This document shows, one piece after another, positions 1 to 64,000 of a stretch of DNA of 64,000 nt (positions are counted from its first letter, which is position 1; the number at the start of each line of letters is the position of its first letter). The position numbers and the translations under genes are program-made. The DNA comes from Clostridiales bacterium GWF2_38_85 (GTDB lineage Bacteria; Bacillota; Clostridia; Oscillospirales; CAG-382), in assembly GCA_001797275.1 (NCBI GenBank), contig MGOY01000036.1:36361-100360 (forward strand). Reading direction: 5' to 3'. The notes beneath the pieces were generated by a model. That model was given only the letters and a program-made list of their open reading frames with translations, did no database searches and was not told where the DNA came from.

Positions 1-631
1 AACATTCCATAAAGGATCTATATAAATGGCTGCGACTAATTCCTATATAGCTTGAGATGCTTTCAATTGATATGGATTGTGAATAATTATATGTGATATA
101 TTCGATTGCTTTCTTACAATATAGAGTAGATATATTATTCTCATAATGCTTATTTTTTTCAATAAATAATGATAATGCAAGTAGAAGGTATCCGGACATT
201 CTTAACTGGCAAGATTCATCTTTCCCTTTTGATTTATAAATCATAGAAAGATATTCTTTCAATTTATTTCCTAAATTAAAATTCTGAACTGGATTATCAG
301 TAGTAAATGAAGTTAAATCTAATAACATACTTGCATCAGAACCTTTAAACCCTACCCAATAGTATTCCCATGGATCTTCTTTATCCGCAAAATATGATAT
401 AGTGCAATTTGGATAAATTATAAAAGTACTACCTGCAATAACTTCATATTGAATACCATTGGTTACATAATAGCCTTTACCCGATAAAACATGATGTATT
501 AGATAAAAGTCACGAACTCCGGGACCCCATTTTTGACTGCTTTTACAGCGTTCATGGCCGATATTATACACGCGTAAAGATAATGCTTGTTCTGAGTCAA
601 TAGTGTAAGAGAGTTTGAAACTATTATCCAT
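1..631 (-). CDS. AraC-family transcriptional regulator (cupin sensor domain plus start of HTH); 3' end runs off the window
   Basis: My own minus-strand translation from the ATG at 631 gives MDNSFKLSYTIDSEQALSLRVYNIGHERCKSSQKWGPGVRDFYLIHHVLSGKGYY...SISSYIGISRSHLYRSFMEC and stays open to position 1. It shows an AraC-type cupin followed by the HTH_AraC helix. It is absent from the ORF track because there is no stop codon inside the window. Confidence 0.8.
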   Translation of the reverse strand, partial: MDNSFKLSYTIDSEQALSLRVYNIGHERCKSSQKWGPGVRDFYLIHHVLSGKGYYVTNGIQYEVIAGSTFIIYPNCTISYFADKEDPWEYYWVGFKGSDASMLLDLTSFTTDNPVQNFNLGNKLKEYLSMIYKSKGKDESCQLRMSGYLLLALSLFIEKNKHYENNISTLYCKKAIEYITYNYSQSISIESISSYIGISRSHLYRSFMEC

Positions 632-800
632 GCATATATCACCGCTTTCTTTAGTAATACAACAATATTATATATCAAAATAAATTTAAATGCAACATAT
701 ATCCATGAATATGAGACAAATATTTATTGAAAAAATTATGGTAAGTGATATTATAATATCAGTAAATGAATTTACTAATATTTTAGAAGGTGGTTTTATA

Positions 801-1811
801 ATGAATATTTTAGTTACCGGCGCTACTGGATATATTGGTTCTCATGTCGTTATTAGTCTCTTGCGGTCTGGTAATAATGTAATCGGTTTAGATAATTTAT
901 GTAACAGTAATATCGATGTTGTAAGTAAAATTAAGCAAATAACAAAATTAGATTTTAATTTTTACAATATAGATATTACTGATATTACAAAATTAAAAGC
1001 AATATTTGAAAATAGCAAAATTGATATTGTTATGCATTTTGCTGCATTGAAATCCGTGCCGGAATCTGTTGAAGAACCATTAAGCTATTATAAAAACAAT
1101 ATAATTGGTATTATTAATTTACTCGAATGCATGAAGGATTATAATATCAAAAAAATAATTTTCAGCTCTTCTGCAACTGTATATGATGAAAATAGTTCAA
1201 TACCATATTCTGAAGAAAATCCGTTAAACGCTATCAATCCATATGGGAGAACAAAACTAATCTCCGAGCAAATTATAACTGATTATTCGAGAGCTAATAA
1301 AGATATGAAAGCAATAATTTTTAGATATTTCAATCCGATTGGTGCCGATAGTAGCGGATTGTTAGCTGATAGTCCAAAAGGTCAAATACACAACATAATG
1401 ATTAATATCTGTAGTACCGCATTAAAGAGATTACCGTCTTTAGATATTTATGGTGATGATTATGATACACCCGATGGTAGCTGTGTTCGCGATTATGTTC
1501 ATATTTCTGATATTGCTGATGGACATATCCAAGCAATGGAATTAATTGATAATATTAATGAAACAAAAATCTATAACCTTGGAAGCGGAAAACCTATTTC
1601 TGTTTTTGAGTTGCTGAAAGAATTTGAAAAAGCAACATCAATACCAATTCCTTATGTTATAAAACCACGACGACCAGGAGATGTAGCAATAAGTTATGCA
1701 GATATACACCGAGCAAAAAGAGAGTTAAAATGGAAACCAAGAAAAACAATAAACGATATGTGTCTTGATAGTTATATTTCGTACAAGAATAATTATTTCA
1801 AAACAATCTGA
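801..1811 (+). CDS. galE: UDP-glucose 4-epimerase
   Basis: MNILVTGATGYIGSH Rossmann motif, the YGRTK catalytic Y-x3-K, and a typical GalE length (~336 aa). A GAAGGTGG RBS lies just upstream of the ATG at 801. The track start at 690 adds an unlikely 37-aa extension. Confidence 0.9.
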   Translation: MNILVTGATGYIGSHVVISLLRSGNNVIGLDNLCNSNIDVVSKIKQITKLDFNFYNIDITDITKLKAIFENSKIDIVMHFAALKSVPESVEEPLSYYKNNIIGIINLLECMKDYNIKKIIFSSSATVYDENSSIPYSEENPLNAINPYGRTKLISEQIITDYSRANKDMKAIIFRYFNPIGADSSGLLADSPKGQIHNIMINICSTALKRLPSLDIYGDDYDTPDGSCVRDYVHISDIADGHIQAMELIDNINETKIYNLGSGKPISVFELLKEFEKATSIPIPYVIKPRRPGDVAISYADIHRAKRELKWKPRKTINDMCLDSYISYKNNYFKTI

Positions 1812-2155
1812 ATCATTTGATATCATTTATCATATTAAATCGATTGCTTAGCTATTAAATTCAAAAAAATCCTCCTTGTTTTGTGTGATCACACTATAAT
1901 GCTAATTTCTCATTTAAAAACTCGATAAAAAATCTACGTAAAATACCCATATCGCAATTTTATGTTAAAATTGCATTTCGTAAAAGGTTTTGCTTAATTT
2001 TTTATAGTTTTTATAATCGATGATTAGCATAACAAGGAGGATGAGTCATTTATGGGATATTATAATACAGTTGCTCAATTATAATTTTTCGCAGTTTTAC
2101 ATTATTTTAACAACATATTTTATAACTCCAATATGAAATACTTATGCTATTATGA

Positions 2156-2184
2156 TTGACAGTGATTTCGTTATGTTGTATTAT
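2156..2184 (+). promoter_or_regulatory. sigma-A-like promoter (TTGACA-17-TATTAT)
   Basis: TTGACA at 2156-2161, a 17-nt spacer, and TATTAT at 2179-2184, upstream of the capD remnant. Confidence 0.35.
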
Positions 2185-2432
2185 GTAAGCAAGGTATATT
2201 TCAAAATCACACAAATTCGCAAACAAAGAAAAAAATAAAGCTTTTACTTTTGTTTAATTTATGACAAGCAACAACCATCTTCAAGAAAAAACATATTTGG
2301 AGTTTTCATTTTGAAAACTATTATTTATATTTATCGGTATAATTATTGCTACTGTTATATACACATTGGCAGATTTGTTCTTTTGGATTTATTCAACAAA
2401 AACTTTTTTGCTTGAGTTATTCATCACAATAA

Positions 2433-2807
2433 TTAGATGGCGCAGAAAATCAAATTGAAGCCGGCGGACCTATAACTATAACTGACAAACGTATTATCCG
2501 TTACTTTATGACTATCCCTGAAGCGAGCCAGCTTGTTATGCAAGCAGGCATCATGGCACGAAGTGGTGAATTATTTGTGCTTGATATGGGAAAACCGTTA
2601 AAAATAGTAGAACTTGCTGAAAACATAATAAAACTTTCAGGACTTGTTCCCTATCAGGATATTGATATTGTTGAGATAGGGCTGAGACCAGGAGAGAAGC
2701 TTTACGAAGAACTCTTGATTAAAGATGAAAATCTAACACAAACTTTGAATAAGATGATTTTCATAGAGAAAGATACTCCCTTTACACACATGTGCAGAAA
2801 TATATGA
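2433..2807 (+). pseudogene. C-terminal remnant of a CapD/PglF/WbpM-type polysaccharide biosynthesis nucleotide-sugar 4,6-dehydratase
   Basis: The open frame from 2433 reads ..QIEAGGPITITDKRIIRYFMTIPEASQLVMQAG..LRPGEKLYEEL. That matches only the last ~120 aa of ~600-aa CapD-family proteins. The Rossmann and catalytic portions are absent. A TM-like peptide (LIFIFIGIIIATVIYTLADLFFWIY) around 2310-2400 may be the N-terminal remnant. Confidence 0.6.
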
Positions 2808-3019
2808 TAATCACCGTGCTCAACAGGTTCCAAGCCGTTATATTACGCAAGTATCTGAGAAAAAACCACCCCGAAACCTTTATGATAATAACAAACTCCA
2901 GCGAAATCATCGGCAAAGGCTTCAGGGGATTTGATCTGAATAGCAATATTGATAAGTAGTAATTATTTTATGAATACATAAAAAATCATACAGACTTAAA
3001 GAAAAACGAGGTAAAGTAT

Positions 3020-4130
3020 ATGGCGAAAAGTGAATTTATTTCTCAGCTATCTGAGAGTATCCAATCAGAGTTGAACGATTATATGAATGCTACAATAGAG
3101 ATATATGGAATTATATCGATGGAAAAGCTTGTAGAAATCATCAATTCACAGAATGATTATGTAGTTACAACAGATGATTTGAAATATGTTGGTTTTAAAA
3201 AGCGGGTTTAGTCACCAATTTTATGTTATTTACAAAAAGAATGTTGTACATGAATCATTGTTGATGGATGGACAGGAGGATTATAATCTTCTATTAAACT
3301 ATCAAGAGAAAAAACCTTACAAAAAAATCGGTAAAACAGAGCTCTTAAAATGGTCTGAATATGACTATTATGAAATGCCAAAACAATATACAAAGCTTCG
3401 GAAATTTTTAGTTGCTGATGTTGAGTTGATGAGAGATGATGCTGAAAACATTTGCTTCGACATATATTTGGATATAACAACTCAAGTCGAAAAAGCAAAT
3501 ACAATGGAGATAATTCAAGATTATGATATCGAGATTGACAGCGATCAATTCGACAAGCTATCAGATCTACTGGTCGAATGTAACAACAACACACCGCTTT
3601 GGGTAAACAGAGGTTATACTCCTGTTGAACTCGCTTTGCTTCATTACGAACAAACTATTGATATAGATAAAAAAGAAAAAGCATCTCAAAGAAAAAAATC
3701 TGTTGTATCGAATAGTTCTAAGCATTCATATGTAATCACTGCTTCATGCGGAAGCGGTTGTTATCGCCATATCAAAATTTCAGAAAATGCAACTTTATTT
3801 GAACTGCATGAAGAAATACTATATTCCGTTGGTTTCATCGACGACCATGCACATGTTTTCTTTATGAATAATATCGCTTGGGATCGTACAGAAGGCTATT
3901 ACAGTGATATTATTGAAGACGAAAAAAGATTTACCAGTGATTACACGTTGAAAAAGTTAAAGCTTGAGGTTGGCGATAAGTTCAAGTATATTTTTGATTT
4001 CGGTTACGAATGGCTGTTTCAATGCAAGGTGTTGAAAAAGCTCGACGAAGACACCGAAGAACCTGAAGTAATCAGAAGCAAAGGCGAAATCGAACAATAT
4101 GGATATTATGATGAAGATGAGGATGAATAA
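3020..4130 (+). pseudogene. pRiA4b ORF-3-like (MM3350-like) domain protein, apparently frameshifted at a T4A5 tract
   Basis: The 63-aa ORF (3020-3211) has a good GAGG RBS. The 314-aa ORF (3186-4130) lies in the +1 frame and has no RBS. Removing one A from the run at 3197-3201 joins them (..KYVGFKSGFSHQFYVIYKK..). The C-terminus (YVITASCGSGCYRHIKISENATLFELHEEI..YIFDFGYEWLFQCKVLK) resembles the MM3350-like fold. Confidence 0.55.
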
Positions 4131-4131
4131 G

Positions 4132-5274
4132 ATGAGTAAATTAAAACTTATGACAATAATCGGAACAAGACCGGAAATAATCCGTCTTTCCGAAGTAATA
4201 AAAAAATGCGACAAGTATTTCGAACAGATACTTGTGCATACAGGACAAAACTATGACTATGAGCTAAACCAGATTTTCTTTGATGATCTGGGACTTCGTG
4301 CTCCCGACTTCTATCTTGAAGCTGTCGGTGCTGATCTCGGTGAAACAATCGGCAACATTATCGCAAAATCGTATAAGCTGTTGGTTGAACAGAAGCCTGA
4401 TGCACTACTTATACTTGGTGATACAAACTCCTGCCTTTCCGCAATCTCAGCGAAACGTTTACATATCCCGATATTCCATATGGAAGCCGGAAATCGCTGC
4501 TTTGATGAATGTCTGCCTGAGGAAACAAACCGCCGAATTGTTGACCATATCTCAGATGTCAACCTTTGCTACAGCGAACATGCCCGCAGATACCTGAACT
4601 ACGAAGGCACTGCAAAGGAACGCACATATGTTACAGGCTCACCGATGGCAGAGGTGCTGTCTGCTAACCTTGATAAAATAAAAAGCAGTAAAGTGCTCGA
4701 AACGCTCGGACTTGAAAAGGGGAAGTATATACTGCTGTCAGCTCACCGCGAAGAAAACATCGATACAGAAGAAAACTTCTTCAACCTGATGAACGCAGTC
4801 AATGCAATGGCCGAGAAGTACGATATGCCGATTATTTATTCAACCCACCCGCGTTCTGCAAAATACATTGAAAAACATGGCTTCAAGTTTCACAAGAATG
4901 TCCGCTCACTTAAGCCTTTCGGCTTCAACGATTACAACCACCTTCAGATGAACGCATTCTGTGTTGTTTCGGACAGCGGAACGCTCCCCGAGGAATCAAG
5001 CTACTTTAATTCAAAGGACATGCCCTTCCCTGCTGTCTGTATCAGAACCTCGACAGAGCGCCCTGAAGCGCTCGACAAGGGTAATTTCATCCTTGCCGGC
5101 ATAACTACCGAGCAGGTACTCCAAGCTGTTGACACAGCCGTACAGATGCAGCTGAACGCAGACTTCGGACTTGATGTACCAAACTACACCGACGAAAATG
5201 TCAGCACCAAGGTCGTAAAACTCATCCAAAGCTACACGGGTGTTGTCAACAAAATGGTGTGGAGGAAAGATTGA
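4132..5274 (+). CDS. UDP-N-acetylglucosamine 2-epimerase (non-hydrolysing; Cap5G/FnlC/WecB-like)
   Basis: MSKLKLMTIIGTRPEIIRLS.., HTGQNYD, LGDTNS and HMEAGNRCFD..PEE.NR motifs typical of the Epimerase_2 family. A GAGGA RBS lies 8 nt upstream of the ATG at 4132. Confidence 0.9.
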   Translation: MSKLKLMTIIGTRPEIIRLSEVIKKCDKYFEQILVHTGQNYDYELNQIFFDDLGLRAPDFYLEAVGADLGETIGNIIAKSYKLLVEQKPDALLILGDTNSCLSAISAKRLHIPIFHMEAGNRCFDECLPEETNRRIVDHISDVNLCYSEHARRYLNYEGTAKERTYVTGSPMAEVLSANLDKIKSSKVLETLGLEKGKYILLSAHREENIDTEENFFNLMNAVNAMAEKYDMPIIYSTHPRSAKYIEKHGFKFHKNVRSLKPFGFNDYNHLQMNAFCVVSDSGTLPEESSYFNSKDMPFPAVCIRTSTERPEALDKGNFILAGITTEQVLQAVDTAVQMQLNADFGLDVPNYTDENVSTKVVKLIQSYTGVVNKMVWRKD

Positions 5275-5345
5275 GGTTTATTAGTGTTATGAAACAAATA
5301 TGTCAAGCGATAATATAGCAAAATTAATTTTAAGATAAACTATCA

Positions 5346-5375
5346 TCCGAAGCGTCAGCTTCGGAATTTGTTTTT
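5346..5375 (+). terminator. Rho-independent terminator after the epimerase gene
   Basis: Stem TCCGAAGC / GCTTCGGA with loop GTCA, followed by ATTTGTTTTT. Confidence 0.7.
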
Positions 5376-5588
5376 CAAAAGCAAATTAATTTTTATTTTT
5401 CTCGTTTACAATAATATTTAAGTTTCAACTACATATAATAGTAGAGAGTAATCATTTTTACATGAGCAATTAATATGGTTGCTTTTATATTTGCTAAAAT
5501 TTTTATATTTTCCTTCTGTTTTTCTACAAATTTCACATTTACATTATGGTATATTATGGTATAGCGTTTTATTAAAGGAGATTTTTCT

Positions 5589-5828
5589 ATGTCAAAGTCT
5601 GATAAAGAATTAACAATTGATATCGTTAACAGCTATCTTCAGGCATGCTCAAAAACGCCAAACACAATCCAACCTAATCAGGTTGTTGATTTTATTTCAA
5701 ATGTATATAAAACAATAAACAACCTTGACAATATCCCGATAAATATAGAAGATGTTGCCAAATTAAAAGACATGGCTCCAAAGCGTCTTGAACCACTTAT
5801 GTTCAACAAAATCTTTGTTGTTGACTAA
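5589..5828 (+). CDS. hypothetical small protein (79 aa)
   Basis: A strong AAAGGAG RBS lies 8 nt upstream of the ATG, and the frame is clean. I recognise no family. Confidence 0.55.
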   Translation: MSKSDKELTIDIVNSYLQACSKTPNTIQPNQVVDFISNVYKTINNLDNIPINIEDVAKLKDMAPKRLEPLMFNKIFVVD

Positions 5829-5831
5829 TTG

Positions 5832-6623
5832 CTATTTATAGAATCGATGTCCATACTTCTCAAATAGGAACACCCTTGTTTCAAACCATGCCATAACAGA
5901 ATAATCGCTTACATACCGAGGCGAGTAATAATACAAAGCTCCCTGGCTGTTATCGACAACAGTATTACTTAAAACTTCATTCACAGCTTGGATTGTATTT
6001 TCGTTTATTTTTATATTCGATGATGCCCAATCATAAACCGATGTAAACTGGCCCTCCTGCATTAGAACGTCAAATATCGTATTTGGGAATTGTTGATTTT
6101 TCACTCTGCTTAAAACAATGTTAACAATAATTCGCTTATGTTCGACATCAGAGCTGCCACATTCCTTCTGTACCAAAAAGCATAGCATCTCAAGCTCGGT
6201 GTTTGTATATCGTATTGTAGAATATGAATACATAACATTGTGAGTTTGCATTTCTTCTTCAAGCTCAGATATCATATCCTGAAGCTTTGAGATTTGATTT
6301 TTTAATGTGTTATTTTCATCATTTATCAATCCCTCGCGTTGTTCTTGTTCTGTAATAGTTGCGTATGCTTGTTGCAATTCTTTAGTCAAAGCTTTATTTT
6401 CGAAGGCATAAAAGCTTGTGGTGTTGTTAGCTTTATCTATTGATGATGCAGTTTCATTTTTCAATATATCAATTTGTTCGTTCAAATTTGTAATCAATGA
6501 TTCTTTTTTATAAGCAATCTCAGACAAGAATCCGATTTTATAAACACAAACCATACTACATGTTGCTAAAAGCGCAATCAGAATTATCGAAAACCATCGA
6601 TTTGATTTATTCGTAGATGTCAT
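5832..6623 (-). CDS. membrane-anchored cell-wall hydrolase, SleB/CwlJ (Hydrolase_2) family, with a coiled-coil linker
   Basis: N-terminal TM helix (WFSIILIALLATCSMVCVY), then a Q/E/L-rich coiled coil. The C-terminal part (ELEMLCFLVQKECGSSDVEHKRIIVNIVLSRVKNQQFPNTIFDVLMQEGQFTSV..ALYYYSP) is typical of the SleB catalytic domain. Confidence 0.75.
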   Translation of the reverse strand: MTSTNKSNRWFSIILIALLATCSMVCVYKIGFLSEIAYKKESLITNLNEQIDILKNETASSIDKANNTTSFYAFENKALTKELQQAYATITEQEQREGLINDENNTLKNQISKLQDMISELEEEMQTHNVMYSYSTIRYTNTELEMLCFLVQKECGSSDVEHKRIIVNIVLSRVKNQQFPNTIFDVLMQEGQFTSVYDWASSNIKINENTIQAVNEVLSNTVVDNSQGALYYYSPRYVSDYSVMAWFETRVFLFEKYGHRFYK

Positions 6624-6645
6624 AACAAACCTCTCTTTCCAGGGT

Positions 6646-6750
6646 AAATATTAAACTAACAAATGAATAAGTATATTAATGATTTTAAAAGTCCTGCAGA
6701 AAAGGCTTTAACAAAATCGCTGGTACAATTCATTTATCAGTTTAATATAG
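6646..6750. repeat. ~105-bp palindromic repeat element, diverged copy 1 of 3
   Basis: Outer arms AAACTAACAAATGAAT / ATTCATTTATCAGTTT and inner arms GATTTTAAAAGTCC / GGCTTTAACAAAATC. It ends in GTTTAATATAG, like the copies at 21915 and 53770. Confidence 0.7.
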
Positions 6751-6875
6751 TTAAAGATGACAGTATCTTATTTATAGTTTATGCTATCAAATAGATACTG
6801 TTGTTTTTTGCCTATTTCTATTATTACCTCGAAGAAAGGTAGTTTATAATGTTTGTTTTAAATCTAACAAATTCA

Positions 6876-6904
6876 TTGACACAAGGTATTATTAGATATA
6901 TAAT
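6876..6904 (+). promoter_or_regulatory. sigma-A-like promoter (TTGACA-17-TATAAT) for the GNAT gene
   Basis: TTGACA at 6876-6881, a 17-nt spacer, and TATAAT at 6899-6904. Confidence 0.5.
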
Positions 6905-7005
6905 AAGAACTCAACTATTATAGTAATATCTTATAATTCAAAAACAAGGTGATTTACAATTAAAAAGTTTGATATAAACCTAAATAAAGTTAAGGAATAT
7001 TCGCT

Positions 7006-7509
7006 TTGAAAATAATTGAGACAGAAAGATTGTATTTAAGAGAATTTCAATATAATGACAAAATTGAATTGATGAAGGTTCTGTCAGATCCTGAGTCTAT
7101 GCAATTCTATCCGCATCCTTTCAGTGAAAAGGAAGTTGAAGATTGGATTAAGTGGAATATTGAGAATTATAAGAAATACAGACATGGATTATGGGCAGTT
7201 ATACTCAAACAAGGTGATACCTTTATTGGTGATTGTGGTATAACAATGCAGAACATCTGTGATGAAATCCTACCCGAAATTGGTTTTCATATTATTAAAG
7301 AATATTGCAATAAGGGTTATGCAACAGAAGCCGCAGCTGCCTGCAAAGAGTATGCTTTTAATGTTCTGCGATATTCCAAAGTGTTCTCCTATACAACAAT
7401 ACAAAATATACCTTCACAAAAAGTTGCAAAGAAAATCGGAATGCAGCTCTTAAAACAATTCGAGAAGAATAATGAAAAATATATTGTACATGCAACAAGT
7501 AATGATTGA
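7006..7509 (+). CDS. GNAT-family N-acetyltransferase (RimJ/RimL-like)
   Basis: IETERLYLREF.. N-terminus and a ..GYATEAA..AF.. acetyl-CoA-binding region. It uses a TTG start. Confidence 0.8.
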   Translation: MKIIETERLYLREFQYNDKIELMKVLSDPESMQFYPHPFSEKEVEDWIKWNIENYKKYRHGLWAVILKQGDTFIGDCGITMQNICDEILPEIGFHIIKEYCNKGYATEAAAACKEYAFNVLRYSKVFSYTTIQNIPSQKVAKKIGMQLLKQFEKNNEKYIVHATSND

Positions 7510-7592
7510 TATAGCCTCATAAAATAGTTTTATAATTTTGCTATAGCAATTATTATAAATACGAGTTATTAATCTCTTGATATTATGTAAGT

Positions 7593-7638
7593 AAATCCTA
7601 TATTTAAATGGTTTTGACCAAGTAAATACAGGATTTTT
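7593..7638 (+). terminator. terminator-like hairpin; homologous to the hairpin at 15315-15358
   Basis: AAATCCT..ACAGGATTTTT stem plus T-run between convergent genes. It is ~80% identical to 15315-15358, including the loop TTAAATGGTTT(T/C)GACCA. Confidence 0.55.
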
Positions 7639-7656
7639 GTTTGTTGTTAGATTAAA

Positions 7657-8562
7657 TTAATTACTGAAATTAATTGTTGTTCCTTTGTTTATAAGCTCAT
7701 AAATTTCGTCGAAGGTTAAGATGTTGAAAAATGTTTCGTACTCATTAAGCGTTTCCTCATATAAAATACTTGTAAAAACGCAAAAGTCATCTTTATAAAC
7801 GTCTATATCGCATATTTGGAATAAATAATGATCTCTTCCTATAATCTTTCTGTAATTATCAGTTTGCGTATCATATATATAAACATCACCACCTCTCACA
7901 ATAGTTCCAGCATCATATTGAACTACAAATAAAAAATATCTGTTGTCAAGCCAACTCATACGAGATGGTGTATAATACTGTGGAAGATTGGGCATTAAGA
8001 GCTCTTTTGTTTTTTTGTTATCAACATCATATAAAAAGACTTGTGCATTTACTTCAAATTCAAAATTGTTTAGTATCACTTTACTTCTGTCGGGTGATAT
8101 TTTGATTGTTGAAATATAACCCAATTTAACTATGTCCACAATAGAATCGTCAGAATATTTTATGCTTAATACTTCATTTAATTCCTCTTTATGTAATGAC
8201 ATGTACACACCATCTTTAACATATATATCCGACGGAAAATGATCATATTTATATCTTTTGATTTGATATTTTAAGTCCTCAATTTGTTCTTCTAATTCAT
8301 TAATCTGATTTGATAAACTTTCTTTTTCATTTTCTGCTGTTTGCAATAAAATTTCCAGTCGGTCTATTTCTTTTTCAAGTTCATCGTTCTTTTCATTATC
8401 GAGTACAGAACTGTTGTTATCAGAATTATCTAAAGCTTCAGATGAAGCAATACCTGAGGTATCTGCACTTTCTGCTGTTGAAGTATTATCCTTCCCCGTG
8501 CATGCATATAGCCCAACAATAATAATAACAGCTGCTAATACAAGACATATAAATTTCTTCAT
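7657..8562 (-). CDS. hypothetical lipoprotein with coiled-coil and beta-rich C-terminal domain
   Basis: Signal peptide with lipobox MKKFICLVLAAVIIIVGLYAC, an acidic S/N/D-rich linker, an E/L-rich coiled coil, and a beta-strand-like C-terminal half. Confidence 0.6.
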   Translation of the reverse strand: MKKFICLVLAAVIIIVGLYACTGKDNTSTAESADTSGIASSEALDNSDNNSSVLDNEKNDELEKEIDRLEILLQTAENEKESLSNQINELEEQIEDLKYQIKRYKYDHFPSDIYVKDGVYMSLHKEELNEVLSIKYSDDSIVDIVKLGYISTIKISPDRSKVILNNFEFEVNAQVFLYDVDNKKTKELLMPNLPQYYTPSRMSWLDNRYFLFVVQYDAGTIVRGGDVYIYDTQTDNYRKIIGRDHYLFQICDIDVYKDDFCVFTSILYEETLNEYETFFNILTFDEIYELINKGTTINFSN

Positions 8563-8671
8563 AAGCTACCTCCCAATAATACTATGATGTATGCAGTATA
8601 TACCAAAGCTTGCGATATGTCAATGATAACCAAAACTACATCAACTAAATTTTGTAGGTTGATTAAAATAT

Positions 8672-9556
8672 TTACACATTCACTGCATTTGCTTGTATTT
8701 TTTCTTCTCTTGCTTCGCATTTGTGATCGGTTCGATTAACAGCTAATTGAAAGAAATCATTAAAATCATATGTACTGTTATTACAGTATTTATTCTTTTC
8801 CTTATGCTTATCGATATCAGCTTTCGCCTGTTCAGGTGTTGTTACTCCTTCAATATACCAGCGTTCAAGTACAGCGTTGATGTAGTTTATGTTATACTTT
8901 TGAATGCTATCTATGTTGATATTATAAGCTATTTCAACCATCTCGAACGGGTATTTACGTTCCTCAAACCACAGCTTCAGAATGTTATTTTCATTTTCCG
9001 AAAAGCCGCGATTGCTAATACCTGCCAGCACCCTAAATTTAGAGATAAGCTTTTGATTCGTGTCGGTAGTAAGAATATTTATTTGGTTAGGTACGGTACG
9101 GTTAGGTACGGTACGGTTACCTGCGCCGTCACACAGATTAATTTTGGATATCTTTAAAATATCATTCGGACAGTCCGACGGACTTCCGTCGGACTGTCCT
9201 TTTTCTTTTGTTGCTTTATCTCTGGACGCACGCTTTCTTTCCGCGTCGCTCTTTCTCTTGTCAATCAACTTACCGGCATAATCGTACCAATCATGTATTT
9301 TTTTATCTTCTTCAAGAAAGCCGGCTGAGATGAGAGAATTGACGAAATCATCGGGTTTTTTTCGCCAGCCTGAAACAAAGGCTAATTCCGAATTTAAGAA
9401 TTGTGACAGGTCACCATCCTGTGCGTTATCCAATGCCCATAGCCATAACATGCAAAGGTGACCGACTGCTTGCGGTGAATCAATTCGTAACAAGCTCATG
9501 AGTCTTAATATCTTTTTATTCTGAGGTAGTGTTTGATGTAATTCAATCCATGCCAT
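8672..9556 (-). CDS. phage/element-type replisome organizer (DnaD/DnaB_2 domain protein)
   Basis: The N-terminus MAWIELHQTLPQNKK..GHLCMLWLWALDNAQDGDL is typical of phage replisome organizers. The C-terminus (..INYINAVLERWYIEGVTTPEQA) is DnaD-like. An AAGGATG RBS is present. Confidence 0.7.
   Translation of the reverse strand: MAWIELHQTLPQNKKILRLMSLLRIDSPQAVGHLCMLWLWALDNAQDGDLSQFLNSELAFVSGWRKKPDDFVNSLISAGFLEEDKKIHDWYDYAGKLIDKRKSDAERKRASRDKATKEKGQSDGSPSDCPNDILKISKINLCDGAGNRTVPNRTVPNQINILTTDTNQKLISKFRVLAGISNRGFSENENNILKLWFEERKYPFEMVEIAYNINIDSIQKYNINYINAVLERWYIEGVTTPEQAKADIDKHKEKNKYCNNSTYDFNDFFQLAVNRTDHKCEAREEKIQANAVNV
9085..9121. repeat. 15-bp tandem repeat (GGTTAGGTACGGTAC x ~2.4) inside the replisome organizer gene
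   Basis: Read directly from the sequence. It encodes (NRTVP)x2 in the interdomain linker. Confidence 0.8.
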
Positions 9557-9616
9557 ATTTTCATCCTTGCTTTTAAGTAGTTTTATTGTATATCAAGCTT
9601 GTCCTCTGAAGAACTG

Positions 9617-9805
9617 TTAAATATCAGTTCTTCCTTTCGCTCTTTCGCTAAGTACAATATTCCATGCTATCTGAGTTACACGATCCCAAATTCTATCAAT
9701 CTCTTCTTTGGTTTTATCACGATAATAGGCATCCGAAACCATGATATGTGTTGGACCGATATAGTAATCTGCAACAATGTTGCCTTCTATTTTTGTGTCT
9801 TGCAT
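9617..9805 (-). CDS. hypothetical small protein (62 aa), co-oriented upstream of the replisome organizer
   Basis: An AAGGGGGT RBS lies upstream of the ATG at 9805. It sits in an operon position with 8672-9556. Confidence 0.55.
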   Translation of the reverse strand: MQDTKIEGNIVADYYIGPTHIMVSDAYYRDKTKEEIDRIWDRVTQIAWNIVLSERAKGRTDI

Positions 9806-10129
9806 ATAAACTACCCCCTTGTTACAAAGATATGAATTGCATGATTTATGTGTTCACAAATTTATTAATCAAGCTATCTTATTTTTCTAAAATATCACCG
9901 TTCCTTTTCAACACAACACAATATCACAACCTTGTTTTGTTATCCAGCTATATTTAATAAAAACCAAAACTTTATCTTTTCAGACATATATTCTGAGCTT
10001 AAATATTTGTCCCCTCACTTATATACTTTTTTGTGATGTTTTAGGAGGGTGTTTTTGATGCTTTTCAAAAAATAATAAGAGCTTATTTTTTATTGTTTTA
10101 TACCTAACGGAAATATTCACTATATTTGA

Positions 10130-10158
10130 TTGACTCAATATCATATATTTGGTATAAT
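10130..10158 (+). promoter_or_regulatory. sigma-A-like promoter (TTGACT-17-TATAAT)
   Basis: TTGACT at 10130-10135, a 17-nt spacer, and TATAAT at 10153-10158. Confidence 0.5.
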
Positions 10159-10285
10159 ACCAATATCGAAAAAATCAAATTACATTTTGATTATATTAAA
10201 CACAATTATTTAATTTATATAAATACAATATTTTAGCTTAATTTTTAGGTTAAATGAGAAAGGTGGATTTGTTATAAAAAAATCT

Positions 10286-11164
10286 TTGTATGTGATAATA
10301 TTTGCGATTATGGTATTTCTCCTTTTGCCGATAACTGTAAGTGCAGATACAGGACCGAAACCCTCAGTAAATATCACCTTTGAAAATATGGGTGATGAGT
10401 TGTGTTATTGTACACTTCTATCAAATACAGATTACTTTGGCCCATACTCTGTTTGGAACGGTGATGAAAGCAACATTACAAACTATAATTATTATAATTT
10501 GGATAAAGAAGTATGGCGAGCATTTGTTGAATACGAAGATACAGACGGATATGTTTTTTTACAAATAGGTCAGCAAGTAAACGAAACAAAAAAATTTGTT
10601 TGGGGATATTCTCCTCCGATGAGTTTTAAAATCTTATTGTACTATCCTGAAACAGAAACATTTCTTGTCAGCGGAATTTATGAGAGATATGCATTTGATA
10701 CATACTACACAGTTGATATGGATGGTGTAAAAACTGACAATGTAAATAATAATCAAATTCTACAAGCATATAAATCATATAATTATGTTAAAGAAACCAC
10801 TGCTCTTATTGCTCGTATTATAATTACGATATTGATTGAAATGGGTGTTGCTCTTCTGTTTTATTTCAGAGAGAAAAAGCAGTTAATATTTATTGCAGCT
10901 GTTAACATAGTTACACAGATCATCCTTAACGTTTTATTGAATGATATTAATTATAATTCCGGTCTATTGTTATTTACTATCAGTTATATCTTTTTTGAAA
11001 TTATAATTTTTGCACTCGAAGCAATTTTGTATTGTATCGTTATGAACAGAATCAATAAGCAACCTAAGAAATTTCGTATCTATGTTGCTTATTCATTAGT
11101 TGCTAATGCAGTATCTTTTATAACTGGATTAATCATTGCTTATATCGTACCCGGAATGTTCTAA
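10286..11164 (+). CDS. hypothetical membrane protein (secreted N-terminal domain plus ~4 C-terminal TM helices)
   Basis: Signal peptide (..LLLPITVSADTGP), a ~160-aa extracytoplasmic domain, then hydrophobic helices. It uses a TTG start after a GAAAGGTGG RBS. Confidence 0.6.
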   Translation: MYVIIFAIMVFLLLPITVSADTGPKPSVNITFENMGDELCYCTLLSNTDYFGPYSVWNGDESNITNYNYYNLDKEVWRAFVEYEDTDGYVFLQIGQQVNETKKFVWGYSPPMSFKILLYYPETETFLVSGIYERYAFDTYYTVDMDGVKTDNVNNNQILQAYKSYNYVKETTALIARIIITILIEMGVALLFYFREKKQLIFIAAVNIVTQIILNVLLNDINYNSGLLLFTISYIFFEIIIFALEAILYCIVMNRINKQPKKFRIYVAYSLVANAVSFITGLIIAYIVPGMF

Positions 11165-11665
11165 AACACTTTTTTATTCAATTTAACAACTATAACTTCT
11201 CGCTTAAAAAATACCTCCCAAATATAATGTTTCCGATCCGTCACCTATCAACTGAAATATGTTTCCGGTGTATTTTAACTTATTTTCAATATATAATTTT
11301 TATGCGACTGCACATCGAATGCATGAAAAAGCCTTGTGAATGCGTTGTTTTTGAGACAAAAATATTCTAAAAAGCTTTGATACAGCCCGCTGTTGCGGGC
11401 TGATGTTATAGGGTGGACAGCCAAACCGGCCCCACCCTTATTCCTGCTTGTAAAAAAATATGGACTGTTTCAAGCTCAAAACGCAGTTTATTTTAGATTT
11501 CGAATTTGAACAAACGGCGTAATTTTGCTCAAATTCGATTTATGCGGCTTTTTTCCTCCCTCAATAAATCAATAATAAACTGTGTTAGCAATTTGCTTGA
11601 AATTTTATTGTATAGCTTAAACATAGATGTTATAATAATAACAATATTTCAAGGAGTTCAATAGC

Positions 11666-11758
11666 GTGAAAAATATATGGATATGCAATAACCTAACCGT
11701 GTATCCCCATAAATTTTTCATGATAAATTTGTGCTGTTGCACAGAATGGGGATTATAA
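11666..11758 (+). CDS. candidate 30-codon Cys-rich upstream ORF (MKNIWICNNLTVYPHKFFMINLCCCTEWGL)
   Basis: An AAGGAG RBS lies 9 nt before the GTG at 11666. The TAA stop overlaps the ATG of the 640-aa gene (TAATG at 11756-11760). Confidence 0.3.
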   Translation: MKNIWICNNLTVYPHKFFMINLCCCTEWGL

Positions 11759-13653
11759 TGAAAAAAGTAATTATAATTACAGAAAACAAGAGTGATTTGA
11801 GTTCACTCTTACAAAATACACTCAAAGATTCATGCGATATTTTTAATATTGATGAAGCAACCGATGGTTGTTTTAATGCATATGATTCTATTATTCTTCT
11901 TGGCGGAACAAGAAGCGAAGCACTAATTTTACCAGCGAAATTGAGAAATAAAATTGAAGATCAAATCGATAAAGGTAAGAAGGTTTTTGTTGAGTATTGT
12001 CTTAGCATTTGTGATTCGTATGCAGCACAAAGCGGTGTCAGCCGTTTTTCAAGGTTATCTTATTTAGGTGATAGCTTCGAAAATCTTGAAACAAATGATA
12101 TACTTGATGATCAGTGCTGCGATTATATATCAAGCTATTTTAAATACAATGATTCATCATTTGTGCTGGTTTACAAGGATCATATTATGGCACATTATAA
12201 TGCTGAGCTTGCAGAGAATGATAAAAACAACATCTCAAAATGGGCTTTATGGTTCCTAAAAAAGAATGTGCTTGTTTGCAACTTCAGGTTATGCAACTTT
12301 ATAAAAGCACGCTTTGCACCGATAACCAAATGGCAAAGTCTTATCAAAAAAATAATCCTTTGGCTCTGTGATGAGCTTCCGAACTCAATAATATTTGATG
12401 TACCTTATACCTTCAAGCAAGTAAACACCCTTACCGGGAACGACATCTGTTCATGCGTTGAAAAAGCACTCAATTGGTATAAATCAAACGGTATTTTACT
12501 TGATAACGGTAGGTGTGGTGTGCTTGAAGGAATGCAGCATGATATTTTTGCTGATGGTAAACAGAGTATAGCAAAAACGGTCAGAGCAGATTGTTGCGGT
12601 GAGGTTTCGCTTGCTTTCTATTCACATTATCTCATAAGCAATTGCACAGAAAGCCTTGATACCTTCAAGAACCTACAGAATTATATGTATGAAAATCTAC
12701 AAATTAAAGGTGGTATCTTCGATGGCATGGTGCGTTGGAGCGAGGTAGCCTGGACTGTCTGTTATCAGGATGATGTTGCTCGCGCTATCATACCTACACT
12801 TCTTTACACCTTGTACAGCGGTGATCAAACCTACTTGCAATATGCAGAAAAAGCACTCGACTTTTTATTAAAGACAACCTCTGAGAATGGAATTCGTGCA
12901 GCAAGAACGGATAACCTTAGCATTGCTGAATCACAGAATCTTGAGAAATTCAAAAAGCAATCAAACATTATAAAGTGTGCTCATTATAACGCATATTATC
13001 ATGCAGCACTTGCATTGGCATATAAAATAAATGGCAAAGCTGAATACCTTGTTGGTGCTGTTAAAGGTCTCGAAGCGATAATGGATGTTTACCCGGATAC
13101 AATCAGAGAGCAAAGCGAAACAGAAGAAATGTGTAGACTTGTCCTGCCTCTTGCCTGGTTATACTGGGCGACCGGTGATGATAAGCATAAGGGAATGTTG
13201 TATAGAGTATGTTGCGATCTGCAAAAGGTGAAATGCTTCGGGAATGCTTACCTTGAATGGGATACCGATTATAAGGCTCACTGCAGCAGAAAACTCAACA
13301 CCGAATCCTCTTTATTGGTTTCAAACGGAGACCCTGTTGTCGATATGCTGTACTCTGTAAACTGGTTACCGCTCGGATTCTCACAAGCATATTTAATCAC
13401 AAATGATGACTATTTCAAGGAATTATGGCTTGAGATTGCTAAGTTTTTTGTGTCGACTCAGATTAACAGCGATAACAAAACAATAGACGGATGCTGGGCA
13501 AGAGCATATGATCCCAGCATAAAAGAGATTTATGGAATCCCACATGATGTAGGCTGGGGACCTTGGGCAATTGAAACAGGTTGGACAGTCGGTGAAATTA
13601 CAGCCGGACTTGGGCTCGGTATTGCAAGCGAAAAAATAAAACCTTTTATATAG
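11758..13653 (+). CDS. hypothetical 631-aa protein: flavodoxin/GATase1-like N-terminal domain plus alpha/alpha-toroid-like C-terminal domain
   Basis: N-terminus MKKVIIITENK..YDSIILLGGT..KVFVEY. The C-terminal helical repeats (AHYNAYYHAALALAYK.., LPLAWLYWATGDD, DGCWARAYDP..GWGPWAIETGW) resemble six-hairpin glycosidase or prenyl-cyclase folds. I cannot assign a family with confidence. Confidence 0.6.
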   Translation: MKKVIIITENKSDLSSLLQNTLKDSCDIFNIDEATDGCFNAYDSIILLGGTRSEALILPAKLRNKIEDQIDKGKKVFVEYCLSICDSYAAQSGVSRFSRLSYLGDSFENLETNDILDDQCCDYISSYFKYNDSSFVLVYKDHIMAHYNAELAENDKNNISKWALWFLKKNVLVCNFRLCNFIKARFAPITKWQSLIKKIILWLCDELPNSIIFDVPYTFKQVNTLTGNDICSCVEKALNWYKSNGILLDNGRCGVLEGMQHDIFADGKQSIAKTVRADCCGEVSLAFYSHYLISNCTESLDTFKNLQNYMYENLQIKGGIFDGMVRWSEVAWTVCYQDDVARAIIPTLLYTLYSGDQTYLQYAEKALDFLLKTTSENGIRAARTDNLSIAESQNLEKFKKQSNIIKCAHYNAYYHAALALAYKINGKAEYLVGAVKGLEAIMDVYPDTIREQSETEEMCRLVLPLAWLYWATGDDKHKGMLYRVCCDLQKVKCFGNAYLEWDTDYKAHCSRKLNTESSLLVSNGDPVVDMLYSVNWLPLGFSQAYLITNDDYFKELWLEIAKFFVSTQINSDNKTIDGCWARAYDPSIKEIYGIPHDVGWGPWAIETGWTVGEITAGLGLGIASEKIKPFI

Positions 13654-13660
13654 ATATTTA

Positions 13661-13689
13661 TTGTTATCATTTCAAATAAGTGTTATAAT
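13661..13689 (+). promoter_or_regulatory. extended -10 promoter for the recombinase gene (TTGTTA-17-TGTTATAAT)
   Basis: TTGTTA at 13661-13666, and TATAAT at 13684-13689 preceded by TGT. Confidence 0.45.
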
Positions 13690-13718
13690 AATTCCAAACA
13701 AATACCATGGAGAAGCAT

Positions 13719-15302
13719 ATGCAATATTGTATCTACTTAAGAAAATCAAGAGCTGATATTGATGCAGAGGCTCGTGGTGAAGGTGAAACCTTAGCACGGC
13801 ATGAGAAGTGTCTGATTGAGCTTGCCAAGAAGCTGAACCTGATAATAACAGCGATCTATAGAGAAGTCGTTTCAGGCGAAACAATTTCTGCACGCCCTGT
13901 TATGCAACAGCTCCTGAGTGAAGTAGAACAAGGAGCATGGGCGGGTGTTCTGGTTATGGAGGTTGAGCGTCTTGCGCGTGGTGATACAATTGATCAGGGT
14001 ATTGTTGCTCAAGCATTTAAATATAGCGATACAAAAATTATAACTCCATCAAAGACTTATGATCCGAATAATGAATACGATGAGGAGTATTTTGAATTTG
14101 GCTTGTTCATGAGCCGACGCGAATACAAAACTATTAATCGCCGGCTACAACGCGGACGAATGGCTTCTGTAAAAGAAGGAAAATTCTTAGGTTCGGTTGC
14201 TCCGTATGGTTATGAAAAGGTTAAAATAACAAACAATAAAGGTTACACTTTGAAAATCATGCCTGAACAGGCTGATGTGATTCGCTTTATCTTTGAGTTG
14301 TTTACAAAAGGCGAACAGCGGCCCGACGGCAGCCTAAAAAGATTAGGTGCTTCTCTTATCTGCAGACGATTAAATGATTTAAAAATACCGCCGCAGAAAC
14401 GTGATTACTGGGTTAATTCGTCCATACTTGATATATTGATCAATCCTGTCTATACCGGAAAAATCCGTTGGAACTGGAGACCGGTACAAAAGAAGGTTGT
14501 TAACGGTCAGGTCAAAAAAGTTCGCCCACGAGCTGACGAGAGCGAATGCATACTCATTGATGGTTTACATGATGCTATTATTGATGATAAGACATGGGAA
14601 ACTGCTCAACAGCTAATACAGGAAGTCAAGCAATCGCCAATTCCGAATAAATATAACATCATGAATCCTCTTGCCGGTATTGTAAAATGTGCATTATGCG
14701 GTCGAAATATGATTCGCCGTCCCCACCCTAACAATAAACCGGCAACACTCATGTGCCCTGCAACAGCTTGCTCAAATATAAGCGCGCAGCTCGATGCTAT
14801 TGAGGAAAGTTTGCTTGTTGCTTTGAAAGCATGGGTTACTGAATATAAATTAAAATGGAATGACAAAGAACAGCAACTCGAAAATAACCAGGATAAATTT
14901 TCACATGATGCGATCATTAAATTAGAAAAGGAACTCGAAAACTTAAAAATCCAGGCAACAAAAATCTATGACTTTCTTGAACAAGGTGTATATACGGTTG
15001 ATGTGTTCCAACAACGGATGAAGGAAGTAAACTCAAAAATTGAAGAAACACAAAATAGTATAGCAAAAATAAAAAATGAGCTTTCCCACTTCGAACAGCG
15101 AAGAGAAGCTCAGATAAGTATTATTCCTAAAATCGAAAATCTGCTTAATGTTTATAGAGAAACAGACGATAATAAGTACAAGAATGATCTATTGAAGGAA
15201 GTACTTAGCATGGCGCTTTATAAAAAAACAGTCAATGGTCATTATAAGAATGCAGATCCAAATGACTTCAGCTTAATACTCTACCCCAGATTACCAAAAT
15301 GA
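13719..15302 (+). CDS. large serine recombinase (SprA/SpoIVCA/TP901-class integrase)
   Basis: Resolvase catalytic domain MQYCIYLRKSRAD..VSGE..RP..VLVMEVERLARGD..DQG, a recombinase domain (..GYEK..YTGKIRWNW), a Zn-ribbon (CALCGRNM..CPATAC), and a long C-terminal coiled coil. A GGAGAAG RBS lies before the ATG at 13719. Confidence 0.9.
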   Translation: MQYCIYLRKSRADIDAEARGEGETLARHEKCLIELAKKLNLIITAIYREVVSGETISARPVMQQLLSEVEQGAWAGVLVMEVERLARGDTIDQGIVAQAFKYSDTKIITPSKTYDPNNEYDEEYFEFGLFMSRREYKTINRRLQRGRMASVKEGKFLGSVAPYGYEKVKITNNKGYTLKIMPEQADVIRFIFELFTKGEQRPDGSLKRLGASLICRRLNDLKIPPQKRDYWVNSSILDILINPVYTGKIRWNWRPVQKKVVNGQVKKVRPRADESECILIDGLHDAIIDDKTWETAQQLIQEVKQSPIPNKYNIMNPLAGIVKCALCGRNMIRRPHPNNKPATLMCPATACSNISAQLDAIEESLLVALKAWVTEYKLKWNDKEQQLENNQDKFSHDAIIKLEKELENLKIQATKIYDFLEQGVYTVDVFQQRMKEVNSKIEETQNSIAKIKNELSHFEQRREAQISIIPKIENLLNVYRETDDNKYKNDLLKEVLSMALYKKTVNGHYKNADPNDFSLILYPRLPK

Positions 15303-15314
15303 AAATTATATAAT

Positions 15315-15358
15315 AAATCCTGTTTTAAATGGTTTCGACCATCAAAAACAGGATTTTT
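15315..15358 (+). terminator. terminator hairpin after the recombinase gene; homolog of 7593-7638
   Basis: Stem AATCCTGT / ACAGGATT followed by TTTTT. It lies between convergent genes. Confidence 0.65.
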
Positions 15359-15390
15359 ATTTTGACTTTATTCCGTCTATAATTTAATAA

Positions 15391-16515
15391 TTATTTTGTT
15401 GATGTGAAAATGTATTCTGCCATCCACTGAGCCATTTCATTTAAAAATGGAAATGTGTTTGTGTCCGGTGCAGGAAGTTCTCCATATATTTTTGTATATG
15501 TGTTTTCAAAATATTTTATAGCTTTGCATTTATCAATCCATTGACTCACATCAATAAATTCTTCTTTCCACCATTCTGCTTCGTCTTTTTCAACAGAGGA
15601 TAATAAAAGGTTCATCCATTTTTTTGAGTTACTGCTCTCATGACTCTCAATAACCGATTTTGTGTAAACAGAACACCCACCATCCTTCAACACTCTATAT
15701 GCTTCACGGAATCCTTCCATCATTTTTGCTTGCATACTTTCATATCCATAGTTAGAAAACACTAAATCAATAGACTTGTCCATAATAGGTAATTTTGAAC
15801 CTTCACACGCAAGATAAATTATGTTAACATAAGGATTTTTCCATTCTGTTGAATAAAATATTCTATTTCATTTCAAAATTCTGTGGCTGATATCTACCAT
15901 AATTATAGTTACAGGCCAGTTAATCTTTTTTATCTGATGTTTGATTCCTTGTCCAGTACCGCAAGCCATATCCAATATTATTTTAGGACGATGCTTCACT
16001 ATCTCTTCCCAGATAACATCAGCTTTATTTAATCCTCTTTTATAATTTGGGTTCCCTAACCAGTGATGCTCATGTAAGTATTCATCATAATTACGATAAC
16101 TCAAAGACCATTGTTCACCGGATATTTCTCTTGTTTTGAAATCCACAACTCCATCAATAATATTGAAATAATGCTTGTTATTACATTCATAAGTAAGATT
16201 ATTTATATTATTATTAAGCTTCAGGTCATTATAACATTTTGGACACTTAAGAATCTTATTTAAAAACAGAAATTCTCTTTCTATTCCTGCAACTTCATCG
16301 ATATAATCGTCACCCTCTAAAATGTTATTTATTGAAGTCTTAAACATCCATGACATGTTCAATAAAATATCTATATCGGGCAGTGATAACCCTGTCTCCC
16401 ATTTGCTGACGGCTTGCGGACTAACATTTAATATTTCTGAGAATTCTGCTTGTGAATATCCGGCTTTTTTTCGCAGACAACTTATTATTTTAACAACTTC
16501 AACTTTGTTTATCAT
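15391..16515 (-). pseudogene. HTH(XRE)-Zn-ribbon-class I SAM methyltransferase, interrupted by one in-frame TGA
   Basis: ORFs 15868-16554 and 15391-15783 are in the same frame, separated only by the TGA at 15868-15870. Read-through gives ..ILDMACGTGQG..VDISHRILK*NRIFYSTEWKNPYVNIIYLACEGSKLPIMDKSIDLVFSNYG.., which carries methyltransferase motifs I to post-II contiguously. The N-terminal HTH is GYSQAEFSEILNVSPQAVSKWETG. CPKC..C..H forms a Trm112-like ribbon. Confidence 0.7.
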
Positions 16516-16707
16516 AGTAATTTCCTCTTTTCTTAACAAGAGTATACCATACATTAATTTATGTAAAAATGGCTTGATAGTTTCAATTCAAAGAAAAAGC
16601 TCAACCACTGGTTGTTCGTTACAGTATATTATACTACAAAACTACTGATTATCCAATAGCTTATATTATCAACACTCAGTTAATTTGTAAGCTCCATGAT
16701 TAAAATG

Positions 16708-16926
16708 TTATTGACAACCTATCGGAACGCATTCTTCGGTACCGATATCTGTTAGGACACCGATTACTTCTTTATATGGCATAACATAGCGTTGACTTAA
16801 GTAACGCAATGCTGCTCCCGATTCACCATCTGGCCCGCCATATTGCGTAATTATCAGTTTTGCGAGCGCTGGATTTGGATTTTTTATATTTACCGGATAT
16901 TGTAATTTCTTATCGTATGTCCACAT
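16708..16926 (-). pseudogene. cotJC: 5' fragment of spore coat protein CotJC (Mn-catalase family), truncated after the DIGTEE motif
   Basis: MWTYDKKLQYPVNIKNPNPALAKLIITQYGGPDGESGAALRYLSQRYVMPYKEVIGVLTDIGTEE matches the CotJC N-terminus. The expected (L/F)AH(L/W)E metal-ligand continuation is replaced by CVPIGCQ-stop. The fragment is 72 aa against the ~190 aa expected. Confidence 0.8.
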
Positions 16927-16929
16927 AAA

Positions 16930-17184
16930 TTATGCCTCCGTCTCATTCTGCCACGGCCAGGGCATATTGACCCAAGTCCAGGTATCCCCTGCAGCTTCAC
17001 CCATTGTCAATGCTCCATATCGCATTGTATATTGCTGTTTTAGTGTATCATATGCCTGTTTGTTTTTCCTGAAATACTCCAATGCCCGTTGATTATTGGA
17101 ATGAGAGTCAAGAAACATTCCTGTCTCCAAGAGTGCAAAACTCAGTGCCTGTATTGCTTTTAACATATTTTTTTGTTCATTCAT
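16930..17184 (-). CDS. cotJB: spore coat protein CotJB
   Basis: LKAIQALSFALLETGMFLDSHSNNQRALEYF..Y..L..QY..RYGAL pattern, the right size (84 aa), and a position between cotJA and cotJC. Confidence 0.8.
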   Translation of the reverse strand: MNEQKNMLKAIQALSFALLETGMFLDSHSNNQRALEYFRKNKQAYDTLKQQYTMRYGALTMGEAAGDTWTWVNMPWPWQNETEA

Positions 17185-17411
17185 TTTCTTACCCTTCCTG
17201 CCAGAAATGGTTTATCAAGTTCGGGGAACAATGTTCCCTTCTCTAATGCTTTTTCAAGTTCATACATATCGTCGCTCCACATCTGAAAAGGCACATACGC
17301 CATAGCAAGTGCGATATTTTTCGGCATTATTTCCAGCTCATACGGCGGCATAATCTCAGAAAGTTTTGGAATCCGCAATATTGCGTCTTCACTTTTCTCT
17401 ATTTCGCTCAT
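17181..17411 (-). CDS. cotJA: spore coat-associated protein CotJA
   Basis: LAMAYVPFQMW..YELEKALEKGTLFPELDKPF is the CotJA signature. An AAGGAGA RBS precedes the ATG at 17411, so the track start at 17570 is probably too long. Confidence 0.75.
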   Translation of the reverse strand: MSEIEKSEDAILRIPKLSEIMPPYELEIMPKNIALAMAYVPFQMWSDDMYELEKALEKGTLFPELDKPFLAGRVRK

Positions 17412-17603
17412 ACATTTCTCCTTTTTCAAGGGTGTTATTATTTCACCCTCATTTTTTTGCAAATTCATAGATTTTTTGATATTATATATCAAAATTTTCA
17501 TCAAATCTAATTTGCATTCATTATATTTTATGCTTATAAAATTAAAAAGTGATAAGACTATTAATTTCATTTGAAATTCAATTTATAAATTGATCATATA
17601 TTT

Positions 17604-17654
17604 TACAAAAAACACGCCCATATGCAACATAGGTGCATATGGGCGTGTTTTTTT
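17604..17654 (-). terminator. Rho-independent (bidirectional) terminator after the response-regulator gene
   Basis: 16-bp stem AACACGCCCATATGCA / TGCATATGGGCGTGTT flanked by A-run and T-run. Confidence 0.8.
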
Positions 17655-17659
17655 CATTT

Positions 17660-18721
17660 TCAGAAGCAGATGTTTATTTTCTCATCTTCCTCAATTTCAT
17701 AATTTATATCATGGAACAATTTTATACATGTTCTAACAACATCCTTATCATATAAAAATCCGGAATTCTTTTCTATTTCCTCAAGTGCAGAAGCAATTCC
17801 AAGTGCCGGTCTGTACGGTCGGTGAGACATCATTGCTTCGACTACATCAGCAACCATAAGAATTTTTGCCTCTTGGGATATATCATCTGCATTCAATCCA
17901 CGGGGATAACCGCTTCCATCACAACGTTCATGGTGCTGACATATGACTTCACTGATAATCGGCGGCAGCTCGACCTTATACAGCATATCGTATCCTTTTT
18001 GGGGATGTTCTTTGATCATCTGCATCTCAAGGAAACTGAGCTTACCCGGCTTCGCCAATATTTCAGCAGGTATAACAATCTTTCCGATATCGTGTATGTA
18101 ACCGATAATCCTCATATTTTCAATGAACTTTGCATCGTTACCCATCTCTTTCGAAATGGCAGCGGCAAGATTCCCAACTCTACGTTGATGCCCAGCAGTA
18201 TAAATGTCCCGCATTTCAGAGATTGATGAAATTAAAGATATTGTGCCTTGAATCGCATTCTTTAATTCTTTTGTCCTAGCATCAATCATAATTTCGAGGT
18301 CCATTTGATACAGCCTTTTTTCTTCTTCAAGAATGCTCTTCTCGTCGATAAGTCTCTTGATTTCAGATGCATGACGGATAGATTTGATTATATTTTCCTT
18401 ACTAATAGGCTTTACAAGATAATCATTTGCACCATTTTGAACTGCAATAATTGCTGTATCAACCGTTGGTTCACCGGTCATAATTACAATTTGAATTGTA
18501 TTGCTTTTTTTGCGGATTTTCTCAAGTAAATCGATTCCAGTCATCCGCGGCATGATTATATCTGTAACAACGACACCGTAATTATAATTATTTTCATCAA
18601 GGACTCTCAATGCTTCCTGAGCATCGCACGCAATATCTACATAATAACCTTCACGTATAAGAAATTCTTTTAATGTATTTCTTATACTGTTTTCATCTTC
18701 AACCAATAATACTCTGCTCAT
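17660..18721 (-). CDS. response regulator with HD-GYP c-di-GMP phosphodiesterase output domain (RpfG-like)
   Basis: REC domain (VLLVEDE..VVTDIIMP..KP) followed by HD-GYP (GHQRRV..IHDIGKIVIP..HHERCDGSGYPRGL). Confidence 0.85.
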   Translation of the reverse strand: MSRVLLVEDENSIRNTLKEFLIREGYYVDIACDAQEALRVLDENNYNYGVVVTDIIMPRMTGIDLLEKIRKKSNTIQIVIMTGEPTVDTAIIAVQNGANDYLVKPISKENIIKSIRHASEIKRLIDEKSILEEEKRLYQMDLEIMIDARTKELKNAIQGTISLISSISEMRDIYTAGHQRRVGNLAAAISKEMGNDAKFIENMRIIGYIHDIGKIVIPAEILAKPGKLSFLEMQMIKEHPQKGYDMLYKVELPPIISEVICQHHERCDGSGYPRGLNADDISQEAKILMVADVVEAMMSHRPYRPALGIASALEEIEKNSGFLYDKDVVRTCIKLFHDINYEIEEDEKINICF

Positions 18722-18730
18722 TGAAGTACC

Positions 18731-20812
18731 TCATTCCTTATTCCAGCCGTTGTCTATCGGTAATACTATGATAAAGGTGGTATATTCACCTTTTTTGGTA
18801 TCTACGGTTATCGAACCGTGATGTTCTTTAATTATACCAAAACTTATCGACAAGCCAAGCCCTGTTCCCAGCTCTTTAGGTTTTGTCGAGAAAAATGGTT
18901 CGAAAATTTTATCTTTTATAACTTTAGGAATTCCGTTACCATGGTCGGTAATACTGATTTTCATCCATCTCCTACTCTCGCTTTCGAACATTAAACATTT
19001 GATTATAATTTGTTTGTTCATATTATATTCGGGATATTTTTCATTTAACGCATCTCGTGCATTTGTCAACAGGTTCATCAATACCTGTTGTATCTGTTGA
19101 CTTCTACATTTAATATCCGGAAGATTTTCTTCAATTTCGACATTAATCTGAATCTGATCTTTCTTTATTATTGTTCTGATGAGTGAGAGTGTGTTTTCGA
19201 TTATATCATATATACTTGCGTAACTGTGAGACTGCTTTTCATGTCTTGAAAATTGAAGAAGGTTACGGACAATTGTCGATATTCGCTTAGTTTCTTTTAT
19301 AATTTCAGTTGAATATTTATTTGCAATAGAATTTTCATCAACATCATCACAGATTAATTGAGCATAATTCATTATACCATTAATCGGATTATTTATTTCG
19401 TGTGCTACACCGCCTGCAAGAGTACCAATTGCTTCAAGCTTTTGTTGCTGACGCATCTGTGCATCAATTTCTATCTGTCGTTGCTGCATTGCTTTGCGTT
19501 CAGAAATATCTCTTGCAAAAACCAAAGCTCCGTTTTGTCCGTTATAATAAATAGGGACAGCGGTAACATCAACATCCACGCAATCACCGTTTAATTTTAC
19601 AAATACCTCCTCCATCGGAGTAACAACAATTTTTTCATCGTTTAGCTGGGTTATGCGTTTTTGAATTTCCTCATGATAGTCAGGATGAAATCTGTCAAAT
19701 ACTCTCATTCCGAGAAGCTGGTCAGATGATTCAGCTCCGAACAGCTTAACCGATGCATTGTTCACATAAGTGAAGTTTCTATTTGTTTGAATAAATATAC
19801 CATCAGGTGAACTTTCAACTACTGATCTGAACCGTTCTTCACTCTCTCTCAATTCCTTTTCAAAGGCAATTCTTTCTGTGATATCATGTACCATTGAGTA
19901 TATAAGCTTCTTATTTCTGAATGTAATCGGGCCGCTGAAAACTTCAACATCAATTATTTCACCCGATGCTTTTTTATGTTTAAAGATAAAATAATTACGC
20001 TTGAACCTTACAGCATTGGATAATGCATTTTCGATATCATTATTTGTTAAAGTATTAATTTGATATATTGTCATTTGCAACATTTCTTCTCTGGCATAAC
20101 CGTAAAAAACACACGCTGCAGGGTTTACATCAATTAATCTCCCATCATCGGGATCGAGAAGAAACATAACTGTATGATAATTGTTAAAAATCGTACTGTA
20201 TCTTTCCTCAGCTTCTTTGATTTTTTCTGTTGCTTTATTTCTGTCCTTTTGATGGAAAAGCAAAGTTGCAAGAAAAACTGTCCCAACCGGATACATCAGA
20301 ATAACAGGCAGTCCAATGTTCTCTATCGAGTTCATCGCATTTTCATATGGCATAAGAAACATGCAGGCAAGCATAACGATATGCACCGCAAAACCCATAA
20401 GATATATACAGACAGTCCGGTTTTTTCTGCATTTTTTGATCAAGCAATGCCGCCAGAATAAGCCGATAAGCATTGAGCATATAATAACAGATACTCCTGT
20501 AATTGTTCCGACACCACCCATATTTATTCTAAAAGCAACAGCAACAACAGCTGTGGTGATTGAAGGTATGGTTCCAAAGACAAGTGCAGTGACACTAATC
20601 AATATAGAACGGGTATCAAAGGTGATACCCTCCTCAAGAACATACGGCGTCGACATCAGAGCAAGTGTAATAAGACTGATAAAAATGCTCGAAAATAATA
20701 TTCGTTTATGCTTTTTATTTTTAAAAAACGAATTACTCATCTCATAAACAATACTCAATGCAAGCAGCAATGCTACATTATGTACCAAGCTCATAATCGC
20801 ATCTGTGTTCAT
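18731..20812 (-). CDS. sensor histidine kinase (5TMR-LYT-like membrane module, two PAS domains, HisKA, HATPase_c)
   Basis: Multi-TM N-terminus, PAS repeats (..YSTIFNNYH.., ..ERFRSVVESSPDGIF..), an H-box GGVAHEINNP, and N/G boxes (LLTNARDA, DHGNGI, GTGLGLS). Confidence 0.85.
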   Translation of the reverse strand: MNTDAIMSLVHNVALLLALSIVYEMSNSFFKNKKHKRILFSSIFISLITLALMSTPYVLEEGITFDTRSILISVTALVFGTIPSITTAVVAVAFRINMGGVGTITGVSVIICSMLIGLFWRHCLIKKCRKNRTVCIYLMGFAVHIVMLACMFLMPYENAMNSIENIGLPVILMYPVGTVFLATLLFHQKDRNKATEKIKEAEERYSTIFNNYHTVMFLLDPDDGRLIDVNPAACVFYGYAREEMLQMTIYQINTLTNNDIENALSNAVRFKRNYFIFKHKKASGEIIDVEVFSGPITFRNKKLIYSMVHDITERIAFEKELRESEERFRSVVESSPDGIFIQTNRNFTYVNNASVKLFGAESSDQLLGMRVFDRFHPDYHEEIQKRITQLNDEKIVVTPMEEVFVKLNGDCVDVDVTAVPIYYNGQNGALVFARDISERKAMQQRQIEIDAQMRQQQKLEAIGTLAGGVAHEINNPINGIMNYAQLICDDVDENSIANKYSTEIIKETKRISTIVRNLLQFSRHEKQSHSYASIYDIIENTLSLIRTIIKKDQIQINVEIEENLPDIKCRSQQIQQVLMNLLTNARDALNEKYPEYNMNKQIIIKCLMFESESRRWMKISITDHGNGIPKVIKDKIFEPFFSTKPKELGTGLGLSISFGIIKEHHGSITVDTKKGEYTTFIIVLPIDNGWNKE

Positions 20813-20906
20813 ACAAAAGCTCCTTTGCTATAAAAAGCAATGATTATTATCGATAAAACACTTATTCAATATATATTTTATCAGAAAATAAGTTATAATG
20901 CAACAA

Positions 20907-21764
20907 TTATTTCATTATTTCCCTATTGAATTTTGTCATAAATTTAATAATTAAGTCATGAGACAAAAATTTACCTATATATTGATATAGCTTTATCGGC
21001 ATTCCATACACTGTTGTCTGCTTTCCACGACATGCTGTTTTTAGCGTATGTCTTACGACAGCTTTGGCAGATACAATATAACCCTTCTTTTCAGGCTTAT
21101 GCTTTGCATTTCCTGTATGTTCAAAAAATTCGGTATCAATCTTGCCGGGGCATATAGCTGTAACGCTTATGCCTTTTGAATTAAGCTCATATTTCAAAGC
21201 TCTTGAATAGCTGATGACAAATGCTTTAGTTGCTGCATATACATTCTCGAAAGGAACCGGGACAAATCCTGCGCAGGATGCGATCTCTAAAATATGGCTG
21301 CCTTTATTCATATAAGGCAGAATTATAACAGTCATTGCAACTAAGGCTTTAATATTCAAGTCAATCATTTTATCATTGTCAGCTTCGGATATCTCATCGT
21401 ATCTTCCATAAATGCCAATTCCTGCAGAATTGATGAGGTATCTCACAACCGGTTTTTCTTGTTCAAGTATAATTTTCAACTCAGCCCGCCAGCTATCATT
21501 AAATAAATCGATTGTAATTATTCGGACTTTTGTATTCAGCTTCTCTTTCAATTCATTAAGTCTGTCCTCACGTCTTGCAATCAACCACAATTCATCCAAC
21601 CCGTACCCGTCAAGCTGAACTGCAAATTCTCTGCCAAGCCCCGAAGAAGCACCTGTTATAACTGAGATATTCATAAATATAACCATGCCTTTCTTGATGA
21701 AGCGGAATGTTTTGGACGGTTCGGCATATGCCGAATTTCGGTTACAATTTTGACCGAAAAGCAC
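20907..21764 (-). CDS. SDR-family oxidoreductase (the true start is probably internal, at 21674 or 21686)
   Basis: ITGASSGLGREFA cofactor motif and the YAATKAF catalytic Y-x3-K. The N-terminal 26-30 aa of the track ORF are atypical. Confidence 0.8.
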   Translation of the reverse strand: MLFGQNCNRNSAYAEPSKTFRFIKKGMVIFMNISVITGASSGLGREFAVQLDGYGLDELWLIARREDRLNELKEKLNTKVRIITIDLFNDSWRAELKIILEQEKPVVRYLINSAGIGIYGRYDEISEADNDKMIDLNIKALVAMTVIILPYMNKGSHILEIASCAGFVPVPFENVYAATKAFVISYSRALKYELNSKGISVTAICPGKIDTEFFEHTGNAKHKPEKKGYIVSAKAVVRHTLKTACRGKQTTVYGMPIKLYQYIGKFLSHDLIIKFMTKFNREIMK

Positions 21765-21914
21765 AAAACTTCCTATCTGAAAAATTTATCTTTCAAATTT
21801 ATCACTCCCATCAAGAGTCAGTATAAACACAACCCGAGCAGATGTCAATGCACATCTGATATAATGTTCACAAAATATCGAATTTAGTTCATTAACAGTT
21901 AACTTTTTTCGTCT

Positions 21915-22020
21915 TATATAAAACTAATAAATGAATTACTACAGCAATTTGAAAAATGCCTATACTTTTTGGCTTTTTTCAAATTAATAAAATCACAATT
22001 CATTTGTTAGTTTAATATAG
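21915..22020. repeat. 106-bp palindromic repeat element, copy 2 of 3
   Basis: TATATAAAACTAATAAATGAATTAC..CAATTTGAAAAATGCC..GGCTTTTTTCAAATT..CACAATTCATTTGTTAGTTTAATATAG. It is ~94% identical to 53770-53875. Confidence 0.85.
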
Positions 22021-22141
22021 ATATAATATATTTGTAATTTTATGTTTGTCTGACTCTAAATTTATATTTTTACTATATACAAAATTTATTTTTTTTGATA
22101 TTCTATTAAAGACGAATAATATTTTGAAAGAAGTTGTGAAT

Positions 22142-22537
22142 ATGATTAAAGCCCTTAGTCGGAAAAATCAGATAATGCTGATTATAGTTTTATCTGCAGT
22201 ACTGATTTGTGTAATAACAGTCATAGCCTTTAGATTTTTATCCGCACCGGTCACTGTTAAGATAACAGATTCGGAAAATGCTAAAATTACTGTGAATATT
22301 AACATTCCCGATGCCAGATTTGAAAATGTTTCGATAATCTGTCTGAAGCCGGGTTATACAGTCGATAGCATTGCTGCCAGCAAAGATGGTATCTGCGACA
22401 TCAGGCAAATAACCCTCGACAAGGATGGAGGAGCAAAAATTGATTTAACTCTTCCCACAAATGAATCCGGTGAATATATTATTCAGATCGGTACAGATAA
22501 GAAACTATATTCAACCAAATTCAAATTGGCAAACTGA
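22142..22537 (+). CDS. hypothetical membrane-anchored protein (131 aa)
   Basis: N-terminal TM helix (IMLIIVLSAVLICVITVIAF) and a beta-rich ectodomain. It lies immediately upstream of the GH27 gene. The RBS is weak. Confidence 0.5.
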   Translation: MIKALSRKNQIMLIIVLSAVLICVITVIAFRFLSAPVTVKITDSENAKITVNINIPDARFENVSIICLKPGYTVDSIAASKDGICDIRQITLDKDGGAKIDLTLPTNESGEYIIQIGTDKKLYSTKFKLAN

Positions 22538-22544
22538 GAAAGGA

Positions 22545-25500
22545 ATGAGAAGAATGAAATCAACTGTAAAAATACTAAGTTACATATTGACATTACTGTT
22601 TATAATTCAAATTATTCCATTTTGCGTATATGCTGAAACCAGCCAGAGTAATACAAATGTTCAAACGGAAATCGAATACCGTAAAACTCCAATTATGGGT
22701 TGGTCTTCTTGGAACTATTTTCATACAGATATAAGTGAAGATGTAATCATCTCGCAGGTGGACGCTATTGTCAACCTCGGACTCGATGATGTCGGATATG
22801 ATTATGTAAATATCGATGACGGCTGGCAGAACGGTCGTGATGACGATGTTGTACATCATCAGGTTGATAAATTTCCGAACGGTATGAAATATATCGCTGA
22901 TTATGCACATAACCTCGGAATCAAAGCCGGTATGTACACTGATGGCGGTGAAACAACCTGCGGATGGATAACAGATGAAGATACAACCGATCCGAAAGTC
23001 GGTCTTTACGGACATGACGAACAGGATCTCAGAATGTACTTTGTCGACTGGGGTTATGACTTCATAAAGGTTGACTGGTGTGGTGGTGCGGCTCTTGAAC
23101 TTAGCACCCAAACACGATATACCGAAATCGGTGAGGCTATAAACAACATCGAAAAAGAATTGAACAAAGATCTCATATATAATGTCTGTTGCTGGGGGTT
23201 CCCAGGCGAATGGGTTGTCGATGTTGCTGATTCATGGCGAACAGGCGGTGATATTGCAGCGAATTTCGATTCAATACTCACTCAGATAGACAATATTAAA
23301 GAACTTACGCAATACGCAGGTCCCGGTCATGTAAACGACCTTGATATGCTCCAGGTCGGCAACGGTATGAGTTACGAGGAAGACAAAACGCACTTCTCAA
23401 TGTGGTGTATGATGTCATCACCACTCCTTATCGGCACAGACCTGACTACAATAACAGATCAAGCGCTGAGTATTCTGAAGAATGAGGAAATAATAGCACT
23501 TGATCAGGATTCTGCCTGCCTTCAGGCAACGGTTGAAGTTGAAAATGAAAATTATGAAGTCTGGGTCAAACCACTCGGCTCGTCAACTTCATCAACAAAA
23601 GCTGTTGCATTGCTTAACCGTTCCGACAGCGAACAGGTTATTACAGTTAACTGGGCAGATCTTGGGTTGTCGGGTGTTATGGTTGCTCGTGATTTATGGC
23701 TGCACCAGGATATAGTTACAGGCGACAGCTATACTGCAACCGTTCCCGCACACGGTATCGTGGTTTTAAAGGTCAGCGGAAATGCAGTTATCGAAGATCC
23801 TGATTTTCTGCTTCAGAGTAAACTGCAGAAAACAGAAACCGAAATAAATCTTACCGAAGCAGGAAAAAGCGACTGGGCTTGTTACGGTATCGATGAAAAT
23901 AAAAAAGGTCCAAGCACAATCGATGAAATTGCGATATCGGGTGCAGAAACATCGGAAGCTTCTAAAGGAACAGTTCAATTTAACTGGACAAACGGAACAA
24001 ACAATTCAGAAGGCTCAACAAAATCCGCTTTAAAGCTGTCAGGCAGTGATACCTCCGCTGCTATTACCTTCCTGCCAAAGAAGACTAAACAAACAGCAAG
24101 CATTTATCTGAGCGGCAAAGGAAGATTACAAATAAGTTCAATACTGAATGGTAAAATAACAACCGAAGAATTTAATCTTGAAAATGGAACCTCCTATTGT
24201 TACAGTGTAAATTTTGCTTCAGGCAGCACATCAGGAATGACTGTTACCCTGACACCTGCAGAAGGAACGCAAGTATTTCTCGGTGCATCTTCGTTGATGA
24301 ACATGAAAACAGAATCGGGCGAAGTCCTATTATCCGATACATATATATATGAGTCGCCGTTGGATATTTCACTTGCCACAGCATCGGAATGGATTAGCTT
24401 CAGCGGTGAAAACGGCAATATAGCTGCTCAGAAAGGTGATTCATTATTTGATTTTATTACATCCGAAAATGCAGTAATAATTTCTGCGGACAGTAAAATC
24501 GAGTTTTACTCTGGAAGCAAAAAATATAATAAAGGTGCAATGCTGACATCTAAAGGCAGCAGTATTACACTACAGACAGCCAATAATGAGTTGATCAGAA
24601 AAATCAACATATATTTCAGCGTCAGTAATGCATCTGTAAAAATCATAACAAATGCCGGTGATTCTATTGATATTGTTGCCGGAGCCACCGAGCAGAGCAA
24701 GATGTTAACCATATGGTATCAGAGCAATGAACCGCTGACAGTAGAATTCAAACTTAGTTCTAAGTTCAGTGATGACGGATACTTCAAACTTGATGCTGCA
24801 ACAATCAGCGGTGAAAATGAATACTATCTGTCAGAATCCGATACTTCTGTTGACGGTAATAAGCTGATTGTTTCAGCCAAATCCATCAATACCGAAAACT
24901 TCTGGGCAGACAAGGTAAACTTCATTGCTGCTCTATATAATGAAAATAATATTTACTGCGGTTCAAGCATATCCACTGCTTCGATAGACACAACAATGTC
25001 AGACATATCTATTGATGTTGAACTGTCCGATGGGTTCTCGGGATATGTCAGAACATATCTCTGGGGTGGAAATGAGTTCAATATCCCTCTTTCGGATTCG
25101 CGCGAAACCTTTGTCAGCACTGTTACCTCCGTCAGTGACAGTTACGAAAAGTACATTGGCCCGATAACAGCAAAGGATATGGTTGAAAAAGGTGCAATAC
25201 TGCTTGATGTTCGTACGGAAACCGAATACATTGTCGGACATATTGACGGAAGCATCAACATACCTCATACAGAAATCATAACCAGAGCCGGAGCAATGCT
25301 TCCGGATAAGAATGTTGTTATAATAACCTATTGCAGTGCGGCGAAACGCAGTGTCCAGGCACAGCAGATGCTGTCATCCCTCGGTTATAATAATGTATAT
25401 ATTCTCGGTAGCATGAGCAACTGGGATACGAATATATCGATTGAATTCGATGCCGATTCGATGCTGCTGGTTCAGGCAGGCGATAATATTAAATTGAAAT

Positions 25501-26126
25501 ATACCGAATACAGAAACGACAGTATAGAAATATTCTGTTCTGCCGGTAAGGATTCGGATTTTGATGATGCTATACCGTATGATGAATTTATTATCCCCGA
25601 CAGTGATGACGACTATATAGCTGTCAAGGCTTATATCGCATACAACGGAAAAGTTTATGCGGAATGCGAAAAGCAGTTCATCAATTACAAGGAAGATATA
25701 ATCGACATATATGCATCAGACCTTGATTGGGTAAGCTCAAGTGTCGGTTGGGGTACAATTCATAAAGACAAATCAATTGACGGAAACCCACTTAGAATTT
25801 CAGGTGTACCCTATCCGAAAGGAATAGGCACTCACGCGAACTCAAAAATAAAGATTGCAATTCCCGAAGGAGCAACCAGATTTCTTGCTGTTGTCGGCTA
25901 TGATGACGAGGTATTGGGAAATGCTACGGATAATAAAATGCAGTACAGCGTTTATCTTGATGATGAGCTTTACTGCGAGTCCGAAATTTTGAAGGTTGGC
26001 AGAGTATATGTTTTCGATGTAATCATACCGGAAGGAACCGAAACCATAACCTTGAAAACAGATCAGGCTTATGACAACAACTGGAGCGATCATGCCGACT
26101 GGGCAATATCCGGATTTATAAAATAA
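22545..26126 (+). CDS. secreted multidomain alpha-galactosidase (GH27 catalytic domain, beta-sandwich repeats, rhodanese-like domain, C-terminal NPCBM domain)
   Basis: Signal peptide, then the GH27 core (TPIMGWSSWNYF..YVNIDDGWQ..KVDWCGG..DLDMLQVG). A rhodanese domain lies at ~25158-25430 (LLDVRTETEY..GHIDGSINIP..TYCSAAKRS). An NPCBM-like C-terminus (DLDWVSSSVGWGTIHKDKSIDGNPL..GIGTHANS) follows. The start is either 22545 or 22554. Confidence 0.85.
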   Translation: MRRMKSTVKILSYILTLLFIIQIIPFCVYAETSQSNTNVQTEIEYRKTPIMGWSSWNYFHTDISEDVIISQVDAIVNLGLDDVGYDYVNIDDGWQNGRDDDVVHHQVDKFPNGMKYIADYAHNLGIKAGMYTDGGETTCGWITDEDTTDPKVGLYGHDEQDLRMYFVDWGYDFIKVDWCGGAALELSTQTRYTEIGEAINNIEKELNKDLIYNVCCWGFPGEWVVDVADSWRTGGDIAANFDSILTQIDNIKELTQYAGPGHVNDLDMLQVGNGMSYEEDKTHFSMWCMMSSPLLIGTDLTTITDQALSILKNEEIIALDQDSACLQATVEVENENYEVWVKPLGSSTSSTKAVALLNRSDSEQVITVNWADLGLSGVMVARDLWLHQDIVTGDSYTATVPAHGIVVLKVSGNAVIEDPDFLLQSKLQKTETEINLTEAGKSDWACYGIDENKKGPSTIDEIAISGAETSEASKGTVQFNWTNGTNNSEGSTKSALKLSGSDTSAAITFLPKKTKQTASIYLSGKGRLQISSILNGKITTEEFNLENGTSYCYSVNFASGSTSGMTVTLTPAEGTQVFLGASSLMNMKTESGEVLLSDTYIYESPLDISLATASEWISFSGENGNIAAQKGDSLFDFITSENAVIISADSKIEFYSGSKKYNKGAMLTSKGSSITLQTANNELIRKINIYFSVSNASVKIITNAGDSIDIVAGATEQSKMLTIWYQSNEPLTVEFKLSSKFSDDGYFKLDAATISGENEYYLSESDTSVDGNKLIVSAKSINTENFWADKVNFIAALYNENNIYCGSSISTASIDTTMSDISIDVELSDGFSGYVRTYLWGGNEFNIPLSDSRETFVSTVTSVSDSYEKYIGPITAKDMVEKGAILLDVRTETEYIVGHIDGSINIPHTEIITRAGAMLPDKNVVIITYCSAAKRSVQAQQMLSSLGYNNVYILGSMSNWDTNISIEFDADSMLLVQAGDNIKLKYTEYRNDSIEIFCSAGKDSDFDDAIPYDEFIIPDSDDDYIAVKAYIAYNGKVYAECEKQFINYKEDIIDIYASDLDWVSSSVGWGTIHKDKSIDGNPLRISGVPYPKGIGTHANSKIKIAIPEGATRFLAVVGYDDEVLGNATDNKMQYSVYLDDELYCESEILKVGRVYVFDVIIPEGTETITLKTDQAYDNNWSDHADWAISGFIK

Positions 26127-26142
26127 GGTTTGTACAACATTA

Positions 26143-26170
26143 AAGGCTTTCGGAAATTTCCGAAAGCCTT
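26143..26170. terminator. bidirectional terminator hairpin between convergent GH27 and carB-dapF genes
   Basis: Perfect 12-bp stem AAGGCTTTCGGA / TCCGAAAGCCTT with loop AATT. Confidence 0.65.
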
Positions 26171-26174
26171 CTGC

Positions 26175-29100
26175 TTAATACTCAGCTACTCCATTGTAGA
26201 TAAGGTCTGCATTTCCGGTGAGCAGAACTCTGTTGTCTGTATAGTTGACAATAAGATCGCCGCCCTTGAGCTTGACGGTTATATCCTCACCCTTTGCGCA
26301 AAGTCCGTTCAACACTGCTGCTATCGCTGCCGCACAAGCGCCTGTTCCGCAAGCCCAGGTTTCACCGTTGCCGCGCTCCCAGACACGCATTTTGATTGTA
26401 TTTTTGTTAACAACCCTGATAAATTCGGTGTTGACTCTTTCGGGAAACAACGGTGAATTTTCAAACTGGGTTCCGACAGCTTCAACATCAACCGCATCAA
26501 CTCTGTCGCAGAACACAACCGCATGGGGATTGCCGACAGAAACACAAGTGATTTTATACTGCTTGCTGTCGATCTCGGCTTCCCTTGCAATGACATTATC
26601 ACCCTCAAGAAGCACCGGGATTTTTTTCGGATTCAGCTCCGCTTTTCCCATATCAACGCAAACAGATTTTACCTTACCGTCGAAGGTGTACAGCTCCAGC
26701 GATTTAATGCCGCTTGCCGTTTCTATTGTCATCGTTTCTTTTTTTACAATAGCGTTGTCGTACAAATATTTGCCGACACAGCGAATGCTGTTACCCGCCA
26801 TTCTGCCCTCGCTGCCGTCCTTGTTGAACATGCGCATTTTTGCATCGGCAATCCCGCTGTTCTCAATCAGAACAATTCCGTCGCCTCCGATTCCATAGTG
26901 GCGGTCTGCAAAGGTTATACTCAGTGATTCCGGACAGCTAATTTTGTTATCCCGGTTGTCGATATAGATATAATCGTTCCCCGTACCCTGCATTTTTGCA
27001 AAATGGATTTTCTGGCGTTCTATACGCATATTGTTGATATCGACCAACTCGGTATTATGCTCTGTATATCTGCTTGCAATTATATCAGCAAGCGAGTTGG
27101 CGGTGTCAATGGAGGTTATGCAGGCAATAGAAAGCTGTAAAGCACGTCTGTGGATTCTAATGAAGTCAATTACAGCGTTTTGTCTGCTTCCGCCGATGAA
27201 TACGATAAACGAGAGCTTGCCTTCATTCAGAAGACGAAGCGTCGTCTGCGCATTGTCGTCCTTGGGGACTATCTCAACATCAATTCCAAGCTCGCTGACA
27301 ACCCTTGCCGTGCCCGGTGTTGCGTACAACTTCATCCCTATATCATCCAGCTTCTTTGCAAGTCCAACGATTTCGAGCTTGTCCTGACCACCTGCGGTAA
27401 TAAACACGCCGCCCTTGTGACCGCTGCGCTGTATATCAATTTTATAACCTGCTGAAATCAGACCCTTGTACAACGCTTCTTCGAGGTTTTTTCCAAGTCC
27501 GAGGACTTCACCTGTTGACTTCATCTCAGGTCCGAGCGATGAGTTGACATCAAGCAGCTTCTCAAACGAGAACACGGGAACCTTAACAGCAACATATGGT
27601 GGTGTCTTGTACAAGCCTGTACCAAAGCCAAGCTCTGCGAGCGGCATTCCAACCATAACCTTTGATGCAAGCTCGACCATAGGTACTCCGGTTACCTTGC
27701 TGATATAAGGGATTGTTCTTGATGCGCGCGGATTGACTTCTATAACATAAAGCTCATTTTGATAAATCAGATATTGAATATTGACCAAACCCTTTGTTCC
27801 GAGCGATAACGCAAGGAATTCCGAGCATTCGATAACCTTTTTCATCAGCTTATCATTTATCTTGTATGGCGGATAAACAGCGATTGAGTCGCCGCTGTGA
27901 ACTCCTGCCCTCTCGATATGCTCCATAACACCGGGTATGAGAACATCCTTGCCATCCGAAATAACATCGACCTCAAGCTCTGTTCCCATAAGATACTTAT
28001 CAACAAGCACAGGATTCTCTATTCCCTGCGAAAGAATTATCTTCATATACTGCTCAACGCTAAAATTATCGTGAGCGATTGTCATGTTCTGACCGCCGAT
28101 TACATACGAAGGACGCAACAAAACAGGATAACCGAGGCTGTTCGCCGCTGATAATGCCTCGTCTGTTGTCATAACCGAAAGACCGGATGGTCTCCGGATT
28201 CCGATTTTACCAAGCAGAGCATCAAATTTTTCTCTGTCCTCAGCATTATCAATACTTTCGGCTGATGTACCGAGAATTTGTATTCCCTTGTTATGCAAGA
28301 ATTTTACGAGCTTTATTGCTGTTTGTCCACCGAACGCAACAACTACGCCGACCGGATTTTCAACAGCGATGACATTCATAACATCTTCCTGTGTCAACGG
28401 TTCAAAGTACAGTCTGTCGGCTGTGTCGAAGTCGGTTGAAACGGTTTCGGGGTTATTGTTTATAATAATGACCTCATAGCCTAAGTCCTGCAATGCCCAC
28501 ACGCAATGAACGCAGGAATAGTCGAACTCGATTCCCTGTCCGATTCTGATCGGTCCCGAGCCAAGAACTATAATACGTTTCTTACCGCTGTCGGGTATAG
28601 CTCTCGCTTCGCAATATTCGTCATATGTTGAATAGAAATACGGTGTTGCAGCGTCAAATTCCGCACCGCAGGTATCTACCATCTTGTAGACAGCATGTCT
28701 TTTATTTTGTATCTTCTGTCCCGATATTCTCTCAATTGCCTTATCGGTAAATCCGAGCTTTTTGCCTTTTAAATAAAGCTCGTTAGTCAGTTTTTCAGCT
28801 TTAAGCTGTTTGTGATAATCTACCAGCTTTTTAATCTTTGAGATAAACCACTTGTCAACCTTAGTAATCCTATTTATTTCTCCAACCGATATCCCCTGCA
28901 TCAGTGCCTCAAATATGGTAAACAGACGGGTGTCATTAAGTCCTTTTAAGCGTTCGAGAATATCATCCTTGCTGTCCGACACTTTTTCGAGTGTATCAAA
29001 TGAAATTTCTGCACCTCTGACTGCCTTCATCAAAGCAGATTCAAAAGTCTGTGCAATCGACATAACCTCACCTGTTGCCTTCATCTGTGTGCCTAAAGTG

Positions 29101-30209
29101 CGGTTTGCGGTAACGAACTTATCGAAGGGCCATTTGGGAAACTTGACAACAATATAGTCAAGAGTTGGCTCGAAGCAGGCAAAGGTTTTGCCTGTTACCT
29201 CGTTAGGTATCTCATCAAGTGTCATACCAAGAGCGATTTTTGTCGCTACCTTTGCAATCGGATAGCCTGTTGCTTTACTTGCAAGCGCAGAAGAACGTGA
29301 AACACGTGGGTTGACCTCAATAACAGAATACTCGAAGCTGTCGGGGTTGAGCGCAAACTGACAGTTACAACCACCCTCAATACCAAGTTCGGTGATAATA
29401 TCAAGTGATGCCTTACGCAACATCTGAAGCTCCTTGTCGGCAAGCGTTACAGCAGGAGCAATAACTATGCTGTCACCGGTATGAATACCCACTGGATCAA
29501 AGTTTTCCATGCTGCATACTGCGATGACATTACCTATCGAGTCGCGCATAACCTCAAACTCGATTTCCTTCCAGCCGTAGATGTATTTTTCAACAAGCAC
29601 CTGGTTGATCGGCGACATCATAAGTCCGTTCTTTGCAACGGTTACAAGCTCGTCCATGTTGTATGCAACACCGCCGCCCGAACCGCCGAGAGTAAACGCC
29701 GGGCGGATTATAACCGGAAATCCGATATTTGTTGCAGCTTTAATAACTTCATTTATATTAACGGCAATCTCAGACGGTATAACCGGCTGACCGATTTTTT
29801 GCATTGCTTCCTTGAACAGCTGTCTGTCCTCTGCTTTGTTAATAGCATCGGCATTAGTGCCAATAAGACGGACATTATGCTTTGCAAGAAAGCCTTCCTT
29901 GTTCAGCTTCATTGCAATAGTAAGTCCGGTCTGCCCGCCAAGTCCGGCAAGCAGGCTGTCGGGTTTTTCTTTTAAAATAATACGCTTTACGGTTTCCACT
30001 GTAAGCGGTTCAAGATATATTTCATCGGCAAGTGCATTGTCAGTCATTATTGTCGCAGGGTTTGAGTTGACAAGCACTGTATTTATGCCTGCCTTCTTCA
30101 ACACACGGCAAGCCTGTGTGCCTGCATAATCAAACTCGGCTGCCTGACCAATTACGATTGGCCCTGAGCCGATAACAAGCACTTTTTTTATACTTTTATC
30201 AATAGGCAT
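26175..30209 (-). CDS. carB: carbamoyl-phosphate synthase large subunit fused in frame to diaminopimelate epimerase (CarB-DapF, 1344 aa)
   Basis: Residues 1-~1060 are full-length CarB (two ATP-grasp halves plus an MGS-like domain). The last 284 aa (MRIERQKIHFAKMQGTGNDY..GNSIRC..ACGTGACA) are a complete DapF with both catalytic Cys. There is no stop between them; the junction ATG is at 27027-27029. Confidence 0.9.
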   Translation of the reverse strand: MPIDKSIKKVLVIGSGPIVIGQAAEFDYAGTQACRVLKKAGINTVLVNSNPATIMTDNALADEIYLEPLTVETVKRIILKEKPDSLLAGLGGQTGLTIAMKLNKEGFLAKHNVRLIGTNADAINKAEDRQLFKEAMQKIGQPVIPSEIAVNINEVIKAATNIGFPVIIRPAFTLGGSGGGVAYNMDELVTVAKNGLMMSPINQVLVEKYIYGWKEIEFEVMRDSIGNVIAVCSMENFDPVGIHTGDSIVIAPAVTLADKELQMLRKASLDIITELGIEGGCNCQFALNPDSFEYSVIEVNPRVSRSSALASKATGYPIAKVATKIALGMTLDEIPNEVTGKTFACFEPTLDYIVVKFPKWPFDKFVTANRTLGTQMKATGEVMSIAQTFESALMKAVRGAEISFDTLEKVSDSKDDILERLKGLNDTRLFTIFEALMQGISVGEINRITKVDKWFISKIKKLVDYHKQLKAEKLTNELYLKGKKLGFTDKAIERISGQKIQNKRHAVYKMVDTCGAEFDAATPYFYSTYDEYCEARAIPDSGKKRIIVLGSGPIRIGQGIEFDYSCVHCVWALQDLGYEVIIINNNPETVSTDFDTADRLYFEPLTQEDVMNVIAVENPVGVVVAFGGQTAIKLVKFLHNKGIQILGTSAESIDNAEDREKFDALLGKIGIRRPSGLSVMTTDEALSAANSLGYPVLLRPSYVIGGQNMTIAHDNFSVEQYMKIILSQGIENPVLVDKYLMGTELEVDVISDGKDVLIPGVMEHIERAGVHSGDSIAVYPPYKINDKLMKKVIECSEFLALSLGTKGLVNIQYLIYQNELYVIEVNPRASRTIPYISKVTGVPMVELASKVMVGMPLAELGFGTGLYKTPPYVAVKVPVFSFEKLLDVNSSLGPEMKSTGEVLGLGKNLEEALYKGLISAGYKIDIQRSGHKGGVFITAGGQDKLEIVGLAKKLDDIGMKLYATPGTARVVSELGIDVEIVPKDDNAQTTLRLLNEGKLSFIVFIGGSRQNAVIDFIRIHRRALQLSIACITSIDTANSLADIIASRYTEHNTELVDINNMRIERQKIHFAKMQGTGNDYIYIDNRDNKISCPESLSITFADRHYGIGGDGIVLIENSGIADAKMRMFNKDGSEGRMAGNSIRCVGKYLYDNAIVKKETMTIETASGIKSLELYTFDGKVKSVCVDMGKAELNPKKIPVLLEGDNVIAREAEIDSKQYKITCVSVGNPHAVVFCDRVDAVDVEAVGTQFENSPLFPERVNTEFIRVVNKNTIKMRVWERGNGETWACGTGACAAAIAAVLNGLCAKGEDITVKLKGGDLIVNYTDNRVLLTGNADLIYNGVAEY

Positions 30210-30273
30210 ATTTTATAACCATTCCTTTCACGGAAGTACATGAATAGAAAGGCAGATATTATCTGCCTGTTAA

Positions 30274-31332
30274 TCATATCATTTTTATAAATCTGTCGAA
30301 CAAAAACTCTGTATCAAGCGGTCCGGCACAAGCTTCAGGGTGAAATTGCACTGAAAACGCATTTTTATCTGTATAGTCGATTCCCTCGCAGCTGCTGTCA
30401 TTACCGTTTGTGTATCTCAGAACTGCACCATCAGGCAAGCTGTTGTTATCAACTGCATAACCATGATTCTGTGTTGTTATGAATGTTCTGCCACCGACCA
30501 AATCCTTGACAGGATGATTGACTCCACGATGACCGTAGCGAAGCTTTGAGGTTGTCGCACCGTTTGCAAGTGCGAGCAGCTGATGTCCAAGACAAATTCC
30601 GAATATAGGCTTTTTGCTGATAAACTTCTTCAACTCTGTTATACAATCTGTGTAAACAGCAGGATCACCAGGTCCATTAGACAGCATTATACCTTCAATA
30701 TTATCAGCGAGAATTTCTTCTGCTTTAGTATTTTGCGGATAGATGATTACCTTACAACCGCGTTTTGTCAATTCCCTCTCGATGTTCAACTTTGCACCGT
30801 AATCGATAAGTCCGACAGTGTGTTTTACTTCACCTTCGGGTAATGCAATCGTTTTCTCTTGTACTGTAACATACGGCAGTACATTTTCTATTTTATAGTT
30901 ATTAAGCTCTTCAAACGAAACGCTGTCCGGGTCTGCTGTTATACAAGCGTTCATAACGCCTTTTTCACGAATCATCTTGGTCAGATAGCGTGTATCGACA
31001 TCATAGACACCGGGGATATTGTTAGCTTTTAAGTAGCTATCTAAATTACCTTCACAGCGGAAGTTTGATGGAGCATCGCAAAAATCACGAACCACATACC
31101 CCTTTGCAAAGCATGCTCTGCTCTCAAAATCCTCGCTTATCATGCCGTAGTTGCCGATAAGCGGAAATGTCTGAACAATAATCTGACCGTAATAGCTGGG
31201 GTCTGTCAGTGTTTCGATATAACCACCCATACCTGTCGTGAATACAATTTCACCGATTGTATCAACATCAGCACCAAAGCTTTTACCGTAAATTGTTTCA
31301 CCGTTCGCAAGAACTATATATACTTTTTTCAT
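30274..31332 (-). CDS. carA: carbamoyl-phosphate synthase small (glutaminase) subunit
   Basis: CPSase_sm N-terminal domain and a GATase1 triad region (GICLGHQL..HG..QFHPE). Confidence 0.92.
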   Translation of the reverse strand: MKKVYIVLANGETIYGKSFGADVDTIGEIVFTTGMGGYIETLTDPSYYGQIIVQTFPLIGNYGMISEDFESRACFAKGYVVRDFCDAPSNFRCEGNLDSYLKANNIPGVYDVDTRYLTKMIREKGVMNACITADPDSVSFEELNNYKIENVLPYVTVQEKTIALPEGEVKHTVGLIDYGAKLNIERELTKRGCKVIIYPQNTKAEEILADNIEGIMLSNGPGDPAVYTDCITELKKFISKKPIFGICLGHQLLALANGATTSKLRYGHRGVNHPVKDLVGGRTFITTQNHGYAVDNNSLPDGAVLRYTNGNDSSCEGIDYTDKNAFSVQFHPEACAGPLDTEFLFDRFIKMI

Positions 31333-31355
31333 TTAAGTTCTCCTTTTTTGGAGAT

Positions 31356-32258
31356 TTATTTCATCAATGTAACGAGTACTGCTTTCTGAGCATGTAGTCT
31401 GTTTTCAGCTTCGTCAAATATCTCGTTTGCGTGAGCTTCAAACACTTCCTCTGTGATTTCCTCGCCTCTGTGAGCTGGCAAGCAATGAAGTACCATTGCA
31501 TCCTTCTTCGCCCATGACATTGTTTGAGTGTTGAGCTGATAGCCTGCAAAAGCCTTCTTTCGTTTCTCAGCTTCGCCTTCCTGTCCCATTGATGCCCAAA
31601 CATCGGTATAGACAATATCGGCATCCTTTATCGCTGTTTCTATATCATCTGTGCAGACAAAATCACCGTTTTCGCTTGCCCATTTCATTATATCAGCATC
31701 TGGCCGGTAGGCCTTTGGGCATGCTATGCTTACTGACATACCGCATTTGATACCACCGACAATAAGCGAGTTTGCCATGTTGTTACCATCACCGACAAAG
31801 CAGAGCTTTAAGCCCTTGAAGCCACCCTTGTATTCACGGATTGTCATAAGGTCGGCAAGCGCCTGACACGGATGTGCGTAGTCGGTCAAGCCATTGATTA
31901 TCGGGATGCTGCCATGCTCTGCAAGTGCTTCCACATCACTCTGTTTATATGTTCTGATCATGATTCCGTCAAGATACCTCGAAAGCACTCTTGCTGTGTC
32001 TTGAATCGGCTCACCGCGACCTATTTGCAAATCATTTGCACTGAGAAACAATGCGTATCCGCCAAGCTCATACATACCGACTTCAAACGAAACACGGGTT
32101 CTTGTTGATGCTTTTTGAAAAATCATACCGAGAGTTTTTCCCTCAAGGTGTTTTTTCATAAGTCCATGCTTCTTCTCATATTTAAGTTGATCAGCCAGAT
32201 TAAGAAGATTGATTATTTCTCCTGATTCAAGATCCGCCATCTTCAGTAAGTGTTTCAT
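31356..32258 (-). CDS. argF: ornithine carbamoyltransferase
   Basis: STRTR, HPCQ, DVWASMG and HCLPA motifs. Confidence 0.92.
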   Translation of the reverse strand: MKHLLKMADLESGEIINLLNLADQLKYEKKHGLMKKHLEGKTLGMIFQKASTRTRVSFEVGMYELGGYALFLSANDLQIGRGEPIQDTARVLSRYLDGIMIRTYKQSDVEALAEHGSIPIINGLTDYAHPCQALADLMTIREYKGGFKGLKLCFVGDGNNMANSLIVGGIKCGMSVSIACPKAYRPDADIMKWASENGDFVCTDDIETAIKDADIVYTDVWASMGQEGEAEKRKKAFAGYQLNTQTMSWAKKDAMVLHCLPAHRGEEITEEVFEAHANEIFDEAENRLHAQKAVLVTLMK

Positions 32259-33427
32259 GATTCAATAATTCCTTTCAGTATCGTTATAGCTTTCATTAAA
32301 ATGTCTTCATCTATGTTCAATGCCGGAAGCAGTCTTACTTTGTTTTTTGCTGTGAGTACAAGAACACCCTTTTTCATACATTCAGCAACTATGTCTTTAG
32401 CCGATTTTTCTGTTTCGATACCGAGCATCAAACCCATTCCGGAAACAGATTTTACGTTTTTGCAAAACAATAGTTCTGATTTGATGTACTCGCCTTTTTG
32501 AGTTACCGAAGCAAGCAGTTTATCGTCTATCCTGTTAAGCACATTCAAAGCACCTACGGCACAAATTGGGTTTCCACCAAAAGTTGATCCATGTTTACCT
32601 CTGCCGAGTGTGTCTTTTACCTTATCGCCCATTAATGCAGCACCGATCGGAAGTCCACCTCCCAAACCTTTTGCTGTTGTTACAATATCAGGCTGTATTT
32701 CGTAGTTCATGTAACAATATAATTTACCTGTTCTGCCGTTTCCGGTCTGAACCTCGTCTGCAATAAATAATATATCATTATCCGCACAAAGCTTTGCTGC
32801 TTTTTTTACATATTCTTTGTCAAGTTGATTAACACCGCTTTCGCCTTGAATCAGCTCTGCCATAAATGCTGCGATACCGCCGCCTTTGATAACAGATTCA
32901 AGCTCTGAAAAGTCGTTCGGTGTAACATGGACAAAGCCTCTTGTAAACGGGGCGAAATCGGTATGAAACTCATCCTGCCCTGTTGCCGAGAGGGTTGTTA
33001 TTGTTCTACCGTGGAACGAACCCTTCAAGGTAATGATTGTATGTCTGCCGTCGCCGTATTTGTCGTGTGAATATTTCCTTGCGGCTTTTATTGCACATTC
33101 ATTTGCCTCTGCTCCGGAATTTCCGAAGAATACATTAACCATACCGGTTTTCTCGCAAAGTAGCTTTGCAAGCTCGGCTTGTGGTGATGTATAATAAAGG
33201 TTTGATGTGTGTGCAACCTTTGAAAGCTGTGCTATAATCGCATCGTTCCATTCTTTATCCGCCGTGCCGAAAGCATTTACCGCTATACCACTGCCCAGGT
33301 CGATATATTCCTTGCCGTTATCGTCATACACCAGCGAGCCTTTCCCGTCAACGATCGCAAGGTCGAAACGATTATATGACGGAACTATATATTTTTCTGT
33401 AGTCTCTTTTATATTCAAGTTAATCAA
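32255..33427 (-). CDS. argD: acetylornithine aminotransferase
   Basis: Class III PLP aminotransferase (GNSGAEANE.., DEVQTG.GRTG, TTAKGLGGG) in arg operon context. Confidence 0.9.
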   Translation of the reverse strand: MINLNIKETTEKYIVPSYNRFDLAIVDGKGSLVYDDNGKEYIDLGSGIAVNAFGTADKEWNDAIIAQLSKVAHTSNLYYTSPQAELAKLLCEKTGMVNVFFGNSGAEANECAIKAARKYSHDKYGDGRHTIITLKGSFHGRTITTLSATGQDEFHTDFAPFTRGFVHVTPNDFSELESVIKGGGIAAFMAELIQGESGVNQLDKEYVKKAAKLCADNDILFIADEVQTGNGRTGKLYCYMNYEIQPDIVTTAKGLGGGLPIGAALMGDKVKDTLGRGKHGSTFGGNPICAVGALNVLNRIDDKLLASVTQKGEYIKSELLFCKNVKSVSGMGLMLGIETEKSAKDIVAECMKKGVLVLTAKNKVRLLPALNIDEDILMKAITILKGIIES

Positions 33428-33433
33428 ATCCTC

Positions 33434-34297
33434 TCAAATAAACATAGTACCGATGCCCTCATCGGTAAGCATTTCAATCAGTATCGAATGCTGGATTCTG
33501 CCGTCGATGATAAACACCTTCTTGACACCGCGTCTGATTGCATCGACACAGCAATCTACCTTCGGAATCATACCACCCGATATTATGCCCTCTCTCATCA
33601 GCTGAGGTGCTTCACTTACATTTATGCATGGGATCAACGAATCGGGACAATTCTTATCGCGCAGGATTCCTGCAATGTCTGTCATTGAAATAAAGCTCTC
33701 TGCTTTAAGTGCTCCGGCGATTCTTGATGCAGCGGTATCTGCGTTGATGTTGTAGACATTGCCGTTGCCGTCAAAACCGACAGTTGATATTACCGGGATA
33801 TAACCCTTTTCAATTACATCAGTAATGACCTTGGTATTTACATCGGTTATCTCACCGACAAACCCGAGTCTTTCATCCAACTTCTTTGCTGTAATCATAT
33901 GACCGTCGATACCGCTGAGTCCGATTGCTTTACCGCCCATGTTTTCAAGAAGGTTGACAAGGCTTTTGTTTATCTTACCTGCAAGCACCATTTGAACAAC
34001 ATCCGCTGTTTCGCTGTCTGTAACACGAAGTCCGTCGACAAATTCACTCTTCTTGCCCATCTTGCTGAGGGTCTCACTTATCTCGGGACCGCCGCCATGC
34101 ACAAGCACAACCTTGACACCAATGAGCGATAGCAGAACAACATCGCCCATGACTGCGGCTTTCAGGTTTTCGTTTATCATTGCGTTTCCGCCGTATTTTA
34201 TAACTATGATTTTGTTTGTGTATTCCTGTATATATGGGAGTGCGTGAATAAGCACCTCCGCGCGTTGTGCATTTGTCAAGTCCATATCTGTTACCAT
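33434..34297 (-). CDS. argB: acetylglutamate kinase
   Basis: AA-kinase fold: IVIKYGGNAM, LVHGGGP, INADTAA. Confidence 0.92.
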   Translation of the reverse strand: MVTDMDLTNAQRAEVLIHALPYIQEYTNKIIVIKYGGNAMINENLKAAVMGDVVLLSLIGVKVVLVHGGGPEISETLSKMGKKSEFVDGLRVTDSETADVVQMVLAGKINKSLVNLLENMGGKAIGLSGIDGHMITAKKLDERLGFVGEITDVNTKVITDVIEKGYIPVISTVGFDGNGNVYNINADTAASRIAGALKAESFISMTDIAGILRDKNCPDSLIPCINVSEAPQLMREGIISGGMIPKVDCCVDAIRRGVKKVFIIDGRIQHSILIEMLTDEGIGTMFI

Positions 34298-34324
34298 CCT
34301 TTAAACTTCAAAATATAGCATATT

Positions 34325-35542
34325 TTATGTTCGATAGTCGCCGTTAATTTTTACATAATCATATGTCAGGTCGCAGCCCCATGCTGTTGCTGATTTTTTA
34401 CCGTCGTTGAGTGCTATATCTATTACTATTTCACTGCAAAGCAGAACCTTTTTTGCGTCTTCTTCGCTGAACAAAATTCCAACACCGTTCTTGCAGACAT
34501 CAACTCTTCCGGCTTCCGATTCAAGCGAAACATCAACCTTTGTTACGTCAATATCCGCACCGCTGTAACCCAATGCGCAAAGCACCCTGCCGCAGTTTGC
34601 ATCCGCACCAAACATCGCCGCTTTCAACAAGCTTGAACAGATAACCGATTTTGCCGATACTTTTGCAGCTTTGGTTGTTTTTGCTCCGCTGACCTTACAT
34701 TCAAGCAGCTTTGTTGCTCCTTCACCGTCTGCCGCAATCATTTTGCAAAGTTTTACGGTTACTTCATACAATGCTTTTTTAAAGGCTTTATAAGCACTGT
34801 TTTTCTCTGTAATTTCAGCATTCCCGGCAAGACCGTTCGCCATCAGGCTGACCATATCATTTGTAGAGGTATCACCGTCAATACTTATCATATTGAAGGT
34901 ATCATCTGTTACTTCCTTTAATGCTGTTTTCAGCATTTCGGCAGAAATAGCAACATCCGAAGTCAGGAACACAAGCATTGTAGCCATATTGGGGTGAATC
35001 ATACCCGAGCCTTTGGCGATACCGCCGATTCTGCATTCCTTGCCGTCTATCTTGAAGCTTACAGCAACTTCTTTTAGCTTAGTGTCGGTAGTCATAATTG
35101 CTTCGGCTGCAACCTTTGAATCTACCGCCAGCGAATCAACAAGCTGCTGCATTCCGTTTGCTATCGGCTCTACCGATAACGGCTGGGCGATTACACCGGT
35201 TGATGCAACGATAACATCGTTTGCCTTTATATCTGTATGTTTCGCAACAAGCTCGCACATTGCCTCAGCTATCTCAATACCGTTTGCGTTACAGGTGTTT
35301 GCGTTACCGCTGTTGCAGATAACAGCCTGAGCGAAACCGTCGGCAATATTGGCTTTTGTAACATAAATAGGAGCGCCTTTTACAAGGTTCAGGGTATATA
35401 TAGCCGCAGCTGTTGCCCTGCATTCGCTGACAATCAGCGCGAGGTCGCGTTTTGATTTGTTCTTGCGGATACCGCAGTGGATTCCGCTCGCTTTATATCC
35501 TTTGGCAGCACAAACACCGCCATCTATAAATTTGAATGCCAT
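34325..35542 (-). CDS. argJ: bifunctional ornithine acetyltransferase / N-acetylglutamate synthase
   Basis: ArgJ family with the autoproteolytic ..PNMATMLVFLTSD.. site. Confidence 0.92.
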   Translation of the reverse strand: MAFKFIDGGVCAAKGYKASGIHCGIRKNKSKRDLALIVSECRATAAAIYTLNLVKGAPIYVTKANIADGFAQAVICNSGNANTCNANGIEIAEAMCELVAKHTDIKANDVIVASTGVIAQPLSVEPIANGMQQLVDSLAVDSKVAAEAIMTTDTKLKEVAVSFKIDGKECRIGGIAKGSGMIHPNMATMLVFLTSDVAISAEMLKTALKEVTDDTFNMISIDGDTSTNDMVSLMANGLAGNAEITEKNSAYKAFKKALYEVTVKLCKMIAADGEGATKLLECKVSGAKTTKAAKVSAKSVICSSLLKAAMFGADANCGRVLCALGYSGADIDVTKVDVSLESEAGRVDVCKNGVGILFSEEDAKKVLLCSEIVIDIALNDGKKSATAWGCDLTYDYVKINGDYRT

Positions 35543-35674
35543 ATTATCTCCAATAATATTATTATATTATGGGGCTTCGCCCCAAACCCCACAACCCTTT
35601 TGACAAAAGGGTTGACCTAAAATTTAAAATTAGAAATTTTAAATCGTATGATGTTTAAAGTATTTATTATTAAT

Positions 35675-36616
35675 CTATATTAATAGTCCCGTTGTTTCAT
35701 CAACGCCTGACATTATGTTCATACCCTGAATTGCGGCACCAGATGCACCCTTCCCGAGATTATCGAATAATGCCGTAACAGTTATCCTGTCATCGTTTCC
35801 GCCGATTATAATTTTCATGCTGTCTTTACCGCTCATGTCATTTGAAGCGATAAATCCATTGTAATATCCATCCGATGCAAGCTGAACTGTTATTAACTTC
35901 TGATTTTTATAATAGTTTTTATAGTACTCATATAAATTGTCGACTGTTTGCTTTTTCTGAAGCAGACATGCATGAAGTTGTATTGTTACTTCCATTCCAC
36001 TGTAATAATCAGCGACAATCGGCGAAAACAGAGGCACTTGTGCAAGTCCGCAAACTGCTGTTATCTCAGGCATATGCTTATGCTTCTGTGTCAGTGCGTA
36101 TTGTCGTGGACTATCAAACAGCGATGAGTGGTTTTCATCTCCATATTCAGCAATCATACTCTTACCACCGCCGCTGAAGCCTGTCAGTGAGAAACAGCAA
36201 AGCGGATAATCAGCTTGCATTATTCCGCCGCTTACAAGCGGATAAACTGTTGCAACAACACCGCTCGCATGGCAACCGGGAACCGCAAGTCTTTTTGCAT
36301 TAGCAATCTTTTCTCTGTGTTTATCAGAAAGCTCGGGAAAACCATAACTCCAATCCAATGCTGTTCTGTGCGCTGTTGATGTGTCGATTATCTTTGTGTT
36401 ATCGTTCTCAACCATTGCAACCGCTTCTTTTGCCGCAACATCAGGCAGGCAGAGAAACGCAATGTCAGCACTGTTTATCATCTTCTTGCGTTCGTTGTTA
36501 TCCTTGCGAAGACTTTCGTCAATCTGTAAAAGTTGGATATCACTGCAGCTTGCTAATCGTTCATGGATTCTGAGTCCGGTTGTTCCGGCACTACCATCTA
36601 TAAAGACCTTTATCAT
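35675..36616 (-). CDS. argC: N-acetyl-gamma-glutamyl-phosphate reductase (short, type-2 form)
   Basis: MIKVFIDGSAGTTGLRIHERL N-terminus, catalytic PGCHASG, 313 aa. Confidence 0.9.
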   Translation of the reverse strand: MIKVFIDGSAGTTGLRIHERLASCSDIQLLQIDESLRKDNNERKKMINSADIAFLCLPDVAAKEAVAMVENDNTKIIDTSTAHRTALDWSYGFPELSDKHREKIANAKRLAVPGCHASGVVATVYPLVSGGIMQADYPLCCFSLTGFSGGGKSMIAEYGDENHSSLFDSPRQYALTQKHKHMPEITAVCGLAQVPLFSPIVADYYSGMEVTIQLHACLLQKKQTVDNLYEYYKNYYKNQKLITVQLASDGYYNGFIASNDMSGKDSMKIIIGGNDDRITVTALFDNLGKGASGAAIQGMNIMSGVDETTGLLI

Positions 36617-37998
36617 AACAATTTTTCCTTAACCTTTTTTGCTTGCTTCAACACCTCAGTTGGTGCTGTTCCGCCCTCGGATGTTCTTTTTTCAAGGCAG
36701 ACAAGCAAATCTATTGCTTTATATACATCATTGTCGAAAAGCTCCGAGAATTGCTTGTATTCATCAAGTGTAAGCTCCTCTAATGTTTTTTTATTTTCGA
36801 TACAGTATTCAACCAGCTGTCCGACAGCTTTGTATGCACTTCTGAAAGGAAGTCCTTTTGAAACAAGATAATCTGCTCCGTCGGTTGCATTGATAAATCC
36901 CTTTGCAGCCGCTGATTTCATATTATCGGGAAGAACTCTCATCGTTTCAACCATCGGGGTGAATACTTCAATACAAAGCTTAACAGTATCAATACAGCTG
37001 AAAATTGCTTCTTTATCCTCTTGCATATCCTTGTTGTAAGCAAGCGGAAGACCCTTTAGCATTGTTAACAGTGATATCAGATTGCCATACACTCTGCCGC
37101 TCTTGCCTCTGACAAGCTCAGCTATATCAGGGTTTTTCTTCTGCGGCATTATTGATGAACCTGTCGAATATGCATCATCAAGCTCAATGAATTTGAATTC
37201 CCACGAACACCAGAGTATAATCTCTTCCGAGAAACGCGACAGATGCGTCATTATCAATGAACAAGCAGCTGCTGTTTCGACAACAAAGTCACGATCCGAC
37301 ACTCCGTCAATGCTGTTACCGCAAACACTATCGAAGCCGAGCTGTTCAGCGACAAATCCTCTGTCGGTGTCGAAAGTCGTTCCTGCAAGTGCGCAGCTGC
37401 CGAGCGGCAGTACATTCATGCGTTTTTTTGTGTCAGACAATCTGTCAATATCGCGAGAGAACATATTTGCATAAGCAAGCAGATGATGTCCGAAGGAAAC
37501 AGGCTGTGCTCTCTGAAGATGAGTATAGCCGGGCATTATTGTTGTCGCATGCTTTTCGACAAGTGTGCAGAGTACCAAAATCAATCCCTTTAACTGTGAT
37601 ACAATACAGTCGATTTCTTTTTTAAGATACATTCTGATATCAAGTGCGACCTGATCGTTTCTGCTTCTTGCGGTATGAAGTCGTTTACCTTCATCGCCTA
37701 TTCTTTCGGTCAGTTCCTTTTCGACAAAGCTATGAATATCCTCGCTGCCAAAATCGAACTCAAGCTTACCATTCTCGATATCTTCAAGAATTCCGCAAAG
37801 ACCTTCGATTATCTTCTCGCCCTCATCCACAGTTATTATTCCTTGCTTTGCGAGCATTTGTGTATGAGCAACCGAGCCTGTTATATCTTCTCTGAACATA
37901 CGGCTGTCAAAATGAATCGATGCGTTGAAATCATTCACAACACCGTCAAGCTGTTTTTTAAAACGCCCTTCCCAGAGCTTGTTGTTCGAATTGCTCAT
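36613..37998 (-). CDS. argH: argininosuccinate lyase
   Basis: Fumarate-lyase signature GSSIMPQKKNPD. N-terminus ..LWEGRF... Confidence 0.93.
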   Translation of the reverse strand: MSNSNNKLWEGRFKKQLDGVVNDFNASIHFDSRMFREDITGSVAHTQMLAKQGIITVDEGEKIIEGLCGILEDIENGKLEFDFGSEDIHSFVEKELTERIGDEGKRLHTARSRNDQVALDIRMYLKKEIDCIVSQLKGLILVLCTLVEKHATTIMPGYTHLQRAQPVSFGHHLLAYANMFSRDIDRLSDTKKRMNVLPLGSCALAGTTFDTDRGFVAEQLGFDSVCGNSIDGVSDRDFVVETAAACSLIMTHLSRFSEEIILWCSWEFKFIELDDAYSTGSSIMPQKKNPDIAELVRGKSGRVYGNLISLLTMLKGLPLAYNKDMQEDKEAIFSCIDTVKLCIEVFTPMVETMRVLPDNMKSAAAKGFINATDGADYLVSKGLPFRSAYKAVGQLVEYCIENKKTLEELTLDEYKQFSELFDNDVYKAIDLLVCLEKRTSEGGTAPTEVLKQAKKVKEKLL

Positions 37999-38023
37999 GT
38001 TATTTTACCTCTTTAATTTTAAG

Positions 38024-39253
38024 TTATTGCTTCTTATTGTTCATTCTTGCTTTTACAGAGAGCGGGAGTCCGAATAAGTTTATAAAGCCTTTTGAATCGT
38101 TCTGGTCATATACATCATCTTCGCCGAATGTTGCGATTGCTTCATCATAAAGTGAGTATGGTGAAGTTACGCCTGCGTTAATAATGTTGCCTTTATATAA
38201 TTTCAATTTCACGCTGCCTGTTACAGTCTGTTGTGTGCTGTCAACAAAAGCATCAAGCGCCTCACGGAGTGGAGTGAACCACTGACCAAAGTAAACAAGG
38301 TCTGCATACTTGAGTGAAATCTGTTGCTTGTAATGCTGTGTTTCACGGTCAAGCGTAATTGTTTCGAGAACCTTGTGTGCGTGATACAGTATTGTTCCGC
38401 CGGGAGTTTCATAGATACCTCTTGACTTCATACCGACAAGCCTGTTTTCGACGAGGTCAGCCAGACCGACGCCGTTTGCACCACCGATTTTATTGAGTGT
38501 CGAGATTATTTCAACACTGCCCGACTTTTTGCCGTCAACTGCTACCGGAATACCCTTTTCGAAGTCTATTGAAACATATGTCGGTTTATCGGGTGCATCC
38601 TCAGGTGCTACTCCAAGCTCAAGGAATCCGGGTTTTCTGTATGCAGGCTCATTCGCCGGGTCTTCAAGGTCAAGTCCCTCATGGGAAAGATGCCATAAGT
38701 TTTTATCCTTCGAATAATTGGTTTCACGGTTGATTTTCAACGGTATATTATGTGCTTCTGCATAGTCGATTTCTTCGTCACGGGATTTGATTTTCCACTC
38801 GCGCCAGGGAGCTATGATTGCCATATCGGGAGCAAACGCTTTTATTGTCAGCTCAAATCTAACCTGGTCATTGCCTTTGCCGGTGCAACCGTGTGCGATA
38901 GCATCGCAGCCTTCGGCAAGTGCTATCTCAACGATTCTTTTTGCGATAACAGGGCGTGCAAATGATGTTCCAAGTAAATAATCATGCTCGTAAATTGCTC
39001 CGGCTTTTAATGTTGGGTAGATATAATTCTCAACAAATTCTTTCTTTAAATCTTCGATATAAAGCTTGGAAGCTCCGGTTTTGATTGCCTTTTCTTCAAG
39101 TCCGTCAAGCTCTGTTCCCTGTCCGACATCACCTGAGATTGCGATAACCTCACAATTGTTGTAGTTTTCTTTAAGCCACGGAATTATAATTGAAGTGTCA
39201 AGACCGCCGGAATAAGCAAGCGCCACTTTTTTGATTTCGTTTTTGGTTTTCAT
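38024..39253 (-). CDS. argG: argininosuccinate synthase
   Basis: [12 protein letters not shown]-binding motif and [13 protein letters not shown]. Confidence 0.93.
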
Positions 39254-39309
39254 AATTCAAATCCTCTCTGCAATTGAAATTGTAGTATGGTTATACCTCT
39301 TATACTACT

Positions 39310-39337
39310 ATTATACACTATTTTAAATGCTTGTCAA
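39310..39337 (-). promoter_or_regulatory. sigma-A promoter of the arg operon (TTGACA-16-TATAAT on the minus strand)
   Basis: Minus strand reads ACTTGACAAGCATTTAAAATAGTGTATAATAG, about 55 nt upstream of the argG ATG. Confidence 0.55.
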
Positions 39338-39344
39338 GTATATT

Positions 39345-39382
39345 TTATGAATATTATGCAGTTGTAATGCATATTATACATA
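39345..39382. promoter_or_regulatory. candidate tandem ARG boxes (ArgR/AhrC operator)
   Basis: TATGAATATTATGCAGT followed by TGTAATGCATATTATACA, each resembling TGAAT-W4-ATTCA half-palindromes. They lie just upstream of the arg -35. The match to the consensus is imperfect. Confidence 0.35.
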
Positions 39383-39471
39383 GGCACACATATCATTAGA
39401 TCAAGTACGATGTTTTTGTGTAAAATAACCACGGAACGTTAATGAACCAATAAGGTATTTTATATTTGCTC

Positions 39472-39501
39472 TTGAATTATGTATTGCATACTATTTATAA
39501 T
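39472..39501 (+). promoter_or_regulatory. sigma-A promoter of the his operon (TTGAAT-18-TATAAT)
   Basis: TTGAAT at 39472-39477 and TATAAT at 39496-39501, about 50 nt upstream of the hisB ATG. Confidence 0.5.
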
Positions 39502-39551
39502 TGTGATAAAATAGTATCATAATTAAAATATTGTTGGAAGGGCTGAGAAAG

Positions 39552-40139
39552 ATGAGAACAGCGACAACCTCAAGAAAAACAAAAGAAACCGATATTATAA
39601 TAACTCTTGATATACTTGAACCCGGCAAGGTCGGTGGCTTTACCGGTACAAGTGGCATCGGCTTCTTTGATCATATGTTGAATTCATTCTGCACACACGG
39701 CGGTTTTGCACTCAGGCTTGACTGCAAGGGAGATCTTGAGGTTGATGGACATCACACAGTTGAGGATATAGGCATCGTCCTGGGTAATGCATTTACCAAG
39801 GCGCTTGGTAACCGTGTTGGAATTGCTCGCTTCGGTCAGGCATCCGTTCCGATGGATGAAGCATTGTCAACCGCTGTACTTGATATATCAGGTCGTCCCT
39901 TCCTTGTTTTCGATGCTTCGTTTACAAACGACACAGTCGGTACATATGATACTGCATTAACAGAAGAATTTTTCCGTGCATTTGCTTTTGCTTCAGGAAT
40001 TACGCTTCACATCAAGAATGAATACGGTGGAAACGATCATCACAAAATCGAAAGCGTTTTCAAGTCTGTTGCACGTGCGTTGGCACAGGCAGTCAGAATA
40101 ATATCAGATCAGATTCCCTCATCGAAAGGTGTTATATGA
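39552..40139 (+). CDS. hisB: imidazoleglycerol-phosphate dehydratase
   Basis: RKTKETDI.., DGHHTVED, and HH..E motifs. Confidence 0.92.
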   Translation: MRTATTSRKTKETDIIITLDILEPGKVGGFTGTSGIGFFDHMLNSFCTHGGFALRLDCKGDLEVDGHHTVEDIGIVLGNAFTKALGNRVGIARFGQASVPMDEALSTAVLDISGRPFLVFDASFTNDTVGTYDTALTEEFFRAFAFASGITLHIKNEYGGNDHHKIESVFKSVARALAQAVRIISDQIPSSKGVI

Positions 40140-40756
40140 TTTCAGTTATAGATTACGGACTTGGAAACTTGCATAGTGTAAAAAACGCTCTGGATTTTCT
40201 CGGAGTCGAAAACAATGTTATATCCACCGCAAAGGAGCTTTATGCTGCCGATGCACTTATACTCCCCGGTGTCGGAGCGTTTCCGGATGCAATCTCTGCA
40301 CTCAAAACAAGGAAGCTGTTTTTTGAGTTGAAGGCAGCTGCAAAAGAAATCCCTATGCTGGGTATATGTCTTGGTATGCAGTTATTATTTGAAGAAAGCG
40401 ACGAATTCGGGCTGACTGAAGGACTTGGACTTATAAGCGGTAGGGTTACAAAAATTCATGCAGACGGTTTGAAAATTCCACACATGGGTTGGAATGAGCT
40501 GAATATATGCAAAAAGGATCCTATAATCGACGGTGTCGACGGCGGATATGTCTATTTTGTGCATTCATACAAGGCAAAATGTGAAGAGAGAAACATTATT
40601 GCTGACACTGCTTACGGTGAACGCATCCCAACGCTTGTCAAGGCTGATAACATAATTGTCTACGGTGCGCAGTTTCACCCTGAAAAGAGCGATAGTGTCG
40701 GATTAAAAATACTAAATAATTTTGTAAAAATAATAAATATGAGGCAATACAAATGA
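40136..40756 (+). CDS. hisH: imidazole glycerol phosphate synthase, glutaminase subunit
   Basis: IDYGLGNL, PGVGAF, GICLGMQ and FHPEKS motifs. ATGA overlap with hisB. Confidence 0.92.
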   Translation: MISVIDYGLGNLHSVKNALDFLGVENNVISTAKELYAADALILPGVGAFPDAISALKTRKLFFELKAAAKEIPMLGICLGMQLLFEESDEFGLTEGLGLISGRVTKIHADGLKIPHMGWNELNICKKDPIIDGVDGGYVYFVHSYKAKCEERNIIADTAYGERIPTLVKADNIIVYGAQFHPEKSDSVGLKILNNFVKIINMRQYK

Positions 40757-41472
40757 TTATTTTCCCATCGATAGATATGTTAGGCGGCAGAGTTGTCAGA
40801 CTTGTCGAAGGTGATTACGCTACAGCACATAAGGTTGCAGCCGATCCGATAGAAACAGCAAAAATATTCGAATCCGAAGGTGCTGAGTATTTGCATCTTG
40901 TTGACCTCGATGGTTCAAAGAGTGGCGAGGGTACAAACTCGTTTATTACTGCTGTCAAAGCAATCGCAGACTCAACAAATCTGTTTATGCAATGCGGTGG
41001 TGGCATCAGAAGCTTTGAAAGAATTGATACACTCCTTTCAATCGGAATTAAAAGAGTTATTTTAGGCTCAATTGCTGCAAAAGATCCTGATTTTGTGGCC
41101 GAAGCAGTAAGAAAATATGGAAAAGCAATTGCTGCCGGTATTGATGCAAGAAACGGGATGGTTGCAACAGACGGTTGGACCAAGGACAGCGGTATTGATT
41201 ATATAGAATTCGCGAAAAAGATGGTTTCATTCGGTGTTGACAACATAATATTCACCGATATCAGTCGTGACTGCACACTCAAAGGTCCAAACCTTGAGCA
41301 ACTAAAACCTCTTCTGTCACTCGGCGTCAATATTACCGCAAGCGGCGGTGTCGGCAATATAAATGACATACACGATCTGAAATCTCTTGATGTTTACGGT
41401 GTTATCTGCGGAAAATCAATATATTCGGGTACGCTCAAGCTGAGAGAAGCGATTTCTGTCGCGAATGCCTGA
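40753..41472 (+). CDS. hisA: 1-(5-phosphoribosyl)-5-[(5-phosphoribosylamino)methylideneamino]imidazole-4-carboxamide isomerase
   Basis: IFPSIDMLGGRVVRL..HLVDLDG.. pattern of the HisA/HisF barrel, in hisA operon position. Confidence 0.9.
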   Translation: MIIFPSIDMLGGRVVRLVEGDYATAHKVAADPIETAKIFESEGAEYLHLVDLDGSKSGEGTNSFITAVKAIADSTNLFMQCGGGIRSFERIDTLLSIGIKRVILGSIAAKDPDFVAEAVRKYGKAIAAGIDARNGMVATDGWTKDSGIDYIEFAKKMVSFGVDNIIFTDISRDCTLKGPNLEQLKPLLSLGVNITASGGVGNINDIHDLKSLDVYGVICGKSIYSGTLKLREAISVANA

Positions 41473-41490
41473 CAGGAAAGGACACTAAAC

Positions 41491-42243
41491 ATGTTAGCTA
41501 AAAGAATCATCCCCTGTCTGGATGTAAAAGATGGAAGAGTTGTCAAAGGTGTCAATTTTGTCGATCTTCGTGATGCGGGCGGCATTGCAGAGAATGCAAG
41601 ATACTATAATGAGCAAGGTGCAGATGAGCTTGTTTTCCTTGATATAACTGCAACCCATGAAAAGCGGGCAAATATATCCGAGCTGGTCAGAGTTGCGGCG
41701 AGAGAGCTATTCATACCAATGACTGTCGGCGGCGGTATATCCGATGTCGAGGATTTCAGCACAGCGCTTCGTGCAGGAGCAGATAAAGTTGCGGTTAATT
41801 CTGCGGCAATCCGTGACAAGCACTTGATTTCCAGAGCAGCTGACAAGTTCGGTTCGCAGTGTGTTGTCTGTGCAATTGATGCAAAAAGAACTGGTGATAA
41901 GTTCAATGTTTACATAAACGGTGGCAGAATAGATACCGGTATTGACGCTGTTGAATGGGCAAAAGAAGCAGCAGCTCTCGGTGCCGGTGAGCTTTTAATT
42001 ACATCGATGGATGCAGACGGTACGAAAGATGGATTTGATAACGAGCTTTTAAGACAGATATGCTCACAAGTCAGGGTTCCAGTTATAGCATCAGGTGGTG
42101 CGGGAACAATGCAACACTTCTACGATGCCTTCAAAGCAGGCGCTTCAGCTGGTCTTGCCGCAACATTATTCCACTATCGTGAGATGGAGATTTCAGAACT
42201 CAAAAAATTTCTACATGAAAAAGGAGTCAGTGTCAGAATATGA
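41491..42243 (+). CDS. hisF: imidazole glycerol phosphate synthase, cyclase subunit
   Basis: [38 protein letters not shown]. Confidence 0.93.
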
Positions 42244-42560
42244 ATGAATTCAACACGGAAATGCTCTTTGAAAAATCAGAGTTGATTCCTGCTATAATTC
42301 AGGATTCGAAAACGCTGCAGGTACTGATGCTCGGTTATATGAATAAAGAATCCCTAAATAAATCGCTTGAGAGCGGGCTTTGTACCTTCTTCAGCAGAAG
42401 CCGTCAAAAACTCTGGTTAAAAGGCGAGACAAGCGGCAATTTTATTAACATAGATGAAATATTCTATGACTGCGAAAATAATTCACTTCTAATAAAAGCA
42501 ACCCCGAAGGGTCCTGCCTGCCATACCGGAAACACTTCATGTTTCTACAAAAAATTGTAA
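42240..42560 (+). CDS. hisI: phosphoribosyl-AMP cyclohydrolase
   Basis: ..[23 protein letters not shown] motifs. Confidence 0.9.
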
Positions 42561-42574
42561 GGAATGATTAATAT

Positions 42575-42901
42575 ATGAACAACACCTACAAAGAATTATT
42601 TAATGTAATATGTGACCGCAAAATAAACCCTGCCGAGGGTTCATACACCTGTTACCTTTTTGACAAGGGACTTGACAAGATACTGAAAAAAGTCGGCGAG
42701 GAAGCCTCCGAGACTATAATCGCTGCCAAAAATGGCGGTAACGATGAATTGAAGAACGAAATTTGCGATCTTCTATATCATGTTTTTGTACTTGCGGCGA
42801 ATCAAGGGCTTGATATTTCCGAAATTGAAGCAGAGCTTGACGAGCGCACAAAGAAAATCGGGAACCTGAAAAAGATGAAGGATACAGATAAAAACACATA
42901 A
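42575..42901 (+). CDS. hisE: phosphoribosyl-ATP pyrophosphatase
   Basis: MazG-like ..SYT.YLF..G.DKILKKVGEEA.E..IA..E..DLLYH. Confidence 0.9.
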   Translation: MNNTYKELFNVICDRKINPAEGSYTCYLFDKGLDKILKKVGEEASETIIAAKNGGNDELKNEICDLLYHVFVLAANQGLDISEIEAELDERTKKIGNLKKMKDTDKNT

Positions 42902-42935
42902 CCTCGTTTATTATATAATAAGGATGGCATAATAT

Positions 42936-43757
42936 ATGTTTCTTGCAGATTACCACACACATTCAAAATTTTCATTTGATGCAGAAAGACCGGCTACAAT
43001 CGAAGCAATGTGCGAAGCTGCAATTACAATGGGTTTGAATGAAATTGCTATAACAGATCACTATGAATGTGATGCTATGCCCGACGGATTTTATGAAATG
43101 CCGGATTTGGATGGCAGACAAACAGCAATAGCCGCCGCCAAAAAAAAATACGAAGGCAAGCTTGCGCTTTGTTATGGAATCGAGTTGGGACAGCCGACAT
43201 CAGAAGCTGTTGAAACCGAGAGAATTCTCTCAAAATACAGCTTTGATTTTGTTATCGGTTCACTCCATACTGTTAAGGGAATTAGAGATATTTGCTATAT
43301 AAACTACGAATATTACAGCGACAAGCAGATAGTTATGCTATGGGAGCAATATCTCGCCGAGCTGTTAAAACATATAAAAGACGGAAAATTCGACACACTT
43401 GCACACATCACCTATCCTTACCGCTATATTGTTAAAAACGGAAGAGGTAATGTTGTGAATCTTGACGACTACAAGGATGAATTTGCGGCTATAATACGTG
43501 CCGCTATTGAACGCGGTATCGCGCTCGAATGCAACACATCAGGACTTCGTCAAACATTGGCTGAACCTATGCCGAATTTCAAATTGATGCAATTATATAA
43601 ATCACTTGGCGGCCAGCTTATCACGGTTGGTTCTGATGCTCATTATCTTGAGCATATCGGAAGCCATATAAAAGAAACCGTATCGACTCTGGCGGATATC
43701 GGATTCAAATATCTGACAGTATTCCGCAACCGACGCCCTACAATGATAAAGATTTAG
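42936..43757 (+). CDS. hisK: histidinol-phosphatase, PHP family
   Basis: DYHTHSKFSFDA N-terminus, later H/D metal ligands (GSLH, AHITYP, GSDAH), and his operon context. Confidence 0.8.
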   Translation: MFLADYHTHSKFSFDAERPATIEAMCEAAITMGLNEIAITDHYECDAMPDGFYEMPDLDGRQTAIAAAKKKYEGKLALCYGIELGQPTSEAVETERILSKYSFDFVIGSLHTVKGIRDICYINYEYYSDKQIVMLWEQYLAELLKHIKDGKFDTLAHITYPYRYIVKNGRGNVVNLDDYKDEFAAIIRAAIERGIALECNTSGLRQTLAEPMPNFKLMQLYKSLGGQLITVGSDAHYLEHIGSHIKETVSTLADIGFKYLTVFRNRRPTMIKI

Positions 43758-43781
43758 ACAGTATAGAAGGAGTTAATTAAT

Positions 43782-44282
43782 ATGGAAAATAATAAATTTA
43801 GTTATGAAAAGAGATTACTGCATCTTCTTTCCGAAGATAGCAGATTAACAGCCGAAAAACTCGCCGTCATGCTTGATAAGGATGAAGGCGATATAAAAGC
43901 AATGATAGAAAAATACGAACAGGACGGTGTTATTATCGGTTACCGTACCGTTATCGACTGGGATAAGACAGACTACGAATATGTATCGGCATTGATCGAG
44001 CTGAAAATCACACCGCAGAGAGGCTACGGTTTTGACAGTGTTGCCGAGAGAATATGTAAGTATGACGAAGTCAAGAGCGTTCTGCTCATGTCGGGCGGCT
44101 TTGATCTTGCGCTGTTTATCGAAGGCAAAACTATGCGTGAGGTTGCGTATTTTGTTGCCGATAAGCTTGCACCGCTTGAATATGTTACCGCCACCGCCAC
44201 TCACTTTGTTCTTCACAGATACAAAGAGGACGGTATGATGTACCGCCCTGCACAAAAGGACGAGAGAGGTAACATTATCTGA
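43782..44282 (+). CDS. Lrp/AsnC-family transcriptional regulator
   Basis: N-terminal wHTH (LLHLLSEDSRLTAEKLAVML) and a C-terminal RAM/AsnC_trans_reg domain. Confidence 0.8.
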   Translation: MENNKFSYEKRLLHLLSEDSRLTAEKLAVMLDKDEGDIKAMIEKYEQDGVIIGYRTVIDWDKTDYEYVSALIELKITPQRGYGFDSVAERICKYDEVKSVLLMSGGFDLALFIEGKTMREVAYFVADKLAPLEYVTATATHFVLHRYKEDGMMYRPAQKDERGNII

Positions 44283-45457
44283 TGTTGGATTTGAATAAAC
44301 TCGTATCCGAACGCACTGCTTCGCTCAAGCCTTCGGGAATACGAAAGTTCTTTGACATACTTGATGAAATGAAGGATGTTATATCGCTTACTGTCGGTCA
44401 ACCCGATTTCGTCACACCATGGCACATTCGCGAAGCAGGTATCCGCAGTCTTGAAGAAGGGAAAACATACTACACCTCAAACGCAGGTCTTTCTGAGGTC
44501 AGAGATGAGATCGCAAACTACCAGAAACGTCGTTTCGGACTTGAATACAACCCCAAAGACGAAATTGTTGTAACAGTCGGCGGCAGTGAAGCTATTGATA
44601 TAGCTTTGCGTGCGATAATCAATCCCGATGATGAAATAATCATTCCCGAACCCAGCTTTGTATGTTATGCACCACTTGCTGAGCTTGCAAGCGGTGTTGC
44701 AATTAGACTTCCGTTGAGAGAAGAAGACGATTTTAAACTCACACCCGAGCTTTTGAAAAGCGTAATCACACCCAAAACCAAAGTGTTGATTCTTCCCTTC
44801 CCTAACAATCCTACCGGCGCTGTAATGGAAAAGGAAGATCTTGAAAAAATCGCTGAGATTATCAGAGAAACAAATATAATTATTATATCCGACGAAATTT
44901 ACGCTGAGCTTACATACAACACTACCCACTGTTCAATTTCCTCACTTGACGGTATGCGTGAACGCACTATTGTCGTAAACGGATTTTCAAAAGCATATGC
45001 GATGACAGGCTGGCGTCTTGGCTACACACTCGCACCACCTATATTGACAAAACAGATGGTTAAAATCCATCAATACTGCATCATGTGTGCACCTATAACA
45101 AGCCAATATGCCGCTCTTTGTGCACTGCGTGACGGTGATGAAGATATCGAGTACATGAAGATGCATTATGACAGCCGACGCAGATTAATTTTAAAAGGGT
45201 TAAAGGACATCGGAATCGATTGTTTTGTTCCAGGTGGTGCTTTTTATGTGTTCCCAAACATATCTAAATTCGGCATGAGCTCCGAGCAGTTCTGCGAAAG
45301 ATTACTCAACGAAACACATACAGCGATTGTACCCGGAACGGCATTCGGTAATTGTGGAGAGGGATTTGCAAGAATTTCTTACGCTTATTCACTGGATCAT
45401 ATTGAAAAAGCACTTGAGAACATAAGCAAATTCGTTAAAAGTCTAAAACATGAATGA
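44282..45457 (+). CDS. class I/II PLP aminotransferase (aspartate/aromatic aminotransferase-like)
   Basis: ..LTVGQPDF.TP.., NPTG and SFSKAYAMTGWRLGY (PLP-Lys) motifs. It is coupled to the Lrp gene (ATGA-type overlap). Confidence 0.85.
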   Translation: MLDLNKLVSERTASLKPSGIRKFFDILDEMKDVISLTVGQPDFVTPWHIREAGIRSLEEGKTYYTSNAGLSEVRDEIANYQKRRFGLEYNPKDEIVVTVGGSEAIDIALRAIINPDDEIIIPEPSFVCYAPLAELASGVAIRLPLREEDDFKLTPELLKSVITPKTKVLILPFPNNPTGAVMEKEDLEKIAEIIRETNIIIISDEIYAELTYNTTHCSISSLDGMRERTIVVNGFSKAYAMTGWRLGYTLAPPILTKQMVKIHQYCIMCAPITSQYAALCALRDGDEDIEYMKMHYDSRRRLILKGLKDIGIDCFVPGGAFYVFPNISKFGMSSEQFCERLLNETHTAIVPGTAFGNCGEGFARISYAYSLDHIEKALENISKFVKSLKHE

Positions 45458-46301
45458 AATAATTGAAAAAGCATATGCAAAAATAAATCTTACACTGTCA
45501 GTCAGCGAAAAACGACCTGACAGTTATCACAATATAACAACTGTAATGCAATCGGTAACCTTGTTCGACACATTGTATATTACAAAAGCTGATGAGATAA
45601 GGCTCGCCTGCAGCAGAAGAAAGCTGCCCGGCGGTGCCGACAATATTGCATACCATGCGGCTCAGGTTTTTTTTCAGCATACCGGTATATCCGGTGGTGC
45701 TGATATTGTGTTGCAAAAGCACATCCCCGTTGCTGCCGGACTTGCAGGTGGCAGCACGGATGCCGCAGCGGTACTTCGTGGTCTGAACAAACTATATAAT
45801 ACTAAGCTTTCAAACGAAGAGTTGCAGAAGCTGGGCAGAACGTTTGGTGCTGATGTTCCCTTTTGTATCAGCGGTGGAACAGCTCTTGCAACCGGAATCG
45901 GTGATACACTGACTCCGGTTGAAAACAACACCCTGATGCCGCTTGTCATTGCTATAGGTAGCGAGGGAGTGTCAACAAAAACAATGTATGATCTTCTTGA
46001 TAACAAACCTGAAAGGCTTCATGTCTACACGGATGATATGATAGATGCATTGAAATCTGGCAGTCAGGAACGCGTTGCCGAGCTTCTCGCAAATGATTTT
46101 GAGTCTGTCTGTATGGAAATAAGAAACTCTGTCCCTCAGCTGAAAAATCATATGATACAATTGAATGCTTTGGGTGCATCGATGAGCGGAAGCGGAACAT
46201 CGGTGTTCGGGTTGTTTAGATCATATACAGATGCTGAATCAGCAGCAAACAATTTGCGTCAAAAAGGTTTCTTCGCAACCGCCTGCGGACGGAACAATTG
46301 A
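45450..46301 (+). CDS. ispE: 4-diphosphocytidyl-2-C-methyl-D-erythritol kinase
   Basis: AYAKINLTL.V, the GHMP kinase motif PVAAGLAGGSTDAAA, and SGSG. Confidence 0.9.
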   Translation: MNEIIEKAYAKINLTLSVSEKRPDSYHNITTVMQSVTLFDTLYITKADEIRLACSRRKLPGGADNIAYHAAQVFFQHTGISGGADIVLQKHIPVAAGLAGGSTDAAAVLRGLNKLYNTKLSNEELQKLGRTFGADVPFCISGGTALATGIGDTLTPVENNTLMPLVIAIGSEGVSTKTMYDLLDNKPERLHVYTDDMIDALKSGSQERVAELLANDFESVCMEIRNSVPQLKNHMIQLNALGASMSGSGTSVFGLFRSYTDAESAANNLRQKGFFATACGRNN

Positions 46302-46371
46302 TTAAAATTTGATTAATCAATTTAATAATTGTCAATAATTAAAATACCAATATTTGAAAGGTGTTTTGATT

Positions 46372-46956
46372 ATGACAACAAAAAAATTATTCTGTTTTTG
46401 TCTTTCGTTTTTACTTATACTTGCCTTATCGAATTATCTGCCTATCCACGGTGAGGAACAGATTTACACCAGCGTTATCCGGTTACATATCCTTGCGAAC
46501 TCGGACAGCGAATATGACCAACAGATGAAACTGGCAGTGCGGGATAAACTTATTGAATCTGCTCCCGATTTCTTCGATATTGAGGGAAATGTATCAGATG
46601 CTGGCGATGAAATTACTGAAAACGCAGACAAACTGCTTACCTTTGTAAATGAGCAGTTAAAATTACTCAATGCTCCATACCAAGCAAGTATAAAATTCGG
46701 CACCGAGGCATACCCGACAAGAGAATACGATGGTATCACTTATCCTGCGGGTGAATACAAATCATTACGGATTCTTCTGGGAAACGGTGACGGCAAGAAC
46801 TGGTGGTGTGTTCTGTTCCCTCCTATTTGCACTAATGCAGCAAAAGCAAGGGATAGCCTTGACATATCCACTGAAGCCAAAAAAACCTTTACAAATACTG
46901 AAACAAAGTATATTTTCAGGTTTAAAATCCTTGAGATATTCAAACGAAAAAAATAA
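46372..46956 (+). CDS. spoIIR: stage II sporulation protein R
   Basis: Signal peptide, then VIRLHILANSDSEYDQQMKLAVRD..NWWCVLFPP, the SpoIIR signature. Confidence 0.85.
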   Translation: MTTKKLFCFCLSFLLILALSNYLPIHGEEQIYTSVIRLHILANSDSEYDQQMKLAVRDKLIESAPDFFDIEGNVSDAGDEITENADKLLTFVNEQLKLLNAPYQASIKFGTEAYPTREYDGITYPAGEYKSLRILLGNGDGKNWWCVLFPPICTNAAKARDSLDISTEAKKTFTNTETKYIFRFKILEIFKRKK

Positions 46957-46972
46957 ATGGAAGGTTCAGCAA

Positions 46973-49900
46973 ATGATTTATAATATATTCGGAAGAAGCG
47001 GCAGCGGTAAAACCGAATACATATTACAAGAACTGAAGCGTTATTCTGACCGTCAATGTATAATAATCGTACCCGAACAGCAGGCACTCGTTACAGAGCG
47101 TCTGCTTTCATTGCGTCTTGGTGACAATTATAATATGTTCTGCGAAATTTTAAACTTTGAACGGCTTTCTGACCGCGTTTTCAGGGAATACGGTGGTGTG
47201 GCAAGAAAATACATCGACGAAGGCGGTCGGGATATATTAATGTCGGTTGCGCTTGAACGCCTGTCTGGAAAGCTTAAGCAGTATAACAACACCGGTTGTG
47301 GCGCAGATTACATCAGAAAAATGCTGTCTGCGATCAATAGCTTCAAGCAAAGCTCTATTACGCCCGCAATACTATTAAAGCTTGCCGAAAGCCCTGAAAT
47401 AATACAAAGAGAACCTATGCTGTCGGATAAATTATCTGATTTATCAATCATAATGGCATATTACCAGAGTCTTTTCACCGATTGTCATGATCCTAAGGAT
47501 CGCCCCGAACATTTGATTGATATACTTAGAACATATCACTTTTTTGAAAACAAAACTGTTTTTATCGACGGATATTATACATATACCGCCCAGGAATATG
47601 AGCTTCTCGAAATTATATTCAAGCAATGCGATAATGCATACATTACCTTCTGCTGTCCTCTTAATAACAGTGATCCTTCGTTTGGTGAAATCAAGACTGC
47701 ATATGTAAAGGTCAGATGTGCCGAGGATATGAGCAAGCATGAAATCAAGCAGAAAGAACTGACAACCAACCATAGGACAGGTTCGGCGGAGCTGCAGCAT
47801 CTTGAAGTGAACATATGGAACACCTCCGCAAAACCGGTTCCTGCTGTTCCGAATGACATACATATATACGAATGCAGCAATATGTTTGAGGAAGCGGAAG
47901 CTGCTGCTTCTGAAATTTGCACCCTGGTCAGGGAAAAGGGTTACAGATACCGTGATATAGGTATTGCTGTAAGAAGCAGCGACAATTACGGTGGTGTCAT
48001 TGATGCGGTTTTCGAAAAATATAAAATCCCCACCTTTATGTCAATCAAAGAAGATATCACAATAAAACCGCTTATATCGCTGATTTTTTCGGCTGTCGAA
48101 GCTGTTGTAACCGACTTCTCGCCACAGAGTGTCAAGAGATACATAAAGTCTTCATTTTCAAGGTTGACACGCGAAGAAAGCGACTTTTTATCAGCTTACA
48201 TCGATATGTGGAAAATCCGGGGCAAGTCGAGATATACCGGTATTGACTGGCAGATGAACCCTGATGGTTACCGTGAGCAATTATCAAAATACAGTGAACA
48301 TATCCTTGTTGTCGTCACAGAAGCAAAAGATAAGCTGAATGACACATTAATAAAATTTGCTGAAGAAATAAGTGGAAGGAATATAACAGCCGCTGAATGT
48401 GCATCTGCAATTTATTCGCTGCTCACAGATATTGATGCAAACAAAAAGATTGTAAAAGACATTGAAGAAGCAAAAAACGACGGTGATGAAGAACATGCGC
48501 TTGAACTCAAGCAATTATGGGACATCATTGTTGCGGTGCTTGATCAACTGTATCTTGTAGGCGGGAATGAGATTGTCACATCAAAAAGGTTGCTTGAGCT
48601 TTTGAAAATTATTACTGCCGAATACGAAATCGGAAAACTGCCGACTTCGGTTGATGAGGTCATTGTTGCTGATGCAAGACTTGCACGTTTTGATAACATT
48701 AAAGCACTTATTATACTCGGAGTAAACGAGGGTGTGTTCCCTGCTGCTGAAAGAAACGGTGAATTATTCAATGAGTCCGAACAGCGGATACTTGAAAAGG
48801 TCGGCTTTGAAAGCATTAAATCAATTGAGAGACGGCTTACCGATGAACAATTCCTGTTCTACATAACAATATCTGCACCCTCCGAGAGGTTGTCTTTGTA
48901 CTATTCAGCCGCTTCAAGCAGCGGTAGTTCACTTCGTGCCTCTGTTGCGATAAACAGGGTAATCGCACTGTTTCCCGAACTCAAGGTTATAGTTCCGGCA
49001 AAAGACAGGAGCTACTTTATCCAGACGGTTGAAACAGCATTTGACTATTTTATTTACCTTCCCGAACCCATCAAATTACGGATACTTCTTGAATCAGGTT
49101 ACACCTTCAGCCCGTTGACTGTGCTGTCAGCAACCGTTGACGGCACACTGTTATCAAAAATCAGGTTGTCACCCTCAAGCCTTGAGCGATATAGCCTGTG
49201 CCCTTTCTCATTCTTCACAAAATATGTGCTTAAATTACGCGCTGAAAAAGCAGCAGCTTTTGAAGCCGGTGAAGTAGGTACATTCATACATAAGCTGCTT
49301 GAGATGTATCTTAAAAATCATCAAAGCGACATCGCAAGGGTTGACAGAACAAAAATTAATGACGAGCTTCAATTGATTTCTGCTGATTTTATTAACCTTA
49401 TTTCAAATAATAATAAGGACATACAAACCGACCGCTTGAGCTTCACCATAAGCAGGCTTACAAACCTCGTTAAAATTTTCATAGAAAATATCAGTGACGA
49501 GTTCGCTCAGAGTAGATTCTCACCGCTTGGCTTTGAGATGCATTTGGGTAGCGAACATACGCCATCTGGAGAAATGCTGCTTGATGACGGGCGTATATTA
49601 AATATCAACGGAGTTATCGACAGAGTTGACTACTACGAAAAAGATGATAAAACCTACATACGCATTGTTGACTACAAGAGCGGGTATTTAACCTATTCAC
49701 CTGTTGCTCCGGTGTATGGACTGTCGCTTCAGATGTTTTTGTATCTTTTCTCATGGTGCAAGAAGAATGAGAGCAACTTCGTCCCCGCCGGTGTTTTATA
49801 CATGCCTGTCAAACCTCCTGTTTTCAAAAGTGCGGAATCTGACATCAAACATATAATTCCCCGTTCCGGACTTGTTTTGCAGGATTATGATATCATTGAA

Positions 49901-50257
49901 GCAATGGAGAGCGAACCTTCGAAAAAATTTATTCCTGTTTCCTATAATACCAAGTTGAATGCTGACGGCACCCCCGTTATAAGCAAAAACTCATCGGTCG
50001 CGACCGACAATGAGTTTGACCATATACACCGCTTCATCAGATCAAGGCTTACCGAATTTTCTTGTGAAATCGAAAAAGGCAATATCGAGGTCAACCCGTT
50101 AGTCATTGATGCTCTCGGCAAGGATGCCTGCAAAGGCTGCGAGTTTCTGCCTGTCTGCCGCAACAGCCGCAATAGGAAACGCAGACTTGAAAAGTTGTCT
50201 AAAGAAGAAGCTTGTGAGATATTATATGGTAAATCAGACGGAGGGGAGAAAAAATAA
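46973..50257 (+). CDS. addB: helicase-exonuclease AddAB, subunit AddB
   Basis: MIYNIFGRSGSGKT Walker A at the true start (GGAAGG RBS). C-terminal RecB-type nuclease with Fe-S Cys (CPFSFF...CKGCEFLPVC). The track start at 46730 overlaps spoIIR and I reject it. Confidence 0.9.
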   Translation: MIYNIFGRSGSGKTEYILQELKRYSDRQCIIIVPEQQALVTERLLSLRLGDNYNMFCEILNFERLSDRVFREYGGVARKYIDEGGRDILMSVALERLSGKLKQYNNTGCGADYIRKMLSAINSFKQSSITPAILLKLAESPEIIQREPMLSDKLSDLSIIMAYYQSLFTDCHDPKDRPEHLIDILRTYHFFENKTVFIDGYYTYTAQEYELLEIIFKQCDNAYITFCCPLNNSDPSFGEIKTAYVKVRCAEDMSKHEIKQKELTTNHRTGSAELQHLEVNIWNTSAKPVPAVPNDIHIYECSNMFEEAEAAASEICTLVREKGYRYRDIGIAVRSSDNYGGVIDAVFEKYKIPTFMSIKEDITIKPLISLIFSAVEAVVTDFSPQSVKRYIKSSFSRLTREESDFLSAYIDMWKIRGKSRYTGIDWQMNPDGYREQLSKYSEHILVVVTEAKDKLNDTLIKFAEEISGRNITAAECASAIYSLLTDIDANKKIVKDIEEAKNDGDEEHALELKQLWDIIVAVLDQLYLVGGNEIVTSKRLLELLKIITAEYEIGKLPTSVDEVIVADARLARFDNIKALIILGVNEGVFPAAERNGELFNESEQRILEKVGFESIKSIERRLTDEQFLFYITISAPSERLSLYYSAASSSGSSLRASVAINRVIALFPELKVIVPAKDRSYFIQTVETAFDYFIYLPEPIKLRILLESGYTFSPLTVLSATVDGTLLSKIRLSPSSLERYSLCPFSFFTKYVLKLRAEKAAAFEAGEVGTFIHKLLEMYLKNHQSDIARVDRTKINDELQLISADFINLISNNNKDIQTDRLSFTISRLTNLVKIFIENISDEFAQSRFSPLGFEMHLGSEHTPSGEMLLDDGRILNINGVIDRVDYYEKDDKTYIRIVDYKSGYLTYSPVAPVYGLSLQMFLYLFSWCKKNESNFVPAGVLYMPVKPPVFKSAESDIKHIIPRSGLVLQDYDIIEAMESEPSKKFIPVSYNTKLNADGTPVISKNSSVATDNEFDHIHRFIRSRLTEFSCEIEKGNIEVNPLVIDALGKDACKGCEFLPVCRNSRNRKRRLEKLSKEEACEILYGKSDGGEKK

Positions 50258-53200
50258 TGCCGAACTGGACAGAGCTGCAAAATGCAGCAATAACAGATAA
50301 AAACCGTTCGCTTGTTGTTTCTGCCGGTGCCGGTAGCGGCAAGACCTCAGTCCTCACCGAACGCATACTTCAAAAGCTGCTTTCCGGTAGCGATATTGAC
50401 GAATTCCTTGTTGTTACCTTCACAAATGCGGCTGCAGCAGACTTGAAAACAAAGCTTTATAAAAATATAAACGAAGCTCTGTTAAAGCAACCTGACAGCA
50501 GACATCTATATAATCAACTGTTTAAAATCGACAGTGCTTTTGTTTCAACCATACACGCTTTCTGTTTTGATCTGATCCGTCAAAATTTCCAGTCGTTGAA
50601 CCTGTCACCAAAGCTGCGTATTACCGACCAAGCTGAATCTGATATGCTGCTCACCAGATGCATCAACGATCTGTTCGACACCAAATACAGTTCGAAGGAC
50701 AGCGGTTTTCTGATGCTTGTTAAGCAGCTTACAGATCAAAAGGGCGACAAAAAGCTCATCGATGCAGCCATAAATATATACAAAAAAGTACGTTCGTATC
50801 CCTATCCACAAAAGTGGTTCCAAAATTGTATCGAACAATTGAAATACGAGTTAGAAAAAACAAAAAACGACTTTTTCGCAACGTCGTTCGGTGATAAATT
50901 GAAGGAATATACCGTTGAACGGATAGCTTCTGCGTTTGCTCTGCTTGATGATATAGAAATATATAAATCATCACTGACTGATAAACAGGCTGATGTTATC
51001 AATGCGGTATATAACAGCCTGGTTGGTATAAAATCAGTCTCAGCATATGGATATACTGAGTTGCGAAACGCAATATCTGATTACAATGTTCCTTCATTCC
51101 GTAAATCAAAGACACCGACTAATGAAGAAATAATAGTTTCGGAATTAAAATCACAAATAACCGATATAATCAAGACGCTTCGTGATGAATATTTCTGTGA
51201 CAGCATGAAAGATATTTATGCTGATATTGCTGTTGCTGTCAGGATTACAGAAGCACTGTCAAAGCTGATTTCCGAGCTTGATGAAAGCTACTTTGAGATA
51301 AAGCGTGAGCGCGGAGTTCTTGACTTCTCAGACCTTGAGCATCTGTCGCTGCAGCTGCTGACAGACGAAAACGGCAATCGTTCAATATTATGTGAAAAGG
51401 TTTCAGAACAGTTCGCAGAGATTTACATAGACGAATATCAGGATACGAACCCTCTCCAGGATATGATTTTCTCACTGATTGCAAAAGATAACAATAAATT
51501 CATTGTCGGTGATGTAAAGCAAAGCCTTTACCGCTTCCGTAATGCTGAACCTGAAATATTCAACGACTATATAGACGACACCCCTGACTTTAATATGCCA
51601 GGTAAAAAAGCGAGGGTGTTCCTGTCCGACAACTTCAGATGTGACAAGCCCATAATCGACTTCACTAATGCCGTGTTTTCTACTTTATACAATAAAACCT
51701 ACGGTTCATATAGCGAAAACGAAAAACTGATTTACGGCAAACATATTACCGCCGAAGTCCTGCCTGTCACTGTTACAACAATCGCAGGTGACAGCGATAC
51801 CGAAGCTGAATACTTTGCAAAAGAGATTGTAAACATAAAAAAAACGATGTTAAAAGAAAACAGCGAGCCAATAAAATATTCTGATATTGCAATCTTACTC
51901 AGAACTCCTAAAAACAACGCCGATACCTTCATCAAAGCTCTGCAGAAATATAATATACCCACATACAGCGAACAAAACGGCTCATTCCTTGATGCGCCCG
52001 AAATATTGCTTGCGGTATCTCTACTCAAGGTCGTCGACAATCCAAGGAATGATATTGCGCTTACTGCACTGCTCAGAAGTCCGGTATTTGCATTCAACGA
52101 AACCGAACTTGCAAAAATCAGACTGTCTGCCTTCGATGCTACGATGTTTGATTCTGTTGTAAACTGTGCAAGGAGATATAAAGCTCAGCCTAAGAGTAAA
52201 CGATATCGTTGCTACCATATGATAAGAAATGTAAGAACAAATAAAAAGATAAAAAAATCACTTCCGACAATCTCACGTGAGCTTGGCAAAAAAGCCGATG
52301 ATTTTCTGAAAACATTGAAAACCTGGCAGACGAAAAACGAAGGTTACCCGTCGCATAAATTCATATGGTACATTTATCGTACAACCGGCCTGTATTCGCT
52401 TGCATCAGCCGAGCTGAACGGTGAAGCGGTCAAGAAGAACCTGCTTTTACTTTATGAGCATTCGAGAGTGTTTGAGCAAACCTCGTTCAGAGGGCTCAGC
52501 AGCTTTATCTCATACCTTGATGAGATATACGACAAGGATAAACCACTGCCGGAAGCACCTGCATTGTCAGAGAACAACAACTGTGTACGTATTATGAGCA
52601 TACACAAATCCAAAGGTCTTGAGTTTGAAGTTTGCTTTCTAGCAAACACAGACAAGAAAATACTACAGGCCGATAAATCGCCTTATGTTATCCGCCGTGA
52701 TACAGGAGTGCTTTTCAAAAAACGTTTTATCCGAAACCTTTATATCCGCAATTCACTATTGACAAAAATAATGCTTCTCAGCGAAAACAAAGATAATATG
52801 GCTGAAAGTTTGCGCGCATTGTATGTTGCATTTACAAGAGCAAGACGAAAGCTCTATGTTACCGGGATTGAGAAGGATAAGGACGAAAACAAGCGGGATT
52901 CATATTTGGACTGTATCCGATACACCCTGAAAAAGCGTGATCTTTCGGATATAGTCGAGGAAATGGTTTATGCAAGCACTGATGAATCTGACTTCACAGA
53001 AAGAGCGGTTGTTAATACATCGGTATTCAACAATGAAAATGAACTTGAGAAAAGATTGAACTTCAAATACCCCTACCCTGCCGCAACAGTTGCAAAGTTA
53101 GCTGTTTCCGAACTTGAGCAGGATGAAACCGAAAACAGCTTCAGAATATCCGCAAAGCACACCTCTGCACTTTCACAGCCTATTTTTATTTCGCAAAAAA

Positions 53201-53709
53201 CAAGCAGCACCGACATCGGTACTGCTATGCATACTTTTATACAATTCGCAAATTTTGAAAATGCTGAAACTGCTGGAACAAGTAATGAAGCTGAAATTCT
53301 ACTGAAAAAAGAGATGCTGACCAGCGAACAGGTTGAGATGCTCAACCATACAAAACTGACTGCATTCTTTGAATCCGATCTTTATTACGAAATAAAATCA
53401 GCAAATAAAGTCTGGCGTGAAAAACGGTTCAGCATCATGGAGGACAGTCTCTTATTCGGTCAGTCTTCCGGTGAAAAAATCATGGTACAGGGTGTAATCG
53501 ATATGTTCTTTGAAACTGATGACAGGATTACAATTGTTGACTTCAAAACTGACCGAATTACCGAAAATGCAATTCCCGACTTTATTAAAAGGCATACTGC
53601 ACAGCTTAAATATTACTGTCTTGCAATTGAAAAAATGACGTTAAAAAAAGTAACACGTGCGATTCTATATTCCTTCGAGCTTGGAAGAGCAGTTTTGGTT
53701 GATATTTAA
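50257..53709 (+). CDS. addA: helicase-exonuclease AddAB, subunit AddA
   Basis: UvrD/Rep helicase motifs (SAGAGSGKTSVLTER, DEYQDTN, VGDVKQSLYRFR) and a C-terminal PD-(D/E)XK nuclease (GVIDMFF..DFKTD). Confidence 0.92.
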   Translation: MPNWTELQNAAITDKNRSLVVSAGAGSGKTSVLTERILQKLLSGSDIDEFLVVTFTNAAAADLKTKLYKNINEALLKQPDSRHLYNQLFKIDSAFVSTIHAFCFDLIRQNFQSLNLSPKLRITDQAESDMLLTRCINDLFDTKYSSKDSGFLMLVKQLTDQKGDKKLIDAAINIYKKVRSYPYPQKWFQNCIEQLKYELEKTKNDFFATSFGDKLKEYTVERIASAFALLDDIEIYKSSLTDKQADVINAVYNSLVGIKSVSAYGYTELRNAISDYNVPSFRKSKTPTNEEIIVSELKSQITDIIKTLRDEYFCDSMKDIYADIAVAVRITEALSKLISELDESYFEIKRERGVLDFSDLEHLSLQLLTDENGNRSILCEKVSEQFAEIYIDEYQDTNPLQDMIFSLIAKDNNKFIVGDVKQSLYRFRNAEPEIFNDYIDDTPDFNMPGKKARVFLSDNFRCDKPIIDFTNAVFSTLYNKTYGSYSENEKLIYGKHITAEVLPVTVTTIAGDSDTEAEYFAKEIVNIKKTMLKENSEPIKYSDIAILLRTPKNNADTFIKALQKYNIPTYSEQNGSFLDAPEILLAVSLLKVVDNPRNDIALTALLRSPVFAFNETELAKIRLSAFDATMFDSVVNCARRYKAQPKSKRYRCYHMIRNVRTNKKIKKSLPTISRELGKKADDFLKTLKTWQTKNEGYPSHKFIWYIYRTTGLYSLASAELNGEAVKKNLLLLYEHSRVFEQTSFRGLSSFISYLDEIYDKDKPLPEAPALSENNNCVRIMSIHKSKGLEFEVCFLANTDKKILQADKSPYVIRRDTGVLFKKRFIRNLYIRNSLLTKIMLLSENKDNMAESLRALYVAFTRARRKLYVTGIEKDKDENKRDSYLDCIRYTLKKRDLSDIVEEMVYASTDESDFTERAVVNTSVFNNENELEKRLNFKYPYPAATVAKLAVSELEQDETENSFRISAKHTSALSQPIFISQKTSSTDIGTAMHTFIQFANFENAETAGTSNEAEILLKKEMLTSEQVEMLNHTKLTAFFESDLYYEIKSANKVWREKRFSIMEDSLLFGQSSGEKIMVQGVIDMFFETDDRITIVDFKTDRITENAIPDFIKRHTAQLKYYCLAIEKMTLKKVTRAILYSFELGRAVLVDI

Positions 53710-53769
53710 TTTTTTATGAGACGCAACATTCTATTAATCTTATTTATGTTTTTTTATTATATAAAATTC

Positions 53770-53875
53770 TATATAAAACTAATAAATGAATTACCTTAGC
53801 AATTTGAAAAATGCCTATGCTTTTTGGATTTTTTCAAATTAAAAAAATCACAATTCATTTGTTAGTTTAATATAG
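53770..53875. repeat. 106-bp palindromic repeat element, copy 3 of 3
   Basis: Only 6 mismatches to 21915-22020 over 106 bp, with the same nested inverted repeats. Confidence 0.85.
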
Positions 53876-53996
53876 TATATATCTGCTTTTATAAAACAAT
53901 TATCTTATCTTTATATATATATTTATATGTAAAACTAATTTAAAAACAATGTTAGTATATAATTGTATAAATAAATACTTTAAAAGGGTGGTTTTG

Positions 53997-55481
53997 GTGA
54001 AAAAGTTATATTTGTTATTGGTAATCATAATTATTCTGTCTCTTGCATCCTGCAACGGCGGAAACAATAATTCAACCACATCCGAATCCGAGAGTTCGGG
54101 TATCAACAGTACTGCATCAGAAGAAGAATCACTTTTTGTAAATCTCCCCGAATACAATGGCAACGGTGAAGAATTCTGGTTCCTTGTCGGTGGCAAAGAA
54201 TACGGTGAGAGATACAAATCAATCGAAATCGCAGCTGACGAAAATACAACAGAACTTATTAATGATGCGGTTCTCAACAGAAACAATCTCGTTGAAGAGA
54301 AGCTGGATATCAAAATCTGTACATATGCAACTGCCTCGGGCGAGAGTATTGCAGCAAAAATCAGAAATCTGATTCAAAGCAATGATGATACATATGATGT
54401 AGTAATGCCTATGATGACAGATGCTGCGACTCTTGCAGTTTCGGGTTCATTTTATGCCCTGAACGATATCGAAACACTTGACCTGACTGCAAAATGGTGG
54501 GACGAGAAAACGGTTGAAGAGCTGACACTCGCAAATAATCTATATTTCACCACAGGATATATGAGTATTCTTGATAACGACAACACCCAGTGTCTTATAT
54601 TCAATAAAACACTTCTCCAGGAAAACGGACTTGAAAGTCCCTACCAGCTTGTCAATGATGGTGAATGGACAATCGACAGACTTCAGGAAATGGCTGCAAC
54701 AGTCACAAAAGACACCAATGGTGACTCTTTGTACAACAGCGATGACATCTGGGGAATTTACATCAACACTTTTGCACCGCAGTTCTTTTATATTGCATCC
54801 GGAGAAAGATTCATTATTAAGGATTTAAATGATCTTCCGCAGATAGCTGTAAATACAACAAGAGCTTATTCTGTTGTCGATAGACTTGCAGAGCTTATGG
54901 GAGATACAACAGCATGTTATCAGATTGAAAACATACCTGCTGCAGAATATCAGGGCAAAGGCTTCTCGGATTATTATTACCTTGCAACCGATGCCATCGG
55001 CACAAACCGTTGTCTGTTCAGGACAATGTGTCTTGTTGACATACGCGAGCTTGCCGACTACAACTGCAGCTATGGTATAATACCGCTGCCAAAATTCGAT
55101 AAAAATCAGGATGAATATTATTCAATCGTTGATGTAACTCTTGCTCCCGGTATATGCATACCTACAACAAATCAAAATCCTGAGCTAGCCGGAATTGTTC
55201 TCTCCGCAATGGGTGAAGCATCGGAAAAAACCTTGAATTACGCATATTATGATGTCATGTTAAAGCAACGTAAGGTCGAAGATACTGAAAGCAGAGATAT
55301 GCTCGATATCATATTCAACAACCGTGTATATGATCTTTCAATCGCATTCAACTGGGGCGGATTAAGTTCAATCATTGATGTATCAGTTAAAGACGGTCAA
55401 AATACCTTCCAGTCTACCCTTGATGCAAATTTAGATAAAATTCAAACAGCCATCGACAGTACAATTAACAGTTTGAAATAA
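53997..55481 (+). CDS. extracellular solute-binding lipoprotein (large sugar-ABC SBP type), orphan
   Basis: GTG start after an AAGGGTGG RBS. Lipobox LSLASC, an S/N/E-rich linker, and a ~450-aa SBP-like body. There are no adjacent permease or ATPase genes. Confidence 0.7.
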   Translation: MKKLYLLLVIIIILSLASCNGGNNNSTTSESESSGINSTASEEESLFVNLPEYNGNGEEFWFLVGGKEYGERYKSIEIAADENTTELINDAVLNRNNLVEEKLDIKICTYATASGESIAAKIRNLIQSNDDTYDVVMPMMTDAATLAVSGSFYALNDIETLDLTAKWWDEKTVEELTLANNLYFTTGYMSILDNDNTQCLIFNKTLLQENGLESPYQLVNDGEWTIDRLQEMAATVTKDTNGDSLYNSDDIWGIYINTFAPQFFYIASGERFIIKDLNDLPQIAVNTTRAYSVVDRLAELMGDTTACYQIENIPAAEYQGKGFSDYYYLATDAIGTNRCLFRTMCLVDIRELADYNCSYGIIPLPKFDKNQDEYYSIVDVTLAPGICIPTTNQNPELAGIVLSAMGEASEKTLNYAYYDVMLKQRKVEDTESRDMLDIIFNNRVYDLSIAFNWGGLSSIIDVSVKDGQNTFQSTLDANLDKIQTAIDSTINSLK

Positions 55482-55494
55482 TCATTTTATAACG

Positions 55495-55526
55495 AAAAAA
55501 AGCTGTCCGCGACAGCTCTTTTTTTA
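55495..55526 (+). terminator. Rho-independent terminator
   Basis: AAAAAAGCTGTC-CGC-GACAGCTCTTTTTTT. Confidence 0.8.
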
Positions 55527-55599
55527 TGCTTAAAACATCAAGTTTTTGTTTGCTTTTTATGTTATTATATATTTACAGTAATATTACGAGGTTTGATAA

Positions 55600-56427
55600 A
55601 TGAAGAATTTCTACATTCTGACCGATGCAATCAACTTCATCGAAGACAATCTTTGCGAAGCTGTTTCCGGAGACAGCGTTGCAGATTTTTGTTATGTCTC
55701 ACTGTCCTCACTTCAAAAGCTGTTCCGATATGCGCTGCATTGCAGCATTATGGAATACATATCAAAGCGAAGGCTGAGCAAGGCTGCCGAAGAGCTGTTG
55801 AAAACCAATTCGAAAATAACCGAAGTCGCATTCAGGTATCAATACAATTCACCCGAGGTATTTTGCCGCTCATTCAAAGGATTCTGGGGCATAGCTCCGT
55901 CTGCATACAGACGAAAACGCCATTTTTCAAACCTGTTCCCGAAAATAAATTTTACTTATCAGAAAGGTGATGATTTAACTATGTCAAGAAAAAAGGTTGA
56001 TATATCAGAAAGCTACGAGGTGCTGCGAAATCTCGGCGGCACTTATGTTATCTGCTTCGATATTATCGGGCTTACGGCAATCAACGCTATTTCAAATGAT
56101 GCAGGTGATCTCGCAATTGCAGAAATTGTACGCAGAATTGATAATGTTGCAAGCGATAATATGCTGATGCTGCGGATTGGCGGAGATGAGTTTGCGCTGG
56201 TGACAGAATTATCAGATTCAACGGAAGCAGAAAAGGTCGCTTCTGAGGTATTACAGCAAAACGGCAATCCCATTGAATATAAAGAACAGAGGCTTCCGCT
56301 CAGCGTGCGTGCCGGTGCAACAATGATTCCTACTCAAACACTGCGTTACAGCGAACTTTTTATGGATATGCACAACGCAATCATAGAATGCAGAAATGCT
56401 GGTTTAGAGTTCAAGGTTATAGAATAA
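55600..56427 (+). CDS. AraC-type HTH domain fused to a GGDEF (diguanylate cyclase) domain
   Basis: The N-terminal ~105 aa form a double AraC HTH (..SLSSLQKLFRY.., ..ITEVAFRYQYNSPEVFCRSFKGFWGIAPSAYRR). The C-terminus is YVICFDIIGLTAIN..RIGGDEFALV.. with an intact GGDEF. Confidence 0.8.
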   Translation: MKNFYILTDAINFIEDNLCEAVSGDSVADFCYVSLSSLQKLFRYALHCSIMEYISKRRLSKAAEELLKTNSKITEVAFRYQYNSPEVFCRSFKGFWGIAPSAYRRKRHFSNLFPKINFTYQKGDDLTMSRKKVDISESYEVLRNLGGTYVICFDIIGLTAINAISNDAGDLAIAEIVRRIDNVASDNMLMLRIGGDEFALVTELSDSTEAEKVASEVLQQNGNPIEYKEQRLPLSVRAGATMIPTQTLRYSELFMDMHNAIIECRNAGLEFKVIE

Positions 56428-56452
56428 CTCATCCCGTCAGTCTTTTACTCTG

Positions 56453-56512
56453 TATGCGCCCGCAATCATCGAATGTCGTAACGCAGGATTAGAATTCAAG
56501 GTTATAGAATAA
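56453..56512 (+). repeat. degenerate second copy of the last ~55 nt of the preceding gene
   Basis: 56462-56512 encodes AIIECRNAGLEFKVIE-stop, identical to 56377-56427. The two copies differ at 8 nucleotides, all synonymous. Confidence 0.85.
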
Positions 56513-56524
56513 TCAAAATAGTAA

Positions 56525-56555
56525 AGAAGCTAACCTCTGACAATGGTTAGCTTCT
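56525..56555. terminator. bidirectional terminator hairpin
   Basis: AGAAGCTAACC / GGTTAGCTTCT stem between convergent genes. Confidence 0.65.
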
Positions 56556-56559
56556 GATT

Positions 56560-57063
56560 TTATGTCTCAAAGAAGAATATATCACCGAGTGTTCCATCTT
56601 CATACTCTGTGTTGGGATAACTTTTTACCAGCTTAAAATTACCTTTTGTATACTCACTTACAACCTTATCCCAAAAATATACCGATGCAATGTTTTTGGG
56701 ATGTCGTTTCAGCTGCCATTTTCCCTTGAACATATCAAACATCACAAATGCTGCATATTTGCCGACACCGTATCTGCGGTATTTATGCATCACAAAGAAC
56801 TCTGACATCGAATAATCGGTTGGCTCATTAGCTTCAGGATAGTCATTAACCATAACAAACCCTGCAAGTTTACCATCAACCTTAATAAAAAATGCCCAGC
56901 GATTTTCCTCTGCCCAGTAATAATCAAGATATTTATATCCATATAACCCTATGTTATTTACATCTCTCAGGTCATACTGTGAGAATTCATAATCATATTT
57001 TTCGAGCAGGTTTCTGAGTATTTCCTTTTCTTCAATTCTTGCCGGAATGATTTCTATTTTCAT
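56560..57063 (-). CDS. GNAT-family acetyltransferase
   Basis: ..FFVMHKYRRYGVGKYAAF.. acetyl-CoA-binding motif, 167 aa. Confidence 0.75.
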   Translation of the reverse strand: MKIEIIPARIEEKEILRNLLEKYDYEFSQYDLRDVNNIGLYGYKYLDYYWAEENRWAFFIKVDGKLAGFVMVNDYPEANEPTDYSMSEFFVMHKYRRYGVGKYAAFVMFDMFKGKWQLKRHPKNIASVYFWDKVVSEYTKGNFKLVKSYPNTEYEDGTLGDIFFFET

Positions 57064-57084
57064 ATTTAATCACCAACTTTATAT

Positions 57085-57861
57085 TCAATATTTAAACATA
57101 TATTCCAGTGCATACTTATCTTTTTCAATATCTCTACTAATAGATTTGACTCTACAGAGCTTGTCTTCAATCACAAGAAATTCATCATTTATTACTCTGA
57201 GTTTATTGACAGCATCAGCTTCATCCAGTATATGTTGCTTCAATATCAAAATCTGATCTTCGCTAAAGCGTTTTTCGGCTTTATACCAGCCAATAGGAGG
57301 TCTACAAAAAAGATAATCACAGAAGTTTATTATAATTAGCTTCATACTGCTGAGAAGCTCATCAGCATACAGATATTCACTTCTCATAATCCTTCGATAG
57401 CATTCATGTGACTGAGCAAGAAATTTATCGACTGCCTTGTTGATTTCATCTTCAGATATTTCAAAATTTAGTTTTTGCGATTCTGTTTTTATTTTACCGA
57501 GAAAGCCTTTATTGTCTTTTATTATCTTTATATCTTTCAACCAAGGTGAAGGTATAAGTATTTGTGGTGTATAAAAGAATATGTCTGCTTTTATGAAATT
57601 ATCGAAATGTACAATAATTGCATTTGAGAACCAGCAGGGTTCGAAAAACAGAACTTTTCTGTCCGAGTTCAATATCTTGTTTCTACATTCTGCTATAGCT
57701 TCTGTAATACTTACTCTATCAATAACAAAGCGTATATCAACATCGGAGTAGTTATCAAATGTACCTGTAGCTAATGAACCGGATATAAAAACTCCGGTAA
57801 CAGATTCATCCGCTGATAGTAAATCTATTAAGTACCCTTCAAGCTCTTTAACTTTATACAA
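57085..57861 (-). CDS. nucleotidyltransferase-domain protein (ANT/aminoglycoside-NTase-like fold)
   Basis: The Pol-beta NTase motif GSLATGTFDNYSDVDIRF and a helical C-terminal domain. Confidence 0.65.
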   Translation of the reverse strand: MYKVKELEGYLIDLLSADESVTGVFISGSLATGTFDNYSDVDIRFVIDRVSITEAIAECRNKILNSDRKVLFFEPCWFSNAIIVHFDNFIKADIFFYTPQILIPSPWLKDIKIIKDNKGFLGKIKTESQKLNFEISEDEINKAVDKFLAQSHECYRRIMRSEYLYADELLSSMKLIIINFCDYLFCRPPIGWYKAEKRFSEDQILILKQHILDEADAVNKLRVINDEFLVIEDKLCRVKSISRDIEKDKYALEYMFKY

Positions 57862-57876
57862 TAACTTTACCTTCTC

Positions 57877-58467
57877 TTACTTTTCCCCATCGCGGATAAT
57901 GCCAAGCACACCACCAGGGTGTTTTTTTATATATTCCTTCGCAGTCAACTCATGTTTCTCCTGCAAAATGACCGACAGTGCTTGCAACACAAGTATTTCT
58001 GCAATAATTGATGCTCTGGGTGCGCGGTTAAGCGGACCACCTTCATGATTTACTCCGGCAAAAATATATGCATCCGCATATTTGGCAAGCCAAGAATCGG
58101 GGTTGCCAGTTATAGCGATAACCTTACAGCCATTGTTATGCACAGCGGTTGCGGTCGCCTTCATCTCTGCGGTAACACCGCTGTTGGATATGCAGATAAC
58201 AACATCGCCTGCTACTAATTGACCGCTTGAGCCGTGAACAGCTTCGGTACCGTGCAGAAAATACGCAGGAGTTCCGGTTGATGAAAAAAGCGAAGCTGCA
58301 TATGAAGCTACATGAGAGGGCTTACCGATGCCGGTTACATGCAACCTATTGCCCTTCTTCTGAGCTTCTTCAATTATTCTGACCGGCTTCTCGAAGGTTT
58401 TTGCATCTAATGTATCAATGAAGGTCAGAAATTCATCCTTTGAAATTTCTAAAAAGTCTTTTAACAT
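57877..58467 (-). CDS. SIS-domain sugar-phosphate isomerase/binding protein
   Basis: VTGIGKPSHVA..ISNSGVTAE.. SIS motifs. Confidence 0.75.
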   Translation of the reverse strand: MLKDFLEISKDEFLTFIDTLDAKTFEKPVRIIEEAQKKGNRLHVTGIGKPSHVASYAASLFSSTGTPAYFLHGTEAVHGSSGQLVAGDVVICISNSGVTAEMKATATAVHNNGCKVIAITGNPDSWLAKYADAYIFAGVNHEGGPLNRAPRASIIAEILVLQALSVILQEKHELTAKEYIKKHPGGVLGIIRDGEK

Positions 58468-58481
58468 AACACATAACTCCT

Positions 58482-59447
58482 CTATCTTAAGCTTTGAAAT
58501 ATATTTGATTCAATTTTCATATTTTGCATCAATTCAAGAACTGCATCTATCTCAGGCAGACTCGGCTGCGCGCCCATTGCTGAAACAGTAATAGCTGCGG
58601 TATGGTTAGCAAACTGCAGTGCTTGCTGATGCGTCGTTCCACTGCATACTGCTGTGCAAAATGCAGCGACAAAGCTGTCGCCTGCCGCAGTTGGATCCTT
58701 GACTGCGGCATCAGGCACGCACGGGCTTTGCAGGAATTCATTTTTGTTGGCGATAACAGCGCCCTTGCTTCCTAAGGTAATAATAACATTCTTTACACCC
58801 TTTTGCAAGATGGAATCCGCCGCAGTTTTTACTGTTTTATCGTCAATAATCCTGATTCCTGTCATATCTGCGGCTTCATGCTCGTTGGGTGATATATATG
58901 TAAGGTATGAATAAAGCTTTTCGGGGATCGGTGAATATGGTGCTGAATTGAGCATAACCGGAACATTCATATTATATGCGTATTCAGCAACCAACATATT
59001 GATTTCCATCGGTATCTCAAGCTGGAGGATGACCATATCAAAACCTGCTATACCGTCCTTTAAAAAGCTTACATCCTCAGCTGTCAGCTTCATATTTGCA
59101 CCCGGAACAACAACAATCCTGTTCGCTGTTCTGCTTTTTGTGACCTCGAGCTGAACATTTCCGATTGCAGACGGTGCTTCACCGGTAACGGTTATATGCG
59201 ATATATCCACTCCTGATGCGCTGACAGAGTCCAACAGCTCCCTGCCGAAGCTGTCGTTTCCGACCTTGCCTACCATTGTAACCTCAGCACCTAATCTTGA
59301 CGCCTGAACAGCCTGATTCGCACCCTTGCCACCTGCTGCGATGTTGAAGTCAAAGCCAATGACCGATTCGCCGCTCTCCGGAAATCGCTCCGAGCTGACA
59401 ATAAGGTCCATTACAAGACTTCCGACAACTAAAATTTTTGGTTTCAT
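58482..59447 (-). CDS. rbsK: ribokinase / PfkB-family sugar kinase
   Basis: ILVVGSLVMDL, GGKGANQAV and DPTAAGDSF motifs. Confidence 0.8.
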   Translation of the reverse strand: MKPKILVVGSLVMDLIVSSERFPESGESVIGFDFNIAAGGKGANQAVQASRLGAEVTMVGKVGNDSFGRELLDSVSASGVDISHITVTGEAPSAIGNVQLEVTKSRTANRIVVVPGANMKLTAEDVSFLKDGIAGFDMVILQLEIPMEINMLVAEYAYNMNVPVMLNSAPYSPIPEKLYSYLTYISPNEHEAADMTGIRIIDDKTVKTAADSILQKGVKNVIITLGSKGAVIANKNEFLQSPCVPDAAVKDPTAAGDSFVAAFCTAVCSGTTHQQALQFANHTAAITVSAMGAQPSLPEIDAVLELMQNMKIESNIFQSLR

Positions 59448-59712
59448 TCTACTTACTCCGAAATTATATATTTTTCCAGTTTATACTGATTCTATTTAGA
59501 AATAGTATTAATCATGATATTATAACATTTCATCTTTCAAAAATAAATGTTCTTTTTATGAATCATTTTATTATTTACTTATCATTTACATCTATTTTGT
59601 TTCTCGCAAGTTGATTTTGTCAACCGTTATTAACTTCTAATCTATTGCAATCCTCGAAAAACGCTGTATAATATATATAGTAAAGCAATGGCAGAAAAGA
59701 GTAAATGTTTTT

Positions 59713-60816
59713 ATGAAAGAAATAAATATAGCAAAAATACTTGTTTTAAAGCGTAAAGAAAAGGGTATAACTCAGGATGAACTTGCCGAATATATCGGAG
59801 TTTCTAAAGCATCGGTTTCAAAGTGGGAAACAGCGAACAGCTATCCCGACATTAACTTTCTGCCCTGGCTTGCGACTTATTTTAATATCAGTATTGATGA
59901 GTTGATTGATTATGCACCGCAGATGGAGAAGAATGATATAAAAAAGCTTTACCATAAGCTTGCCGCTGATTTCGGTAAAAAACCGTTTGATACAGTTATT
60001 AAAGAATGCCGTGAAATAGTTAAAAAATATTACTCCTGCTTTCCTCTGCTGCTTCAGATAACTATACTCCTACTCAATCACCATATGCTTGCAAAAACAA
60101 AAGAAGAACAGGTAGAAATATTGCAGGAAGCGATTGACTTATGTAACCGAATCAAGTCCGAAAGCGACGATCTCTGGCTTGTTAAGCAGGCAAATATGAT
60201 GCAAGCAAGCTGCCTTCTAATACTTCAAAAGCCCATAGATGTAATAGATATGCTCGGCGAGGACATACACCCAACCCTAAACGAAGAAGCACTGCTGGCG
60301 AGAGCTTATCAGATGAAAGGCAATCTACAGAAATCGAAAGAGGTCTGGCAAATCGGTATTTATCAGCATATAATTTCAGCTGTTGACTTTATGCTTAACT
60401 ATTTATTGTTACACAGCAATGAACCCGAAAAGTTCCGGATTATCCTGAACCGACTGAAAAAGATCGCTGATATCTTCGAACTCGATAACCTGGCACCAAA
60501 CTCAATGCTTCAGATGTATCTGGTCGCAGCGCAGGCTTATGTAATACAAGAAGAGACAGAAAAAGCCTTGAATATGCTTACAAGATATGCCGATGTATGC
60601 GATATGTTTTCTAAAAGCTTATATTTGCATGGCGACAGCTTTTTCGACTGTATCGAAAGCTGGTTTAATGAATTTGACTTAGGCACTGAAGCACCGCGTG
60701 ATCAGAAAATCGTTAAACAAAGTATGCTCCAAGCTGTAGAAGCAAATCCGACATTCCAGAGTTTGGCTGAAACGCCGAGATATAAAAGCATTATTCAAAA
60801 ATTGAAATTAATATAG
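59713..60816 (+). CDS. XRE-family HTH transcriptional regulator with helical (TPR-like) C-terminal domain
   Basis: ITQDELAEYIGVSKASVSKWETANSYPDI.. HTH_3, followed by a ~290-aa helical domain. Confidence 0.8.
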   Translation: MKEINIAKILVLKRKEKGITQDELAEYIGVSKASVSKWETANSYPDINFLPWLATYFNISIDELIDYAPQMEKNDIKKLYHKLAADFGKKPFDTVIKECREIVKKYYSCFPLLLQITILLLNHHMLAKTKEEQVEILQEAIDLCNRIKSESDDLWLVKQANMMQASCLLILQKPIDVIDMLGEDIHPTLNEEALLARAYQMKGNLQKSKEVWQIGIYQHIISAVDFMLNYLLLHSNEPEKFRIILNRLKKIADIFELDNLAPNSMLQMYLVAAQAYVIQEETEKALNMLTRYADVCDMFSKSLYLHGDSFFDCIESWFNEFDLGTEAPRDQKIVKQSMLQAVEANPTFQSLAETPRYKSIIQKLKLI

Positions 60817-60830
60817 AAAGGATTATAATT

Positions 60831-61040
60831 ATGACAGATCTCAGTCAATTAATCGAATACCTTCCCTTTTTGATACCCATATTTGCACTTGAGCTTATAC
60901 TCGCAATCACAGCACTCGTGCATGTACTTAAACACCCCACATACAAATTTGGCAACAAAGCATTCTGGGTTGTTATCGTTCTGTTTATCCAGATAATCGG
61001 TCCGGTAGTATATTTCATTTTCGGAAAAGGAAATGAGTAG
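60831..61040 (+). CDS. PLDc_N-domain small membrane protein
   Basis: Two TM helices and ..KAFWVVIVLFIQIIGPVVYFIFG.., typical of PLD nuclease N-terminal domain proteins that sit next to ABC exporters. Confidence 0.7.
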   Translation: MTDLSQLIEYLPFLIPIFALELILAITALVHVLKHPTYKFGNKAFWVVIVLFIQIIGPVVYFIFGKGNE

Positions 61041-61054
61041 AAGGGTTGTTTTTT

Positions 61055-61972
61055 ATGAATATATTAAACATCGAAAAAATATCAAAGTCATTCGGCAAAA
61101 ATAAGGTTATAAACGACCTATCGTTTTCGGTGCCTGAAAACTCAATTTTTGGATTCATCGGTCAGAACGGTGCAGGTAAAACCACGACCATGAAGATGGT
61201 GCTTGGACTTTTAAAAGCCGACAGCGGAAAGATAACCGTCCTCGGTGAGCCGGTTGTCTACGGTCAGACGAAGACCAACAAATATATCGGTTATCTGCCT
61301 GATGTACCCGAGTTCTACAGCTATATGACACCGAAAGAATACTTAAAACTTTGCGGCGATATAACCGGAATGGATGATAAAACAATAAAAATAAAAAGCG
61401 ATGAGTTAATCTCCTTAGTCGGGCTTGATAAAGCAAACAAACGCATCGGAGGATTTTCGAGAGGAATGAAACAAAGGTTGGGAATTGCTCAGGCATTGCT
61501 TAACGAACCGCAGTTGCTTATCTGCGATGAACCGACCTCAGCACTCGACCCAAAGGGCAGAAAAGAAATACTTGATATTTTATCAACTGTCAAGGGTAAA
61601 ACAACAGTTGTGTTCTCAACGCATATACTTTCCGATGTCGAACGTATCTGTGACCGTGTTGCAGTCCTGCACAGTGGAAAGCTTGCTCTCGCCGGCACTT
61701 TACCGGAAATTAAAGCACAGCACAAGAACGATTCGCTTATTGTTGAATTCGCAGTTCTGGAAGAACTTGAGTGTTTCAAAGCTATTATAAACGGCTGCAG
61801 TCTGATAAAAGCTGTCGAAGAGCTGAATAAAGGTATAATACTGCATACTTACAACATTCTCGAAGCTGAAGCTGTGGTTTTATCTTTACTCTCTAAGAAC
61901 AATTTATTGCCGTTGAAGCTTGAGGTTGCAGAGCCAACGCTCGAGAATCTCTTTATGGAGATAACAGCATGA
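61055..61972 (+). CDS. ABC transporter ATP-binding protein
   Basis: Walker A GQNGAGKTT, signature FSRGMKQR, Walker B LLICDEP. Confidence 0.9.
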   Translation: MNILNIEKISKSFGKNKVINDLSFSVPENSIFGFIGQNGAGKTTTMKMVLGLLKADSGKITVLGEPVVYGQTKTNKYIGYLPDVPEFYSYMTPKEYLKLCGDITGMDDKTIKIKSDELISLVGLDKANKRIGGFSRGMKQRLGIAQALLNEPQLLICDEPTSALDPKGRKEILDILSTVKGKTTVVFSTHILSDVERICDRVAVLHSGKLALAGTLPEIKAQHKNDSLIVEFAVLEELECFKAIINGCSLIKAVEELNKGIILHTYNILEAEAVVLSLLSKNNLLPLKLEVAEPTLENLFMEITA

Positions 61973-62039
61973 ACAGCATCCTGCGGGACACAACTTTTTT
62001 ATCTTTATTGTCATAATATTTCAAAGTGGAGTTGATTAC

Positions 62040-62804
62040 ATGAAATCATATATAGCATTTACAACAAAAGAATTTACCGAACAGCTTCGAACTCATAAGG
62101 CATTAATCATGTTCACAGTATTCCTGCTTTTCGGAATTATGAACCCTGTAACAGCAAAGCTGACACCTATTATCCTTGAAATGTTCATGCCTGAAGGGGT
62201 CGAAATTACACTCGGTGATCCGACTGCGCTTGATTCGTGGGCACAGTTTTTCAAGAATATACCCCAGATGGGCATTTTTGTTCTTGCAATAGTGTTCAAC
62301 GGACTTATGGCAAATGAATTCACTAAAGGTACACTTATCAATATACTGACAAAAGGTCTTTCACGCAGCACAGTTATCCTCTCAAAGTTTTCAATGGCAA
62401 TTCTGCTCTGGACAGCAAGCTATATTCTTTGCTTCGCTGTATCCTATGGCTACACCATCTACTTTTGGAGCAATGATATTGTATATAACCTTTTGTTCGC
62501 TGTATTTGTATTATGGCTGTTCGGCGTGTTGATAATTTCGCTATTACTGTTCGGCGGTGTGTTATTTAAAAACAGCTATGGTAGTCTGCTGCTCACCGGT
62601 ACAACGGTTGTAATTATGTTTCTCATTAACATCGTCCCGATACTGCAGAAATACAATCCCGTTCTGCTGTCATCAAGCAACATGGACCTGCTAACCGGAA
62701 AAATGCAGCCGTCGGATTTCACGGCGTCAATTATCGTTACCACAGCACTGACTATGACCTTTATTGTCGTAGCAATACCGATATTCAATAAAAAGCGGAT
62801 TTAA
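62040..62804 (+). CDS. ABC-2-type transporter permease
   Basis: Six predicted TM helices, immediately downstream of the ATPase gene. Confidence 0.75.
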   Translation: MKSYIAFTTKEFTEQLRTHKALIMFTVFLLFGIMNPVTAKLTPIILEMFMPEGVEITLGDPTALDSWAQFFKNIPQMGIFVLAIVFNGLMANEFTKGTLINILTKGLSRSTVILSKFSMAILLWTASYILCFAVSYGYTIYFWSNDIVYNLLFAVFVLWLFGVLIISLLLFGGVLFKNSYGSLLLTGTTVVIMFLINIVPILQKYNPVLLSSSNMDLLTGKMQPSDFTASIIVTTALTMTFIVVAIPIFNKKRI

Positions 62805-62851
62805 ACTTCTATTTGTATATATTTTGAAGTTTATAATTAAAATTATTAATG

Positions 62852-62940
62852 CGGCAATTAAATATTCATTGCATGATGTCGAAACGTCTTTGACTTATGG
62901 ACTTTTTGACATCATATAAATAAGTATTATTTAATTGCCG
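62852..62940. terminator. long imperfect palindrome between convergent genes (bidirectional terminator-like)
   Basis: CGGCAATTAAATA..ATGATGTC..GACATCAT..TATTTAATTGCCG nested arms. Confidence 0.5.
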
Positions 62941-62978
62941 TTTTAATAATATATACGGTGTTTTTCGTATAATCGATT

Positions 62979-63884
62979 TTATAAATTAAGTTTAATATTA
63001 TTTTTTTTGTTTGGTTTGTCATGAATTACAAAATATGTTCCGACTCCCATTATGAGGACTGCAACGAAAAAATTTAAGGTAGGTATTTCTTTAAATATAA
63101 TTAATGATAATATTGTTCCGATAAATGGCGAAACAGCATAAAATGCACTTGTTTTGGTTGCTCCAAGTTTGCGTTGAGCATAAACATAGAAATAAATACT
63201 CATACCATATGATAAAAATCCAAGTATTGCAGCAGCAATTACATATAAAAATTCAACTTTGAAATCAATTATTAAAAATGATACCAGCATTGAACCGGTT
63301 CCGGATGCAATACCTTTTATTATAACGATAATTAATGGATTTTTATCCGAAAGCATATGCGTGCAATTATTTTCAAAACCCCAACATATGCAGGCGACAA
63401 TGATCAGCAGTGAACCGGTAGAAAAGGTTAAATTGTTCATATCCTTAAATGACAGTATTATACCGGATAGTGTTATCAGAGTAATGGCCATCCATAATCG
63501 TTTTGATATTGTTTCTTTAAAAAGTAATAAAGCTATAATAGATGTTGCAACTATCTCAAAATTATTTAAAAGCGCAGCATTTGCCACAAGTGAATATTTT
63601 AATCCGAACATCAAGCATATCGGAGCAGCGATATCAAAAATTATCATTCCGATAACATATTTTAACTGTTGTCTGGTTGGATATTGATTCCTATTAAAAA
63701 AGGAATGTTTCTTGCTAAGAAACCCAACTATAAACATTCCTATACCTGCTCCGAGATAAAGTAAAGCAGCCATCATAGTACCTGATATTTTTGTAAGCAG
63801 AAGCTTTGAAAATGGTATATTAATTGCATAAAGAGCAGCTGCGAGAATTGCAAAAATAATAAATTTATTATTTTTCTTTTTCAT
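62979..63884 (-). CDS. EamA/DMT-family transporter
   Basis: Ten TM helices in two EamA-like repeats, 301 aa. Confidence 0.8.
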   Translation of the reverse strand: MKKKNNKFIIFAILAAALYAINIPFSKLLLTKISGTMMAALLYLGAGIGMFIVGFLSKKHSFFNRNQYPTRQQLKYVIGMIIFDIAAPICLMFGLKYSLVANAALLNNFEIVATSIIALLLFKETISKRLWMAITLITLSGIILSFKDMNNLTFSTGSLLIIVACICWGFENNCTHMLSDKNPLIIVIIKGIASGTGSMLVSFLIIDFKVEFLYVIAAAILGFLSYGMSIYFYVYAQRKLGATKTSAFYAVSPFIGTILSLIIFKEIPTLNFFVAVLIMGVGTYFVIHDKPNKKNNIKLNL

Positions 63885-64000
63885 ATATTATTATAAACTG
63901 TCCTTTCAAATGTTCGGATTTTCTGCAAAACAAGAAGTCTTTACTACATAATTAAATGTACTGCAATCATATCCTGTTTGGAATACCCGGCTCAAGCTTT

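What the first reader, a model, noticed from the sequence alone, without database searches (positions are those of the whole stretch)
13707..17411. Spore-coat gene cotJC is cut after the DIGTEE motif by DNA carrying a SprA/SpoIVCA-class large serine recombinase: a candidate sporulation-gene intervening element
Seen in sequence:
- cotJA (17411-17181), cotJB and a 72-aa cotJC' lie in operon order on the minus strand.
- cotJC' matches the Mn-catalase-type CotJC N-terminus up to ..LTDIGTEE. It then reads 7 unrelated residues and a stop (junction ~16725-16735), where the metal-ligand (L/F)AHxE helix and ~120 more residues should follow.
- Just beyond the break lie AT-rich accessory DNA, an HTH-methyltransferase pseudogene and, 1.4 kb away, a 527-aa large serine recombinase with the YLRKSRAD catalytic motif, a Zn-ribbon and a coiled coil.

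Established knowledge: mother-cell sporulation genes in Bacillus and Clostridia (sigK/skin, spsM/SPbeta, gerE, spoVFB, spoVR) are split by elements. Exactly this recombinase class excises those elements during sporulation and restores the gene.

Inference:
- This is such an element sitting in cotJC, a target I do not recall being described.
- The 3' half of cotJC is not on the minus strand anywhere in 1-16707. So the element is larger than 16.7 kb and runs off the window, or the gene is simply dead.
- No obvious SprB-like directionality factor is recognisable. Small ORFs 9617-9805 and 5589-5828 are candidates.
Basis: partly seen in the sequence, partly recalled or inferred. Interest (0 to 1): 0.8.

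Follow-up and report, generated by a model that had tools for sequence, protein, structure and literature searches.

The report
48-kb recombinase element splitting cotJC
A spore-coat gene (cotJC) of an uncultured groundwater Clostridium is cut in two by a 48-kb mobile island that carries its own serine recombinase and intact recombination sites, so that precise excision would rebuild the gene, the same design as the classic skin element in sigK but at a target that has only been mentioned in passing before.

Summary
cotJA, cotJB and a 72-aa cotJC 5' fragment lie on the minus strand. The fragment leaves the CotJC sequence right after DIGTEE. An intact 527-aa large serine recombinase (LSR) lies 1.4 kb inside the break.

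I found the missing 3' half by walking along the source contig (DOAL01000016.1, "Clostridiales bacterium GWF2_38_85"). It lies 48,354 bp away, on the same strand.

- The two junctions rebuild a textbook LSR attP: 16 of 19 bases in inverted repeat around a GA core.
- Joining the flanks at GA gives an uninterrupted 198-aa CotJC. It aligns without gaps to intact orthologues.
- The island has 32% GC against 40% in the flank. It is a decayed prophage (integrase, DnaD-like initiator, endolysin-like gene) carrying about 30 kb of polysaccharide-synthesis genes, IS debris and several pseudogenes.
- Related LSRs (39-58% identical) sit next to cotJC fragments, or cotJC-like attP cores, in many phages and species.
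- About 19% of 80 sampled species representatives have cotJC split at this site.
- The small ORF at 9617-9805 co-occurs with this LSR clade in 43 of 48 loci. It is the best candidate for a directionality factor.

Mother-cell-specific excision is inferred, not shown. cotJC as a target is already mentioned in the literature. Verdict: a new member of a known kind.

The parts
17181..17411 (-). cotJA, first gene of the cotJABC operon. The ORF is open up to 17570; the true start is uncertain.
   Evidence: Pfam CotJA E 2e-19. Gene callers give 48 or 129 aa. An RBS lies before the ATG at 17411.
16930..17184 (-). cotJB
   Evidence: Pfam CotJB E 3e-25, profile positions 2-76 of 76.
16733..16926 (-). cotJC 5' half, codons 1-64 plus the GA of codon 65. 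As it stands, the ORF reads on into the element to a stop at 16708, giving 72 aa.
   Evidence: Pfam Mn_catalase positions 1-67 of 284. Sequence. The joined ORF is shown.
16709..16758 (-). attL: the cotJC B arm, the GA crossover (16733-16734), and the element's P' arm ATGCGTTCCGATAGGTTGT.
   Evidence: The P' arm is the inverted copy (16 of 19 bases) of the P arm at attR. A related P' arm lies next to the 48%-identical LSR in L010.
1..16732 (.). The part of the 48,354-bp element that lies in the window. The rest is 31,621 bp beyond the left edge. attR and the cotJC 3' half are at L226 15269-15682, which is DOAL01000016.1 156,788-157,201.
   Evidence: Contig walk, junctions, assembly with zero mismatches in the overlaps, and GC of 32% against 40%.
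15391..16554 (-). HTH_3-SAM-methyltransferase gene broken by a frameshift (pseudogene). It is cargo lying between the integrase and attL.
13719..15302 (+). Intact large serine recombinase (integrase), 527 aa. It converges on the cotJC 5' half.
   Evidence: Pfam Resolvase, Recombinase and Zn_ribbon_recom. PHROG 95 integrase, E 6e-94. SprA in the PDB, E 2e-43, residues 6-503. It is 39-58% identical to LSRs flanked by cotJC fragments.
13661..13689 (+). Sigma-A-like promoter match upstream of the LSR: TTGTTA, 17 nt, TATAAT, with a TG extension.
   Evidence: It is one of the three best matches, but the total count of matches in the region is not above chance.
9617..9805 (-). 62-aa ORF, a candidate recombination directionality factor (LSR-associated small protein).
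   Evidence: Family members are found in 43 of 48 loci whose LSR is at least 39% identical, always on the strand opposite the LSR. They are found in 0 of 7 loci with distant LSRs. Members also occur in phages phiIBB_Pl23 and Dorea DO134P1. No Pfam, PHROG or PDB match.
8672..9556 (-). Phage-type DnaD-like replication initiation protein (prophage remnant).
   Evidence: Pfam DnaB_2. PHROG 9474, E 7e-38.
5832..6623 (-). Cell-wall hydrolase (SleB/Hydrolase_2 type), endolysin-like; a possible prophage remnant.
   Evidence: Pfam Hydrolase_2. PHROG 14642 endolysin, E 7e-15.
2454..2807 (+). Orphan 3' fragment of a CapD-type (Polysacc_synt_2) gene. It duplicates the 3' end of the frameshifted capD that lies 22 kb further into the element.
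801..1811 (+). UDP-glucose-4-epimerase-like gene. It is the start of the roughly 30-kb polysaccharide-synthesis cargo that continues off the window.

Best explanation
**What it is.** A 48,354-bp integrated element sits inside codon 65 of the spore-coat gene cotJC. It is bounded by the attL and attR sites of a large serine recombinase.

**What it contains.** The element is a decayed temperate phage that has become a cargo island.
- It keeps the integrase (13719-15302), a small integrase-associated ORF (9617-9805), a DnaD-like initiator and an endolysin-like gene.
- It has lost its repressor, packaging, head and tail genes.
- It carries about 30 kb of polysaccharide-synthesis genes, IS remnants and several pseudogenes.

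**How it works.** The integrase alone would catalyse attP x attB integration at the GA in GGTACCGAA-GA-G. With a directionality factor, most likely the 62-aa ORF, it would recombine attL x attR. That would release a 48-kb circle and restore an in-frame 198-aa cotJC downstream of cotJA and cotJB.

**What is shown and what is inferred.**
- Shown: the anatomy, both gene halves, the att symmetry, the precise reconstitution in silico, and the clade-wide link between this integrase family and the cotJC site.
[quoted passage not shown] The spore genome would keep the element while the mother cell makes full-length CotJC.
- Also inferred: timing is set by expression of the small factor rather than of the integrase, which has a sigma-A-like promoter.
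For: - **Both halves are present.** The 5' and 3' halves are on one strand, 48,354 bp apart, and carry no stop or frameshift.
- **The att sites fit.** The rebuilt attP is ACAACCTAATGGAACGCAG-GA-ATGCGTTCCGATAGGTTGT, with 16 of 19 bases in inverted repeat. The rebuilt attB encodes DIGTEELAHM and is collinear with the natural attB of an 89-90% identical intact orthologue.
- **The joined protein is complete.** It covers Mn_catalase positions 1-194 (E 5e-52). It aligns gaplessly with seven intact CotJCs and keeps all invariant residues.
- **The integrase is intact while neighbours decay.** Neighbouring cargo is pseudogenised: the methyltransferase and capD are frameshifted, and there are capD, DUF2179, FMN_bind and IS fragments. 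That pattern fits selection on the recombination unit.
- **Relatives of the integrase use the same site.**
  - They lie directly beside cotJC fragments broken at the same codon in L010/L011, L015, L016, L018, L021, L065, L072, L115, L126 and L148.
  - They lie beside attP sites holding the cotJC core in L013, L014 and phage phiIBB_Pl23.
- **Small complete elements that are mostly recombinase exist.** L148 is 6.4 kb, L015 is 9 kb, and L088 and L132 are 3.6-4.7 kb. This is the expected end state of a domesticated excision unit.
- **ORF62 co-occurs with the integrase clade**.
- **The integrase is homologous to SprA and to the integrase of the sigK element PhiS63**.
Against: - No data on excision, timing or expression exist for this uncultured organism.
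- No sigma-E or sigma-K promoter could be called with confidence upstream of ORF62 or the integrase.
- ORF62 has no similarity to any known directionality factor or any solved structure. In intact phages it sits in the early lytic operon, so it could have another early function.
- CotJC is dispensable for spore formation in B. subtilis under laboratory conditions (stated in PMC12122855). A permanently broken gene might therefore be tolerated.
- No fully identical intact allele, which would mark an empty or excised site, is in the protein database.
- The island's very large non-phage cargo is unusual for the described sporulation intervening elements.
Confidence: 0.6

Rival explanations
1. Dead-end insertion. 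The element integrated by the same recombinase chemistry but can no longer excise, because the directionality factor is lost or never expressed. cotJC is then permanently inactivated, which the cell tolerates because CotJC is dispensable or a paralogue substitutes for it.
For: - The element has lost its repressor/Cro, packaging and structural genes and holds many pseudogenes and IS remnants.
- No recognised directionality factor is present.
- CotJC loss gives no apparent defect in B. subtilis (PMC12122855).
- Clostridia often carry several CotJC-family paralogues (PMC11222575).
Against: - Both cotJC halves, the 527-aa integrase and both att arms are free of any disabling change, while neighbouring genes decayed.
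- The clade-specific small ORF is retained with an RBS.
- Across species, minimal elements keep the recombinase inside cotJC. That is hard to explain without selection for excision.
Confidence: 0.25
2. An ordinary mobile genomic island or defective prophage that merely uses cotJC as a convenient conserved attB. It excises, if at all, in vegetative cells on stress or for transfer, with no developmental role. Gene restoration would then be a by-product.
For: - Intact temperate phages with related integrases use the same site (L009-L011, IMG/VR contigs of 28-60 kb, phiIBB_Pl23).
- The integrase has a sigma-A-like promoter.
- In intact phages the ORF62 family sits in the early lytic operon behind the Cro-like gene.
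- Some relatives appear to supply a replacement cotJC 5' end instead of relying on excision (L073, L092).
Against: - This element has no repressor/Cro, replication-competent module, packaging genes or conjugation genes that would make vegetative excision useful.
- Repeated targeting of mother-cell-expressed genes by LSR elements is the established hallmark of developmental excision (Abe 2014, PMC4191935; Suzuki 2019, PMC6957869).
Confidence: 0.12
3. Assembly artefact: a chimeric metagenomic contig joins unrelated DNA to a cotJC fragment.
For: The source is a metagenome-assembled genome, and the island's GC content and gene content differ from the flank.
Against: - The same junctions occur in several independent assemblies (NCBI, two ENA, Logan).
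- The two ends carry mutually inverted att arms and complementary gene halves that join in frame. A chimera would not produce that.
Confidence: 0.02

Closest known systems
skin element in sigK of Bacillus subtilis (SpoIVCA integrase, Skr directionality factor)
   Same: It is a defective prophage of about 48 kb that splits a mother-cell sporulation gene. It carries its own large serine recombinase next to one att site. Precise excision restores the ORF. The element has lost its phage morphogenesis functions.
   Different: - The target is the coat gene cotJC, not a sigma factor, so excision is unlikely to gate the sporulation programme.
- The skin factor skr overlaps the 5' end of spoIVCA (PMC6957869). 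No such overlapping ORF exists here.
- The candidate factor here lies 3.9 kb away on the other strand.
- The cargo here is mostly polysaccharide-synthesis genes.
SPbeta prophage in spsM (SprA integrase with SprB)
   Same: The integrase is a full-length homologue of SprA (PDB 9dxh, E 2e-43). The proposed logic is the same: a constitutively expressible integrase, with timing set by a small directionality factor.
   Different: SPbeta is an active 134-kb phage, whereas this element has no packaging or structural genes. ORF62 shows no sequence similarity to SprB.
Clostridium perfringens phage PhiS63 and C. tetani prophages (sigK-intervening elements)
   Same: Their integrases are 39-40% identical to this one over the full length. 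They are clostridial hosts with a sporulation-gene target.
   Different: They use a different attB (sigK). No member of the ORF62 family was detected in PhiS63.
Paenibacillus larvae phage phiIBB_Pl23 (Fernvirus) and uncultured IMG/VR phages with 50-58% identical integrases
   Same: - These are the closest named and unnamed integrases (51-58% identical).
- The attP next to int contains the cotJC core GGTAC(A/C)GAAGA(A/G).
- They carry an ORF62-family gene in the early operon.
   Different: These are complete temperate phages. Integration into cotJC is inferred from attP for phiIBB_Pl23 and not documented in the papers I could search.
Earlier notes of cotJC interruption (Abe et al. 2013, as cited by Kohm and Hertel; Laceyella sacchari in Galperin et al. 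2022)
   Same: The same gene is reported as interrupted by phage-like or skin-like elements.
   Different: These are passing mentions. The texts I could read give no att sites, recombinase clade, directionality factor or excision data.
gin element in gerE (B. cereus) and yin element in yabG (C. botulinum)
   Same: They are small non-phage or prophage-like elements with an LSR and a small directionality factor inside mother-cell genes. They parallel the 3.6-9 kb cotJC elements seen in relatives.
   Different: They use different targets and recombinase lineages, and excision was shown experimentally there.

Membership tests
Large serine recombinase (serine integrase) | N-terminal resolvase catalytic domain with the serine nucleophile motif | tested here: met
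   Pfam Resolvase PF00239, E 8e-13, residues 9-159. Motif YLRKSRAD is at residues 6-13 of the 527-aa form.
Large serine recombinase (serine integrase) | C-terminal recombinase domain plus zinc-ribbon domain with an inserted coiled coil | tested here: met
   Pfam PF07508 (E 6e-17) and PF13408 (E 3.5e-6). The protein aligns to SprA at residues 6-503 against 18-512. The coiled coil is inferred from this alignment and from a weak SbcC-like coiled-coil hit at 355-497.
Large serine recombinase (serine integrase) | att sites of about 40-50 bp with imperfect inverted half-sites around a 2-bp crossover. attL and attR are hybrids of attB and attP. | tested here: met
   The rebuilt attP has 16 of 19 bases in inverted repeat around GA. 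The rebuilt attB is collinear with the natural attB of L230.
Large serine recombinase (serine integrase) | Catalytic activity on these sites | not testable with these tools
   Needs an in-vitro or in-vivo recombination assay.
Sporulation-gene intervening element (skin / SPbeta / vfbin / vrin / gin type) | [quoted passage not shown] | tested here: met
   The break is inside cotJC, downstream of cotJA and cotJB. Mother-cell (sigma-E) expression of cotJ is established knowledge from B. subtilis and was not tested in this organism.
Sporulation-gene intervening element (skin / SPbeta / vfbin / vrin / gin type) | Both gene halves are present in direct orientation on one replicon, and precise excision restores an intact ORF | tested here: met
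Sporulation-gene intervening element (skin / SPbeta / vfbin / vrin / gin type) | The element encodes its own site-specific recombinase | tested here: met
Sporulation-gene intervening element (skin / SPbeta / vfbin / vrin / gin type) | The element encodes a cognate recombination directionality factor | tested here: inconclusive
   ORF62 co-occurs with the LSR clade in 43 of 48 loci, against 0 of 7 loci with distant LSRs. It has no homology to known factors and no functional test.
Sporulation-gene intervening element (skin / SPbeta / vfbin / vrin / gin type) | [quoted passage not shown] | not testable with these tools
   The organism is uncultured. Promoter inspection gave nothing decisive.
Functional temperate prophage | Terminase, portal, capsid, tail and lysis modules, and a repressor/Cro switch | tested here: not met
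   Pfam lists for all called genes across the 48 kb, plus PHROG scans of the unannotated ones, show only an integrase, a DnaD-like initiator, an endolysin-like hydrolase and transposase remnants.
CotJC / Mn-catalase family (the reconstituted product) | Full-length domain with the conserved metal-ligand motifs (E35, TEE-x-x-H-x-E, AAEQKAR, REIVH) | tested here: met
   Pfam positions 1-194, E 5e-52. All columns invariant among seven intact orthologues are kept.

The most novel reading that the evidence does not exclude
cotJC may be one of the commonest landing pads for developmentally excised elements in Clostridia.
- It has two separate hot spots, at DIGTEE and at about residue 30. Several unrelated serine-recombinase lineages use them, in both orientations.
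- The 62-aa ORF family would be a new, clade-specific directionality factor.
- In this genome the system would have been domesticated into a 48-kb island. Its mother-cell excision would both restore CotJC and remove a 30-kb surface-polysaccharide locus from the mother-cell chromosome.
Probability: 0.3. Interest if true: 0.7.

Novelty: new member of a known kind. Interest (0 to 1): 0.5.

Why it matters
- **A new, fully defined example.** It adds a clostridial example (both halves, att sites, integrase, candidate directionality factor) to the small set of sporulation genes rebuilt by DNA excision. The target has so far only been noted in passing.
- **It appears to be common.** About one in five of the 80 sampled species representatives, mostly Oscillospiraceae and Ruminococcus, have cotJC split at the same codon. 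Another tenth or so are split at a second site. Spore-coat maturation in many gut and environmental Clostridia may therefore depend on recombinase activity.
- **A possible tool.** The integrase clade, its roughly 40-bp attB/attP pair and the co-inherited small ORF form a ready-made candidate integrase/directionality-factor pair for genome engineering.
- **A testable model.** The system could show how phages turn into host-retained excision units.

Tried and rejected
- **3' half inside the window or the first 10-kb extension.** Nothing found in any frame.
- **Inverted copy of the P' arm in the window, to locate attR.** Only the query itself matched. Repeat scans gave no end-like repeat.
- **A 20-nt, 95% inverted match (8914-8933 against 16655-16674).** It remains unexplained and is probably chance.
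- **Direct contig look-up of a protein from a fetched locus.** I got round this with exact cluster look-ups that return usable ids.
- **Scan of genome contigs with a chimeric bait (96 aa of a neighbouring glycosyltransferase plus three CotJC C-halves).**
  - It did not return this genome, because the short bait ranked below the 80 kept hits. That was my design flaw.
  - I re-used the 80 loci as a species survey.
- **Scan of metagenome contigs with the 96-aa bait.** It found only distant relatives.
- **The 'all 120 best hits are fragments' result.** I do not use it as a prevalence estimate.
  - P0125 is an intact protein with the same N-terminus as P0002 and was not listed, so that search favours short targets.
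  - It shows only that more than 100 distinct broken N-fragments exist, falling into at least four recurrent junction-tail families.
- **ORF62 against Pfam, PHROGs, PDB sequences and phage genomes.** No hits.
It has no homologue in any related element.
- **Promoters.** Sigma-70-like matches are not more frequent than in shuffled sequence. Eye inspection for sigma-E/sigma-K motifs upstream of ORF62 and cotJA was inconclusive.
- **The weak PHROG 'RDF' hit of the 301-aa lipoprotein (7657-8562, E 2e-4).** I rejected it as a low-complexity or coiled-coil match.
- **Possible inversion linking the orphan capD fragment (2454-2807) to the capD gene 22 kb away.** Rejected, because that capD is complete to its C-terminus and the fragment is a diverged duplicate.

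Full report
**1. Observation**

- On the minus strand the window holds an operon-like row:
  - cotJA: ORF 17181-17570, CotJA domain at its C-terminus.
  - cotJB: 16930-17184.
  - A 72-aa ORF, 16708-16926, which matches only the first 67 of 284 positions of the Mn_catalase profile.
- The 72-aa protein follows CotJC up to ...LTDIGTEE, then reads CVPIGCQ and stops.
- Inside the break lie two features:
  - a frameshifted HTH-methyltransferase gene (15391-16554);
  - an intact large serine recombinase (LSR). Its ORF opens at 13707, the real start is very likely 13719, and it is 527 aa with Resolvase, Recombinase and Zn-ribbon domains.
- No 3' half of cotJC exists in any frame of the window.

**2. 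Where the window comes from, and the missing half**

- The 72-aa protein identifies the window as bases 61,177-125,176 (reversed) of contig DOAL01000016.1 of GCA_003504315.1. The same contig was assembled independently in ENA.
- The organism is named 'Clostridiales bacterium GWF2_38_85' in the records.
- I walked leftwards from the window in three 10-kb steps. The region beyond the left edge contains:
  - a long polysaccharide-synthesis cluster, with glycosyltransferases, a Wzy-like polymerase, a flippase, a pyruvyl transferase, an aminotransferase and RmlA/RmlB;
  - a frameshifted capD;
  - a patch of IS remnants (ISL3, IS66, IS21/Mu);
  - a TnpB-like transposase and an AAA_14/DUF4143 ATPase.
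- After these, at L226 15290-15682, comes a 130-aa Mn_catalase fragment on the same strand as cotJABC'.
- tblastn shows this is the CotJC C-terminal part, starting exactly at ELAHMEM.

**3. The junctions**

In cotJC orientation the two junctions read:
- attL: ...GATATCGGTACCGAAGA|ATGCGTTCCGATAGGTTGTCAATAAC
- attR...ACAACCTAATGGAACGCAGGA|GCTTGCACATATGGAAATG

Swapping partners at the shared GA gives two products:
- An attP, ACAACCTAATGGAACGCAG-GA-ATGCGTTCCGATAGGTTGT. Its arms are 16 of 19 inverted repeats, the signature of a serine-integrase site.
- An attB, GAT ATC GGT ACC GAA GAG CTT GCA CAT ATG, which encodes DIGTEELAHM.

Other facts about the element and the rebuilt gene:
- The element is 48,354 bp, with 32.0% GC against 40.2% in the 47 kb on the other side. 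That side holds carAB, arg, his, ispE and addAB, which is core chromosome.
- The joined ORF is 198 aa. It covers Mn_catalase positions 1-194 (E 5e-52, against 9e-19 for the fragment). It aligns without a gap to seven intact CotJCs (70-78% identity) and keeps every invariant column.
- The nearest intact orthologues are 89-90% identical (P0125-P0128). They lie in a normal cotJABC operon whose DNA at this spot, GATGTAGGCACAGAAGAGCTCGCTCACATGGAG, is collinear with the predicted attB.
- A crossover further upstream, in the shared GG.AC, would produce TQE instead of the conserved TEE. In relative L015 it would produce a stop codon. So GA is the most likely core. This is inference.

**4. What the element is**

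- Phage-derived pieces remain:
  - the integrase (PHROG 95, E 6e-94);
  - a DnaD-like replication initiator (PHROG 9474, E 7e-38);
  - an endolysin-like hydrolase;
  - the 62-aa ORF.
- There is no repressor/Cro, terminase, portal, capsid or tail gene anywhere in the 48 kb.
- Several cargo genes are broken: the methyltransferase, capD, an orphan capD 3' duplicate at 2454-2807, DUF2179, FMN_bind and GHMP fragments, and IS debris.
- By contrast the integrase, both att arms and both cotJC halves are intact.
- This contrast is the usual argument that the recombination unit is under selection. It is an argument, not a measurement.

**5. The integrase clade and its target**

- Sixty-one IMG/VR loci encode relatives that are 41-58% identical. 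Most sit at the end of 28-60 kb phage contigs.
- Wherever enough flank is present among the closer relatives, the DNA just past the integrase gene takes one of three forms:
  - a cotJC 3' half starting at the same codon (L015, L018, L021, L065, L072; L017 and L020 by sequence);
  - the reverse complement of a cotJC 5' half (L016), as in the window;
  - an unoccupied attP holding the cotJC core (L013, L014).
- A prophage with CI/Cro genes and a 48%-identical integrase abuts cotJC' with nearly the same P' arm as the window (L010/L011).
- In GTDB representatives, integrases 39-56% identical abut cotJC 3' halves in L115, L126 and L148. L148 is a complete 6.4-kb element with both halves.
- Among named phages:
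  - The closest integrase is that of Paenibacillus larvae phage phiIBB_Pl23 (51%). The sequence after its int gene contains the reverse complement of GGTACAGAAGAG.
  - Dorea phage DO134P1 follows at 44% and THSA-485A at 40.5%.
  - The sigK-intervening phage PhiS63 is at 39.6% and C. tetani prophages are at 39%.
- The only solved homologue is SprA of SPbeta (E 2e-43).
- Both insertion orientations occur among close relatives. Because attP is almost palindromic, only the central GA/TC decides polarity (inference).

**6. How common the split is**

- A scan of species-representative genomes, selected only on similarity to CotJC C-halves, returned 80 loci:
  - 56 have an intact gene;
  - about 15 have the C-half starting at or just before the DIGTEE codons with no adjoining N-half;
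  - about 9 are broken at a second site near residue 25-34.
- The sample is dominated by Oscillospiraceae and Ruminococcus, so these fractions are indicative only.
- Complete small elements with both halves in view are:
  - L148, 6.4 kb;
  - L015, 9 kb;
  - L005-L008, 9.3 kb, with no recombinase gene;
  - L088, 4.7 kb, at the second site;
  - L132, 3.6 kb, at the second site.
- The protein search with the 72-aa fragment listed 120 short proteins. Of these, 109 leave CotJC within a few residues of DIGTEE, with at least four recurrent tail families.
- That search favours short targets, so it proves multiplicity, not frequency (see 'Tried and rejected').

**7. Candidate directionality factor**

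- Of all ORFs in the 48-kb element, only the integrase and the 62-aa ORF at 9617-9805 have homologues in the related elements.
- A profile built from those homologues finds a family member in 43 of 48 loci whose integrase is at least 39% identical and that have at least 8.5 kb of upstream sequence. The member is always on the opposite strand, 0.1-7.6 kb upstream of the integrase. It is found in none of 7 loci with distant LSRs.
- The family is also present in phiIBB_Pl23 (gp33, second gene of the early operon) and in Dorea phage DO134P1. It is borderline in THSA-485A and absent from PhiS63.
- It is retained in the decayed 9-kb element of L015 and in the recombinase-less element of L005-L008.
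- It has no match in Pfam, PHROGs or the PDB.
- Clade-specific co-inheritance with the integrase is what one expects of a directionality factor. An unrelated early-gene function is not excluded. I rate the assignment at about 0.5.

**8. Mechanism and regulation**

- Shown: the structure and the in-silico outcome of attL x attR recombination.
- Established knowledge: serine integrases need only themselves for attP x attB, and need a directionality factor for attL x attR. In skin, SPbeta, vfbin, vrin and gin this reaction runs in the mother cell and rebuilds the gene (PMC4191935, PMC6957869, PMC5595907).
- Inferred: the same happens here.
- The integrase has one of the best sigma-A-type promoter matches in the region (TTGTTA, 17 nt, TATAAT, with a TG extension). 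If real, this resembles SPbeta, where the integrase is expressed constitutively and the small factor sets the timing.
- Upstream of ORF62 I see only a loose AC-N17-CATAnnnT motif, which I do not regard as evidence.

**9. Comparison with what is known, and novelty**

- The kind of system is well known.
- The target has been mentioned twice:
  - Kohm and Hertel, citing Abe et al. [quoted passage not shown]
  - Galperin et al. note a skin-like element in cotJC of Laceyella sacchari.
- In the searchable literature I found no description of att sites, integrase clade, directionality factor or excision for cotJC. The original Abe 2013 paper could not be read.
- I therefore file this as a new member of a known kind. 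Three findings may be worth a specialist's time:
  - the breadth of cotJC targeting;
  - the ORF62 family;
  - the unusual polysaccharide-island cargo.

**10. Verdict**

- The element is complete and apparently excision-competent.
- Developmental excision is plausible but untested, and I put it at about 0.6.
- Interest is moderate, at 0.5.

Noticed in passing
L081, L084, L088, L089, L107, L109, L132, L137 (GTDB loci); L015 951-2565: There is a second insertion hot spot in cotJC near residues 25-34 (around QYGGPDGE). It is used by unrelated serine recombinases (about 22-24% identical to the window's). Complete elements of 3.6 kb (L132, Sinanaerobacter chloroacetimidivorans BAD-6) and 4.7 kb (L088) are little more than the recombinase.
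   Followed up: partly
L015 (IMGVR_UViG_2593339269_000002) 951-11950: One cotJC gene is broken at least three times. A 487-aa recombinase abuts the fragment that starts at residue 29. A 9-kb element with a 56%-identical LSR sits at DIGTEE. The 3' half breaks off again at about residue 136.
   Followed up: partly
L005-L008 10195-19500: A 9.3-kb element sits at the DIGTEE site with inverted att arms (18 of 24) but no recombinase gene. Its cargo is Ku, a LigD-type ligase, a copper ATPase and CsoR. It keeps an ORF62-family gene right beside attR. If it still excises, the integrase must act in trans.
   Followed up: partly
L073 8391-10453 (Ruminococcus callidus MSK.21.81); L092 8146-10405: A related LSR (42-45% identical) lies directly upstream of an apparently full-length cotJC. 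That gene has an atypical N-terminal third and no cotJB in front of it. The 3' two-thirds in L073 are identical to the host half next to a prophage in L065. The phage may supply a replacement 5' end instead of relying on excision.
   Followed up: partly
L013, L014, L015-L020 against window, L010, L016: Close relatives of the integrase insert in either orientation relative to cotJC. The attP is nearly palindromic and only the central GA/TC differs, so polarity seems to have flipped during evolution.
   Followed up: partly
L004 (GCA_028705495.1, JAQWDK010000005.1), contig end: In the closest relative with a broken gene (N-half 89% identical), the contig ends exactly after ...GTEE. This is as expected if the assembly graph branches at the att site, because of mixed occupied and empty alleles or a repeated element. 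Sister contigs L230/L231 with the same upstream genes carry the intact gene.
   Followed up: partly
window 2454-2959, and L222 11836-13609: An orphan 3' fragment of a CapD-type gene, followed by a DUF2179 fragment, lies in the window. The fragment is a diverged duplicate of the 3' end of a frameshifted full-length capD 22 kb deeper in the element. This points to internal duplication and decay within the island.
   Followed up: yes
window 11604-11644 and 13657-13697: Two 41-nt stretches, 71% alike, each carry a TGnTATAAT-type promoter match. One lies in front of the unknown 640-aa gene (11731-13653) and one in front of the integrase. The two genes may share regulation. The 640-aa protein has no Pfam or PHROG match.
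   Followed up: no
window 8914-8933 and 16655-16674: A 20-nt inverted repeat (19 of 20 bases) links the inside of the DnaD-like gene to a spot about 60 nt inside attL. It is unexplained and possibly chance in AT-rich DNA.
   Followed up: no
L226 10001-11512 (beyond the left edge of the window): A 503-aa TnpB/OrfB-like transposase (PHROG 506, E 9e-37) is inserted between two epimerase genes of the polysaccharide cargo. Beside it lies a patch of ISL3, IS66 and IS21/Mu fragments.
   Followed up: no
L229 4570-4640 (Paenibacillus phage phiIBB_Pl23): The attP-like sequence after the integrase gene of this isolated honeybee-pathogen phage contains the cotJC core (reverse complement of GGTACAGAAGAG) between inverted ATGGT.CA.A arms. 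This predicts that the phage integrates into cotJC of P. larvae. I found no paper stating this.
   Followed up: partly
window 17660-20812: Directly upstream of the cotJ operon lies a two-component pair: a PAS histidine kinase with a 5TM-LYT sensor domain, and a response regulator with an HD-GYP-type (HD_5) output. The whole stretch 1-22 kb, not only the element, has lower GC than the rest of the window.
   Followed up: no

What the first reader, a model, noticed from the sequence alone, without database searches (positions are those of the whole stretch)
21915..22020. A ~106-bp nested-palindrome repeat family: three intergenic copies, two 94% identical and one diverged with compensatory stem changes
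Seen in sequence:
- 21915-22020 and 53770-53875 differ at only 6 of 106 positions, although they lie 32 kb apart in unrelated intergenic regions.
- 6646-6750 is a diverged third copy.
- Every copy is a long imperfect hairpin. The outer arms are TATATAAAACTAATAAATGAATTAC / CACAATTCATTTGTTAGTTTAATATA.
- The inner arms are AATTTGAAAAATGCC / GGCTTTTTTCAAATT, around a ~10-nt loop.
- In copy 1 both arms have changed together (outer AAACTAACAAATGAAT / ATTCATTTATCAGTTT; inner GATTTTAAAAGTCC / GGCTTTAACAAAATC). Pairing is kept while the sequence drifts.
- All three sit upstream of plus-strand genes: the GNAT gene, the GH27 cluster and the orphan sugar-binding lipoprotein. Two of them are in divergent promoter regions.

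Inference:
- This is a MITE/REP-like mobile palindrome, or a structured cis-regulatory or RNA element shared by carbohydrate-related genes.
- The conserved flanks (ATATA before, AATATAG after) could be part of the element or an AT-rich insertion target.
Basis: seen in the sequence. Interest (0 to 1): 0.65.

Follow-up and report, generated by a model that had tools for sequence, protein, structure and literature searches.

The report
Ninety-copy IS630-type miniature transposon
The 106-base palindrome is one of about ninety copies of a small, non-coding "hitch-hiker" transposon (a MITE) scattered between the genes of one uncultured groundwater bacterium; it was most likely moved by the genome's only IS630-family transposase, so it is an ordinary kind of element, although this family has not been described.

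Summary
The window holds three copies: 21915-22019, 53770-53874 and 6647-6749. The third is inverted relative to the other two.

They are not a local regulatory motif.
- The whole 2.83-Mb genome has about 92 copies, 70-72 of them full length.
- All full-length copies are intergenic and lie next to unrelated genes.

Each copy has these features:
- 23-bp terminal inverted repeats
- a compensated inner hairpin
- stop codons in all six frames
- ends of the form TA-TAT...ATA-TA

The flanks show a strong C-TA / TA-G bias, which is the classical IS630 CTAG target. One copy splits a gene. Deleting exactly 103 bp and leaving one TA restores a frame colinear with its paralogue, so the target duplication is TA.

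A blind search for terminal-repeat pairs found one 1139-bp IS630-family insertion sequence. Its ends match the MITE ends at 18-19 of 23 positions. It carries the only DDE_3 transposase in the genome.

Element and IS are both absent from 30 relatives. The element's terminal repeat is also absent from 185,579 species genomes, plasmids and phages.

Verdict: a new, lineage-restricted MITE family of the RUP/IS630-Spn1 type.

The parts
21915..22019 (+). MITE copy of the main, young sub-family A. TA (21915-21916) is followed by a 101-bp element (21917-22017) and TA (22018-22019). Outer terminal repeats are 21915-21937 and 21997-22019. The inner stem is 21946-21960 / 21971-21985 around a 10-nt loop. 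It lies in the divergent spacer between an SDR gene (20907-21764, minus) and a 131-aa ORF followed by the GH27 gene.
   Evidence: It is 100% identical over 103 bp to C28:39230-39332 and 98-99% identical to six other loci.
53770..53874 (+). MITE copy of sub-family A, with 6 differences from the copy at 21915. It lies in the tandem spacer between the 1150-aa ORF (50257-53709) and the 510-aa ORF (53949-55481).
6647..6749 (-). Older MITE copy of the sub-family B type, in inverted orientation. Its left TA has mutated to AA. It ends 23 nt upstream of the start of the minus-strand Hydrolase_2 gene (5832-6623) and 256 nt upstream of the GNAT gene (7006-7509). A paralogous spacer on C44:53962-54244 lacks it.

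Best explanation
[quoted passage not shown] The element is 101 bp long and is bounded by 23-bp terminal inverted repeats.

Proposed mechanism:
- An IS630-family (Tc1/mariner-type DDE) transposase supplied in trans recognises the terminal repeats.
- The best candidate is the one resident 1139-bp IS at C8:118214-119352.
- The element is cut out and pasted into TA dinucleotides, preferably in C-TA-G, and duplicates the TA.
- Insertions survive only between genes, so the copies accumulate in spacers.
- One sub-family amplified recently, giving copies 98-100% identical. Older sub-families persist as diverged copies such as the one at 6647-6749.

What is shown:
- copy number, boundaries and lack of coding capacity
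- intergenic restriction
- target bias and the 2-bp duplication
- similarity of the ends to the IS, and co-occurrence with it

What is inferred:
- that this particular transposase moves the element
- that the element is still active

The three window copies have no demonstrated role in regulating their neighbours.
For: Repetition:
- nhmmer finds 92 non-overlapping loci, 72 of them full length.
- 70 terminal-repeat pairs are spaced 101-111 bp apart.
- Three contigs start inside a copy.

Boundaries and coding:
- Conservation stops sharply outside TATAT...ATATA.
- All six frames contain stop codons.

Target:
- The base before the left TA is C in 41 of 70 copies, against 9.3% at intergenic TA sites (p about 1e-24).
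- The base after the right TA is G in 32 of 70, against 9.1% (p about 1e-15).
- A full CTAG occurs in 13 of 70, against 0.28%.

Duplication:
- Copy C21:16141-16245 interrupts a secreted-protein gene.
- Of the deletions of 101-105 bp tested, only removal of 103 bp (one TA kept) restores an ORF colinear, residue for residue, with the paralogue on C46.
- Paralogous empty sites for C36 copy 1 and for C8:44878 also place the insertion at a TA.

Selection against genic insertion:
- 69 of 70 copies are intergenic in a genome that is 88.6% coding.

Transposase:
- A blind scan for terminal-repeat pairs picked up a 1139-bp element whose ends match the MITE ends at 18/23 and 19/23 positions.
- It encodes HTH_29/HTH_33 plus DDE_3 domains.
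- It is the only DDE_3 gene in the genome.
- Homologues named IS630-family share the TATATAT tips and the A8 overlap of the two ORFs.

Co-occurrence:
- MITE and IS are both present in G000 and both absent from 30 relatives, including the one other species of the genus.

Mobility of derivatives:
- A 72-bp deletion form lies at three loci and a 50-bp deletion form at two, each with different flanks.

Precedent:
- RUP of S. pneumoniae is 107 bp, has 108 copies, has ends like IS630-Spn1 and targets TA (PMC2229807).
Against: - No natural empty-site allele or presence/absence polymorphism was seen.
- The MITE ends match the resident IS only at 18-19 of 23 positions, and the interior shows no similarity, so the element is not a simple deletion derivative. 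No IS with identical ends was found anywhere.
- The transposase is split into two frames at an A8 run. This looks programmed because it is conserved in homologues, but function is unproven.
- The simple MITE model does not by itself explain why the inner stem is kept by compensated changes in every sub-family.
Confidence: 0.85

Rival explanations
1. A structured cis-regulatory or RNA element (leader, attenuator, terminator or small RNA) that co-regulates carbohydrate-related genes through its conserved hairpin.
For: - The hairpins are very stable.
- The inner stem shows compensated changes.
- About a quarter of copies end within 40 nt of a start codon and so must lie in or next to 5' UTRs.
- One weak hybrid promoter-like match, TTGTTA-17-TATATT, lies at the right end of the copy at 21915.
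Against: - Neighbouring genes are functionally unrelated.
- Spacer types match what spacer length predicts: 47 tandem, 18 divergent and 5 convergent, against about 43, 18 and 9 expected.
- Orientation relative to the flanking gene is 28:18, not significant.
- The end facing a gene start is right 31, left 25.
- Closeness to starts is no greater than random TA choice gives: 10 observed against 11.6 expected.
- Neither strand folds better: the reference orientation of the model is the more stable strand in 36 of 68 copies, p = 0.35.
- The scan finds no terminator-like site and there is no Rfam match.
- The sharp ends, the TA duplication and the CTAG bias are properties of a transposon, not of a regulatory site.
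Confidence: 0.05
2. A REP-type repetitive extragenic palindrome spread by a RAYT (IS200/IS605-like Y1) transposase through single-stranded hairpin intermediates.
For: The element is palindromic, extragenic and high in copy number, and its hairpin is kept by compensated changes.
Against: - The genome has no Y1_Tnp gene, while the control genomes do register.
- The unit is about 101 bp with 23-bp terminal repeats and a TA duplication, not a 20-40-bp palindrome without duplication.
- The ends match an IS630-type IS.
- There is no strand asymmetry in folding.
Confidence: 0.02
3. A MITE, as in the best explanation, but with an inner hairpin that is itself functional. It could help very short elements bring their ends together by cruciform or hairpin formation. 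It could bind a host or transposase protein. It could also reduce the harm of insertion by acting as a transcript stabiliser or insulator.
For: - Seven of 12 inner-stem pairs carry changes on both sides.
- 88.6% of cells are paired, and 0 of 500 shuffles reach the observed covariation.
- Each of eight sub-families has its own nearly perfect 14-16-bp inner stem.
- The asymmetric bulges are homologous across sub-families, so the sub-families descend from one asymmetric ancestor and did not arise by separate fold-back events.
- Full-length forms far outnumber the hairpin-less derivatives, about 70 against 5.
Against: - The 72-bp and 50-bp derivatives lack the inner hairpin yet occur at several loci with different flanks, so the hairpin is not essential for movement.
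- Copies are related by descent, so the number of independent compensated events is small.
- Repair templated between the two arms of a palindrome could keep the symmetry without selection.
- There is no strand bias and no positional bias.
Confidence: 0.15

Closest known systems
RUP (repeat unit of pneumococcus) with IS630-Spn1, Streptococcus pneumoniae (Oggioni and Claverys 1999, as summarised in PMC2229807)
   Same: - Size is about 105 bp (RUP 107 bp).
- Copy number is about 100 in a genome of 2-3 Mb, almost all intergenic.
- The ends resemble those of a resident IS630-family IS.
- Insertion is at TA.
- All six frames contain stops.
- Young, highly similar copies suggest recent activity.
- One copy lies inside a degraded transposase gene (L042), recalling RUP's insertions in IS elements.
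   Different: - There is no sequence relationship. The 23-nt end has no exact match in 185,579 species genomes, a set I assume includes S. pneumoniae.
- The contiguous terminal repeat is longer, 23 bp against 9 bp as listed in PMC2229807.
- There is a distinct compensated inner hairpin.
- The host is an uncultured groundwater spore-former.
Correia / NEMIS elements of Neisseria
   Same: - Terminal repeats are about 24 bp.
- TA is duplicated.
- There are 100 or more copies.
- The transcripts would form long stem-loops.
- Length variants with internal deletions exist.
   Different: - Correia elements have no known cognate transposase.
- They carry IHF sites and documented outward promoters and RNase III sites. 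None of these was found or testable here.
- There is no sequence similarity.
IS630 family insertion sequences (IS630 of Shigella, IS642 of Halalkalibacterium halodurans, IS630 elements of Muricomes)
   Same: - The resident IS has HTH plus DDE_3 domains and two overlapping ORFs.
- It has tips of the TATATAT type, and homologues are named IS630 family or IS642 transposase B.
- The MITE shares the terminal-repeat pattern TATAT.AAACTAAY.
- The CTAG/TA target is known for IS630 (my own knowledge of the family).
   Different: The MITE has no transposase gene and shows no interior similarity to the IS.
Nezha MITEs of cyanobacteria (recalled from memory, not checked here)
   Same: These are MITEs linked to an IS630-type autonomous partner, with TA duplication and signs of recent activity.
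   Different: The phylum and the sequence are different.

Membership tests
Prokaryotic MITE | Short (under about 300 bp) with no coding capacity | tested here: met
   The unit is 101 bp plus the TA duplication. All six frames of the consensus contain stop codons.
Prokaryotic MITE | Terminal inverted repeats | tested here: met
   The ends are 23 bp long and paired in 91% of cells across 68 distinct copies.
Prokaryotic MITE | Target-site duplication | tested here: met
   The evidence is indirect but specific. Among the deletions of 101-105 bp tested, only removal of 103 bp (one TA left) restores the reading frame of the interrupted gene on C21, colinear with its paralogue. Paralogous empty sites agree. 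No allelic empty site is available.
Prokaryotic MITE | Many dispersed copies with sub-families | tested here: met
   There are 92 loci on 30 or more contigs. There are eight sub-families with two or more members, and the largest has 24 distinct near-identical sequences.
Prokaryotic MITE | A related autonomous element that could supply the transposase | tested here: met
   The IS at C8:118214-119352 has ends matching at 18/23 and 19/23 positions and carries the only DDE_3 gene in the genome. Actual mobilisation was not tested.
IS630/Tc1-mariner-type mobilisation | Insertion at TA with a 2-bp duplication and a preference for CTAG | tested here: met
   C precedes the TA in 41 of 70 copies, G follows in 32 of 70, and a full CTAG occurs in 13 of 70 against a 0.28% background. 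The 2-bp duplication is shown.
IS630/Tc1-mariner-type mobilisation | The transposase binds the ends and excises and integrates the element | not testable with these tools
   This needs EMSA or footprinting and a transposition assay.
REP / RAYT system | An associated Y1 (RAYT) transposase gene | tested here: not met
   PF01797 has no match in the genome, while controls were positive in 6 of 14 genomes. The genome is about 96% complete.
REP / RAYT system | A palindrome of 20-40 bp without target duplication | tested here: not met
   The unit is 101 bp with terminal repeats and a TA duplication.
Any Rfam RNA family | Match to a curated covariance model | tested here: not met
   Only chance snoRNA-level matches with E above 2, none of them on the element.
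Intrinsic terminator | A G+C-rich stem followed by a T run, placed at 3' ends of genes in a fixed orientation | tested here: not met
   The scan finds none. The stem has only 3 G-C pairs and a 10-nt loop. Copies are not enriched in convergent spacers (5 against about 9 expected) and show no orientation bias.
RUP family of S. pneumoniae (sequence family) | Sequence homology to RUP | tested here: inconclusive
   The 23-nt end has no exact match in any of 185,579 species genomes. No direct alignment with RUP was made. The resemblance is one of kind, not of sequence.

The most novel reading that the evidence does not exclude
The inner hairpin is not a passive relic. It may be selected at the level of the element itself, for example because a 100-bp element is too stiff to loop and needs hairpin or cruciform formation to bring its two ends into one transposase complex. 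Alternatively, the stem may be a second protein-binding site. If so, this family would offer a natural set of compensated sub-families with which to test how very short MITEs achieve end synapsis.
Probability: 0.15. Interest if true: 0.55.

Novelty: new member of a known kind. Interest (0 to 1): 0.3.

Why it matters
Practical value:
- The family explains several contig breaks in this metagenome-assembled genome. It should be masked before anyone reads its palindromes as operators, terminators or small RNAs.
- The three window copies are insertions, not shared control sites of the GH27, GNAT or sugar-binding genes.

Biological value:
- It is a clean example of a MITE burst confined to one lineage and paired with a single-copy IS630-family element in an uncultured spore-former.
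- The CTAG target preference is strong.
- The set of sub-families, each keeping its own inner stem, could be used to ask what a MITE needs besides its ends.

It does not open a new class of system.

Tried and rejected
Empty sites
- I looked for allelic empty sites in other assemblies of the organism: NCBI GCA_003504315.1, ENA ERZ909592, Logan SRR3309375 and JGI Ga0209417. All are 100% identical over the loci fetched, so they give no information.
- I looked for orthologous spacers in the only other species of the genus (G001). It is too diverged: one 109-bp hit at 72% identity.

Searches elsewhere
- The pattern of both ends, and of one end alone, was scanned over 185,579 species genomes: 0 hits.
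- Viral contigs gave 5 hits, all chance matches inside a phage coding sequence.
- The extra hits in JGI metagenomes were also chance matches in marine phage-like genes.
- Plasmid and phage collections gave no match.

Structure and position
- RNAalifold on the 68-copy MAFFT alignment returned an empty structure. I therefore supplied the structure by hand for pair counting.
- G-U cells outnumber A-C cells 150 to 51, but this comes from a few inherited states. By columns the count is 28 against 26, and folding energies show no strand preference. I rejected strand-specific (RNA) selection as unsupported.
- Many copies abut a Shine-Dalgarno sequence. I tested whether the element homes to translation starts. 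Random choice among the TA sites of the same spacers gives as many such cases, so I rejected this.
- I looked for an outward promoter in the ends. There is only a weak -35-like TTGTTA, with no consistent -10 in the flanks. I did not pursue it.
- I looked for nested MITE-in-MITE insertions that would show the duplication directly. None was clean.

L042
- On contig L042 a copy lies between two pieces of an IS3-family transposase gene. The frames do not rejoin with a 103-bp deletion, and roughly 120 codons seem to be missing. This locus therefore cannot test the duplication.

Full report
1. THE OBSERVATION

The three stretches exist as described.
- Copies 21915-22020 and 53770-53875 differ at 6 of 106 positions.
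- The copy near 6646-6750 is diverged (alignment A1).
- Each folds into a long nested hairpin far more stable than shuffles. MFE is -33.3, -31.4 and -24.4 kcal/mol on the plus strand, with z-scores of -9.0, -6.8 and -4.3.

Two refinements follow.
- The conserved unit runs from TATAT to ATATA, giving 21915-22019, 53770-53874 and 6647-6749.
- The third copy is inverted relative to the other two. nhmmer places it on the minus strand. Only in that orientation do its loop and asymmetric bulges line up with the rest of the family.

2. IT IS A GENOME-WIDE REPEAT

The window is C36:36361-100360 of a 2.83-Mb, 37.9% G+C, 47-contig genome. This genome is GCA_003504315.1, a metagenome-assembled genome from groundwater.
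- An iterated nhmmer profile finds 92 non-overlapping loci, 72 of them full length.
- An independent scan for the 22-nt end finds 70 inverted pairs spaced 101-111 bp apart. It also finds a few shorter pairs of 45-78 bp.
- Contigs C10, C17 and C29 begin inside a copy, so the repeat breaks the assembly.
- Three more copies lie on unbinned contigs of the same JGI metagenome.

3. ANATOMY

The alignment of all full-length copies shows these parts:
- sharp boundaries
- a 23-bp terminal inverted repeat: left TATATAAAACTAATAAATGAATT, right (as reverse complement) TATATTAAACTAACAAATGAATT
- two unequal bulges of 8 and 11 nt
- a 14-16-bp inner stem
- a loop of about 10 nt

Clustering gives one large young sub-family: 24 distinct sequences, with 18 copies having a nearest neighbour at 98% identity or more. 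There are seven smaller, older sub-families.

Each sub-family has its own inner-stem sequence, and each of those stems is almost perfectly paired. Examples:
- AATTTGAAAAATGCC / GGCTTTTTTCAAATT
- GATTTTGAAAAAGCC / GGCTTTTTCAAAATC
- AATCATGAAAAAGCC / GGCTTTTTCATGATT
- CATTCGATAAAAACC / GGTTCTTTATCGAATG

Pair counting on the hand-given structure gave these results:
- 88.6% of 2551 cells are paired.
- 16 pairs have changes on both sides, 7 of them among the 12 inner-stem pairs.
- None of 500 shuffles, and no slid register, reaches these values.

The bulges are asymmetric yet homologous between sub-families. The sub-families therefore descend from one ancestor and did not arise by separate fold-back events. 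The compensation is real, although the number of independent events is small.

4. TARGET AND DUPLICATION

Flank composition is far from background.
- The base before the left TA is C in 41 of 70 copies, against 9.3% at intergenic TA sites.
- The base after the right TA is G in 32 of 70, against 9.1%.
- C-TA...TA-G occurs in 13 of 70, against 0.28% CTAG among intergenic TA sites.
- This is the target known for IS630: CTAG with TA duplicated (my knowledge of the family).

No allelic empty site could be found (see section 8), but a paralogue served instead.
- Copy C21:16141-16245 sits just after the signal peptide of a secreted-protein gene.
- That gene has a 78%-identical paralogue on C46 that lacks the element.
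- I joined the flanks in silico with deletions of 101 to 105 bp.
- Only the 103-bp deletion, which leaves one TA, gives an open frame: ...IPASALTISNNNANNIENISENKKDEKLIVEEDTSKRGEFEKHFYCTDGSF...
- This is colinear with the paralogue...IPASALTVLSNDNINSIENTSEKEESEKLIVEEDTSKRGEFEKHFYCTDGSF....
- Hence the element is 101 bp and the duplication is 2 bp (TA).

Two other paralogous empty sites, for window copy 1 on C44 and for C8:44878 on C42, also place the insertion at a TA.

5. THE LIKELY TRANSPOSASE

The scan for end pairs also returned one pair 1139 bp apart, at C8:118214-119352.
- This element encodes two overlapping ORFs. The first has HTH_29, HTH_23 and HTH_33 domains. The second has DDE_3 at E = 1.4e-30. 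This is the domain set of IS630-family transposases.
- Its ends are TATATATAACTAACTATTGATTT and TATATATAACTAACAAAATAATT. They match the MITE ends at 18/23 and 19/23 positions, and the tips coincide.
- It too is flanked by C-TA...TA-G.
- A decayed second copy lies at C36:11614-11783.
- It is the only DDE_3 gene in the genome.
- Homologues at 59-80% identity are mostly the same roughly 196-aa second ORF. Some are named IS630 family transposase (Muricomes intestini) or transposase B of IS642.
- Their DNA shows the same TATATAT tips and the same CTCTAAAAAAAAT overlap of the two ORFs. The split is therefore probably a programmed frameshift or slippage site and not decay.
- Among 31 genomes (own, one of the same genus, 17 of the same family, 12 of the same order), both the MITE and this transposase occur only in the genome of the window.

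6. WHAT IT IS NOT

Not a regulator of carbohydrate genes.
- Ten randomly chosen downstream genes include a sporulation protein YtfJ, a Glu/Gln-tRNA synthetase, a RiPP enzyme, a resolvase, an ACT/metallo-beta-lactamase protein, a GNAT, a T2SS-F protein, a GDSL lipase and a LysM-GH18 protein.

Not positioned like a regulatory element.
- Of 70 full-length copies, 69 are intergenic although my crude ORF calls cover 88.6% of the genome. This is the pattern expected when genic insertions are removed by selection.
- Spacer types are 47 tandem, 18 divergent and 5 convergent, against about 43, 18 and 9 expected from spacer lengths.
- Orientation relative to the flanking genes in tandem spacers is 28:18 by my count from the table, binomial p about 0.18.
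- The end that faces a nearby start codon is right 31, left 25.
- Many copies abut a Shine-Dalgarno sequence. Choosing at random among the TA sites of the same spacers gives as many such cases: 10 observed against 11.6 expected.

Not a strand-specific RNA.
- Neither strand folds better: mean -28.4 against -27.8 kcal/mol, with the reference orientation more stable in 36 of 68 copies, p = 0.35.
- The excess of G-U over A-C cells (150 against 51) comes from a few inherited states. By columns it is 28 against 26.

Not a known RNA family, terminator or REP.
- There is no Rfam match.
- There is no terminator-like site.
- There is no RAYT gene.

7. HOW IT MOST LIKELY WORKS

The element is a non-autonomous transposon.
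- The IS630-family transposase, made from the single resident IS, binds the 23-bp ends.
- It excises the 101-bp unit and inserts it at TA, preferably within CTAG, duplicating the TA.
- Copies that land in genes are lost. The copy on C21 is a rare survivor, in what looks like a decaying paralogue: after removal of the element, the frame still stops at codon 105.

Near-identical copies, such as C36:58275 and C28:39230 which are 100% identical over 103 bp, point to a recent burst.

The ends alone seem sufficient for movement.
- A 72-bp derivative with one shared internal deletion lies at three loci with different flanks.
- A 50-bp derivative of little more than the two ends lies at two loci.

The inner hairpin is therefore not essential. 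Its conservation through compensated changes, and the numerical dominance of full-length forms, remain unexplained by the minimal model.

The steps from "ends resemble the IS" to "this transposase moves it" and to "still active" are inference.

8. LIMITS

- All other public assemblies of this organism are identical over the fetched loci.
- The sister species is too diverged for spacer comparison.
There is therefore no evidence on insertion polymorphism or transcription.
- Gene calls used for the context statistics are my own longest-ORF heuristic.

9. COMPARISON AND NOVELTY

In kind, this matches RUP of Streptococcus pneumoniae.
- RUP is 107 bp long, has 108 intergenic copies, has ends like IS630-Spn1, targets TA, has stops in all frames and looks recently active (PMC2229807).
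- Correia elements share the 24-bp ends and the TA duplication but have no known transposase.

By sequence the family is new.
- The 23-nt end has no exact match in 185,579 species genomes.
- It is absent from plasmids and phages.
- It matches viral contigs only by chance.
- In JGI metagenomes it occurs only in the sample that holds this same organism.

I rate it a new member of a known kind, of modest interest. Its main value is as a caution for annotating this genome and as a tidy MITE/IS630 pair with a well-marked target preference.

Noticed in passing
G000 C8:118214-119352 (outside the window): A single intact-looking IS630-family IS of 1139 bp. Its HTH ORF and DDE_3 ORF overlap at an A8 run (CTCTAAAAAAAAT). 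The same overlap is conserved in homologues of 72% identity from Muricomes and fermentation metagenomes, which suggests programmed frameshifting or transcriptional slippage. A decayed second copy lies at C36:11614-11783.
   Followed up: partly
G000 C21:16141-16245, with paralogue at C46:about 1039-1363: A MITE copy splits a secreted-protein gene just after its signal peptide. After in-silico removal of the element, the frame still stops at codon 105, so this paralogue is probably already a pseudogene.
   Followed up: partly
G000 C8:44878-44982 and C40:16631-16735; empty paralogue at C42:32185-32287: Sub-family B copies sit inside another short inverted-repeat unit, TAGCGTGAAA...TTTCACGCTA. This is the box that earlier notes on this genome described as leader units. 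The C42 copy of that unit lacks the MITE.
   Followed up: partly
L042 (JGI Ga0209417_1022011) 3728-3832: A MITE copy lies between two non-contiguous pieces of an IS3-family transposase gene: the OrfA helix-turn-helix part, then the OrfB ...STYYYY part. Roughly 120 codons seem to be missing, which may reflect a deletion linked to the MITE. It recalls RUP insertions in IS elements.
   Followed up: partly
G000 C14:259192-259263, C31:75538-75609, C44:40254-40325; C25:56670-56719, C37:53473-53522: Short derivatives of the MITE that lack the inner hairpin (72 bp and 50 bp). Each occurs at several loci with different flanks.
   Followed up: partly
G000 C36:101732-102062 (1.4 kb beyond the window end): Two MITE copies of different sub-families lie 121 bp apart in one divergent spacer.
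   Followed up: no
window 22142-22537: A 131-aa ORF with no Pfam match lies between the MITE at 21915 and the GH27 (Melibiase_2 / NPCBM) gene. It, and not the GH27 gene, is the first gene downstream of that copy.
   Followed up: no
G000 contig starts C10:1-87, C17:1-78, C29:1-75: Contigs begin inside MITE copies, so the repeat is one cause of fragmentation in this assembly.
   Followed up: yes

What the first reader, a model, noticed from the sequence alone, without database searches (positions are those of the whole stretch)
26175..30209. In-frame fusion of carbamoyl-phosphate synthase large subunit with diaminopimelate epimerase (CarB-DapF, 1344 aa)
Seen in sequence:
- The last gene of the arg operon is one uninterrupted ORF.
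- A complete CarB (~1060 aa, ending ..YTEHNTELVDINN) runs straight into MRIERQKIHFAKMQGTGNDY.., which is a complete 284-aa DapF.
- That DapF keeps both catalytic cysteines (GNSIRC and ACGTGA).
- No stop, RBS or spacer separates the two parts (junction ATG at 27027-27029).

Established knowledge: CarB and DapF are normally separate proteins in unrelated pathways (arginine/pyrimidine versus lysine/meso-DAP peptidoglycan) and share no intermediate.

Inference:
- This is either a genuine bifunctional polypeptide, or stop-codon loss with internal re-initiation at the DapF Met.
- Either way, meso-DAP supply, which matters for cortex peptidoglycan in a spore former, becomes tied to ArgR-controlled arginine operon expression.
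Basis: partly seen in the sequence, partly recalled or inferred. Interest (0 to 1): 0.6.

Follow-up and report, generated by a model that had tools for sequence, protein, structure and literature searches.

The report
CarB fused to one-cysteine DapF module
The last gene of this arginine operon really does encode carbamoyl-phosphate synthase joined to a diaminopimelate-epimerase domain. The fusion is old and found in about half of related anaerobic Clostridia, but here the epimerase part has lost one of its two catalytic cysteines. It is therefore probably a conserved ligand-binding add-on, not the cell's working epimerase.

Summary
The 1344-aa ORF (26175-30209, minus strand) is real: a full CarB runs without stop, spacer or ribosome-binding site into a full-length DapF-like domain.

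The first catalytic Cys (Cys73 in H. influenzae numbering, the C of the C-G-N motif) is Ala1138 here. The Cys in "IRC" is not catalytic. Cys217 and every other pocket residue are kept.

The fusion is not an accident:
- It occurs in 60 of 121 sampled genomes of the order.
- The fused DapF domains form one clade.
- Cys73 was lost at least twice inside that clade, about five times by parsimony.
- The Cys-less module is under strong purifying selection (dN/dS about 0.05).

Of 57 genomes with a Cys-less module, 55 also have another DapF homologue or DAP dehydrogenase. Two-cysteine fusions can be the only route to meso-DAP and often sit next to dapL.

This genome has its own dapF-dapL pair, a second dapF next to murE, and a second CPS in a pyr operon. 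Meso-DAP supply is therefore not tied to the arginine operon.

My best reading, which is inference, is that the module is a non-epimerising DAP-pocket domain serving the arginine-specific CPS. No paper describes the fusion. This scan has met it before on other genomes.

The parts
26175..30209 (-). carB::dapF-like ORF, 1344 aa plus TAA stop
27030..30209 (-). CarB part, residues 1-1060: two ATP-grasp halves, oligomerisation domain and MGS-like allosteric domain
   Evidence: NF003671 at 1441 bits and TIGR01369 at 1408 bits; Pfam CPSase_L_D1/D2/D3 and MGS
27114..27374 (-). MGS-like allosteric domain of CarB, residues 946-1032
   Evidence: PF02142. It is the least conserved part, 52.5% mean identity against 71.7% for CarB as a whole.
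27006..27065 (-). Junction, residues 1049-1068: the conserved CarB tail (NTELVDIN) runs into a short basic stretch, then DapF strand 1
   Evidence: No stop, no SD-like motif, fixed length. Met1061 is M in 78 and L in 34 homologues. AF2 pLDDT is 58-72 here.
26178..27005 (-). DapF-like module, residues 1069-1344
   Evidence: TIGR00652 at 277 bits. Best PDB hit is 2otn DapF, E 3e-75. AF2 pLDDT is mostly 83-97, 78 in the first block.
26796..26798 (-). Codon GCG = Ala1138, at the position of catalytic Cys73
26349..26351 (-). Codon TGC = Cys1287, the retained catalytic Cys217 equivalent
30274..31332 (-). carA, CPS small subunit, directly upstream
   Evidence: NF009475 at 437 bits
31356..39253 (-). 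argG-argH-argC-argJ-argB-argD-argF, the rest of the operon
   Evidence: NCBIfam equivalogs for each gene
39310..39380 (-). Likely operon promoter: TTGACA at 39337-39332, TATAAT at 39315-39310. Two tandem palindromes sit just upstream: TGTATAATATGCAT (39380-39367) and TGCATAATATTCAT (39360-39347). They may be ARG boxes.
   Evidence: Read from the sequence. The ARG-box reading is inference only.

Best explanation
This is the arginine-operon copy of carbamoyl-phosphate synthase large subunit, carrying an anciently fused domain derived from DapF.

Origin (inferred from gene order and trees): carB came to lie next to a dapF-dapL unit and the stop codon was lost. That gave a truly bifunctional two-cysteine enzyme, which still exists in some lineages.

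Later history: in lineages that had another route to meso-DAP (a stand-alone dapF or DAP dehydrogenase), the fused module lost catalytic Cys73 repeatedly. The window's protein belongs to the largest such clade (Cys73 to Ala).

What the module is now: it cannot run the two-base thiol/thiolate epimerisation and is not the cell's DAP epimerase. Yet it keeps Cys217 and the whole DAP-binding pocket under strong purifying selection.

Mechanism I commit to (inference, not shown): the module still binds DAP or a close analogue. It acts as a ligand-binding or regulatory appendage placed right after the allosteric domain of the arginine-specific CPS.
For: Shown:
- Ala replaces Cys73. In the 112 closest full-length homologues the position is A in 103 and G in 9, never C. 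Cys217 is kept in all 112.
- Pocket residues N64, N75, N157, H159, N190, E208, R209, C217, G218 and T219 are invariant or nearly so in 66 Cys-less fused forms.
- No compensating Cys appears at clade-specific positions.
- dN/dS is 0.05 to 0.06 in three pairs of Cys-less modules. In one genome pair the fused module has dN 0.100 against 0.192 for the stand-alone DapF.
- The DapF part is as conserved as CarB: 69.6% against 71.7% mean identity.
- Fused domains form one clade nested in canonical DapF, with support 93 and 98*. Cys73 was lost at least twice, 5 times by parsimony. The window protein sits in an all-Cys-less clade of 56 rows with support 100*.
- Position 73 in fused forms is A, G, S, T, Y or F where it is not C.
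- Of 57 genomes with a Cys-less fusion, 41 have another DapF homologue. Of the 16 without one, 14 have Ddh. Of 16 genomes with a two-Cys fusion, 5 have neither.
- dapL lies directly downstream of the two-Cys fusion in L116, L117 and L119, and downstream of no Cys-less fusion.
- The own genome has dapF-dapL, dapF2-murE, no Ddh, and a second CPS in a pyr operon.

Precedent: E. coli DapF(C73A,C217A) has no epimerase activity yet binds and activates RppH (PMC4227774).
Against: - No ligand binding or regulation has been measured.
- Invariant Cys217 is not needed for mere binding and hints at chemistry.
- Two Cys-less genomes showed neither another DapF nor Ddh. G015 is 86% complete. G058 has 130 contigs, and its congeners do have dapF.
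- Ser at position 73 in some lineages could keep weak activity.
- N11 is Asp in 13 of the 66 Cys-less forms, so the pocket is not fully static.
- The junction is modelled with low confidence, so no fixed docking on the allosteric domain is shown.
Confidence: 0.5

Rival explanations
1. The module is still an enzyme, using single-base chemistry through Cys217. It could be a slow water-assisted epimerase, or a stereospecific eliminase or isomerase acting on DAP or a related diamino or ureido acid from arginine metabolism.
For: Cys217 and all pocket residues are invariant in Cys-less forms. The DapF fold hosts other chemistries: an O-ureido-serine racemase (7vdy) is among the PDB hits, E 6e-38. 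From my own knowledge, one-Cys relatives of two-Cys racemases can act as dehydratases.
Against: Position 73 varies freely (A, G, S, T, Y, F), which does not look like a tuned new catalytic residue. No new conserved acid or base appears. No substrate can be named.
Confidence: 0.25
2. The module is a structural or oligomerisation scaffold. A DapF-type dimer at the C-terminus would hold two CPS large subunits together through their allosteric ends, independent of any ligand.
For: E. coli DapF elutes as a dimer (PMC4227774). The module follows the allosteric domain with almost no linker. It is under strong purifying selection.
Against: A pure scaffold would not need an invariant ligand pocket and Cys217. 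Dimerisation of this module was not tested.
Confidence: 0.13
3. The fused module is a working DAP epimerase, so the protein is bifunctional.
For: The DapF HMM score is well above cut-off. Two-Cys fused relatives do appear to be the only DapF in five genomes.
Against: Cys73 is Ala. The two-base mechanism needs both thiols (PMC12039745). The genome has two other two-Cys dapF genes, next to dapL and murE. Cys-less fusions are almost never the only route to meso-DAP.
Confidence: 0.07
4. The fusion is an assembly or sequencing artefact, or a recent stop-codon loss with the two proteins made separately.
For: None found.
Against: The fusion is in 60 of 121 genomes of the order and in thousands of database proteins of about 1343 aa. 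Independent contigs are identical across the junction. The junction has a conserved length, no SD-like motif in 0 of 49 loci, and a non-start codon in 9 of 49.
Confidence: 0.01

Closest known systems
Arginine-specific carbamoyl-phosphate synthase CarAB of Firmicutes (the Bacillus subtilis arrangement: carAB in the arg operon, pyrAA/pyrAB in the pyr operon; from my own knowledge)
   Same: There are two CPS sets. One is in the arg operon (window) and one is in a pyrC-carA-carB-pyrK-pyrD-pyrF-pyrE operon on contig C14. CarB is full length with all four Pfam domain types.
   Different: It carries an extra 284-residue DapF-derived module after the allosteric domain. In 10 of 19 related genomes with the fusion, the fused protein is the only CarB.
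Canonical diaminopimelate epimerase DapF (EC 5.1.1.7; PDB 2otn, 9mro, 1gqz/2gke, 4ijz)
   Same: Same family by HMM (277 bits) and by sequence to solved structures (E 3e-75). Same length, Cys217 and the DAP-pocket residues.
   Different: Cys73 is Ala. The module is covalently fused to CarB. It is not the genome's route to meso-DAP. It evolves more slowly than the stand-alone DapF in one compared genome pair.
Two-cysteine CarB-DapF fusions in related Clostridia (for example L116/L117, L119, L106, G025)
   Same: Same architecture and junction, and the same clade of DapF domains.
   Different: They keep Cys73. dapL lies directly downstream in three of them. They are not preceded by argF. They can be the only DapF in genomes without Ddh.
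E. coli DapF as a catalysis-independent activator of RppH (PMC4227774, PMC6061791)
   Same: A DapF scaffold acts on another enzyme without needing its cysteines.
   Different: That interaction is non-covalent, the partner is an RNA pyrophosphohydrolase, and that DapF is still an active epimerase. No link to CPS is known.

Membership tests
CarB, carbamoyl-phosphate synthase large subunit (NF003671 / TIGR01369) | Full-length match above the curated cut-off | tested here: met
   1441 bits (cut-off 599), model positions 1-1050 of 1058. TIGR01369 gives 1408 bits (cut-off 1027).
CarB, carbamoyl-phosphate synthase large subunit (NF003671 / TIGR01369) | Two ATP-grasp halves, an oligomerisation domain and an MGS-like allosteric domain | tested here: met
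   CPSase_L_D2 twice, CPSase_L_D1 twice, CPSase_L_D3 and MGS
CarB, carbamoyl-phosphate synthase large subunit (NF003671 / TIGR01369) | Adjacent glutaminase subunit carA | tested here: met
   carA at 30274-31332, 437 bits
DapF, diaminopimelate epimerase (TIGR00652, EC 5.1.1.7) | HMM match above cut-off over the whole model | tested here: met
   276.9 bits (cut-off 114.65), positions 1-268 of 270
DapF, diaminopimelate epimerase (TIGR00652, EC 5.1.1.7) | First catalytic cysteine (Cys73 in H. influenzae and E. coli, Cys75 in Anabaena), in the C-G-N motif | tested here: not met
   Ala1138 aligns to this Cys in 2otn and 9mro. The paper names Cys75-Gly76. The position is A or G in all 112 closest homologues.
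DapF, diaminopimelate epimerase (TIGR00652, EC 5.1.1.7) | Second catalytic cysteine (Cys217) | tested here: met
   Cys1287 in ACGTGA
DapF, diaminopimelate epimerase (TIGR00652, EC 5.1.1.7) | DAP-pocket residues N11, N64, G74, N75, N157, H159, N190, E208, R209, G218 and S/T219. Their roles are recalled from the H. influenzae structures and mapped here by motif. | tested here: met
   All are present in the window protein. They are invariant or nearly so in 66 Cys-less fusions, except N11, which is N in 53 and D in 13.
DapF, diaminopimelate epimerase (TIGR00652, EC 5.1.1.7) | Acts as the organism's LL-DAP to meso-DAP step | tested here: not met
   The own genome has dapF-dapL and dapF2-murE elsewhere. 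Of 57 genomes with a Cys-less fusion, 55 have another DapF homologue or Ddh.
DapF, diaminopimelate epimerase (TIGR00652, EC 5.1.1.7) | Epimerase activity | not testable with these tools
   Needs an enzyme assay or a complementation test

The most novel reading that the evidence does not exclude
The Cys73-less DapF module is an enzyme-derived allosteric sensor. It would bind the cell-wall and lysine precursor diaminopimelate without turning it over, and tune carbamoyl-phosphate synthesis accordingly. That would couple peptidoglycan-precursor status to arginine and pyrimidine supply across a large clade of anaerobic Clostridia. The repeated loss of Cys73 would mark the switch from enzyme to sensor.
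Probability: 0.3. Interest if true: 0.8.

Novelty: new variant of a known kind. Interest (0 to 1): 0.6.

Why it matters
- CPS is a textbook allosteric enzyme, and DapF is a textbook two-thiol epimerase and an antibiotic target.
- A fusion of the two sits in about half of the sampled genomes of a major order of anaerobic Clostridia. Databases name it only 'CarB', and I found no paper on it.
- The family contains both states. Two-Cys fusions look bifunctional. Cys-less fusions have lost epimerase chemistry at least twice but stay under strong selection.
- That makes it a natural series for studying how an enzyme becomes a regulatory or binding domain.
- It also warns against automatic annotation in both directions. 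These genes hide a DapF domain under a CarB name. Pathway reconstructions that count the Cys-less module as DapF would wrongly infer a complete DapL pathway.

Tried and rejected
- Complex prediction of the allosteric domain (residues 930-1057) against the DapF module (1066-1344) returned 'no answer', score 0.00. It is not evidence either way.
- The look-up of sequencing runs listed no RNA holder, so expression and transcript ends could not be examined.
- The laid contigs probably come from the source sample, a groundwater metagenome, so they are not independent.
- The search of protein representatives returned mostly fragments for the fused family and added little beyond showing both C and A/G forms.
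- The Rfam scan of the window gave no hit, so no riboswitch or leader was found for the operon.
- A simple E. coli-type ARG-box pattern was not enriched: 12 matches against 15.6 expected, none upstream of argG. The two palindromes upstream of argG were found by eye only.
- Internal start hypothesis: rejected.
- Compensating cysteine elsewhere in the module: none found.
- Five literature searches found no description of the fusion.
- 'Spore former' was not checked.
Full report
**The observation**

The ORF at 26175..30209 on the minus strand is uninterrupted and encodes 1344 aa.
- NCBIfam places a complete CarB on residues 1-1048 (NF003671, 1441 bits). It places a complete DapF model on residues 1068-1342 (TIGR00652, 277 bits, cut-off 115).
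- Pfam finds CPSase_L_D1, D2 and D3, MGS and DAP_epimerase.
- The gene closes a minus-strand operon: argG-argH-argC-argJ-argB-argD-argF-carA-carB::dapF.
- The junction reads ...NTELVDINN-M-RIERQKIHFAKMQGTGNDY..., with the ATG at 27027-27029.
- Contigs that Logan assembled from three runs cover 26100-30300 in one piece with no difference. They are most likely from the source groundwater sample, so they are not independent.

**The error in the observation**

It is not.
- In DapF the first catalytic cysteine is the C of C-G-N. This is Cys73 in H. influenzae and E. coli, and Cys75 followed by Gly76 in Anabaena (PMC12039745).
- In the HMMER alignments to solved DapFs, this Cys ('sCgn' in 2otn, 'mCgn' in 9mro) aligns to Ala in the window protein, 'mAgn'. 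The residue is Ala1138, codon GCG at 26796-26798.
- The second catalytic Cys (Cys217 equivalent, Cys1287) is present.
- So are the pocket residues mapped by motif: N11, N64, G74, N75, N157, H159, N190, E208, R209, G218 and T219.

**Is the fusion real and conserved?**

Yes.
- I searched residues 1020-1344 among proteins of 739-2352 aa. Of 8000 scored candidates, 7023 had E <= 0.001. The best 120 are almost all about 1343 aa and carry both CPSase and DAP_epimerase Pfam domains. Where a source names them, the name is only 'carbamoyl-phosphate synthase large subunit'.
- Among 41 relatives, 19 carry the fused frame.
- Among 121 genomes of the order at 90% completeness or better, 60 do.
- Named records are uncultured Eubacteriales, Oscillospiraceae, Acutalibacteraceae and Christensenellales from guts, rumen and groundwater.
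- The junction has a fixed length.
- Met1061 is Leu in 34 of 112 homologues.
- The junction codon is CTG, CTT or TTG in 9 of 49 loci, and none of the 49 has an SD-like tetramer before it or before the conserved K-M.
- No promoter-like site lies within 1.2 kb upstream on that strand.

Separate translation of the DapF part is therefore not supported.

**The cysteine across the family**
- In the 112 closest full-length homologues, position 1138 is Ala in 103 and Gly in 9, never Cys. Cys217 is kept in all 112.
- Across 80 species-level loci plus relatives, I count 66 Cys-less and 15 two-Cys fused forms.
- A further 50 fused genes from the order sample show A, G, S, T, Y or F at this position, or C.
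- In trees of the DapF domain, the fused forms are one group nested inside canonical DapF of the same order (SH-aLRT 93; 98*).
- Two-Cys forms are scattered among the early branches. Loss of Cys73 needs 5 changes by parsimony and at least 2 on well-supported branches.
- The window protein lies in a 56-row clade that is entirely Cys-less (support 100*).
- All 54 full-length stand-alone DapF homologues in that alignment keep Cys73.

**Selection**

The Cys-less module is not decaying.
- Its mean identity to the window protein is 69.6%. That compares with 71.7% for CarB and 52.5% for the allosteric domain.
- dN/dS is 0.05 to 0.06 in three pairs. dS is 1.3 in the closest pair and saturated in the others, so these are rough values.
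- In the genome pair G021/G008, the fused module has dN 0.100 against 0.192 for the stand-alone DapF of the same two genomes.
- All pocket residues other than Cys73 are invariant or nearly so in the 66 Cys-less forms. The exception is N11, which is Asp in 13.
- No new conserved Cys or obvious acid or base distinguishes the Cys-less clade.

**Who supplies meso-DAP?**

In this genome:
- A canonical two-Cys dapF (contig C6) overlaps dapL (TIGR03542, 501 bits).
- A second two-Cys paralogue (contig C5) lies directly upstream of murE.
- No Ddh was found.

Pooling the relatives, the order sample and five named genomes:

| Fusion type | Genomes | Another DapF homologue | No other DapF, but Ddh | Neither |
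|---|---|---|---|---|
| Cys-less | 57 | 41 | 14 | 2 |
| Two-Cys | 16 | 3 or more | 6 | 5 |

- The two Cys-less genomes with neither are G015 (86% complete) and G058. G058 has 130 contigs, its fused gene lies at a contig end, and two congeners have a stand-alone dapF.
- Among the two-Cys genomes, G043 and G101 carry only an unclassified or partial second DapF match.
- In the five two-Cys genomes with neither, the fused module is the only visible route to meso-DAP.
- Fisher's exact test gives p = 0.005. Related genomes are not independent, so this is only indicative.

**Gene order tells the same story**
- dapL lies within about 60 nt downstream of the two-Cys fusion in L116, L117 and L119, and 1.6 kb downstream in L127. 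It lies downstream of none of the Cys-less fusions.
- argF precedes carA in 27 of 53 fused loci, none of them two-Cys.
- carB and a stand-alone dapF are adjacent but separate in G012 and G022.

The simplest history, which is inference, has three steps:
1. carB came to lie next to dapF-dapL.
2. A stop codon was lost, giving a bifunctional enzyme.
3. Where another DapF or Ddh existed, Cys73 was lost repeatedly and the module was kept for another role.

**The CarB side**
- This genome has a second CPS in a pyrC-carA-carB-pyrK-pyrD-pyrF-pyrE operon. The window's copy is therefore the arginine-operon paralogue.
- In 10 of 19 related genomes with the fusion, the fused protein is the only CarB. The CPS part is clearly functional.

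**Mechanism**

What is shown: the module cannot use the thiol/thiolate pair that the epimerase mechanism requires (PMC12039745). It is not needed for meso-DAP supply, yet it is strongly conserved with an intact pocket.

What I infer: it binds DAP or a close analogue. It serves the CPS as a regulatory or binding appendage located right after the allosteric domain.

A precedent for a catalysis-independent DapF acting on another enzyme exists. E. coli DapF(C73A,C217A) has no epimerase activity but still binds and activates RppH (PMC4227774).

Rivals:
- Single-base chemistry through the invariant Cys217.
- A dimerising scaffold.
- A residual epimerase.

The AF2 model of residues 930-1344 folds confidently (pLDDT 88.4, pTM 0.72). 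The junction is weak (pLDDT 58-72), so it does not fix the position of the module.

**Regulation**
- A near-consensus promoter lies upstream of argG (TTGACA, 16 nt, TATAAT), with two tandem A/T-rich palindromes just before it.
- An ArgR homologue exists on contig C25, at 118 bits, below the cut-off of 130.
- ArgR control is plausible but not shown.

**Novelty**
- Five literature searches found no description of the fusion.
- This scan has noted the same fusion on at least 35 other genomes. Several follow-ups also reported the cysteine loss. I re-derived that independently here.
  - the Ddh and dapF complementarity count;
  - the dapL-versus-argF contrast in gene order between two-Cys and Cys-less fusions;
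  - the variety of residues at position 73;
  - the context of this genome's own dapF-dapL, dapF2-murE and pyr-operon CPS genes.

I rate it a new variant of a known kind, of moderate to high interest.

Noticed in passing
Own genome contig C5 (L003:1438-2355 minus strand, with murE at L003:3-1481 minus strand): A second stand-alone DapF paralogue lies directly upstream of murE. It has both catalytic Cys, Cys79 changed to Ser, and an 'AC[GA]TGC' motif. Its relatives form a separate 15-row clade (98*) and occur in many genomes that also have Ddh. Its role next to the DAP-adding ligase is unexplained.
   Followed up: partly
G012:C34:11256-15306, G022:C88:3248-7224 and G102:C29:3621-5330: In G012 and G022, an unfused carB is followed directly by a separate canonical dapF. 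In G102, a two-Cys fused gene is followed directly by another stand-alone dapF. The carB-dapF linkage therefore goes beyond the fusion itself.
   Followed up: partly
L080 and L088 (open frames of 1508 and 1512 aa); G099, G081, G077 and G030 (1432-1547 aa): Some fused frames are 90-200 aa longer at the N-terminus. In L080 and L088 a CarA-like segment lies just upstream in the same region. These may be longer fusions or merely open upstream frames.
   Followed up: no
L144 (G001, same genus): argF is followed directly by carB::dapF with no carA between them, unlike the window.
   Followed up: no
window 22461-26126 (+): A 1221-aa ORF is convergent with the fused gene, with only a 48-nt gap. Only a rhodanese-like domain near residues 895-993 was recognised by NCBIfam. 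The rest is unassigned.
   Followed up: no
window 39310-39380 (-): A near-consensus sigma-70 promoter lies upstream of argG, preceded by two tandem 14-nt palindromes 20 nt apart (TGTATAATATGCAT and TGCATAATATTCAT). These may be ARG boxes.
   Followed up: partly
G120, G113 and G060 (L166, L171, L197): Fused modules here have Tyr, Phe or Thr at the Cys73 position. G060 and G029 also have Ser at Cys217. All of these genomes lack a stand-alone DapF. G120, G113 and G060 have Ddh; G029 does not.
   Followed up: partly
G057:C45:2206-3180 and G117:C1:548506-549330: The Ddh of G057 has an in-frame TAA and the stand-alone dapF of G117 has an in-frame TAG. These could be pseudogenes, sequencing errors or recoding.
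   Followed up: no
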